Part shown: piece after piece, positions 1-27,455 of the stretch
Layout: each line of letters begins with the position of its first letter
How positions within the stretch are numbered: position 1 is the first letter of the stretch
Assembly (NCBI GenBank): GCA_031409275.1
Contig: JANNXA010000023.1
Location: 1-27,455, forward strand
DNA from: Planctomycetota bacterium
Lineage (GTDB): Bacteria; Planctomycetota; B15-G4; SIAN01
Direction of reading: 5' to 3'
DNA length: 27,455 bases
Notes under the pieces: model-generated
The model's database searches: none
Told to the model about the DNA's origin: nothing
What the model saw: the letters and a program-made list of their open reading frames with translations, nothing else
Program-made: the position numbers and the translations under genes

Positions 1-2
1 GC

Positions 3-95
3 TACAAGAACCCCGGCGCCGAGACGGTGTGGAAGGGCCTCGAACGCCTGACCGACATCACGACGGCCTACCGGCTCTTCCTCTCCTCGGCGTAG
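3..95 (+). mobile_element. 3' end of an IS4-family (IS50/Tn5-like) transposase, truncated by the window edge
   Basis: Translation from position 3 gives YKNPGAETVWKGLERLTDITTAYRLFLSSA*. This resembles the PGxxTxWxGxxRL C-terminal motif of IS50/Tn5-type transposases. Confidence 0.75.
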
Positions 96-116
96 GGCGC
101 AGTGTCCAGCGGGGGG

Positions 117-135
117 ACTTGTGGGGCAGGATCAG
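117..135 (-). repeat. IS4/IS50-like right terminal inverted repeat
   Basis: The reverse complement CTGATCCTGCCCCACAAGT matches the IS50 outside end CTGACTCTTATACACAAGT at 13/19 positions. It starts about 20 bp after the transposase stop. Confidence 0.65.
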
Positions 136-148
136 CGGGGGGTAGCGG

Positions 149-302
149 CCCGTTGGAAAAGTCGCCGCGAATCCGGGGAGTGGATTTCGAGTCGAGACGA
201 GGAGGGCGTTCGAAGCCAACTCCCCGGTGAGTTGTCGAAAACGTCCGACGAAGCACCGGCTTGAAAGACGCCGCCGGGCGACACGGAGAGTTCTCTAACG
301 GA
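149..302. mobile_element. MITE/REP-like non-autonomous element with imperfect terminal inverted repeats
   Basis: cccgttggaaaagtc (149-163) and gagttctctaacgga (288-302) are imperfect inverted repeats (11/15) around a non-coding interior. Confidence 0.4.
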
Positions 303-339
303 CTGATAGGGCGGCGCCAAGACGGCGTGGCGATTGGGC

Positions 340-1040
340 GACAAAGTGGTCGACCTGGCCGAAGGCGCTGTTCCACCGCAGTCGCTCGAGCCGTGCGCGA
401 CGTTTCCGATCGACGGGCAAAGACCGGGTTTCCCGCCAGCGACACCACGTACTCGACCTTGACTTGACTGCTTCAGCAGCTCGAAGAGCTCCGGGCCAGC
501 GAAGCCGGCGTCGAGCCGCACCTGCAGCTTCGCTTTCGGAAAAACCGCTTCAGGCGATTGACCATCCGCCTGATCAGCAACAGTCCGCCTTGCACCTCGC
601 GCGCCGCGCCCGGACGCCACAGCGAGCCGCGTGACACCTGCCGCTCGAAGCGCGACAGCGTTCGCTGCGAGGCGAAGCCAGCGGCAGCCGCGCCAAATTG
701 TTGCCGTCGACATAACCGCAGGCGATGCCGAACACCCGCTGCCGCACCAGAGACTGCAGCGAGTACTCGATGCGAGCGCCCAGCCGCTGCTCCCGGACGG
801 CGCCCGCGAGACGAGCGGTCAGACTCGACGAGCGGTCCACCTTCTGCAGCAGCACCGCGCCGCCATCCGACGTGGTTCGGGCTCGTCGAACACCGCCTCG
901 ACCCGCCGCGACGACCCACTGGCGAGGAGAACACCCGGCTCGCTACCGTCGCTCACGCTGGAAGACCCTCGAATCAGCTCTGGTAGGCCGATTCGTACGC
1001 AGCGAGGGCTTTCGAGTTTCAGGTTCATGAATGATTTGGG
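340..1040 (-). pseudogene. Decayed IS1380-family transposase with its left terminal repeat
   Basis: Fragments in different frames: LLQKVDRSSSLTARLAGAVREQR..YSLQSLVRQRVFGIACGYVDGNNLARL, then FPKAKLQVRLDAGFAGPELFELL, then VEYVVSLAGNPVFARR. All resemble IS1380 (DDE_Tnp_1_4) motifs, with internal deletions and frameshifts. The terminus CCCAAATCATTCATGAA, read on the minus strand from 1040, resembles IS1380 ends. Confidence 0.8.
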
Positions 1041-1571
1041 CCAGGTCTCAGGCCGACTCGAACTCACACCTGACGCGCCGTCGGGCTGCGGAACGCAACC
1101 GGCCAACCTTGCGCTCGGCAACCTGGCCGATGAAGAGAAACCGCGCGAGACCGCGCGCGTCAAGCTGCCGTTCGCGACAGTGCATGTCGCGGCGTGCCCG
1201 ATGGTGGAGGCATTCCTTGAATGCGACGCCAGAGGTCTCTGGCGGCTGGCAGCAACGTTCGTACGGCCGGCAATTTCGCCGCTGGACGATGGTGGGCAAG
1301 ACCGAGTACGCCTACCACGACGGCGTGCGGACAGCGGCGACACGAGCGGGGCCTAACGCTGGTGAAGACCAATACGACGTTGGTCGACCGCCGCATCGAG
1401 ATGGTGGAAACCAAGTACTGCTGCTGCTGGAAGAGCCCCGCCTCTTCGGGGACAGAGCGAATTCTTGCGCAAGAGGTGGTTTTGGACCGACGGCCTCACC
1501 GCTCGTGGCGCCGCGATCAGCGGACCAGCTCACACTCGATCTTGAATGTCTTGCAACATCGTCGGCGGCAG

Positions 1572-3185
1572 TCAATCCAATGCTTCCTCGGCGGCGGTGA
1601 ACAGTCCGAGACCGAAGTGCGCTCCGTAACCGAGGCTGATGGGACCCCGCACCGGTCGTTCGAACACGAGTTGGATCGCGAATCCGGCGTCGATGGGAGG
1701 TCGTCGTGCCGGCGACCGCCGGACGCGGACGGCGTGGCGCAGATGACGGTTGCTCTCGTCCCAACGCAGCAACTCGACTGCAGCGGGCGGAAGGCCCCGG
1801 GATGCGAGTTCGCTTTGGATCTGCCCATCGAGCGTGTTGGCTCCCCGTGGTTTCGCGTGGCGCGGAAAAACCAGGGGGGCGCAGCTCTTCCAGGTGCGTG
1901 CACCCGAACTTGGCCCGAGCAAGGCTCGGATTCCAGAGTTGAGCGGCGTTGGCAGCGTCCTCAAGTCATCGAGGTCGCCCTGCGCGGCGATGGCAACCCG
2001 CAGTTCGCCCACGCCGCCCTTGGTCCAGGTTCGCGTGAGGCTGCGCAGAGCCAGTTGAGCGGCCGCGCCGAATCCCATCGGCGCGTGGACGACGACGTGA
2101 TCGAGATGACCGTCACCGTCGAGGTCGATCGGCAGCACGTGCGCATGTCGGTGCCCGGTCAGCGGCTTGCCGGCGGCGTCCTTGCCAGTCAGCTCGGGGC
2201 ACGGGACGCGATCTCCCCCGCCTACGCGAGCGACGAGGGCGCGGTGCAGTAGCTCGGCCTGCGGCAGCGCTCGACCGACGAGCGGGAGCGCGGAGCGGCT
2301 GCCACTTGGCGTGGTCAGCGCGAGGAGCACCGTCGTGATCTTCGCCCGCGTCATTCGCGTGATCGGGGCGGGTGCTGCGATGGTCAGCGCATCGCTGCGG
2401 CGCCAGTAGAGAACGCGACGCGAGCCTGGCGGCTGCGTCCAGCGGTGGTGTTTCCACCATGCCGTGTCGCGCTCGAGGCAGTTGATGAGATCAACCGGAT
2501 AGGGCTCGACTGCCGCCGCCCGTTCCCTCATCAGCTTCGTGCTGGGTCGCTTGCCGTCGGGAAGCGGGCTGGCGGCGAGGGCGCTTGCCACGGACTGATC
2601 GCGCCATTCGCGGTACGCGCCGGCTGGCTCGGCCGCCATCACCGACACTTGTTCGAATCCTGGCTTGCCGTGATGTCCATCGACATGGGGGTAGGCGTCG
2701 CTTCCTGGCGGCAGTTCAGCGTCGTCGCGGCTTAGTGAGGCCTCGACCCAACTCTCGCTCCGGCCGAGGTATCCGAGGTGCTCGGCCAGCGTCGCGAGCA
2801 ACGCCGACGCCTCTTCGTCGAGTTCGTGGTCCCAACAAATGGCGAGCACACCGTCGCCGATCTCAGCCCATGAATCGAAGACGAGCGTGGTCTTCTCGCG
2901 GCCCTTGTCGAACACCCCGGTCGGCATGAAGTGGCGGCTGTGAGCGACGGTTGTCGGCGGCAGTCGGTAACGCGGCAGCGTCTCAGCGAGCGACTCAAGC
3001 AGCCGCCTTCCGGCAGGCGGGATCTCGCTCCAACCCTGCGTTGCGTAGCCGCAGGCGATGAGTGCGCGCAGGATCCGCCAAGGGCTGGGCGGCCACTCGA
3101 CCAGCCCCTCGTTGACGTGATGGCCCCACGGTGTGGCGTGGTAGCGGCCGCCTGGGAAGCGCAGGAGCAGCGTCGGCATGATCAC
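1572..3185 (-). CDS. csb2: Type I-G CRISPR Csb2 (Cas5/Cas6 fusion)
   Basis: N-terminal RFPGGRYHATPW..EWPPSPWRILRAL and LGYLGRSESWV (Cas5-like), and C-terminal G-rich loop GPISLGYGAHFGLGLF (Cas6-like). Start is GTG at 3185, overlapping the cas7 stop, or ATG at 3179. Confidence 0.93.
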   Translation of the reverse strand: MIMPTLLLRFPGGRYHATPWGHHVNEGLVEWPPSPWRILRALIACGYATQGWSEIPPAGRRLLESLAETLPRYRLPPTTVAHSRHFMPTGVFDKGREKTTLVFDSWAEIGDGVLAICWDHELDEEASALLATLAEHLGYLGRSESWVEASLSRDDAELPPGSDAYPHVDGHHGKPGFEQVSVMAAEPAGAYREWRDQSVASALAASPLPDGKRPSTKLMRERAAAVEPYPVDLINCLERDTAWWKHHRWTQPPGSRRVLYWRRSDALTIAAPAPITRMTRAKITTVLLALTTPSGSRSALPLVGRALPQAELLHRALVARVGGGDRVPCPELTGKDAAGKPLTGHRHAHVLPIDLDGDGHLDHVVVHAPMGFGAAAQLALRSLTRTWTKGGVGELRVAIAAQGDLDDLRTLPTPLNSGIRALLGPSSGARTWKSCAPLVFPRHAKPRGANTLDGQIQSELASRGLPPAAVELLRWDESNRHLRHAVRVRRSPARRPPIDAGFAIQLVFERPVRGPISLGYGAHFGLGLFTAAEEALD

Positions 3186-4213
3186 TGTCCGTCGGCAACG
3201 GCATCTTCGTCGTCTTCGTCGCGCTCATCTCCGTCGTTGGCCGCTTTCTCGTCCTTCCCCTTCGTCAGCTTGCCGTCGAACGTGACGGTGGCCTGCTTCA
3301 TCTGCTCCTTGCAGGCGGCGATGGCCTCGCGCACCGCCTTCTCGAGGTCCGCGAGGCTCGGGAGCCGGAATCCAGCGGGGCGAGTCGCGACGATCACGTC
3401 GAGATCGACGGTCTCGAAGTCGCACGCGGCCCTAAGACGGAGATCGCCGTCAAGCAGCCGGCGGACGCGGTGCAGAGCCAGCAACACGAGCAGGCGATCG
3501 ACAGGTCGACCGAGCCCGTATCCGCGAACCTGGGCGAGGTCGAGGTTGACATGGCAGTCGATGCGCTCCGCCGTGAACTCATCACGGGCGAATGGGACAT
3601 TCCCGAAACCGTCCTTGGTGACGCCCGAAGGATTCACGTGGTCGTTCTTCACGCCGCCGGAAGCTGCCACGCGAGCACCGGTCGCCTCGATGAACGCCGA
3701 CAGCGCACGAGCCACTCGCAGGCGCCCGCCCGCCAGCTCCTTCTTCGCGAGGAACACGCCGTGGATCAGGCTGCCCACGTCGTACTGGAGCAGGACCTTC
3801 GCGAGGAGCTTGCGATCGATCGGACCCTCTTCGAGTCCACCGAGCGCGTTCTTGAGTTCCTTGAAGAACGATGCGTCCTGCGAGTTCGCGAGCAGATAGG
3901 GGCTGTTGAGGCGGTGCGCTTCGAGCATCGTGTCGGTCAGGAACGCGCCTTTCCGCTTCACCGTCACATGCGAGATTCCCGCCAGCGAGTCGATCGGCTG
4001 GTTGTCGACGAAATTCCAGCAGGTCGCCTCCAGCCGGTTGGCCATGCTCTGGGTGCTCTCGACCAGTAGCTTGGATCCGTTGCTGGTCTGGTAGGTGGCG
4101 GCCCCCAGGCTCGGGAATCCAGTCGGCTGGAAGCGGTCGCCCTGCAGCGGTTTCAGCTCGACGGTGAAGAGCACGCGCGTTGCCGTGTCGAGAGCGGTCA
4201 GATCGAGAGTCAT
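3182..4213 (-). CDS. cas7: Type I-G Cas7 (Csb1)
   Basis: Motifs RFQPTGFPSLGAA, LLVESTQSMANRLE, EAHRLNSPY, SLIHGVF and SGGVKNDHV. Start re-assigned to ATG 4213 (MTLDLTALD), which overlaps the cas8g stop as ATGA. 343 aa. Confidence 0.93.
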   Translation of the reverse strand: MTLDLTALDTATRVLFTVELKPLQGDRFQPTGFPSLGAATYQTSNGSKLLVESTQSMANRLEATCWNFVDNQPIDSLAGISHVTVKRKGAFLTDTMLEAHRLNSPYLLANSQDASFFKELKNALGGLEEGPIDRKLLAKVLLQYDVGSLIHGVFLAKKELAGGRLRVARALSAFIEATGARVAASGGVKNDHVNPSGVTKDGFGNVPFARDEFTAERIDCHVNLDLAQVRGYGLGRPVDRLLVLLALHRVRRLLDGDLRLRAACDFETVDLDVIVATRPAGFRLPSLADLEKAVREAIAACKEQMKQATVTFDGKLTKGKDEKAANDGDERDEDDEDAVADGQ

Positions 4214-6468
4214 GAGTTCTCCTGCTGGCGATTGGACTCGAAGGAGCGGGCCAAAGCGCACGCGGTGCGGTTGCTGATCGGGAACGCCAAGGCGGCGGCC
4301 CACAAGCGCGCGGTTGTTGGTGAGGCAGAAGCGGCGCGGATCGGCGGGCAAAGACCCGCGGGCCGCATGCGGCGAAGGGCGATCTCGACGGCGGCCGTGG
4401 CATCTCCTGATCGCAAGCGTCGGACGATTGCTTGGTCTGCAGGGATGTCGCGACCACGTTCGAGCGGCCACGGCAGGCATGCCAATCGCAGAGCGATCCA
4501 AGGCTCGGCGGGCCATGAACCTGCAGGTGCCGTTGCCGAAATGGGCGGCGTCGACCCCCGCCAATTCACCGCCATGAAGGCGTGAGCGAGCCCCGAGACG
4601 CGGTTCAGGTCCACGTCGCCCTCGACCAACGCGGCGAGGTCTGCGGGCTCGGCTCCGCATCCAGACGCTGCCACCAGCGGGAGGCGCCGCTGACCGCTCC
4701 GTGCGGCTTCGATCAAGCGTCGCTCGACGAGCGAAGAGAAGTCGGCGACCGGGTCTCGCCCGCTCATGACGACGCGCGGATCGCGGAACAGTCGCTTGTC
4801 CTGTTCGTGATAGCGACGCGCTCCAGGCTTCAGGGGGAGCCAGTGGTGTCGGATCGGATCAAGCGGTCGGCCGCGCCGGTCGTACTCCGCCGCCGCGCTG
4901 CCAAGCGCGCGAGCGAGTCGCCACTCGACGCTGCCGTCGTCCGACACGAGGACCCATTCGGGCTGCAGCCGCGGGATCGGACCTGCCCTGATGGCGGTTC
5001 CGCCCACTTGGATGGCCTCGATCGCTGCGGCGGACAGCAGCACGCTTTGCCAGCGTTCAGCAGTGTCGTCGTGCGTGAGCAGCGCGAAGACGGCGTTGGC
5101 AAGCTGCCGTTCGGCGTGGATCAACCGTGCCGGCGCATTCTTGTCGCGTGCGGCACGCTGGAGCCGGTCAAGCCAGGGCGAGAGATCGTCGATCAGGCGA
5201 GCACGCGGGCGCTCGACCACGTCGACGCGTCCAAGCGGAACGGCGAGCTGGGCTTGACCATTCCTTTCCAGGAAGCCGAATCGCGTGAATCCTCGGACGC
5301 CGCGCGCGGCTCCCAGCCGACTCACGGCGCGAACGACATCGACCGGTCGCTGCGCAGCATCCCGTCCAAGCTGCATGCGTGCTTCTCCGAGCATGGCCTC
5401 GAAGTCGCTTGCGGTGCTCGGTCGGGTCCAGAGGGGCATCCACTGCTCGCCTCGATCCGACTTCTCGGCGCCCGTGCTCCCGTGACCTACGGCATGCGCG
5501 CGGACCGAGAAGGGGGCGCTGGCACGGCTCGAAGCCCTGGGGTCGAGGCGCCGTGTTGAGCGGGCGCTGAACATCACGGCGCCTTCGATCATCAAGACGA
5601 AGTCCCAGGGATTGATGAAGCTGTCGCCGCCGGGACCGGTCGTGCTGTTCGCGCCACCGGCACTCCCCGGCAGGAACTGTCCGACGGCCCCCGCGACGAC
5701 GCCGCGGGTCACCGTGCGCCAAAGAGCGTCGGCGAGCAACCCGGATGCAACTGGACGTGGCCCACCGTCGGATGCGACGAAGAAGAGGTCATCGAGCCGT
5801 TGCATCGCATTGTTGGTGAAATCGACTCGGCCATCGTTGCCCCCAGTGCCGAGCAGAGCCGGGAAGGACGGTTTTCCCTCTTCCGGCAGGACGAGGGCGG
5901 CGTCCATCCATGCACGATGGGGCCCACGCCAGGCGAGTTCGCATGGCCTGAACAGGTCGGCCTTGAGGGATGCGAAGCACTCGTTTGCGGCCGCAAGGTC
6001 CGCCTTGTAGCCGGCATCGTTCTTCAAGGCCGCTGCCGCACGCTTCTGCTCGTCCGTCATCCCCTTCTTGGTCTTGGTGCGATCCTTCAACGCGCGCACC
6101 GCCGCGTCGGCAGCGGCGAGTTCCTTGAGCGGCGCTCGCGCGGACTTGATGCCGCGACGAAGCGCTGCGAACCGCGCTGCGGTCGACTTCTCGAGAGGTG
6201 TCAGTCCAGGGTCGTTCGGCGAGAAGAACCCCGAACCCTTGTTCCATGGCGACACGAACGGGGTCGGCGCGTACTCCTCGAGGAAGAAGCGATCGAGCGC
6301 TCGTCGATCCAGCGCTGTCAGCAAACAGAAGTGCTGGTCCTGCCACCACCCGCGGACGGTCGGATCCTTCTGCTCGGCGACCAGGCGCAGGATGCCCAGC
6401 GCCTTGAGGTAGTGGGCAAGCGGCACCGGGGAGCAGCCCCGAAGCTCGTGCATGTGCAAGGCGGTCAT
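4210..6468 (-). CDS. csx17: Type I-G large subunit Cas8g1 (Csx17)
   Basis: Motifs LRGCSPVPLAHYLKALGILRLVAEQKDP, PTPFVSPWNKGSGF, LLGTGGNDGRVDFTNN, NPWDFVLMIEGA and RFGFLERNGQA. Confidence 0.92.
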   Translation of the reverse strand: MTALHMHELRGCSPVPLAHYLKALGILRLVAEQKDPTVRGWWQDQHFCLLTALDRRALDRFFLEEYAPTPFVSPWNKGSGFFSPNDPGLTPLEKSTAARFAALRRGIKSARAPLKELAAADAAVRALKDRTKTKKGMTDEQKRAAAALKNDAGYKADLAAANECFASLKADLFRPCELAWRGPHRAWMDAALVLPEEGKPSFPALLGTGGNDGRVDFTNNAMQRLDDLFFVASDGGPRPVASGLLADALWRTVTRGVVAGAVGQFLPGSAGGANSTTGPGGDSFINPWDFVLMIEGAVMFSARSTRRLDPRASSRASAPFSVRAHAVGHGSTGAEKSDRGEQWMPLWTRPSTASDFEAMLGEARMQLGRDAAQRPVDVVRAVSRLGAARGVRGFTRFGFLERNGQAQLAVPLGRVDVVERPRARLIDDLSPWLDRLQRAARDKNAPARLIHAERQLANAVFALLTHDDTAERWQSVLLSAAAIEAIQVGGTAIRAGPIPRLQPEWVLVSDDGSVEWRLARALGSAAAEYDRRGRPLDPIRHHWLPLKPGARRYHEQDKRLFRDPRVVMSGRDPVADFSSLVERRLIEAARSGQRRLPLVAASGCGAEPADLAALVEGDVDLNRVSGLAHAFMAVNWRGSTPPISATAPAGSWPAEPWIALRLACLPWPLERGRDIPADQAIVRRLRSGDATAAVEIALRRMRPAGLCPPIRAASASPTTARLWAAALAFPISNRTACALARSFESNRQQENS

Positions 6469-7625
6469 GGCGGCTCCTTCTCAGGAGCGGCGCGCTGGTC
6501 GAGGAGTGCGCGGTCTGTCTCGACGAGGTGTTGCAGAGCCTCTACCGAAGGCAGCGCGACCTGGTAGCGAGAGACGAACAACTGGTGGTCGAGTCCGGCC
6601 GTCGCGTAGTGGACCTTGGTCTCGTCCTTGTCGCTGCACAGGATCAGTCCCACGGGCGGCTGGTCGCTGGCGCCGAGCATGTGGTCTTTCCACCACTGCA
6701 AATAAAAGTTCATCTGGCCGGCATCGCCGTGCGTGAACGAGCGCACCTTCAAGTCGATGAGCAGGTGGCAGCGCAGGACACGGTGATAGAAGACGAGGTC
6801 GATCCAGTCGTGCTCGTTGCCGACCGAGATTCGTTTCTGCCGTGCCTCGAAGCAGAAGCCGGTCCCGAGTTCGAGCAGGAACGCCTGCAGGTGATCGAGG
6901 AGAGCAGCCGCGAGATCGCTCTCGCGATACTGGGCGCGCTCCGCGAGGCCGGTGAACTCCAGCACGTACGGATCGCGGAGCTGGCTGGCGACCATCGGCT
7001 GTTCCGCCGCCGATCCGGTCCGCGCCGCGGCGATCACGGCCTGCTTGTCGATCGACAGGCCGGTGCGCTCGTAGAGCGACGAGCCGATCTGCCGGCGGAG
7101 TTCGCGCAGCGACCAGGACGCGCCCAACGTCTCGTTTTCGTAGAAGGCGCGCTTCCAAGGGTCGTCGAGGCGGAGCAGCTCGACGACATGCGACCAGGTG
7201 AACCGGAAGACCGCCTCGGCAGGGAGCGGGGGCACCAGTCGCTCCGAGGATTTCCGCGACACCGTCGCGGAAATCTCCCCGGAGGCCGCGATCCGCCGCA
7301 ATTCCGGCGATGGCGGGAACTGCGGCAGTGACTGCGCGGTGATCACCGGGCCCACCTGCGGATACGTCCGGTAGAAACCGCGCATTCGCTCGAGGACGTC
7401 GGGGCTCGTCCCGCGTAACCCGGAGGTCTCCAGATCTGCGGACAGGCGCTTCAGCAACCCGGACCCGTAGGTCGCACGATCTGCACCGCGCTGCTCGAAC
7501 TCGACGATCCATCCGCCGATCAACCAATTCCGCACCAGCAGCGCTCGATGCACGGCTGCCACGGCGCTGCCCAAGGTCTGGCCGTGCAGGGTGGTGATGG
7601 TTGCGACGAGGTCGATGTAGTTCAC
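6465..7625 (-). CDS. DUF1016 / YhcG-family PD-(D/E)XK nuclease embedded in the cas operon
   Basis: Motifs NWLIGGWIVEFEQRGADRATYG, TWSHVVELL, WSLRELRRQIGSSLYER, RDPYVLEF, FLLELGTGFCFEARQKRI, IDLVFYHRVLRCHLLIDLK, GQMNFY and PVGLILC. Confidence 0.92.
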   Translation of the reverse strand: MNYIDLVATITTLHGQTLGSAVAAVHRALLVRNWLIGGWIVEFEQRGADRATYGSGLLKRLSADLETSGLRGTSPDVLERMRGFYRTYPQVGPVITAQSLPQFPPSPELRRIAASGEISATVSRKSSERLVPPLPAEAVFRFTWSHVVELLRLDDPWKRAFYENETLGASWSLRELRRQIGSSLYERTGLSIDKQAVIAAARTGSAAEQPMVASQLRDPYVLEFTGLAERAQYRESDLAAALLDHLQAFLLELGTGFCFEARQKRISVGNEHDWIDLVFYHRVLRCHLLIDLKVRSFTHGDAGQMNFYLQWWKDHMLGASDQPPVGLILCSDKDETKVHYATAGLDHQLFVSRYQVALPSVEALQHLVETDRALLDQRAAPEKEPP

Positions 7626-10348
7626 GGTTGTTCTGGCCCGACTAGGGGCAACAACGGGTCGGTGGTGGAAAGCTGCGATGCTCGGCGATCCGCGGCGATC
7701 AGTATCGCTTCGAGCCAGGCCAGTGCGCCTGGGCCGAAGCGTTCGACGAGGCCGAGCGTGCGTTCGCGCCAGCTGCGCCCGGTCAGTGGTGAGAGTCCGA
7801 GATTGGCCGGCTCGAGCGAAAGCGTCAGCGCCGGAAGCGGCGCAGACGACGCCTCCATGTCGAGCGATACGGTGGGCAGCTCATCGCCTTCGCGCACGCC
7901 GCGGATCGGCAGGCCGCGGCCATCACCTCGGTCGCGGTAGTCCTGGTCCTTCGGCGCGGCATGGAGCGCAACGCGAACCTTGCCATGGTGCGAGGCGACG
8001 AGGTAGGCGAGCAGATCGAACTCGTCCGCCGAGCAGTCGAGCACGGCTTGTTCGTGGCGTGTCGGTGTTCTTGCCAACGGAACATCGGGTGCCGGACAGC
8101 CCATCAGCGCCAACGCCTCGACCCACGGCCCGAGCAGCGCCGGGTGTCGCGGCTGATTCAGCCGCAGCACCGCGAAGAGCGCCAGCGTGCTCGCGAGCTC
8201 GTGGCGCAGGCCCGGCCGCAGATCCCGATCGTCGATGGTGCGATAAGACTTGGGCGGCCGCGGCCACGCAGCGGTGGGCGCCTTCGCCAGATCCTGGCGA
8301 TCCGGCCGATCCGACGAGCGGATCGCTCCCTGGAACGCCGGGTGCGCCTTGCCGAGGTCATGCCAGCGACCGGCGAGCGTCAGCAACTCGCGCAACCTCG
8401 GCGGCAGCCCGATGGTCGTCGCGATGGCCGCCGCCGCATCCGCGACCTCCGCGCCGTGGCATGCGATCGTCTTCCACGGTGACGCGCTCAGCTCGTCGCT
8501 GTCCGGGCTCTCGCCTGCCTGGAGAGCCGCTTCCGTCATGGAAGGGAGCTCGGCCATCGGCACGACCGGAACGACATCCTGCGAGTGCGGGTCGAATCCA
8601 CGCGCGATGGCGTAGCCGCCCGCATCGTTCGCGACGCACACCACGCGGCCGGGGGTGAGGTGATGCCGCTCGGCGACAACCCAGGTGCCGTCGAGCCAAT
8701 CCCATACCCAGGCTCGGATGCCAGGACGCAGCCTGGGCTTCGGCTTGCTCTTGCTCTCCTCGCCGCAGAGCCAGTCGCGCGCACGCAGGAAGGGCACCGC
8801 GCAGAGTTCTTCGCGCCGCGGAAGCCGGCGCTGCCCGGGAACGTGTCGCACACCCTTCCGGTCCCGGGCGATCTCGAGCCAGAAGACCTGGAGGTCGCGT
8901 TCATCTCCGTTGCGGATGAAGCGGCTGATGTCGAGGTCAGCCCCCGTGAGGTCGGGGGTGGTGTCAAACAGCTCATCGAACTCGCGGCGCAGCAGCAGGT
9001 GTCGCGGCGCATAGGGATAGAGGCGTCGACGCTCGGAATCGTCGAGCCCCTCCTCGAACGCCTCGAGCGCTGCGATGCCGACGTTGCCTTGCGCCATCAG
9101 GTTCTCGACGGTGCTCCAAGCCGCTTCGAGCTCGTCCGGGCGATAGGGGAGCGCCGCTGTTTCGTCGCGGCCGCGATCGACGACCACTACATGCCCCGCG
9201 CCTCCGTAACGGGCGCATCGTCCGAAGCGTTGCACGAGGCTCGGCCACGGGGCGAGTTCGCTGACCACGCGACCGGCCGAAATATCGACGCCGGCCTCGA
9301 CCACCTGCGTGGCCACGATGATGCGGTCGACTTCCGGCTTGCACGCCGAGCGGCTGAGGAAGCGCTCGCGCCATGCGATGCGCTCTGCAGGGCGGAACCG
9401 GCTATGCACCAGCTCGATCCCGCCCGTTCGACCCCGTGCTCGCAGCGCGTCGAAAGTGCTGCAAGCCCGGGCGACGGTATTGCAGATCACCAACGTGATG
9501 CGGCCCCACTCGCCGTCGGGAGTCGCCGCATGCTCGTCGAGGATGCGCTGAGCGAAGGTGCGATGGCCTTCGTCGCCGTTGCCGGGGATGCGCGCGTGCG
9601 CCAAGGACTTCCGGATCGAGCCGACCCCTCGGTCCCGATCGGGGCGTGCGACGACGGTCGGATTGCGGCGCCACTCGTCGTGGCGTGACGCAGTGTCGAC
9701 GCTCTTCAGCCATGCGTCTTGGAGCGTTGCGCTCATCCACCAGGTGTGACGCGGTCGCATCCCTTTGGTTGCGTCCGCATCGTGGTACGCCTGCAACTGT
9801 GCGCTGGTCGCGAGGCCGACATCCATCAATTGGGCTTCGTCCATGACCCAGAGCGCGTCATGGCTGAGCAGTCCGAACTCGAGCGGCCAGCGAGCTCGAC
9901 CGCTGGCGTAGCCGCGGTTCAGTGCGCGAGAGAGCAACATGTCCTGCGTGCCGATCAGGACGGCCGGCTCCTCGGGAGACAAGCTCCATTCGCCGCCTGG
10001 ATCGGCGCCGCCCATCAACAGATGCAGACCGACCTTTCCTGCGTGCGAACCCGACCCGTTCCAGAGCGTCCCGAGCGATTCCAAAGCACGGCGCGCCACA
10101 TCTTCGGTCTGCTCTGCGAGCACGCGCATTGGCAAGCACCAGACGAGGCGCCGCGGCCATTGCTCATCGGCGCGACAAAGGCGATGCCAGCTCCAAGCGG
10201 CCAACACGCCAAGGGTTTTCCCCATGCCGGTCGGAACGCGTACGAGCCTGCTGCGTGGGGCGGCTTCACTTGCAAGCGCTTCTTGCCACGCATGCGGCGC
10301 CAATGAGTCGCCGGCGAGCTGTCTGAACCAATCGCGGTAACCGGGCAT
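7622..10348 (-). CDS. cas3: Type I-G Cas3 helicase-nuclease with C-terminal HD domain
   Basis: Walker A VPTGMGKT, IGTQDMLLSRALNRGY, DEAQ box, SAT motif, ATQVVEAGVDIS and QRFGRCAR, followed by the HD domain (TIACH..HDLGKAHPAFQ, RHELAS, SHHGKVR, AADRRAS). Start re-assigned to ATG 10348, with RBS GAAGGGGG. 908 aa. Confidence 0.95.
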   Translation of the reverse strand: MPGYRDWFRQLAGDSLAPHAWQEALASEAAPRSRLVRVPTGMGKTLGVLAAWSWHRLCRADEQWPRRLVWCLPMRVLAEQTEDVARRALESLGTLWNGSGSHAGKVGLHLLMGGADPGGEWSLSPEEPAVLIGTQDMLLSRALNRGYASGRARWPLEFGLLSHDALWVMDEAQLMDVGLATSAQLQAYHDADATKGMRPRHTWWMSATLQDAWLKSVDTASRHDEWRRNPTVVARPDRDRGVGSIRKSLAHARIPGNGDEGHRTFAQRILDEHAATPDGEWGRITLVICNTVARACSTFDALRARGRTGGIELVHSRFRPAERIAWRERFLSRSACKPEVDRIIVATQVVEAGVDISAGRVVSELAPWPSLVQRFGRCARYGGAGHVVVVDRGRDETAALPYRPDELEAAWSTVENLMAQGNVGIAALEAFEEGLDDSERRRLYPYAPRHLLLRREFDELFDTTPDLTGADLDISRFIRNGDERDLQVFWLEIARDRKGVRHVPGQRRLPRREELCAVPFLRARDWLCGEESKSKPKPRLRPGIRAWVWDWLDGTWVVAERHHLTPGRVVCVANDAGGYAIARGFDPHSQDVVPVVPMAELPSMTEAALQAGESPDSDELSASPWKTIACHGAEVADAAAAIATTIGLPPRLRELLTLAGRWHDLGKAHPAFQGAIRSSDRPDRQDLAKAPTAAWPRPPKSYRTIDDRDLRPGLRHELASTLALFAVLRLNQPRHPALLGPWVEALALMGCPAPDVPLARTPTRHEQAVLDCSADEFDLLAYLVASHHGKVRVALHAAPKDQDYRDRGDGRGLPIRGVREGDELPTVSLDMEASSAPLPALTLSLEPANLGLSPLTGRSWRERTLGLVERFGPGALAWLEAILIAADRRASQLSTTDPLLPLVGPEQP

Positions 10349-10473
10349 CGGTCCCCCTTCGCGGCCGCAGATTGGAGCGAAGGGAGCACGTATCGCGCAA
10401 GGGAGTTCTGTGAACGCCAACACGGTCGAGTTTGATTCGACGACTTGCCGAAGAACGCTTCGGGGTACTGACC
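10349..10473. promoter_or_regulatory. Divergent control region between cas3 and cas4/cas1
   Basis: 125-bp gap between head-to-head starts. It contains the inverted repeats cccttcgc/gcgaaggg (10355-10384) and ccgaag/cttcgg (10448-10463). No -35/-10 boxes could be called. Confidence 0.5.
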
Positions 10474-12195
10474 ATGAACACGAACGGCGAGTCTCCGTCC
10501 GCTGCCCAAGAACTCCTTCCCGTCCGCATGCTGAACGAGTTCGCGTACTGCCCGCGGCTCTTCCACTTCGAACGGGTGGACGGGCTGTTCGCTGACAGCG
10601 CCGACACGGTCGAGGGGCGCTCCGTCCATCGGCGGGTGGACGCCGTTGAGGACGTCCTGCCTGAGCCAGACGGGGAGGCGCAGCCCGAGGTGGCGCGCTC
10701 GGTCCAGCTCGGGAGCGAGCGCCTCGGGCTGATCGCCAAGATCGACCTCGTCGAGGTCGATGGGGACGTGGCGGTGCCGATCGACACGAAGAAGGGGCGC
10801 GTGCCCGACATCCCCGAGCAGGCCTACGAGCCGGAACGGGTCCAGGTCTGCGCGCAGGGGTTGCTGCTGCGCGAGCATGGCTACCGCTGCGACCACGGCT
10901 TCCTCTACTTCGCGGGGTCGCGGCGCCGAGTCCGCGTCGAGCTGACGCCGGAACTCGAGGCGCGGACGCGCGAGCTTGCAGCGGCGGCGCGAGCGGCCGC
11001 ATTGCTCACGGCTCCACCGCCTCCCTTGATCGACAGCCCGAAGTGCCCGCGCTGTTCGCTCGTCGGCATCTGTCTGCCGGACGAAACGAACTTTCTGCGC
11101 GAGCGCGAGTCGGTCGAGCAGCCACCGGACTCTGCTGCGACCGCGACGACATCTCGCGAGCCGCGTCGCCTCATCCCGTCGCGCGACGACGCGCAGCCCG
11201 TCTACGTGCAGGGGCAGGGCTACTCCGTCACTCGATCGGGCGACGTCCTCGTCATCACGGACAAGGGCAAGAAGCTCCGCGAAGTCCTCGTGAAGGACAT
11301 CTCGCATCTGGCGATCTTCGGCAACAACCAGGTCACGACGCAGTTGCTGCAGACGTTGTGCGGTGCCGAGGTGCCGGTGACCTGGTTCTCGCACGGAGGC
11401 TGGTTCTACGGGATGCTCCAAGGCTTCGGACTGCGCAACGCCTTCGTTCGCCGCGAGCAGTTCAGGAAGGCCGACGACCCCCTGTTCTGCGTCCAGCTCG
11501 CTCGCGAGTTCGTGGCGGGGAAGATCAGCAACTGCCGGACGCTGCTGCAGCGCAACCACTCTGCGCCGCCCGAGGACGCCTTGCGCGACCTGAAGGAAGC
11601 AGTCGCGACCGCTCGCGAGGCGACGACGCTGGAGACGCTGCTGGGGATCGAGGGCAATGCGGCGCGGATCTACTTCGGATCGTTCCAGGCGATGCTGAAG
11701 CCGAAGGGCGCCGAAGCTGCGCCGGCCTTCGACTTCAACGGCCGCAACCGCCGCCCGCCGCGCGATCCCGTCAATGCGATGCTGTCGTTCGTCTACAGCC
11801 TGCTGTCGAAGGACTTCACCATCGCCTGCATGGCGGTCGGACTCGATCCCTACCTCGGCTTCTATCACCAGCCGCGCCACGGCCGACCCGCGCTCGCGCT
11901 CGACCTGATGGAGGAGTTCCGGCCGCTCGTCGGCGACTCCGTCGTCCTCACGCTCGTCAACAACGGCGAGGTGGTCGCCGACGACTTCGTGGTGACCGAA
12001 GCTGGTTGCGCGATGACGCCGGCAGCCCGCTCGAAGTTGATCGGCGCGTATGAGCGTCGCCTCGACTCGCTCGTGACGCACCCGGTCTTCGACTATCGCG
12101 CGAGCTACCGACGCATCTTCGAGATCCAGGCGCGCCTGCTGACGCGGGTGCTTCAGGGCGAGGTGCGCTCCTACCCGTCCTTCACGACCCGGTGA
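10474..12195 (+). CDS. cas1: Cas4-Cas1 fusion
   Basis: Cas4 part: MLNEFAYCPR, KIDLVE..IDTKKG, QVCAQGLLL and KCPRCSLVGICLPDE. Cas1 part: LLGIEGNAARIYF, RRPPRDPVNAMLSFVY and LALDLMEEFRP. Likely start is ATG 10474. Confidence 0.96.
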   Translation: MNTNGESPSAAQELLPVRMLNEFAYCPRLFHFERVDGLFADSADTVEGRSVHRRVDAVEDVLPEPDGEAQPEVARSVQLGSERLGLIAKIDLVEVDGDVAVPIDTKKGRVPDIPEQAYEPERVQVCAQGLLLREHGYRCDHGFLYFAGSRRRVRVELTPELEARTRELAAAARAAALLTAPPPPLIDSPKCPRCSLVGICLPDETNFLRERESVEQPPDSAATATTSREPRRLIPSRDDAQPVYVQGQGYSVTRSGDVLVITDKGKKLREVLVKDISHLAIFGNNQVTTQLLQTLCGAEVPVTWFSHGGWFYGMLQGFGLRNAFVRREQFRKADDPLFCVQLAREFVAGKISNCRTLLQRNHSAPPEDALRDLKEAVATAREATTLETLLGIEGNAARIYFGSFQAMLKPKGAEAAPAFDFNGRNRRPPRDPVNAMLSFVYSLLSKDFTIACMAVGLDPYLGFYHQPRHGRPALALDLMEEFRPLVGDSVVLTLVNNGEVVADDFVVTEAGCAMTPAARSKLIGAYERRLDSLVTHPVFDYRASYRRIFEIQARLLTRVLQGEVRSYPSFTTR

Positions 12196-12202
12196 GGCGG
12201 CC

Positions 12203-12496
12203 ATGCACCGCCGCTACGTCGTCACCTACGACATCTGCGATCCGAAGCGGCTGCGGCGGGTCTTCCAGGTGCTGCGCGGCTTCGGCGACCACCTGCAGCT
12301 GTCGGTGTTCGAGTGCCAGCTGAACACGGTCGAGCTGATCGAGCTGAAGGACGCGCTTCGCTCGGAGATCCAGGCCCACGAGGATCAGGTCCTGTTCATC
12401 GACCTCGGCGCCGTCCATCGCGAGCAGCTAATCACGGCGGTAACCTGCCTCGGCCGTCCGTACGGTCCTCGTTCCGAAGGTCCGGTCATCGTTTGA
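12203..12496 (+). CDS. cas2: Cas2
   Basis: YVVTYDICDPKRLRRVFQVLRGFGDHLQLSVFEC. 97 aa, immediately after cas1. Confidence 0.96.
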   Translation: MHRRYVVTYDICDPKRLRRVFQVLRGFGDHLQLSVFECQLNTVELIELKDALRSEIQAHEDQVLFIDLGAVHREQLITAVTCLGRPYGPRSEGPVIV

Positions 12497-12702
12497 CCCA
12501 GGAAGGAGATGGAGCTGATGATGCACTCGCGAGAGGTGGCGTGATGGACCCTCCTCAGGGAGCGCTCGAAAGCGCAAACCATTGCTCTTTCACAACTTAC
12601 GAACTCGCACACGATCCCGGCTCGGTTGGACAGCTCGAGAACCCGTCGCGCTCGCATTCGCGCTCGCTACTCCTTGCCTCGCAGCAGGTTGTGGCGGTCG
12701 GA
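12497..12702 (+). promoter_or_regulatory. CRISPR leader
   Basis: About 205 bp of non-coding sequence between cas2 and the first repeat. The degenerate repeat is at the opposite end of the array, which fixes the orientation. Confidence 0.75.
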
Positions 12703-14545
12703 CTCTCCGCGGTCTTCGGATCGCGGCCCCGTTGAAGCAGCAGCTCCTCGTAGATCGAGGCGTCGGCGATGTTCTCTCCGCGGTCTTCGGATCGCGGCCC
12801 CGTTGAAGCAACCATGAGGGGGGTGGCGAGGCGTTCGTGGCGATCCTCTCCGCGGTCTTCGGATCGCGGCCCCGTTGAAGCGTGGCTGACGTCGCGCCCT
12901 CGATCTCCGCCTGGACCTCTCCGCGGTCTTCGGATCGCGGCCCCGTTGAAGCGGTCCAAAAACCGGCACCACCGTGATCGTCGCCTTCCTCTCCGCGGTC
13001 TTCGGATCGCGGCCCCGTTGAAGCGGCCGGCGACCCGCGGTGTCCCGTCACTGTCGGCCAGCTCTCCGCGGTCTTCGGATCGCGGCCCCGTTGAAGCGAC
13101 CCAAGCGCCGCCGAACGACCACGCCGACGAGCGCTCTCCGCGGTCTTCGGATCGCGGCCCCGTTGAAGCGGCTCGAATGGCACCAACGGCGGCGTGATCA
13201 CCGTGCTCTCCGCGGTCTTCGGATCGCGGCCCCGTTGAAGCAGTCGAATCCTCGAAGAAGCCTCGCCGGAACGCTTCCTCTCCGCGGTCTTCGGATCGCG
13301 GCCCCGTTGAAGCACGTGCGAGCGCGTGCCGACACTGGATCGCGTGGCACCTCTCCGCGGTCTTCGGATCGCGGCCCCGTTGAAGCACCGTCCCCTAGTT
13401 GGACCTGCCCCGAAGGGCGAGTCTCTCCGCGGTCTTCGGATCGCGGCCCCGTTGAAGCCATGAGGCGATGGCGAACGGCAAGTTCAACGAGGTCCTCTCC
13501 GCGGTCTTCGGATCGCGGCCCCGTTGAAGCTCGGCGGATCGGTCAGGGTGCGCCATGCAGGGCGGACTCTCCGCGGTCTTCGGATCGCGGCCCCGTTGAA
13601 GCCGTGCGGGGATGCTGCGGCCACCACCACACCAGCGAGCTCTCCGCGGTCTTCGGATCGCGGCCCCGTTGAAGCATCGCCTCCAACTCGAAGTGGGTGA
13701 TCTCGTGCTCGAACTCTCCGCGGTCTTCGGATCGCGGCCCCGTTGAAGCTAGAAGTTGTTACTTGACTACATGCTGGGCATAGCCTCTCTCCGCGGTCTT
13801 CGGATCGCGGCCCCGTTGAAGCTCTTTCAGCAGCTCATCCTGCACCCCGGGGGCAAGCAGCTCTCCGCGGTCTTCGGATCGCGGCCCCGTTGAAGCAGGA
13901 CCAGCGCCGACGAAGCGCGCGCGGTGCTGCAGCCTCTCCGCGGTCTTCGGATCGCGGCCCCGTTGAAGCTTCCTGCGTGACGAGGTGAGCCGCAACAAGG
14001 CGCTCGCTCTCCGCGGTCTTCGGATCGCGGCCCCGTTGAAGCTGGATTCGTCGCCACGCTCGTTGAGGGCGGGGAGGGCCTCTCCGCGGTCTTCGGATCG
14101 CGGCCCCGTTGAAGCCGGATGAGAGCCTTGCGCTTTGACATCGCATCTTCCTCTCCGCGGTCTTCGGATCGCGGCCCCGTTGAAGCGATGGTGGCTTCGT
14201 GCACTCTTCCATCTTGAGGCGACTCTCCGCGGTCTTCGGATCGCGGCCCCGTTGAAGCGGTCGCTGATGAGCGAAAGCGACGGCGTTGACGGTCTCTCCG
14301 CGGTCTTCGGATCGCGGCCCCGTTGAAGCACGCCGCGCTCCGCGCAGTAGCGCAGGACATCGGCCTCTCCGCGGTCTTCGGATCGCGGCCCCGTTGAAGC
14401 CGCCTGAGGTGGCGCGATGAGTACCCGAGCCGAGCAGCTCTCCGCGGTCTTCGGATCGCGGCCCCGTTGAAGCGGACCCGACGACGTTCCGCCAGCGGGC
14501 GAAGAAGTTCTCTCCGCGGTCTTCGGATCGCGGCTCGGTTGACAC
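12703..14545 (+). CRISPR. Type I-G CRISPR array: 26 repeats of 36 bp and 25 spacers of 35-38 bp
   Basis: Repeat CTCTCCGCGGTCTTCGGATCGCGGCCCCGTTGAAGC occurs as 25 identical copies, plus a degenerate terminal copy at 14510-14545 (..GGCTCGGTTGACAC). Counted by hand. Confidence 0.98.
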
Positions 14546-14607
14546 TGACCCACTCGCGCAGCAGCGCGTTAAATCGCGCGCACGTGCGCTCCGCCGCCCT
14601 CGCCCGC

Positions 14608-15798
14608 TCAGCCCCGGAAGATCGGCAGGTACTGCGCCGGCAGCCGCAGCAGCAGGCAGGCGATCGCGGTGGCGAAGGCGTCGCCGGGGCCGGTGCGATT
14701 CAGCCAGCGGCCGTCGGACTGTTGATCGGCCAGGAGCTGCTTCGAGAGCGCCTGCCAGTAGCGGCGCCAGCGCGGCCCGCCTTCGTGGAAGAAGGCCTGG
14801 GCGGCGTACCAGTTGCCGTACCAGAAATAGAAGTGGTCGTCGTAGTAGCGAGCGATGTCGTCGTAGCTGCCCGCGAGGTAGTCGAGCGCGCCACCGTACT
14901 CGCGCGCGTCGTAGAGGCCGGCCGAGTGGAGCGACGTGACGGCCGCCGCGTTGATCGCGTACGAGGTCTTCGACGACGCCCCGCGGCCGTAGATCTTGTA
15001 GTAGAAGGCGCCGTCGTAGCGGCCGCCGTCGATGCGGCTCTCGCGCACATAGTCGACCACGCGATCGATCACCGACTTCTTCACCGCGATGCCGGCGTCG
15101 CGCGCGGCGCGCAGCGACTGCACCTGGCAGACGGTCACCGACAGATCGGCCTCCAGCGTGAACGGCTGATAGCGCCACGCGCCGTGCTCGTTCTGGGCGC
15201 TCTCGGTGAAGGCGACCGCCTTCGTCAACGCGCGCTCGATCGCGTCGTGGTGGCGCTGCGTCATGCCGTAGAGCTGCGACAGGAAGAGCAGCGCGAAGCT
15301 GTGGCTGTACATCCGCGTGGTGCCATCGCAGAGGTAGCCGAAGTCATCTTGCGAGCCGATCACGTAGGAGATCAGGCGATCGAAGGTCGCCGCGTAGGGG
15401 CCGTCGTCGACCGGCTTGCCATCGGCCAACAGGGCGAGCCCCGCCAGCGCGCTGACGCCGACGTGCGCGTGGCCGTCGTCATGCTGGCGCTGCGCCGTGT
15501 CGTAGACGTCGTAGCTGTCTTCCTGCTTGTGGCCGACGTCGGCCACCCATCCGCCGCAGTGCTCCTGATGGGCGATGAGCCAGGCGAGGCCGCGTTCGAC
15601 CGCGCGATCGAGCTGCGGCAGCGACGGGTCGGCCACCATGCTCGATGGATCGCTGCTGCCGCCGTTGCTGCCGTCGTCGCTCACGCGCGGCGGGGGTGGT
15701 GGCAACGCCGGTCGCGGGGGCGCGTCTTGCAACGCGAACGCGCCGCCGCTGCACAGCAGCAGCGCCACCGCCAGCGATCGGGGGTGGGTACGGGTCAT
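14608..15798 (-). CDS. Exported prenyltransferase/squalene-oxidase-repeat (alpha/alpha toroid) protein
   Basis: Signal peptide and Pro-rich linker, then AVERGLAWLIAHQEHCGGW, MYSHSFALLFLSQ, AQNEHGAWRY, ADLSVTVCQVQSLRAARDAG and QQSDGRW (QW-type repeats). Confidence 0.85.
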   Translation of the reverse strand: MTRTHPRSLAVALLLCSGGAFALQDAPPRPALPPPPPRVSDDGSNGGSSDPSSMVADPSLPQLDRAVERGLAWLIAHQEHCGGWVADVGHKQEDSYDVYDTAQRQHDDGHAHVGVSALAGLALLADGKPVDDGPYAATFDRLISYVIGSQDDFGYLCDGTTRMYSHSFALLFLSQLYGMTQRHHDAIERALTKAVAFTESAQNEHGAWRYQPFTLEADLSVTVCQVQSLRAARDAGIAVKKSVIDRVVDYVRESRIDGGRYDGAFYYKIYGRGASSKTSYAINAAAVTSLHSAGLYDAREYGGALDYLAGSYDDIARYYDDHFYFWYGNWYAAQAFFHEGGPRWRRYWQALSKQLLADQQSDGRWLNRTGPGDAFATAIACLLLRLPAQYLPIFRG

Positions 15799-15870
15799 GG
15801 GCGCGGATGGTAGCGGTTGCGTTGGCGAGTGTCGGCGGCGCGCCGCTCACGGGCCGAGCGGCCGCCGGCG

Positions 15871-16959
15871 TCAGGGTTCATCGCGGCGAGCGAGTCGCAC
15901 TGCCACCGTTGCTGCGCCGGCGTCATCGATCGCGAATCGCAGCTGCGCCGCGCAGCGATCGAAGTCGACACGAGAGTGGATCGGAGCGGCTGGGTCGAGC
16001 AGCCCGGAATTGCTCGAGTCGCGGTCGAACGCCACGAAGTGGCACCTCTCGGAGACGGCGAAGGCGCCGTAAGGAGGCGCATGTCCGGGCGCGTCGAGCA
16101 CGATCGAGAGGGCGGCCCACTGTCCGCTCTCCGCGTCGACCAGCACCACTTCGCCGCGCCCGTCGCGGTCGAGGGCGAAGGTCGCTTCGGTGACGGCGTC
16201 GTCACCTTCAGGCAGCTCGAGCCGATTCGCCGCGTCGGCCGGTGCCGGCGGCACGCGGCACCACCGCTCGTTCCAGAGGCCGGCGGGCAGCTCCGGCAGG
16301 AATGGCAGCGCGAGACTCGGCGGGAAGAGACGCACTCCGAGCGTGAGGCCGAGCAGATGGAGCTCGACCCCCTCGCGCACTCCCAGCGCTGCGCCAGCGA
16401 CGGGAGTGTCGAGGTGGAGGCCGCTCTTCGAGGAGGTGACGCCGGCGTCGAACCATCCGGGCCAATCCTTGCCGACCGCGTTGCCATCGAAGACGAAGGC
16501 GAGGTCGGGCAGTTCGCGCGCGAGGTCGGCGACGAAGGTGTTGCTGTTGGGGCCGGGCCACTTCTGGTAGTCGGCGGCGTAGCGCGCGTCGAGTTCGTTG
16601 CAGAGCGGCTCGAGTCGCTCCGCGATGCGACGTGCCGGTTCGCCCTCGAGGGTCGCCAGCAGGCGGACCGCGCGCCGATCGAGCCAGAGGTCTTTGCGCG
16701 CCTGCGCTGCCGTGATCGGCTCGTAGACGACGCCGACGTCGAGGCCGCGCACTTCGGCGCGCCACCACTGCGCTTCATCGCCGCGTTTGACGTCGATCCA
16801 GGTGTGATGGGCGAAGAGCGTGATCCACGGCGACCACGGCGGCACGCGGGCGCTCTTGACCAAGACGATCCAGTCGGGCGCGGTGGCGACGGCCGATGGC
16901 GGAGGCGCCGCGCAGGCAGCGAGGGTGGCGCACGTAATCAACGCGAGGCGCAGGTGCAT
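15871..16959 (-). CDS. DUF3750-like lipoprotein with an extra C-terminal domain
   Basis: Lipobox LAA-C, HHTWI, YQKWPGPNSNTF, NAVGKDW and GVREGVELHLLGLTLGV. Confidence 0.75.
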   Translation of the reverse strand: MHLRLALITCATLAACAAPPPSAVATAPDWIVLVKSARVPPWSPWITLFAHHTWIDVKRGDEAQWWRAEVRGLDVGVVYEPITAAQARKDLWLDRRAVRLLATLEGEPARRIAERLEPLCNELDARYAADYQKWPGPNSNTFVADLARELPDLAFVFDGNAVGKDWPGWFDAGVTSSKSGLHLDTPVAGAALGVREGVELHLLGLTLGVRLFPPSLALPFLPELPAGLWNERWCRVPPAPADAANRLELPEGDDAVTEATFALDRDGRGEVVLVDAESGQWAALSIVLDAPGHAPPYGAFAVSERCHFVAFDRDSSNSGLLDPAAPIHSRVDFDRCAAQLRFAIDDAGAATVAVRLARRDEP

Positions 16960-17082
16960 GGGCGATCCGTCATCTGGCCGAGCCGCGTCTCACAGCGTGC
17001 ACGGTCGTGGGATTGAAGGGGCTGCAGGAGGCGGGCGCTATCGTGCCGCCGCTTCGGCCTACGGACGAGGAGCGAGCAGCGG

Positions 17083-18570
17083 ATGCAGTACGGCTTCGTG
17101 ATCGATCACCGGCGCTGCATCGGGTGCCACGCCTGCACGGTCGCGTGCAAGGCGGAGAACGACGTCCCGCTCGGCAACTTCCGGACGTGGGTCAAGTACG
17201 TCGAGAAGGGGACCTTCCCCGAGGTGAAGCGCCACTTCGCGGTGCTGCGCTGCAACCACTGCACCGATGCGCCGTGCGTGACGATCTGCCCGGTGAACGC
17301 GCTCGACAAGCGCAAGGACGGCATCGTCGATCTCGATCGCGACGTCTGCATCGGTTGCCGCGCCTGCATGCAGGCTTGCCCCTACGACGCGCTCGCGCTG
17401 AACGAAGCGACCGGCGCGGTCGAGAAATGCCACTACTGCGCCCATCGAGTGGAGAAGGGGCTGCAACCGGCCTGTGTCATCGTCTGCCCCGAGCAGGCGA
17501 TCATCAGCGGCGACTTCCACGATCCGGCCAGCAAGCCGAGTCGCCTGATGGCGGAGCAGCCGTCGATCCGCCGCCGCACCGAGCAGAACACCGGTCCCAA
17601 CGTCGCCTACATCGGAGTCGAGCCGCTGGCGCTCGAGCCGGGCGCGATCGAGCGCCCCGCCACCTACCTCTGGAGCGAGCGGCCGCCGCAAAAGCCGGAG
17701 ATGTGGCCGCTCACGCTCCCGCTGGTCCCGAACGCGCGCGTCACGCTGGACGCGGGCCACAAGGTCGAGTGGGGCGGTGGAGTCGCGGCCTACCTCGTGA
17801 CCAAGGGGATCGCGGCCGGCGCGGCGATGCTCGCACCGTTCGTCGCGGCGCTGGGGTTGACCGGCTTCGCCGCCGATTGGCTCCCGGAGATCGCAGCGCT
17901 CTTCTTCGTGACGCTCACCACCTTCCTGCTGGTCGAGGATCTCAAGCGCCCCAAGCTCTTCCTCACGCTGCTGACGCGTGGCAATCGCAAGAGCTGGCTC
18001 GTGAAGGGGGCGTGGATCCTGATCGCCTTCTCGATCACGGTCAGCGCGACGCTGGCCGCGCGCTTCTTTCGCATCGATGCGGCGATCGCGCCGCTGCGCT
18101 GGGTGAACGCCGTGCTGGCGCTCGGCGTCGCCGGCTACACCGCATTCCTCTTCGCGCAGTGCGAGGGGCGCGACCTGTGGCAGGGGAAGCTCCTGCTGCC
18201 GCATCTGCTCGCGCAGGCGCTCTTCTGCGGCGCGGCGCTCTTCCTGCCGTTTGCGGCGGCAGCGCGCGAGGGGCTGCAGGCCGTCCTCGCCATCGGCGTC
18301 GCGGTGCACCTGCTCTGCTGCCTTGCCGAGCGCTGGATGAAGCACGCGACGGCGAATGCGCGCCAGGCCGCGGCATTCCTCGATGTGGTGAAGTTCGCCG
18401 GAAAGATCCCCGCGTTCCGCTTCGGAATGGTGGTGGTCGGCGCGCTGCTGCTGCCGCTCAGCAACGGCCCGGCCGCGATGCTCTTCGTCGTCCCGCTCCT
18501 GGCGTGGTGGGGGCTCTTCCTGTGGGAATGGGCCTACGTGCGAGCGGGGCAGCTGCCGCCGTTGTCGTGA
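17083..18570 (+). CDS. 4Fe-4S dicluster (NrfC/PsrB-like) protein fused to an NrfD/PsrC-like membrane anchor
   Basis: Cys motifs CIGCHACTVAC, CNHCTDAPC, CIGCRACMQAC and CHYC..PACVIVC, followed by about 8 hydrophobic helices with LVEDLKRP..SWLVKGAWIL. Confidence 0.9.
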   Translation: MQYGFVIDHRRCIGCHACTVACKAENDVPLGNFRTWVKYVEKGTFPEVKRHFAVLRCNHCTDAPCVTICPVNALDKRKDGIVDLDRDVCIGCRACMQACPYDALALNEATGAVEKCHYCAHRVEKGLQPACVIVCPEQAIISGDFHDPASKPSRLMAEQPSIRRRTEQNTGPNVAYIGVEPLALEPGAIERPATYLWSERPPQKPEMWPLTLPLVPNARVTLDAGHKVEWGGGVAAYLVTKGIAAGAAMLAPFVAALGLTGFAADWLPEIAALFFVTLTTFLLVEDLKRPKLFLTLLTRGNRKSWLVKGAWILIAFSITVSATLAARFFRIDAAIAPLRWVNAVLALGVAGYTAFLFAQCEGRDLWQGKLLLPHLLAQALFCGAALFLPFAAAAREGLQAVLAIGVAVHLLCCLAERWMKHATANARQAAAFLDVVKFAGKIPAFRFGMVVVGALLLPLSNGPAAMLFVVPLLAWWGLFLWEWAYVRAGQLPPLS

Positions 18571-18657
18571 ACTGCCGCAGGTAGCCGCGCCTCGATCGCC
18601 GACGGCCACTTCGCCGAACCGCTGCGGCTTCTATGGGAGGCGGCGTGACCTGTCGCG

Positions 18658-18702
18658 GGGTGGCCGCAGCCGGTCGAACGCAGCCGACATTCTGTTAGGC
18701 GC
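18658..18702. repeat. Right-end fragment of the MITE-like repeat found at 27318-27455
   Basis: gggtggccgcagccggtcgaacgcagc (18658-18684) is identical to 27427-27453. cattctgttaggcgc (18688-18702) is the exact reverse complement of 27318-27332. Confidence 0.8.
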
Positions 18703-18704
18703 GC

Positions 18705-20369
18705 TCAGTAGTCCCAGCCGAGCCGCAGCTGCAGTCCCTGCGTCATCGAGAGGCCGCCGGCGGCGCCAGGATCGAGCTCCACGACCTGCAGGAAGAAGTC
18801 GGAGAAGCCGAGCGCGGGGTCGTCGGGGAGATCCTCGCTGGCGCTGAAGCCGGCTGCCGGGATCGTGACGGGCAGCACGATCAGCGGCAGCACCAGCAGC
18901 GTCCCGCCCTTCTTGAGCGGGATCGTGGCGGTGGCATCTCCGATCAGCACCCAGCCGGTGGTCGTGGCGCCGCGCGAGTTGTTGGCGGTGAAGGTCAACG
19001 TGGCGCCGAGCTCGGGATCGCCGCTGACGGCGAGCGTCGGCGTGCCGAGCGTGCCGGGGAAGCCCGCGCCGTAGCTCGACTGCGAAGCGGGGCAGCCGAG
19101 GACGGCATGGACGATGCCTCGATTGCTGCCGGTCGCGCCGTACCACGCACTCGCCGGGATCAGCAGGTCGCCGATGCCGTCGCCGTTCCAGTCACCGGTG
19201 GCGAGGCTCCAGCCGAATCGCAGGTCGTGCGAGTCGGTCACGTCCTGGCCGTCGAACCGGTGCAGCTCGATGCCCGTCGCGCCAGAGAAGACGTGGACCG
19301 AGCCGAAGGGGGCCGCGGCGATCGCGGTGGCGAATTGCTCGGCGATGCCGTCACCGTCCCAGTCGCCGCCCGCGCCAAGGAAGTTCCCGAGCTGCTCCCC
19401 GGTGGCGCCGTACGTCGTGCGCAGGATGGCCAGCGTCGCACCACTGCGCAGCTCGACCCGGCCGTCATGCGTGCCCGAGCGGACGCCGGCGCCGATCAGG
19501 AAGTCCTCGACGCCGTCCTGGTCGACATCGTCCGTTCCGACGAGAGCTTCGCCGAGCCCGTCGTCGACACCGACGCCGCTGAGGGTCCGGATCCACGCGC
19601 CATCGGCGCCGGAGAAGATGCGGACGTAGCCTTCGTACTTCGCGGTGATCCAGCCGAAGGCATACCCGATCGCGAAGTCGCGTCGACCATCGCCGTCGAC
19701 GTCGCCGATCCGCGCCATCGAGCTGATGAACTGGTTGGGCGTGTTGAGCGTCGTCAGGTACGCCCCGGTCGCGCCGCTCAAGACGTCGACATCGTCTGTG
19801 CCGGTGAGGTAGGCGGCCAGCAGATCGGCGCGGCCATCGCCATCGAGGTCATCGATCGCGCAGAGTTCGCGGCCGAAGTAGTCGAAGCCATCGAGCCCGT
19901 CGGACGCCCAGAGCAGCTGTCCGGTTGCGCCACTGTAGGCCTCGACGCGGCCGGCGGCCGAGTTGGACCCGGCGTCGTGAAAGGGCGCCGACGCCGCGTA
20001 GTCGGGGATCGTGTCGCCATCGACATCGCCGAGCGCAACCACATGGTCGCCGAGGAAATCGAAGTTGGCTCCGCCGACATGGGTGCGGATCAGCGTCCCG
20101 GTTGCGCCGCTGATGACGTGGATCTGTCCCACGTCGATCCCGGTCGCCGTGTCCGCAGACGGTTCGCCGACGATCCAGTCGTCGCATTGGTCGCCGTCGA
20201 TGTCGCCGATCATCACGACCGCCGCGCCGAGCTCCGCCCCGTCTTGTGTCCCTTCCAGGCGCAGCTGTTCGACCTGGGCACGAGCCGTGGTCGCGACCGC
20301 CAGGACGGCGCACCACGCCGCCGCGGTCGCCCCGAAGACGCGTTTCGTTTTCGCCACCCGTTGCCGCAT
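18705..20369 (-). CDS. Secreted FG-GAP (integrin alpha beta-propeller-like) repeat protein
   Basis: Repeated GDxDGDGxxDxxxG and xxFSGATG motifs, and a signal peptide ending ARA-Q. Start re-assigned to ATG 20369, with RBS AGAGGAG. Confidence 0.9.
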   Translation of the reverse strand: MRQRVAKTKRVFGATAAAWCAVLAVATTARAQVEQLRLEGTQDGAELGAAVVMIGDIDGDQCDDWIVGEPSADTATGIDVGQIHVISGATGTLIRTHVGGANFDFLGDHVVALGDVDGDTIPDYAASAPFHDAGSNSAAGRVEAYSGATGQLLWASDGLDGFDYFGRELCAIDDLDGDGRADLLAAYLTGTDDVDVLSGATGAYLTTLNTPNQFISSMARIGDVDGDGRRDFAIGYAFGWITAKYEGYVRIFSGADGAWIRTLSGVGVDDGLGEALVGTDDVDQDGVEDFLIGAGVRSGTHDGRVELRSGATLAILRTTYGATGEQLGNFLGAGGDWDGDGIAEQFATAIAAAPFGSVHVFSGATGIELHRFDGQDVTDSHDLRFGWSLATGDWNGDGIGDLLIPASAWYGATGSNRGIVHAVLGCPASQSSYGAGFPGTLGTPTLAVSGDPELGATLTFTANNSRGATTTGWVLIGDATATIPLKKGGTLLVLPLIVLPVTIPAAGFSASEDLPDDPALGFSDFFLQVVELDPGAAGGLSMTQGLQLRLGWDY

Positions 20370-20566
20370 GGTTCGCACTCCTCTGGTCGCTTGCGGGCGA
20401 TGCCGTCGCCGCGCGTTGGACCGGTTGGTGTCGTGCCGCGGCGCTCCAGTCAAGCGGGGCGGGAACGGGGGCGCCGTGCGGCGCGGCGCCGCCGCCGGAA
20501 GCCGCGGCCAGCGACCGGCGGGCCGACTCTCGCCGCAGGGTCGGCGACCCGCTACGGTGCCGCACC

Positions 20567-23350
20567 ATGCGCAGCCACGATCCCGAAGAGATGACGGTCA
20601 CGCCGCTCGAGAACTTCCCGCCGCTCGACCAGTGGGATGACTGGGTCGAGTACGAGTCGAAGAGCTGGCCGAAGAAGGTCGAGAAGCACTACATGCTGCT
20701 TCCGACCATCTGCTTCAACTGCGAGGCGGCGTGCGGTCTGGTGGCGTACGTCGACAAGCAGGATCTGTCGATCCGCAAGCTCGAAGGCAATCCGTATCAC
20801 CCCGGCTCGCGCGGCCGCAACTGCGCGAAGGGGCCGGCGACGCTGAACCAGGTCGAGGACCCGGGCCGGATCCTCTATCCGATGAAGCGGGTCGGGCCGC
20901 GCGGCGGCGGCAAGTTCGAGCGCACGACGTGGGACGAGGTGCTCGACGTCTTCGCCAAGAAGATCCGCGCGGCGCTCGTCGAAGGGCGCAAGACCGAAGT
21001 GATGTACCACGTCGGCCGACCCGGACACGACGGCTACATGGATCGCGTGCTGCAGGCGTGGGGCGTCGACGGCCACAACAGCCACACCAACGTCTGCAGC
21101 GCGGCCGCGCGGCTCGGCTACGCGCTGTGGCAGGGCGTCGATCGACCCTCGCCCGACCACGCCAACGCGAAGTTCATCCTGCTCTTGTCGAGCCACCTGG
21201 AGACGGGCCACTACTTCAACCCGCACGCGCAGCGGATCATCGACGGGAAGATGGCGGGCGCGAAGCTGTGCGCCATCGACATCCGCCTGTCGAACACGGC
21301 CTCGATGGCCGACTACTGGATGGCGCCGAATCCCGGCAGCGAGGCGTTCCTGCTGCTCGCCTTCGCGCACGTGATCCTCGAAGAGGGGCTGATCGATCGG
21401 AAGTTCGTCGACGAGTGGACCAACTGGCCCGAGTACATGGCGGCGCTGGCGCCCGACGCGCCGGCGACCTTCGAGCAGTTCCTGGTCGAGTTGAAGCGCC
21501 ACTACGCGCAATACACCCCCGACGCGGCGGCGAAGGAGTGTGGCGTCGCGAAGGAGCAGATCGTCGCCGTCGCGCGCGAGATCGGGAAGGCGGGCCACGG
21601 CTTCGCGAGCCACGTCTGGCGCAACGCGGCGTCGGGCAACCGCGGCGGCTGGCAGGTCGCGCGCTGCCTCCATTTCCTGTCGGTGCTGGTCGGTGCGGTG
21701 GGTTCCGAAGGCGGCACCAACTTGAACACCGCCGACAAGTTCGTGCCGGCGCCGTTCGCCAAGCCACCGCCGCAGAAAGTGTGGAACGAGCTGCTCTACC
21801 CGCGCGAGTGGCCGCTCTCCCACCACGAGCTCTCCTACCTGCTGCCGCATCTGCTGAAGGACGGCCGCGGCAAGCTCGCCGCCTACTTCACGCGCGTCTA
21901 CAACCCGGTCTGGACCAACCCCGACGGGATGATGTGGGAGCAGGTGCTGCGCGACGAGAAGCTGGTCGAGTTGCACGCCGCGCTGACGCCGACCTGGAGC
22001 GAGACGGCGCAGTACGCCGACTACGTGCTGCCGATGGGGCTCGGTGCCGAGCGCCACGACCTGATGTCGCAGGAGACGCACGCTGGCCGCTGGATCGGCT
22101 TCCGGCAGCCGGTTCGCCGCGCCGCGATGGCGAAGCTCGGCAAGAAGGTCGAGTGGACCTGGCAGGCCAACCCCGGCGAGGTGTGGGAAGAGGACGAGTT
22201 CTGGATCGCGCTGTCATGGCGCATCGATCCCGACGGGTCGCTCGGCGTGCGGCAGTGGTTCGAGTCGCCCTACCGCAAGGGCGAGCGGATCACCATCGAC
22301 GAGTACTACGGCTGGATCTTCGAGAACACCGTGCCGGGGCTGCCCGAGGCGGCGAAGGCGATGGGCCTCACGCCGCTCGAGTACATGCGCAAGTTCGGGG
22401 CGTTCGAGATCAAGGGCAGCACCTACGACACCTTCAAGAAGCCGCTCGCGGAGAAGGAGCGGGCCGGCACGAGCGACGATGCTGCGAAGCGCATCGTGGT
22501 GAAAGACGGCAAGGCGGTCGGCGTGCTGGCCGAGGGGGCGGCGCGCGTCGGGCTCGCCACACCCAGCCGCCGTTTCGAGCTCTACAGCAAGACGATGGCC
22601 GATTGGGGCTGGCCCGAGCAGGCGCTGCCCGGCTACCTCGAGAGCCACGTGCACCCGAAGCACCTCGATCCGGCGCACGGCGACTACGTCCTGGTGCCGA
22701 CCTTCCGCCTGCCCACGCTGATCCACACGCGCAGCGCGAACGCGAAGTGGCTTTACGAACTGTCGAACACCAACCCGGTCTGGATCCACCCGACCGATGC
22801 GAAGCGGCTCGGCCTCGAGACGCTCGACCTCGTGCGCGTCGCGACGCGCATCGGCCACTTCATCAACAAGACCTGGGTGACCGAGGGGGTGCGGCCCGGT
22901 GTCATCGCCTGCAGCCACCATCTCGGCCGTTGGCGACTGTTCGACGAGGGCGGCACCGATCGCTGGGCCAGCGCGCTGGTGAAGCGCGAAGAGCTCTCGC
23001 CCGGCCGCTTCCGCTTCCGTCGCGTGAAGGGCATCGCGCCGTGGAAGTCGAGCGACAAGGACAGCTCGCGCGTCTGGTGGACCGACGGCGGCGTGCACCA
23101 GAACCTCACCTTCCCGGTGCAGCCCGACCCGATCAGCGGCATGCATTGCTGGCACCAGCGCGTCCACGTCGAGAAGGCGCGCGCCGGCGATGCCTACGGC
23201 GACGTCGAAGTCGACACCGTGAAGTCGATGGAGGTCTTCCGCGAGTGGATGGCGCTCGCCCGCCCCGGACCGGGACCTGACCACCTGCGGCGACCGCTCT
23301 GGTTCAACCGCGCGGTGAAGCCGGCGCCGGAGGCGTACAAGTTCCCGTGA
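20567..23350 (+). CDS. Mo-bisPGD (DMSO reductase family) oxidoreductase catalytic subunit, no Tat signal
   Basis: 4Fe-4S motif CFNCEAACG..GSRGRNCAKG, RILYPMKR, probable Mo ligand segment HNSHTNVCS, SETAQYADYVLP, and a C-terminal dinucleotide-binding domain (WIHPTDA, TEGVRPG). Start is ATG 20567 or ATG 20591. Confidence 0.92.
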   Translation: MRSHDPEEMTVTPLENFPPLDQWDDWVEYESKSWPKKVEKHYMLLPTICFNCEAACGLVAYVDKQDLSIRKLEGNPYHPGSRGRNCAKGPATLNQVEDPGRILYPMKRVGPRGGGKFERTTWDEVLDVFAKKIRAALVEGRKTEVMYHVGRPGHDGYMDRVLQAWGVDGHNSHTNVCSAAARLGYALWQGVDRPSPDHANAKFILLLSSHLETGHYFNPHAQRIIDGKMAGAKLCAIDIRLSNTASMADYWMAPNPGSEAFLLLAFAHVILEEGLIDRKFVDEWTNWPEYMAALAPDAPATFEQFLVELKRHYAQYTPDAAAKECGVAKEQIVAVAREIGKAGHGFASHVWRNAASGNRGGWQVARCLHFLSVLVGAVGSEGGTNLNTADKFVPAPFAKPPPQKVWNELLYPREWPLSHHELSYLLPHLLKDGRGKLAAYFTRVYNPVWTNPDGMMWEQVLRDEKLVELHAALTPTWSETAQYADYVLPMGLGAERHDLMSQETHAGRWIGFRQPVRRAAMAKLGKKVEWTWQANPGEVWEEDEFWIALSWRIDPDGSLGVRQWFESPYRKGERITIDEYYGWIFENTVPGLPEAAKAMGLTPLEYMRKFGAFEIKGSTYDTFKKPLAEKERAGTSDDAAKRIVVKDGKAVGVLAEGAARVGLATPSRRFELYSKTMADWGWPEQALPGYLESHVHPKHLDPAHGDYVLVPTFRLPTLIHTRSANAKWLYELSNTNPVWIHPTDAKRLGLETLDLVRVATRIGHFINKTWVTEGVRPGVIACSHHLGRWRLFDEGGTDRWASALVKREELSPGRFRFRRVKGIAPWKSSDKDSSRVWWTDGGVHQNLTFPVQPDPISGMHCWHQRVHVEKARAGDAYGDVEVDTVKSMEVFREWMALARPGPGPDHLRRPLWFNRAVKPAPEAYKFP

Positions 23351-23488
23351 CCTTTGCACCGTTCGAGCGAGCGCTCGATCGGTGAGCTCGCTGGCAGCAT
23401 TTCGTGCTGCCGGTCGGCAGGAGCGCTGCTCCTGCCTCGAAGCGAAGCACGATGCTGCGCTCTGCTGAACCGCGGTTGACACCGCTCG

Positions 23489-24901
23489 TTGCGCTCCATG
23501 CCTTCCCACCGCGTGGAGCGAGCCGTGGCAACGATCGAGCAGACTCGCTGGTTCGTGGCGCGAATGGGCGCGATGTGGCTGGCGTGCGCGCCGTTGCTGT
23601 TCGCACGGCCGGCGCCGCAGTCGGACGAGGTCCTCGAGATCCCGGCACGACGCGAGCGGCTCGACGAGCTGCGACCGTCGCCGCGAACCGTGCTGCGCAT
23701 CGAGGTCGACCAACTCCTGCCCGACGGCGAGTGGCAGCGCCCATCAAGCGGCCGGGCGCGCGTCGAGTTCTTCGCGCGCGGGTTCGTCTACATTCACGAG
23801 CCGTTCCTGCGTGACGGCGTGGCCGAGACGACGCTGCCGGCGATTTGCGAGGCCCTTGCGCCAACGAGCGTCTTCTGGCGCTTCTCGGTTCGCGACGACT
23901 CGAACGAGCTGCTCGGACGCGACTCGGTCTGGCAAACCATCGCCGCGACGCGCCGTCGTGAAGTGCGGGTCGTGCCGGCGCCGCCGACTCGGATCGAAGT
24001 GGTCGCTGCGGAAAGCGGCGCCCCGCTCGATCGCGAGCGTGATCGATGGAGCTGCAAGGTCATGGAGCCGCGCCGGGATTGCGACCAGTGTGGTGAGCGG
24101 AGTTCATCGGCACGGCTTGTGACGATCGGCGACTCGTGGTTCGAAGTGGTCGGCCTCCCGGCTGACGCGATCGCCGGCGAGCTCACTCTCGCGATCTCCG
24201 CTCCAGGTCGGGTCGCGCGAAGCGTGACCGTCGATGCGCGCGCTGGCGGTCGCCGCGAAGTGCGTCTCTGGCCGCGAACGACGATCGAGATCCTCGTCGA
24301 TCGCCGGCCGCTCGAAGGGCACTTCGCCACTTGTATCACCGTCGAGGCGGTGGACGGCGCCATCTGCTGGAGCCAGATGATCGAGCTCCTGAGCACTGCG
24401 AATATGGTCGCCGACGTTCCAGGCTGCGCGCTGATGCTGTTCGATGAGTTTGGGGTTGAGCTCGGACGACTTCCGCAAGCCGCGAGCTCGTCGAGCGGCG
24501 ATGTCGTTCTACCTCGCCAAGTCGAACTCGCCGCCGGCCGCCTCCGTTGGGGGGGAGGTTTGTCTCGTGGCGGTTCGCCATCGAGACGGGGATGCCGTCA
24601 TAGCGACGTCGAGCGCCCGGTCTCGACGGTGCGCATCGAGCTGCGTGACGGTGCGACGTGCGTGCCGTGCGCTTCCTGGCTGCGGTTCATCGACGAAGAG
24701 CCGGAGGTCGCGGGGATTCGGGCTGATGGAGCGGCGGCGATCGCGCAAATGGGGGCGCCGGGTCCCTACACGCTGGTATTCGACCCGATCGACGGTTTCG
24801 CGCCGATTGCGCCGATCTACGTCGACGTGCCTGGAGTGCCTTCCGGGCAAGTCGTCGCGCTCGCGCCGATCGTGATCGCGCTGCGCCGTGAACAGCGCTG
24901 A
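23489..24901 (+). CDS. Hypothetical exported beta-rich protein
   Basis: Long ORF with coding-like GC3 bias and a hydrophobic segment MWLACAPLLFA, so the true start may be about 75 bp downstream. No family recognised. Confidence 0.55.
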   Translation: MRSMPSHRVERAVATIEQTRWFVARMGAMWLACAPLLFARPAPQSDEVLEIPARRERLDELRPSPRTVLRIEVDQLLPDGEWQRPSSGRARVEFFARGFVYIHEPFLRDGVAETTLPAICEALAPTSVFWRFSVRDDSNELLGRDSVWQTIAATRRREVRVVPAPPTRIEVVAAESGAPLDRERDRWSCKVMEPRRDCDQCGERSSSARLVTIGDSWFEVVGLPADAIAGELTLAISAPGRVARSVTVDARAGGRREVRLWPRTTIEILVDRRPLEGHFATCITVEAVDGAICWSQMIELLSTANMVADVPGCALMLFDEFGVELGRLPQAASSSSGDVVLPRQVELAAGRLRWGGGLSRGGSPSRRGCRHSDVERPVSTVRIELRDGATCVPCASWLRFIDEEPEVAGIRADGAAAIAQMGAPGPYTLVFDPIDGFAPIAPIYVDVPGVPSGQVVALAPIVIALRREQR

Positions 24902-24915
24902 GCGGTGCCGCGGCC

Positions 24916-26145
24916 TCACTGTTCCTTCGCGAGCCCAGCCTCCAGCATCCGCTGGTACTTCCGTGTCCACTCGTCGGGGTCGAAGCTCTTGAACAGCTCT
25001 TCGACGGCGAGCTGCGCGATGACCTTGCCTTCCGCAGTCACCACCATCGAATCGACCGGGTAGGTGTAGGCGGCGAGGATCGCTCGCGCGACGACGCGCG
25101 CCTCATCGGTGGCAAAGGCCGCGTCGATGGCGGCGCGCGAGACGAACTGCGGCCGCACGATCCAGGCGTTGACGAACTCCTCGTTCAGCTGCTCGATCAC
25201 TTCCAGGTTCGAGAGCGGACCCGCTCTCAGCGTCTTGCCCGAGCCTCAGCAACTCTCGTCATCGAGCGTGCCGAACAGCGCCACCACGTGCAGCGGCTTG
25301 CCGCTCTGCGTCGCCTCTTCCACCGCCGCCTCGAAGGGCAGCCAGTCGACTTTGGCGAAGTCGTAGAAGCAGCGCGCCAACAGCGTCGCCGCGCGTTCCT
25401 CGTCGATCTGCGCGTTCCACGGCTCGCGGGTCACGATCTGCGCGAGCGTGTCGGTGTGGTCGTTCGCGGCGCCGGTGAGTCCGAGTCGCGGCACGTAGCC
25501 GATGTCCGCCTCGACCATCGCAGGCTTGCCGTCGCCACTCGGCTGCGCCCAGTTGAGGTCGACATTGCTGTCGCGCGCTGGAACGCCGAGTTCAAGCGCC
25601 AGCGGCCGGTTGCTGACGCGCTCGAAGACGATGCGTCCCGCGAGCTGCGCTGGCGTGTACCACGAGCCGATGTCATCGAGCGGGAAGTCGGCATGGAGGC
25701 GCACCTGCACGACGTCGAGCTGTTCGTTGCGTGCCACGAGCAGCGCGAAGCCACCGTCCGTTTGACACGCCAGGTGCATCTCGAGCTGCGCGGTCGCGTG
25801 GAGCTGGCGCACGATCGGCAGGACACGCTCAGGATCGAGCCGCCAGCTCGTTCCGACGGTCGCCGTCGCGGGCGGCGCGAAACCGGAGAGCTCCGCGTCG
25901 CTCCACGTGTGCTGCCGCTCCGCGGGCGCCAGCGTGGCCAGCCGCGGCCAGCGCTGCTGGAAGCCGTAGGCTGAACGCGCGATCGGCTCCCAGACGGCCG
26001 TCACGACGAGTCCGTCGCCCTTCGCGGTCGCTGCGGTGGCGATCTCACCGGGAGTCCACGCGATGACTCCGACGCCCATCAGCCACGCGCTGTAGCGGAA
26101 TCGCTTGGCGAACGAAGTTGCTTTTGTGGTGGCAGTCATCGGCAC
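24916..26145 (-). CDS. Selenoprotein N (SELENON)-like selenoprotein; in-frame TGA at 25246-25248 read as Sec
   Basis: ORFs 25246-26145 and 24916-25200 are in the same frame. Readthrough gives KPLHVVALFGTLDDESC-U-GSGKTLRAGPLSNLEVIEQLNEEFVNAW..YTYPVD, matching the eukaryotic SelN signature ..GALDDQSCUGSGRTLR... A SECIS-like hairpin follows the TGA. About 409 aa, with an alternative ATG start at 26139. Confidence 0.88.
25211..25228 (-). promoter_or_regulatory. Bacterial SECIS-like hairpin of the SelN-like gene
   Basis: mRNA sense GAGAGCG-GGUC-CGCUCUC: a perfect 7-bp stem with a GGUC loop, 24 nt between the UGA and the loop. Confidence 0.8.
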
Positions 26146-26379
26146 TCTCGTGGCTCGTGAATCGCCCGGGCTTGTGAAGTTGGAGGACCACCGATACGCG
26201 GCAGCGCGGTCGTCGTGAGACGCAAAATCGCTCCGCCATGTTCCCGCGGTGGCTTGGCCGGGGGGATCCGCGTGATCCTCGAAATCGCTGCGGCGCCTCG
26301 CTGGCTCCTGCCGGGATAGGCTCGGAGCACGGACGCCGCCGGTCGGTGTCGCGATCGATCAAGTCTGGAGTCCTGCGCC

Positions 26380-27315
26380 ATGAGAGCATTCATCGTGATC
26401 CCGGCACTGTCGCTGCTCCTCTCCGGCGCGGCACCGCCACAAGACGAGGTGGAGCTGCGATTCAGCGACTGCGACGCGCAGCGGCCCGCACTGTTGACGG
26501 GCGTCGGCGATCTCGTCGAGATCATGCTCCGTGGCCCGCCCGTCGATCCGCTCGTGCTGCGTGCGACGATGAAGGTCGAGGAGCGCGAGGTCGCGATCTA
26601 CCTGCCCAAGGCGCCGCTCTACTCGCGCGAGAACCGTGGCAGCGACTCGACCGGAATGGAGAACAGCAGCACGCTCCTCTCGATCGACGACGACGGGGAT
26701 GGCGTGCTGACCGAGCGCGAGTCGTGGCACGCGAACCTGCCGCTGCGGATCGGCGACACGATGTTCGACGTCGTCGAGCTGGCGGCCGATGGTCGTCGCA
26801 TGGTGGTGCGCCGTTCGACGGAGCCGCTCTCGGGCATCGTCGTCGGCCGTCGCGTCCCGCCGTTCGAGCTGCGGACCGCGTCGGGCCAGACCTTCAGCGA
26901 CGCTTCGCTGGCGGGCAAACCCTTCGTGCTCGACCTCTGGTCCGTGACCTGACACAACTGCATCGAAGAGTTCCCCCTGGTTCAGGGGGTTCAACGCAAA
27001 TGGGGCGAGCGACTCCTTCCGGTGATCCTGGTCGCCGTCGACCGCGGCTTTGGCAGCAAGGATGCGGAGTTCGTGCCGCAGGCAGCGCGCATCCTCGAAG
27101 CCCACGGTGTCGCATGGCCGAACACAATCGCCGAAAACGGTTTCGAGACGACCAAGCGCCGGTTCAACCTCGACGGCTACACGAAGGTGCTCGTCGATCC
27201 GCACGGCATCGTCCGGGCGGTGGGCATGCACGGCACCGAGCTGGCCGAGAAGGTCGAGGCCGTGATGCGGGAGTGGGCGAACGAGCGGCGGGGCAAGCAC
27301 GATGGAGCCGAGTAA
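26380..27315 (+). CDS. Exported TlpA/ResA-like thioredoxin-fold selenoprotein (UxxC); in-frame TGA at 26950-26952 read as Sec
   Basis: ORFs 26380-26952 and 27022-27315 are in the same frame. Readthrough gives VGRRVPPFELRTASGQTFSDASLAGKPFVLDLWSVT-U-HNCIEEFPLV..ILVAVD..TKVLVDPHGIVR, so U occupies the first Cys of the TlpA WxxxCxxC motif. N-terminal signal peptide. 311 aa. Confidence 0.88.
26973..26989 (+). promoter_or_regulatory. Bacterial SECIS-like hairpin of the TlpA-like gene
   Basis: CCCCCUG-GUU-CAGGGGG: a perfect 7-bp stem with a loop starting GU, 27 nt between the UGA and the loop. Confidence 0.75.
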
Positions 27316-27317
27316 GA

Positions 27318-27455
27318 GCGCCTAACAGAATGGACGCGTCGCGCCGAGACCGAGCGAGGCCGCCCAGGGCGAGGAGACCGAAGCAGGCGACTCTGAAGAG
27401 TCGCCGATGGAGGTCGACGAAGTCATGGGTGGCCGCAGCCGGTCGAACGCAGCGG
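27318..27455. mobile_element. MITE/REP-like repeat element, cut by the window edge
   Basis: Begins with gcgcctaacagaatg just after the upstream stop codon, contains the hairpin ggcgactc-tgaa-gagtcgcc (27386-27405), and shares a 27-bp identical block with 18658-18684. Confidence 0.7.

What the first reader, a model, noticed from the sequence alone, without database searches (positions are those of the whole stretch)
24916..26145. Hidden bacterial homologue of eukaryotic selenoprotein N, with Sec retained
Seen in sequence: two annotated ORFs join across a single TGA to give LFGTLDDESC-U-GSGKTLR. Established, recalled from memory: vertebrate SELENON, the ER protein mutated in rigid-spine muscular dystrophy, carries LWGALDDQSC-U-GSGRTLR. 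Upstream blocks also line up: HADFPL..WYTPAQLAGRI..VPARDSNVDLNW..EADIGYVPRL versus HAEFQL..WFSPAQFTGHI..VPNHRSLNVDMEW..EVDIGYIPQM. Inference: this is a near full-length SelN core with an N-terminal export or anchor segment and no EF-hand. SelN is usually treated as a eukaryotic selenoprotein of unclear catalytic function, and standard gene callers would split this gene into two hypotheticals. I cannot tell whether this particular bacterial lineage has been reported before.
Basis: partly seen in the sequence, partly recalled or inferred. Interest (0 to 1): 0.93.

Follow-up and report, generated by a model that had tools for sequence, protein, structure and literature searches.

The report
Bacterial selenoprotein N relative, selenocysteine kept
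This bacterial gene is a clear relative of selenoprotein N, the poorly understood human muscle-disease protein, and its internal stop codon is very likely read as selenocysteine, giving a small, likely exported redox enzyme that would be easier to study than the human one.

Summary
Confirmed. One minus-strand gene (26139-24916) has an in-frame TGA at 25246-25248. Both sides align to animal proteins named selenoprotein N. The genome has selA, selB, selD and tRNA-Sec. 80 of 80 related genome loci have TGA here with an open frame beyond; Cys forms exist; a downstream hairpin is frozen at silent codon positions. The model shows a beta-sheet domain of no known fold plus a DsbH/ERp18-like thioredoxin domain, with Sec at the first-Cys position of CxxC (46, 56, 99, 103). 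The residue of the commonest patient variant, G315S, is conserved. Likely an exported selenol disulfide reductase; activity untested. The family is large in Planctomycetota and Poribacteria; animals form one separate clade. It is absent from the 2026 prokaryotic inventory and NCBIfam, but I recall an unverified 2017 thesis on a Poribacteria member, and this scan found the family before in at least 7 other genomes. New variant of a known kind; interest 0.62.

The parts
24916..26139 (-). SelN-like gene, 407 aa when TGA 298 is read as Sec (ATG 26139; an in-frame GTG at 26145 is an alternative start)
26029..26139 (-). N-terminal segment (about residues 1-37), basic then hydrophobic, low model confidence; likely signal peptide (borderline in this copy)
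   Evidence: hydropathy peak 1.79 here; 82 of 92 homologues reach 1.8 versus 3 and 5 of 92 in internal control stretches; 22 of 92 have a lipobox-like motif versus 0
25366..26010 (-). SelN-specific beta-sheet domain (residues 44-258), shared with animal SELENON; holds near-invariant G129, R147, H149, P163, G168, P187, N192
   Evidence: pLDDT 96; best Z 5.1, no clear match
24919..25362 (-). Thioredoxin-fold domain (about residues 260-407), DsbH/YyaL/ERp18/AGR-like; Cys297-Sec298, Gly301 at the resolving-Cys position, Pro361 at the usual cis-Pro position
   Evidence: (Z 13.5-10.7, rmsd 2.0-3.8, 106-122 aligned)
25246..25248 (-). In-frame TGA, predicted selenocysteine 298
   Evidence: 80 of 80 loci TGA; Cys forms
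25211..25228 (-). bSECIS-like hairpin: 7-bp stem, GGUC loop 24 nt after the UGA
   Evidence: model criteria from PMC13188914
26380..27315 (+). Divergent neighbour: second predicted selenoprotein, exported TlpA/AhpC-TSA type, TGA at 26950-26952 (UxxC), hairpin 26973-26989; possible but unproven partner

Best explanation
The gene encodes a bacterial member of the selenoprotein N family, a likely exported thioredoxin-fold enzyme whose UGA is very likely read as selenocysteine and which is predicted to reduce disulfides or other oxidised thiols on envelope proteins. Shown: homology on both sides of the TGA, conservation of the TGA and of the hairpin, presence of selA/B/C/D. Inferred: SelB binds the GGUC hairpin and inserts Sec; the protein is exported; Sec298, at the first-Cys position of the thioredoxin CxxC motif, attacks the substrate; as Gly301 replaces the usual resolving Cys, the neighbouring Cys297 or an outside partner resolves the intermediate; electrons come from a DsbD/TlpA relay (the genome has a Sec-type DsbD and 7 Sec-type TlpA-like domains). 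The beta-sheet domain would select the client; the client is unknown. Confidence in family and Sec about 0.95; in the reductase mechanism about 0.55.
For: Homology. Sec: machinery; TGA in 80 of 80 loci found with a pattern that ends before the codon, frame open 43-534 codons beyond with G[ST]GK-like sequence; Cys at the same site in 11 of 11 aligned Cys-form proteins; silent-site freeze in the hairpin (Ala GCG 78 of 78, Gly GGT 77 of 77, Pro CCG 75 of 76, Leu CTC 79 of 81) against varied codons upstream in the same loci (Gly 49/17/11/3 of 80) and the gene's only AGA codon; 88.8% of 161 cells paired, 0 of 500 shuffles, best slid control 67.7%; SelD and the neighbour have a like hairpin. Fold and site: 46, 52, 56; HMM alignment puts the Sec opposite the first Cys of CHWC in 3ira (103, E 0.008). 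Export: 105. Relay: AhpC/TSA tails fused in 5 of 8 long C-terminal parts tested, 40 of 81 loci have a long tail; Sec-type DsbD.
Against: No activity, expression or Se-labelling data. Folding energy of the region is not unusual (z 0.35-0.53) and a hairpin of this pattern follows 3,327 of 56,579 TGAs in the genome. Covariation is thin (4 cells; slid controls give 2-7) and 64 of 80 loci are Poribacteria. selA is common in the phylum anyway (291 of 401), and 4 of 28 distinct carrier genomes lacked a full selA hit (incomplete assemblies). This copy's signal segment is borderline (1.79). No TlpA-like gene beside SelN in 25 non-Poribacteria loci, and the fused tails have lost the first Cys of CxxC in 39 of 40. 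Cys297 is not kept in several related thioredoxin-only families, and Pro361 is Ser in one Poribacteria clade.
Confidence: 0.6

Rival explanations
1. Sec is inserted, but the protein is a peroxide- or small-thiol-dependent monothiol enzyme (peroxidase or glutaredoxin-like) rather than a protein disulfide reductase.
For: No Cys at the resolving position; fused AhpC/TSA-type tails with one Cys left; reviews say the role of Sec in SELENON remains enigmatic (PMC12936836).
Against: Closest folds are DsbH/DsbD-gamma/ERp18-type disulfide proteins, not peroxiredoxins or GPx; a large extra domain suggests a macromolecular or specific client (inference).
Confidence: 0.2
2. The Cys-Sec pair is a sensor or metal/metalloid-binding site that switches what the beta-sheet domain binds; the protein is a regulator or scavenger, not a catalyst.
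For: Some homologues are fused to ECF sigma factors (P0007, P0096); AGR2/3 and UAS domains among the fold matches are mainly non-catalytic (recalled); domain-only and motif-deleted copies occur (L092, L094, L095).
Against: Sigma fusions are 2 of the 19 proteins scanned and carry varied C-terminal cargo in these phyla (recalled); Sec is usually catalytic (PMC13188914).
Confidence: 0.17
3. The TGA is a true stop or a lesion: two separate proteins or a pseudogene.
For: Databases list the 297-aa half as a protein; the local fold energy is ordinary.
Against: The stop would cut one thioredoxin domain at its active site; TGA, never TAA or TAG, in 80 of 80 loci; Cys forms are continuous; reads agree.
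Confidence: 0.02

Closest known systems
Animal selenoprotein N (SELENON/SEPN1)
   Same: Both domains in the same order, 25-30% identity over about 280 aa, same Cys-Sec-Gly site, shared invariant residues of the beta-sheet domain, oxidising-compartment location (ER lumen versus predicted periplasm), an RNA hairpin just 3' of the UGA (SRE in animals, PMC8704476 and PMC12936836 passages).
   Different: 407 versus 590 aa; no EF-hand, no type II membrane anchor, shorter loops; in-frame bacterial SECIS instead of a 3'-UTR SECIS; no SERCA client; separate clade in the tree.
Poribacteria SelN-like proteins
   Same: Same core, TGA and hairpin; L032 has the extra C-terminal AhpC/TSA domain I recall from the thesis.
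   Different: 30-36% identity; this copy is single, has no tail, and lies among Planctomycetota sequences; holders of the DNA are freshwater-sediment runs of one study.
DsbH / YyaL (DUF255, PF03190) / ERp18 / AGR2-3 thioredoxin-like domains
   Same: Fold of the C-terminal domain (Z 10.7-13.5) and position of the reactive residue.
   Different: 13-21% identity, UxxG with a preceding Cys instead of CxxC, and an added beta-sheet domain.
Thioredoxin reductase C-terminal GCUG motif
   Same: Adjacent Cys-Sec pair, the comparison made in PMC12839072.
   Different: Here the pair starts a helix inside a thioredoxin fold; no FAD/NADPH domain (no Pfam hit).

Membership tests
Selenoprotein N family | Sequence homology on both sides of the Sec site | tested here: met
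Selenoprotein N family | SCUG motif with UGA-encoded Sec | tested here: met
   S-C-TGA-G; motif defined in PMC12839072; incorporation itself not measured
Selenoprotein N family | Thioredoxin-like domain carrying the motif | tested here: met
   predicted model
Animal SELENON proper | EF-hand | tested here: not met
   pattern flags 7 of 11 named animal proteins and no prokaryote-type row, this one included; no room before the core domain. The stricter pattern failed on the animal controls and is not used
Animal SELENON proper | Type II membrane anchor in the ER, glycosylation, SERCA regulation | not testable with these tools
   bacterial protein; N-terminus looks like a signal peptide
Animal SELENON proper | Falls inside the animal clade | tested here: not met
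   animals 100/100 as own clade (107); joining this protein's trio to them p-AU 0.043 (112), a modest rejection
Bacterial selenoprotein (SelB/bSECIS route) | selA, selB, selC, selD in the genome | tested here: met
   all three proteins over the curated cut-offs
Bacterial selenoprotein (SelB/bSECIS route) | Hairpin with 3-9 nt loop, G in first two loop positions, 16-37 nt after UGA | tested here: met
   7-bp stem, GGUC loop, 24 nt (8, 76); the energy limit of the model was not computed for the hairpin alone
Bacterial selenoprotein (SelB/bSECIS route) | Cys homologues at the UGA | tested here: met
   TGC codon in L129 (76)
Bacterial selenoprotein (SelB/bSECIS route) | Se shown in the protein | not testable with these tools
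   needs labelling or MS
CxxC disulfide reductases (DsbH/TlpA type) | Resolving Cys three residues after the nucleophile | tested here: not met
   Gly in 81 of 81 TGA sequences; works like one at best
Catalogued prokaryotic selenoprotein families | Hit to an NCBIfam or Pfam model, or a row in the 2026 inventory | tested here: not met
   0 hits at E 0.1; no SelN row in Table 1 of PMC13188914 as displayed

The most novel reading that the evidence does not exclude
Selenoprotein N began as a bacterial exported selenoenzyme, one branch of a large uncatalogued superfamily of G-x-L-D-x(3-5)-Sec thioredoxin domains; eukaryotes took the two-domain core from bacteria and added the membrane anchor and EF-hand, and the SRE hairpin behind the animal UGA is a relic of the bacterial in-frame SECIS. 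The bacterial forms, with natural Cys variants, would then be direct models for the disease protein's catalytic core. Not excluded: prokaryote-type diversity far exceeds the animal clade in my sample and thioredoxin-only sisters were seen in bacteria. Not shown: the tree has no root, the sample came from a bacterial query, and I could not compare the SRE sequence.
Probability: 0.3. Interest if true: 0.85.

Novelty: new variant of a known kind. Interest (0 to 1): 0.62.

Why it matters
The chemistry of SELENON is an open question (PMC12936836: function and role of Sec 'remains enigmatic'), and no solved structure matched by sequence at E below 0.001. A 40-kDa, non-glycosylated, likely soluble homologue, and natural Cys forms that need no recoding, make structure, redox potential and client trapping practical. 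Gly168 corresponds to human Gly315, site of the commonest patient variant (PMC7664282), and is Gly in 135 of 143 prokaryote-type sequences, so the beta-sheet domain of unknown fold can be probed with patient variants. For annotation, a whole family is cut in two by gene callers and missing from the current inventory.

Tried and rejected
Pfam, NCBIfam and PDB sequence searches with the protein: no hit; profile versus PDB: best E 0.008. Fold of the beta-sheet domain: no Foldseek match at E 0.001, best VIA Z 5.1, no named Atlas cluster; this does not show a new fold. Conserved gene neighbourhood: none across lineages; only the nearest locus L007 shares the Mo-oxidoreductase neighbour. TlpA neighbour as conserved partner: 0 of 25 non-Poribacteria loci, several short. 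Control for the hairpin in Cys-form genes: first metagenome scan found nothing, second gave 2 loci, only one a Cys form, which keeps part of the hairpin sequence: inconclusive. Genome-wide hairpin scan: too unspecific alone. Expression: no RNA holder listed. Sponge-symbiont transfer to animals: animals plus two Poribacteria rows rejected, p-AU 0.004, but their sister row P0096 was left outside the constraint, which favours rejection. Not all patient sites are conserved: the Arg262 and Arg268 columns are mostly Gly and His, the Trp453 column mostly Phe (92). Literature: searches showed no paper on a bacterial SelN in the listings; searches did not confirm the variants G273E, H293R, N340I, which I recall. 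Not held: PMC12013261, PMC7409585, PMC1142574, PMC2909032. The BSepDB supplement was cut when stored and the database itself was not seen. Promoter scan: nothing. No complex prediction was run.

Full report
Observation. The minus-strand frame is open from 26145 to 24916 except for one TGA at 25246-25248. Read as Sec from ATG 26139 it gives 407 residues. Assembled contigs of public runs agree with the TGA: one of depth 17 that may be the source, and one from a second sample of the same study with no difference over 24900-25306 (4 of 5 listed runs were laid).

Homology. A search of 1.84 billion representatives gave 326 hits at E 0.001; among the 150 shown are proteins that sources name selenoprotein N or SEPN1 in hagfish, a calcareous sponge, scallop, locusts and a sea spider, plus EF-hand proteins of wombat, sea anemone and tunicate (30 of the hits were looked up). 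Each half aligns separately and beats all 300 shuffles in 20 of 20 tests. A profile of 11 named animal sequences finds only this gene in the genome. A profile of prokaryote-type sequences hits all 11 at E 4e-74 to 5e-52, with a weaker second match upstream in 7 of them. Identity is 25-30%.

Selenocysteine. The genome (92.9% complete) has selA, selB, selD with its own TGA, and tRNA-Sec. A scan of GTDB genomes with a pattern ending before the codon matched 100 stretches, confirmed 97 and kept 80: 64 titled Poribacteria, 13 Planctomycetota, 3 unnamed bacteria. All 80 have TGA next and an open frame beyond. Of the 150 library hits 123 end at the preceding Cys, 5 read CC, 5 pass otherwise, 17 lack the site. 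A 7-bp hairpin with a GGUC loop lies 24 nt after the UGA, within the consensus model (PMC13188914). Alone it means little: fold energy is ordinary and 3,327 of 56,579 TGAs have such a pattern. What counts is that silent positions in it are fixed while those of invariant residues upstream vary in the same loci, with G-U wobble changes and compensated pairs in L008 and L110. On 23 chosen sequences 88.8% of cells pair, but covariation is slight; 4 of them use a shifted or different hairpin. Of 28 distinct carrier genomes among the 40 searched, 24 have selA over the cut-off, 2 have pieces and 2 none; the phylum background is 291 of 401, so this adds little.

Anatomy. The model is confident from residue 40 (mean pLDDT 91.4). 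Residues 260-407 form a thioredoxin fold closest to a Bacteroides DsbD-like domain, Thermus thioredoxin, AGR3, DsbH and DUF255 domains (Z 13.5-10.7; Foldseek). A profile alignment to 3ira sets Sec298 against the first Cys of CHWC and Gly301 against the second; Pro361 precedes the next strand as the cis-Pro does (role recalled). So the SCUG motif is a thioredoxin active site with a neighbouring Cys, not the flexible tail of thioredoxin reductase. Residues 44-258 fold as a beta-sheet domain (pLDDT 96) without a clear match. The N-terminus looks like a signal peptide in most homologues. No EF-hand.

Patient sites. Setting the hagfish Gly of the conserved block to 315 reproduces the human numbers Arg262, Arg268 and Gly360 given in PMC8639696. 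Gly315 maps to Gly168, Gly in 135 of 143 prokaryote-type rows, where only 18 of 254 columns reach 90%; G315S was the commonest variant in a 60-patient cohort (PMC7664282). Arg469 is Arg in 76 of 81 and Arg466 is Lys in 79 of 81 TGA sequences; Arg262, Arg268 and Trp453 are not conserved. Columns 273, 293 and 340, which I recall as patient sites without a source, are 136, 139 and 142 of 143.

Family and history. In 401 genomes of the window's phylum, 10 carry the two-domain gene with one TGA, this one included; only 5 candidates per genome were scored; among 41 close relatives 6 do. The nearest named relatives are Planctomycetota. In a 165-row tree of the pre-Sec region and a 49-row subset, animals form one clade (100/100) on a long branch, and this protein nests among Planctomycetota rows. 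Joining animals to this protein's trio or to Poribacteria is rejected at p-AU 0.043 and 0.004, so neither contamination nor a recent transfer explains it. Most deep-branching rows have no taxon label, P0123 and P0096 were grouped by look, the C-terminal half was left out, and there is no root. PMC7016017 places SelN's emergence at the base of animals (passages) while PMC7539508 reports it in a few algae (passages); neither passage mentions bacteria.

Context. The neighbourhood is not conserved. The divergent neighbour is a second predicted selenoprotein of TlpA type; 7 of 9 TlpA-like domains found in the genome have TGA in the active site, and a DsbD has UxxC. Many Poribacteria copies carry an AhpC/TSA tail. 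These suggest, without showing, a periplasmic reducing relay.

Mechanism. Most likely an exported selenol disulfide reductase acting on a client chosen by the beta-sheet domain, resolved by Cys297 or a partner and recharged through DsbD/TlpA (0.55-0.6). Rivals: monothiol peroxidase or glutaredoxin-like enzyme (0.2), sensor or metal binder (0.17), true stop (0.02).

Novelty. No SelN row in Table 1 of the 2026 inventory (PMC13188914, parts 2-4 read), no mention in deep-Sep (PMC12013277, term search only) or BSepDB (PMC13326102, passages and one truncated supplement), no NCBIfam model, and no paper in searches (listings only). Against novelty: I recall a 2017 thesis that expressed and crystallised a Poribacteria SelN; theses are outside the library. 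An Atlas cluster already joins eukaryote and Poribacteria members. This scan noted the family in at least 7 other genomes and a genome-wide note mentions a SelN relative in this one. Other papers were seen as passages: PMC12839072 (also section 3), PMC8967691, PMC8639696, PMC7664282, PMC12936836, PMC8704476. Verdict: real, a new variant of a known kind, interest 0.62.

Noticed in passing
window 26380-27315 (+): Second hidden selenoprotein: exported TlpA/AhpC-TSA protein, WSVT-U-HNC, with a GUU-loop hairpin 27 nt after the UGA, the same loop and spacing as in this genome's selD.
   Followed up: partly
L111-L128 (for example L111:1018-2016, L116:580-2130, L125:721-1842): Proteins with a SelN-type thioredoxin domain but no beta-sheet domain; 17 of 18 loci have TGA at the aligned site, 1 has Cys. 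None of 8 tested reaches an NCBIfam cut-off; 1 of 8 passes Pfam DUF255. Likely several uncatalogued selenoprotein families.
   Followed up: partly
L131:135-2714 (-), G000:C51: DsbD with Sec in the C-terminal thioredoxin domain (UxxC).
   Followed up: partly
G000 contigs C7, C9, C16, C27, C28, C33, C34, C43, C47, C50, C51: By eye about 15 of 76 listed TGA contexts are thioredoxin-type UxxC sites: a selenoprotein-rich genome.
   Followed up: partly
L092, L091, L094, L095: Homologues with the Sec segment deleted (L092) or the beta-sheet domain alone; may be real variants or assembly faults.
   Followed up: no
Poribacteria loci such as L032, L027, L021: Fused AhpC/TSA tails have lost the first Cys of CxxC in 39 of 40 long tails; several genomes hold two or more paralogues.
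   Followed up: partly
window 1572-14600: Type I-G CRISPR-Cas locus (cas5/6g, cas7g, cas8g, cas3g, cas2g by PADLOC) with an array and a PDC-S02/PD-DExK gene inserted between cas3 and cas8; the cas4-cas1-like ORF 10432-12195 had no PADLOC hit.
   Followed up: partly
window 17083-18570 and 20402-23350 (+): Molybdopterin oxidoreductase and a 4Fe-4S/NrfD fusion, below all NCBIfam cut-offs (best PhsA, DmsA, TtrB), separated by an oppositely oriented repeat-rich ORF.
   Followed up: no
L007:1033-2301 (-): Bacterial serpin upstream of the nearest relative's SelN gene.
   Followed up: no

Follow-up and report, generated by a model that had tools for sequence, protein, structure and literature searches.

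Two genes that lie head to head near one end of a bacterial contig each carry a single in-frame TGA. The locus raises the question of whether both codons are read as selenocysteine (Sec) and whether the two products work as a dedicated pair. The window that we analyzed, 27,455 nucleotides in length, is the entire contig C23 of genome G000, and those near homologues of its proteins that are named come from Planctomycetota. The initial annotation had described two Sec-candidate genes about 235 bp apart and had proposed that they form a co-regulated envelope relay. The layout that it described is correct: the genes face each other with 240 bp between the two ATG codons, or 234 bp if gene 1 starts at GTG. 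The main features of the locus are as follows.

24916..26139, minus strand: SELENON-like selenoprotein gene (gene 1), 407 aa when counted from its ATG, with GTG 26145 as another possible start
26380..27315, plus strand: TlpA/redoxin-like selenoprotein gene (gene 2), 311 aa, with a signal-peptide-like start
26140..26379, no strand assigned: divergent intergenic region of 240 bp, with GGAG about 14 nt 5' of the gene 2 ATG
27316..27455, no strand assigned: MITE-like repeat of about 158 bp whose terminal inverted repeats measure 17 bp; its insertion point is the gene 2 TAA stop

The repeat at the gene 2 stop forms the end of the contig, which probably continues in contig C24. An attC reading of this element was dropped in favor of a MITE, given some 25 dispersed copies, the terminal inverted repeats and T-N-A flanks.

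The recoding elements of both genes are listed here together.

25246..25251, minus strand: Cys-Sec pair (TGC TGA) in an SCUG motif, at the predicted start of a helix after a core strand, which is the thioredoxin active-site position
25211..25228, minus strand: bacterial SECIS-like hairpin of gene 1, with a 7 bp stem and a GGUC loop, conserved across the gene 1 family
26950..26961, plus strand: predicted U-H-N-C (UxxC) active site of gene 2, with the TGA at 26950-26952
26973..26989, plus strand: SECIS-like hairpin of gene 2, with a 7 bp stem and a GUU loop

Gene 1 runs on the minus strand from the ATG at 26139 to the stop at 24916. Its sole in-frame TGA (25246-25248) falls within the sequence ...GTLDDESC-U-GSGKTLRAGPL and is followed by 109 open codons. 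A search for homologues returned 326 proteins at E <=0.001. Among the 150 listed, 115 stop exactly at the SC that precedes the TGA and a further 8 stop at xC in that position. Several full-length homologues carry CC at the Sec site, and P0010, P0011 and P0012 are Cys forms. Of 73 motif sites in the underlying DNA, with three counted twice from overlapping loci, 68 keep an open frame for at least 90 codons past the TGA; the other five comprise three that run off the contig and two that stop early.

The gene 1 hairpin, GAGAGCG-GGTC-CGCTCTC, places its loop about 24 nt past the UGA with G as the first loop base, and across three windows only 0.2-1.5% of 2000 synonymous re-codings of the same peptide were equally stable. 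Among the 37 distinct sequences of the RAGPL type, the hairpin codons are invariant (GCG, GGT and CCG in 37/37 each; CTC and AGA/AGG in 36/37 each). In the host genome AGA accounts for 0.5% of Arg codons and GGT for 9% of Gly codons. Because these synonymous codons are invariant though rare in the genome, the sequences indicate that the hairpin is under constraint at the RNA level. In a 36-row alignment, picked for this hairpin register and subject to inflation by kinship among the sequences, 99.6% of 252 stem cells were paired and two compensatory changes were present, a result matched by 2 of 500 shuffles. Other subgroups of the family have a shifted hairpin in the same place.

Gene 2 likewise has one in-frame TGA, within DLWSVT-U-HNC, and 120 codons follow it. 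Its hairpin, CCCCCTG-GTT-CAGGGGG, has its loop about 27 nt past the UGA, again with G as the first loop base, and 1.2-2.4% of 2000 synonymous re-codings (three windows) were equally stable. All six of the close orthologues terminate at DLWS[IV]T, and the orthologue in genome G006 shows the TGA followed by a similar hairpin. Cys counterparts of the gene 2 Sec site are found by general CxxC homology only. SECIS support from sequence is thus graded as strong for gene 1, where it is family-wide, and as moderate for gene 2, where it consists of p ~0.01-0.02 and one orthologue. An Rfam search of the window gave zero matches.

The genome is equipped to decode such codons. It carries tRNA-Sec, and SelA, SelB and SelD each score over cut-off, the SelD gene having a TGA of its own. 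Genome-wide, we found 156 read-through candidates, of which 41 have a SECIS-like hairpin, and we judged about 25 to be real by motif. Both in-frame TGAs of the locus are very likely read as Sec. The hairpins noted in the initial annotation were borne out, as both are more stable than most synonymous re-codings, and its argument that two independent nonsense mutations would be implausible holds, given conserved TGAs at redox positions, the hairpins and the Sec machinery in the genome.

What, then, does gene 1 encode? The proteins matched by its product include one from hagfish that is annotated as Selenoprotein N (E 2.6e-16) and others from wombat, Nematostella and jellyfish. The wombat protein is 29% identical over 280 aa (E 8e-31), with the alignment extending on both sides of Sec. 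HHalign comparison of the gene 1 family profile with the hagfish "Selenoprotein N" gave 99.95% (E 2e-38) over 287 columns. These comparisons make gene 1 a true homologue of the core of animal SELENON, as its earlier description as SelN-like had anticipated. The EF-hand loop pattern is present in P0055 and P0122 and absent from gene 1, and we therefore class gene 1 as a SELENON-core homologue and not as SELENON proper. Neither Pfam nor NCBIfam (20.0) has a model for gene 1; 62 family members gave one marginal match per library (E ~0.01), and a search of the PDB by sequence gave zero matches for the family.

An AlphaFold2 model of the gene 1 product has a mean pLDDT of 91.6. The parts of the protein are as follows.

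26059..26091, minus strand: N-terminal segment of moderate hydrophobicity (residues 17-27) that follows a basic stretch; predicted to be a likely signal peptide or anchor
25369..26013, minus strand: N-terminal beta-rich domain common to SELENON, residues 43-257 approximately; structural match not clear
24919..25362, minus strand: C-terminal thioredoxin-fold domain, residues 260-407 approximately; nearest to DsbD-gamma-like, DsbH and AGR/ERp18 structures

The C-terminal domain of the model gave a best Z of 10.5 (rmsd 1.9, 104 residues aligned). In the model the Cys-Sec pair opens the helix that follows the core strand, and Tyr-Pro precedes the strand after that. For the N-terminal domain, Foldseek returned nothing at E <=0.001, and the best VIA-align score was Z 5.2 to unrelated beta-barrels, a result that does not establish a new fold.

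Compared with eukaryotic SELENON/SEPN1, the gene 1 product is homologous over both core domains and on both sides of Sec, and shares the SCUG motif given in the available part of PMC12839072, a thioredoxin domain around Sec (in the predicted fold) and a probable extracytoplasmic location. It differs in having no EF-hand, in being about 180 residues shorter and in carrying DDESC in place of DDQSC. Its SECIS is of the bacterial kind and lies inside the coding region, whereas that of SELENON lies in the 3' UTR. The available part of PMC7474598 describes human SEPN1 as a reductase of client proteins in which Sec attacks and Cys resolves, with an EF-hand that senses calcium, and as having no solved structure as of 2020.

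The family is patchy. We found a match in 13 of 401 sampled genomes of the phylum and in 10 of 42 in the class/order sample; a scan of genome contigs with a single-protein query gave 1 locus only. In metagenomes, 55 of 71 matches to the motif pattern are members of the gene 1 family, the pattern including the TGA and so being silent on the ratio of Sec to Cys forms. The other 16 were dropped as off-frame chance matches within other genes. In a tree of 114 sequences, the DDESC group that includes the gene 1 product stands apart from the animal sequences, which fall among homologues of the DDQSC type, themselves mostly of unlabelled origin. The tree, unrooted apart from a midpoint root, was built with FastTree; most of its rows lack taxon labels, and it gives no direction of transfer.

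Gene 2 matches Pfam PF00578 (AhpC-TSA/redoxin) at 28.7 bits, over the cut-off of 26, and together with the UxxC site this sustains its earlier description as TlpA-like. The NCBIfam scores are far under their cut-offs (TlpA 32.2 against 230; ResA 30.6 against 170), so that "TlpA-like" is as far as the assignment goes. Its N-terminal domain is lineage-specific and bears one further feature.

26686..26721, plus strand: DxDxDG-type (EF-hand-loop-like) motif DDDGDGVLTERE, a predicted Ca-binding loop, present in 8/8 close orthologues

A cis-proline before the last core strand is a usual feature of TlpA domains. By inspection it is missing from gene 2, which reads DGYTKVLVD where P0174 reads SIPTRWLID, and likewise from the G006 orthologue. 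Judged from these sequences, gene 2 is TlpA-like and not a generic TlpA, with its own N-domain and DxDxDG loop and with the cis-proline missing. Of the 42 genomes sampled in the class, 2 yielded orthologues with this N-domain. Table 1 of PMC13188914, in the part available, lists a Prx-like thiol:disulfide oxidoreductase (PF00578, UxxC) and a redoxin family (PF08534, UxxC). Gene 2 resembles the known UxxC TlpA/ResA/redoxin selenoproteins in its PF00578 match, its weak TlpA and ResA matches, its UxxC site and its signal-like start, and departs from them in the sub-cut-off NCBIfam scores, the N-domain and the absent proline.

Both products are probably exported, as predicted from N-terminal hydrophobicity. 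The export-like segments claimed for both are clear in gene 2, with a best 11-residue Kyte-Doolittle mean of 2.78 (residues 4-14), but only moderate in gene 1 (1.79, residues 17-27). Among 56 bacterial homologues of gene 1, 52 have an N-terminal mean of at least 1.8.

Seeded with gene 2, a TlpA profile found 25 such domains in G000, 11 with a TGA. The genome has roughly ten selenoproteins of the TlpA/redoxin type and encodes a DsbD with its own U-x-x-C. Taking these results together, we favor, at a probability of about 0.55, the reading that both genes are Sec-encoding, that their products are likely to be exported and to act in thiol redox chemistry within one envelope network, and that the genes are probably neighbors only in part of one genus without being a dedicated relay. 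As to how such a network might operate, the conserved hairpins and the Sec machinery suggest that SelB would bind the hairpin after each UGA and so direct Sec insertion. The gene 1 product, from its sequence a likely exported SelN-like thiol reductase, may bind clients through the predicted beta-rich N-domain; a fusion of this domain to cyclophilin in genome G026 suggests client handling. From the predicted fold and the work on human SEPN1, it would reduce or rearrange client disulfides, with Sec attacking and the adjacent Cys resolving. A DsbD-TlpA electron relay is known, and the oxidized Cys-Sec pair could be recharged by the membrane electron carrier DsbD, either directly or via a selenoprotein of the TlpA/redoxin type. 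The gene 2 product would then be one candidate among about ten for this role.

The alternative closest to the initial proposal is a dedicated pair, in which the SelN-like protein is specifically reduced by the TlpA-like product and both genes are controlled from the divergent region between them. The DxDxDG loop may then provide in trans the calcium sensing for which animal SELENON has an EF-hand of its own. Such a pair would be expected to recur, and as a conserved, co-regulated unit it is not supported. Among 34 other distinct loci whose upstream flank spans 1200 bases or more, the profile seeded on gene 2 found no TlpA upstream of SelN, and a clear TlpA was present anywhere in the locus in just 1 of 70 others (L095). 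A weak TlpA-like fragment downstream of SelN in L073 (E 6e-4) was left out of this count. In the same-genus genome G004 (61% identity, 91% complete), SelN is kept with its Sec, its SECIS and its flanking gene order, but a DUF3592 gene occupies the slot that gene 2 holds in G000, and a gene 2 orthologue was not found in that assembly. In G006 both genes are present on different contigs, neither near the other within stretches of 18 kb. An all-against-all comparison of neighboring ORFs in 68 distinct loci revealed no recurring partner beside SelN other than paralogues and the synteny of kin. Within the class, gene 2 orthologues are also scarcer than SelN-like genes (2/42 against 10/42 genomes). 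Nor did the intergenic region 26140..26379 yield a sigma-70 consensus or a convincing shared operator or operator repeat, the promoter and repeat scans giving nothing beyond chance.

If 4500-4900 genes are assumed for the genome, 22-31 Sec genes would by chance include one or more adjacent pairs with a probability of 9-19%, which also speaks against a special link. Part of the neighborhood comparison does favor a pair. The chance of SelN specifically adjoining one of 8-11 Sec-thioredoxin genes is only 0.3-0.5%, although this question was posed post hoc. In addition, a SelN protein (P0004, 55% identical) and a gene 2 orthologue (P0161, 64%) were both found in Logan only, in 3 contigs of which the longest has 4205 bases. 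The two proteins of the window itself bear the same signature of a shared contig, an indirect indication that P0004 and P0161 probably lie together on a single contig of a second species. Inheritance within one genus explains this co-location equally well; the genus keeps its gene order in any case. The pairing is largely unconserved, an outcome that the initial annotation had itself named as speaking against the relay, but the relay is not wholly refuted, as a second species probably keeps the pair and Poribacteria fuse the two domains. Genes 1 and 2 are probably neighbors only in part of one genus.

A further point in favor of a pair is a "Rosetta-stone" fusion in Poribacteria. Locus L095 encodes SelN(Sec), a TPR-like region and TlpA in one frame, and its DNA shows the TGA. 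Both domain types are thus found together, and the SelN part has the same Sec and SECIS as gene 1. Using the post-Sec half as query, we looked for longer proteins and obtained 199 matches; of the best 120, 119 were examined, P0011 being left out. In 116 of these 119 a SelN half is followed by a TlpA domain, and four rows are named Poribacteria, the query having included the SelN half of L095 so that the search favors that clade. Here the two domains form one polypeptide, and the TlpA domain reads N/H/S-x-x-C, with neither Sec nor the first Cys, which is kept in 0 of 116. It is about 30% identical to gene 2 and not orthologous to it. Because 117 of the 119 proteins fall in one cluster at 70% and the first cysteine is missing, we read this as one fusion event in one clade, and not as a classical reductant. 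Two other Sec proteins of G000 carry a fused CxxC TlpA-like domain, and the EF-hand loop that is missing from gene 1 is present in gene 2 and seven orthologues; both facts fit a dedicated pair. Since the pairing is mostly not conserved, we regard the dedicated relay as a possible but rather unlikely explanation, and not as the best reading.

A bolder form of this idea is that the locus is a split bacterial selenoprotein N, with the SelN core on one side and, facing it, a Sec-thioredoxin with a calcium-binding loop that recharges the core. We consider this doubtful. If it were true, this locus and the Poribacteria fusion would together suggest that SelN proteins receive their electrons from a thioredoxin of the TlpA type, and that the ER enzyme arose in the bacterial envelope.

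It is also unlikely, in our view, that the SelN-like protein acts mainly as an envelope redox sensor or switch in place of a foldase-type reductase, a role for which no TlpA would be needed. In the homologues P0010 and P0076 a fused sigma-70/ECF sigma factor domain precedes the SelN-like part, some metagenome loci contain tandem arrays of SelN-like paralogues, and the lack of a recurrent enzyme partner in the 68 loci would suit such a function. Against it, most homologues, the gene 1 product included, stand alone without a signaling domain, no regulator recurs near SelN in those same loci, and the human homologue is a reductase that acts on clients, according to the portion of PMC7474598 available. 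Finally, gene callers end both genes at the TGA (P0003 and P0158 are on record) and a MITE sits at the gene 2 stop codon, but that one or both TGAs are true stops of pseudogenes or split genes is highly improbable, as dozens of genomes keep the TGA at this position and leave the frame beyond it intact, some homologues have Cys instead, the SECIS is conserved and the Sec machinery complete, and a stop at this point would halve the thioredoxin fold.

We asked whether the gene 1 family had been described before. A SELENON-like family is not among the 119 prokaryotic selenoprotein families in the available part of the 2026 review PMC13188914. In the accessible portions of BSepDB, deep-Sep, the Asgard paper, PMC4807772 and PMC6627142 we found no mention of a bacterial SELENON; the BSepDB supplement and table S9 of PMC4807772 may contain an earlier mention. 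SELENON has been reported in algae (PMC7539508, as far as available), and bacteria are nowhere mentioned in the available text of PMC12839072. A literature search, to which most subscription journals lay outside, did not find a paper on a bacterial SELENON homologue. The bacterial Sec family of gene 1 is widespread, and we did not find it in published catalogues. It has stayed hidden because gene callers take the TGA for a stop and cut its genes in two. The novelty lies in this family; UxxC redoxins are already catalogued in the part of PMC13188914 available, and the two-gene module is a lead. Section 9 of that review, so far as accessible, describes the selenoprotein operons grdAB, prdBC, SAO and Tso, in which two Sec genes are likewise adjacent; those are co-directional and recur across genomes, whereas the pair described here is divergent and was seen in 0/34 loci.

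Loss of SELENON causes congenital myopathy in humans. The bacterial homologue is compact and probably soluble, it has Cys variants (P0011 and P0012) and it is modeled with high pLDDT, so that structure, Cys-Sec chemistry and donor preference become testable. A specific two-gene relay would matter more than the family itself, but the genomes back such a relay only in part. The gene 1 family, for its part, enlarges the prokaryotic selenoproteome.

The surroundings of the two selenoprotein genes in the window are as follows.

1572-11002, minus strand: Type I-G CRISPR-Cas genes (cas3g, cas8g1/csx17, csb1 and csb2)
17083-18570, plus strand: 4Fe-4S/NrfD fusion
20246-23350, plus strand: molybdopterin oxidoreductase
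27316-27455: MITE-like repeat, inserted at the TAA stop of the TlpA/redoxin-like gene

The molybdopterin oxidoreductase also adjoins SelN in G004, a genome of the same genus; in the window it is separated from the 4Fe-4S/NrfD fusion by an FG-GAP gene on the opposite strand. Within the CRISPR-Cas genes, a YhcG/DUF1016 PD-(D/E)XK nuclease gene sits between cas3 and cas8g.

The MITE-like repeat is approximately 158 bp long, with terminal inverted repeats of 17 bp and T-N-A flanks, and it recurs at about 25 further places in the genome (G000). Contigs C23 (the window), C24, C36 and C49 each end in an identical copy. The TAA flank of the repeat, together with synteny with G004, suggests that C23 is joined to C24.

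Elsewhere, SelN-like selenocysteine (Sec) paralogues occur in tandem arrays (loci L126, L127, L072, L068, L106 and L102), with at least four consecutive members in the L126/L127 array. Many of the arrayed paralogues carry a C-terminal extension of approximately 150 amino acids, without a Pfam match, that is also seen in the single-copy SelN-like genes of L035, L140 and L141.

In the homologues P0010, P0076, P0068 and P0024 the SelN-like domain forms the rear part of a fusion, whose front part is a sigma-70/ECF sigma factor, a set of leucine-rich repeats or a large protein containing TPRs. At L144:7869-9212 (genome G026) the SelN N-terminal domain, lacking the thioredoxin part, is joined to a cyclophilin-type prolyl isomerase; a similar copy is present at L149 (G034), where the contig ends before the gene does. 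Two SelN-like frames lack the SCUG region, L038 (G030) by internal loss and L037 (G001) by an early end, and these may be either real derivatives or assembly errors.

Further Sec candidates were located in G000.

C14:295797, minus strand: repeat-containing protein
C34:64177, minus strand: repeat-containing protein
C51:106506, minus strand: DsbD, with U-I-N-C in the C-terminal thioredoxin domain and a SECIS-like hairpin
C43:63697, plus strand: GHPLGCV-U-NNG

In both repeat-containing candidates a CxxC TlpA-like domain is fused downstream, in frame. The C43 candidate, whose local layout, judged by eye, resembles that of the SelN thioredoxin domain, possibly represents another distant family.

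Follow-up and report, generated by a model that had tools for sequence, protein, structure and literature searches.

A probable TlpA-like selenoprotein from Planctomycetota whose family lacks the thioredoxin cis-proline

The stretch of DNA considered in this work (hereafter the window) comprises 27,455 nucleotides of a Planctomycetota contig, and the gene of interest, P0001, occupies positions 26380–27315 of its forward strand, as assigned from the sequence and from homologues. The reading frame extends from an ATG at 26380 to a TAA at 27313–27315 and comprises 311 codons, corresponding to a protein of 311 amino acids when UGA is read as selenocysteine (Sec), with a Shine-Dalgarno-like GGAG located 9 nt 5' of the ATG (26367–26370, forward strand). 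Its single in-frame TGA, at 26950–26952, corresponds to residue 191 (U191) in the context DLWSVT-U-HNC and is followed by 120 sense codons, which bears out the original prediction that the TGA falls at the nucleophile of a thioredoxin motif, in a frame that then stays open. The database entry for this gene consists of the 190-aa truncated product (P0003) only. The P0001 stop codon also marks the start of a repeated element (27311–27455, at least 145 bp), which leaves the contig end; blastn gives 30 rows for it in the genome, the self-hit among them, with several at contig ends, a 27-bp piece of it is also present at 18658–18684, and it is possibly a MITE or REP-like element.

Elsewhere in the window, the reverse strand carries CRISPR-Cas genes (3182–11002), including Cas3 (7622–11002) and a GSU0053-family gene (3182–4660), with a YhcG/DUF1016 nuclease gene (6465–7625) sitting between these two. 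The forward strand carries a 4Fe-4S/NrfD fusion (17083–18570) and a molybdopterin oxidoreductase, the latter as the 3' part of 20246–23350, separated by an FG-GAP repeat gene on the opposite strand (18705–20453). The divergent neighbour of P0001, P0002 (24916–26139, reverse strand), is itself a 407-aa candidate selenoprotein, with a TGA at 25246–25248 in the motif DDESC-U-GSGK and a stem-loop past the UGA. Among its 32 matches, self included, 23 end at ESC and nine have SCCG, and searches against Pfam, NCBIfam and the PDB returned zero matches. Of the two genes, P0002 is perhaps the more novel, and its sequence presumably bears a likeness to SELENON. The available part of PMC12839072 gives SCUG as the SELENON motif, and the part of the PMC13188914 table that was available shows nothing resembling SELENON. 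A functional link between P0001 and P0002 was considered and rejected, a P0002 homologue being found in no family locus but that of the window.

The host genome (92.9% complete) encodes selA, selB and selD as well as a tRNA-Sec with a TCA anticodon (selC), and its selD gene itself contains a TGA. Homologues of P0001 could be read as DNA at 18 distinct loci, comprising L007, seven metagenome loci, four loci from a phylum search (401 genomes, five of which matched, including the host) and six from a GTDB pattern scan (nine loci, three of them repeating earlier ones). The Sec column is TGA in 18/18 of these loci, and the GTDB pattern, although permitting any TGN, gave TGA in nine cases out of nine; since this pattern demanded His, Cys and Phe-Pro, the six loci it contributed are not independent evidence for those residues. 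The half downstream of the TGA, for which the original prediction had considered pseudogene-like decay, is complete in 17 of the 18 loci and open to the contig end in the remaining one. Sec machinery was found in all ten other carrier genomes tested (selB in 4/4, selA in 6/6). Finally, a different sample from this study (run X4) yielded a contig that spans 26783–27041 with zero differences, TGA included, and because the homologous loci also carry the TGA without exception, an assembly error at this codon is ruled out.

These data also bear on the alternative in which the TGA acts as a genuine stop or arose by nonsense mutation, leaving either a pseudogene or two separate genes. Six of six close database homologues end at this codon, at DLWS[IV]T, and gene calls treat some of the downstream halves as proteins in their own right (P0157, P0165, P0169). 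The concern that homologues might simply stop here thus holds for the database proteins, but not at the level of DNA, where the codon is always TGA in homologues as divergent as 27–47% identical where aligned, and where the downstream halves are intact. As every DNA-readable homologue has both a TGA and an intact second half, we attribute the DLWS[IV]T endings to gene calling. Together with a covarying SECIS element, Cys homologues and the Sec machinery of the carriers, these comparative data refute the stop-codon explanation, to which we assign a negligible likelihood.

The collection of Cys homologues suggested in the original prediction yielded seven CxxC forms among nine full-length non-Sec members of the family, in which a Cys is aligned with the in-frame UGA. 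The U191-H-N-C194 motif of P0001 (26950–26961, forward strand) has a direct counterpart in the CHNC of P0060, while P0071 and P0079 have CHAC. Similarly, the suggested bacterial SECIS search, using the centroid fold and covariation, located a hairpin at 26973–26989 on the forward strand (CCCCCUG / GUU loop / CAGGGGG), with 7 bp, its GUU loop 27 nt past the UGA and a centroid energy of -12.7 kcal/mol, which satisfies the bSECIS constraints as set out in section 5 of PMC13188914. Across 19 sequences, pairing is maintained in 94.0% of cells, compared to 82.3% upon shuffling, with 0/500 shuffles as high, and slid-position controls give 27–64%. Compensatory changes on both sides are seen in four of the seven pairs, although kinship inflates such counts. 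Two pairs are telling despite this kinship, because in each a synonymous third base tracks an amino acid change on the opposite arm: one couples Pro CCT/CCC to Arg AGG/Gly GGG (10 U-A, 9 C-G), and in the other, Phe TTC/TTT varies with the first position of the sixth codon downstream (15 C-G, 4 U-A). By itself, the hairpin region has no unusual stability relative to shuffles (z -0.31 and 0.08). Its 11-nt core recurs at an equal offset behind the UGA of host selD, and of 98,864 genomic TGA triplets only these two (P0001 and selD) have the core at that offset, where ~0.1 would be expected from its 11 occurrences; this match was spotted before counting and the comparison is post hoc. Taking the conserved TGA, the covarying SECIS, the Cys homologues and the Sec machinery into account, the selenoprotein reading is upheld, and we consider it close to certain that P0001 encodes a selenoprotein, its in-frame UGA likely being read as Sec.

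Past its N-terminal region, the read-through product contains a ResA/TlpA-type thioredoxin-fold domain (approximately residues 153–303; 26836–27288, forward strand), as found by Pfam, AlphaFold2 (AF2) and Foldseek, in agreement with the TlpA-like fold that had been proposed. In the Pfam search called for in the original prediction, AhpC-TSA (PF00578) scores 28.7 bits, over its cut-off of 26, and it is likewise matched by all nine members scanned. The AF2 model of the whole protein has a pLDDT of 89.5, with U191 at the beginning of the active-site helix, and Foldseek ranks ResA and related thiol-disulfide oxidoreductases highest (TM 0.78–0.85 by target length, ~19% identity); the PDB sequence search concurs, with ResA-type matches first. 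The NCBIfam cut-offs, where given, are reached by no scanned member, with P0001 scoring 32.2 bits against 230 for NF047696, 30.6 against 170 for NF002854, 15.4 against 123 for TIGR00385 and 18.1 against 300 for NF041054.

The late strand of this domain reads FNLDGYTKVLVD in P0001 and is devoid of Pro, and by comparison with TlpA domains the loop F262–D273 (27163–27198, forward strand) both lacks the cis-Pro and is one residue shorter. When the cis-Pro position is taken as six residues before the strand-end Asp (leaving out L033, where the contig ends), Pro occurs in 0/27 family members versus 66/71 ordinary WxxWCxxC TlpA domains from the same search, such that the absence proposed for the one protein extends to the family as a whole. 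The position is instead occupied by Tyr (22 members), Phe (four) or Trp (one), and the upstream aromatic/Leu anchor lies one residue closer in 27/27 members, which shortens the loop. The host genome (G000) also has six thioredoxin-like U-G-P-C candidates (C7:86341, C7:112758, C9:117722, C9:150784, C43:53376 and C47:5887), four of which are close paralogues with WG[FY]W-U-GPC, and all six have Pro in the late loop. Setting a host UGPC loop against that of P0001 (WNVSGWPTIYIVD against FNLDGY-TKVLVD) displays the likely event, although the sequence fits both a clean Pro deletion and a replacement with a nearby deletion, and cannot tell the two apart. In the parts of PMC2757866 and PMC2665069 available to us, the cis-Pro is said to be more conserved than CxxC across thioredoxin-fold groups and to form part of the polypeptide-binding site, and for these reasons its loss speaks against an ordinary exchange of disulfides with proteins. 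As the original prediction suggested, the chemistry or the substrate may be non-canonical.

At the active site, His follows Sec in all 19 Sec-type sequences, 13 of which were found without demanding His, while the next residue is V in seven, N in six, S in five and A in one; thus, of the His-Asn dipeptide singled out as unusual in the original prediction, the His is conserved and the Asn is not. The resolving Cys is retained in 19/19 Sec-type sequences, and 64 of the 69 truncated members have Thr just ahead of Sec. A fixed His next to Sec in a Pro-less loop raises the alternative that U-H-x-C is a metal site, for Cu or an Fe-S cluster, in an envelope metal chaperone or sensor, in which case DsbD would merely keep the Se, His and Cys ligands reduced. 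The cis-Pro is reported to exclude metals (Su et al. 2007, as cited in parts of PMC2757866 and PMC2665069), which its absence from all 27 members would fit, and three of nine members give weak SCO1-SenC matches (best E 0.0014, below cut-off where scores are given). However, ordinary TlpA proteins (P0205, P0101) give weak SCO1-SenC rows too, His is retained in just three of the nine full-length non-Sec members, and ResA/TlpA proteins come out on top structurally, with a Sco chain absent among the Foldseek matches listed. The spacing here is moreover UxxC, and not the CxxxC that is the Sco motif, and on balance a metal site appears unlikely to us.

Loss of the cis-Pro could also be understood if the protein were a small-molecule reductase, acting on a peroxide, sulfenic acid, polysulfide or halogenated substrate, and had given up this residue, as in peroxiredoxins, once protein disulfides were no longer handled. 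The Thr that precedes Sec takes the place of the WCxxC Trp and gives S/A-x-T-U, which we take to resemble the deiodinase motif, and one member weakly matches NF038285 deiodinase_rel (E 0.0095). Peroxiredoxins do replace the cis-Pro, as described in part of PMC2757866, but their Arg is never found among the aromatic residues at this position of the family, the PxxxTxxU motif is absent, and the resolving Cys is kept in every Sec-type sequence. Furthermore, the first peroxiredoxin-like chain is found near the bottom of the PDB sequence matches (2ywn, E 0.00076), and we regard an activity of this kind as improbable.

Turning to the N-terminal half, P0001 begins with a likely signal peptide (approximately residues 1–18; 26380–26433, forward strand), judged from hydrophobicity, the best 11-residue Kyte-Doolittle window reaching 2.78. 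By this hydrophobicity measure alone, an N-terminal hydrophobic stretch is present in 61/69 family members and in 0/61 internal control segments, and P0001 is probably exported. It is followed by a mostly beta domain (approximately residues 22–150; 26443–26829, forward strand), for which AF2 gives a pLDDT of 95.4 when it is folded alone. Searches with these residues gave zero Pfam or NCBIfam matches at E<=0.1, and Foldseek against the PDB and BFVD gave 0 matches at E<=0.001, so that the proposed unrecognised domain, of about 130 residues, is indeed matchless in Pfam, NCBIfam and the PDB. It carries a conserved DxDxDG...E loop (D103–E114, DDDGDGVLTERE; 26686–26721, forward strand), which we take to be a Ca2+-binding motif and which is thus a predicted Ca2+ site; D107 and E114 are invariant across 18 rows, and the strict pattern is found in 50/65 members.

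When 1.84 billion representatives were searched with a profile, 150 matches were listed, 89 of which score >=25 bits on the N-domain HMM. As judged from protein ends, 69 of these 89 are truncated just before the Sec column (64 by pattern and five by eye), with the caveats that some duplicate the DNA loci and that P0159 looks chimeric. The nine full-length non-Sec members comprise the seven CxxC forms, one CxxT and one without Cys, and the other 11 are fragments or more distant TlpA proteins. The family is mostly databased as half-proteins, presumably because gene callers cut at the UGA. The CxxT form (P0095, with CEPT) and the Cys-less form (P0102) have a degenerate site with both domains retained, and are possibly non-redox. 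Among nine named GTDB records with the gene, seven are from Planctomycetota and two from Melainabacteria, and the Melainabacteria genomes (L045, L052) hold selA as well as the family selenoprotein gene. G156, from the host phylum, has a gene identical to that of L046, which is labelled Planctomycetota, in line with the host being a planctomycete. In a tree of 34 rows, the 27 Pro-less rows split from seven TlpA proteins with the same N-terminal module on a branch with support of 100/98, and the Cys forms require two changes and are nested among Sec forms (midpoint root, truncated proteins left out), which suggests that Sec may be ancestral. No description of a UHxC, Pro-less subfamily with a DxDxDG domain was found in the literature searched, which lay mostly outside subscription journals, and the P0001 family appears to be a previously unannotated selenoprotein subfamily of the known UxxC class.

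A possible source of reducing equivalents is indicated by a DsbD-alpha-like segment with C-x4-C-[LV]PP in 16 proteins, being N-terminal in 13/69 truncated members and P0060, and C-terminal in P0018 and P0022. Pfam DsbD_N is over cut-off in P0022 and below it in five of the eight other long members scanned (18.6–23.9 bits), gives no row for P0060, P0121, P0112, P0156, P0018 or P0019, and the homologous tail of P0019 is without the Cys pair. As the segment occurs at either terminus, the electron-donor domain of DsbD appears to have been recruited more than once. P0001 itself is unfused, as are most family members. The host has a DsbD (TM domain 94.3 bits) with two alpha-like repeats judged by eye, a PF11412 search of its genome giving zero matches, and the gamma domain of this protein reads FTGFT-U-INC, with a TGA at 106504–106506 of contig C51 (L054, L056); from its sequence, host DsbD therefore appears to be a selenoprotein as well. 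Across 30 DsbD-gamma-like loci, 16 have TGA, 13 have Cys and one has no motif, and the cis-Pro is replaced by Ser in 4/29, all within the genus of the host, apparently a second, independent cis-Pro loss in a Sec thioredoxin domain. We considered and rejected a matched co-loss of the cis-Pro in the two families, on the grounds that a search with P0001 as query found no family member in three relatives from the genus whose DsbD-gamma is Pro-less, and that a Cys DsbD-gamma with Pro occurs in the carrier G006 (L074). A conserved operon was likewise rejected: an all-against-all comparison over 19 loci found no conserved gene neighbour, with sharing only between pairs of loci, mostly close kin.

Electron transfer from DsbD/ScsB to TlpA is established in Caulobacter, according to the part of PMC3322552 available, and it is from this scheme that we infer the catalytic steps that follow. 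The reading toward which we lean, with modest conviction, is that P0001 acts in the envelope as a disulfide reductase that receives its electrons from DsbD and has a dedicated substrate. SelB would read the hairpin, Sec191 would be inserted and the protein would be exported, after which Sec191 would attack a substrate disulfide or oxidised cysteine, with Cys194 resolving. The Se-S bond would then be re-reduced by a DsbD alpha-type domain, which some members carry as a fusion and which membrane DsbD would provide in the host. With the generic docking loop around the cis-Pro lost and a domain bearing the Ca2+ loop added, substrate choice would probably have shifted to this N-terminal domain and one specific target. 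Points against a DsbD-fed reductase include the loss of the cis-Pro, the lack of an alpha fusion in P0001 and most other members, the absence across 19 loci of a conserved neighbour that would point to a substrate, and the partial or complete loss of the redox motif in P0095 and P0102. A bolder proposal, which we put forward tentatively and find rather doubtful, is that a hidden clade has repurposed the disulfide site through loss of the cis-Pro and a fixed His, either to bind a metal by Se, His and Cys or to reduce small molecules, with regulation by way of a Ca2+-binding domain whose fold is unsolved and with a selenoprotein DsbD as the source of power.

Work on the role of the cis-Pro, whether in docking and releasing substrates or in keeping metals out, has relied mainly on mutants. 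A Pro-less clade that has kept UxxC or CxxC would constitute a natural experiment on this residue, with natural controls in the Cys members, which can be expressed without Sec machinery and among which P0060 has its putative reductant domain fused to it, and in relatives with the same N-terminal domain and a retained Pro. As this near-universal residue is lost family-wide, the protein likely serves a dedicated partner. A further outcome is a selenoprotein subfamily that had gone unannotated, represented in databases by 69 truncated proteins and seen in records of Planctomycetota and Melainabacteria, together with an N-terminal domain for which Foldseek found no solved relative in the PDB.

In comparison with known systems, the available parts of PMC13188914 (2026) list 119 prokaryotic selenoprotein families, among them UxxC families of PF00578, PF08534 and cd02966, with UxxC PF00578 selenoproteins (Prx-like thiol:disulfide oxidoreductase) already in its Table 1. 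Since this class is catalogued, and the host itself has six U-G-P-C candidates, Sec itself is not the novelty here. P0001 shares with the catalogued class the Pfam domain over cut-off, UxxC at the helix start and a downstream bSECIS, whereas, compared by description and not by sequences, it differs in its U-H-x-C and the Thr before Sec, and its family differs in the lost cis-Pro, the DxDxDG N-terminal domain and the DsbD-alpha fusions.

Other thioredoxin-fold proteins also lack the conserved Pro. Sco proteins depart from the cis-Pro rule, and the P0001 family is unlike them in that CxxxC is absent and the SCO1-SenC scores given fall below cut-off. Peroxiredoxins depart from it too (PMC2757866, in part), and are characterised by PxxxTxxC/U and an Arg at the cis-Pro position (parts of PMC13188914 and PMC2757866), features that are both absent from the P0001 family. 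ResA/TlpA/DsbE (CcmG) proteins provide the top sequence and structure matches and share the link to a DsbD-type domain and, as judged from hydrophobicity, likely export; P0001 differs from them in that Sec replaces the nucleophilic Cys, the WCxxC Trp is absent, the identity is ~19%, the loop is one residue shorter and an aromatic residue stands at the Pro position, and cytochrome c maturation genes are not conserved as neighbours of the family (19 loci). As the cis-Pro is missing, we propose that P0001 works like TlpA/ResA proteins and do not class it as a canonical one. TlpA proteins such as P0144, P0205 and P0189 have the same DxDxDG N-terminal module and domain order as the Pro-less family and, unlike it, keep WCxxC-type motifs and, in the six (of seven) for which the loop was displayed, the cis-Pro.
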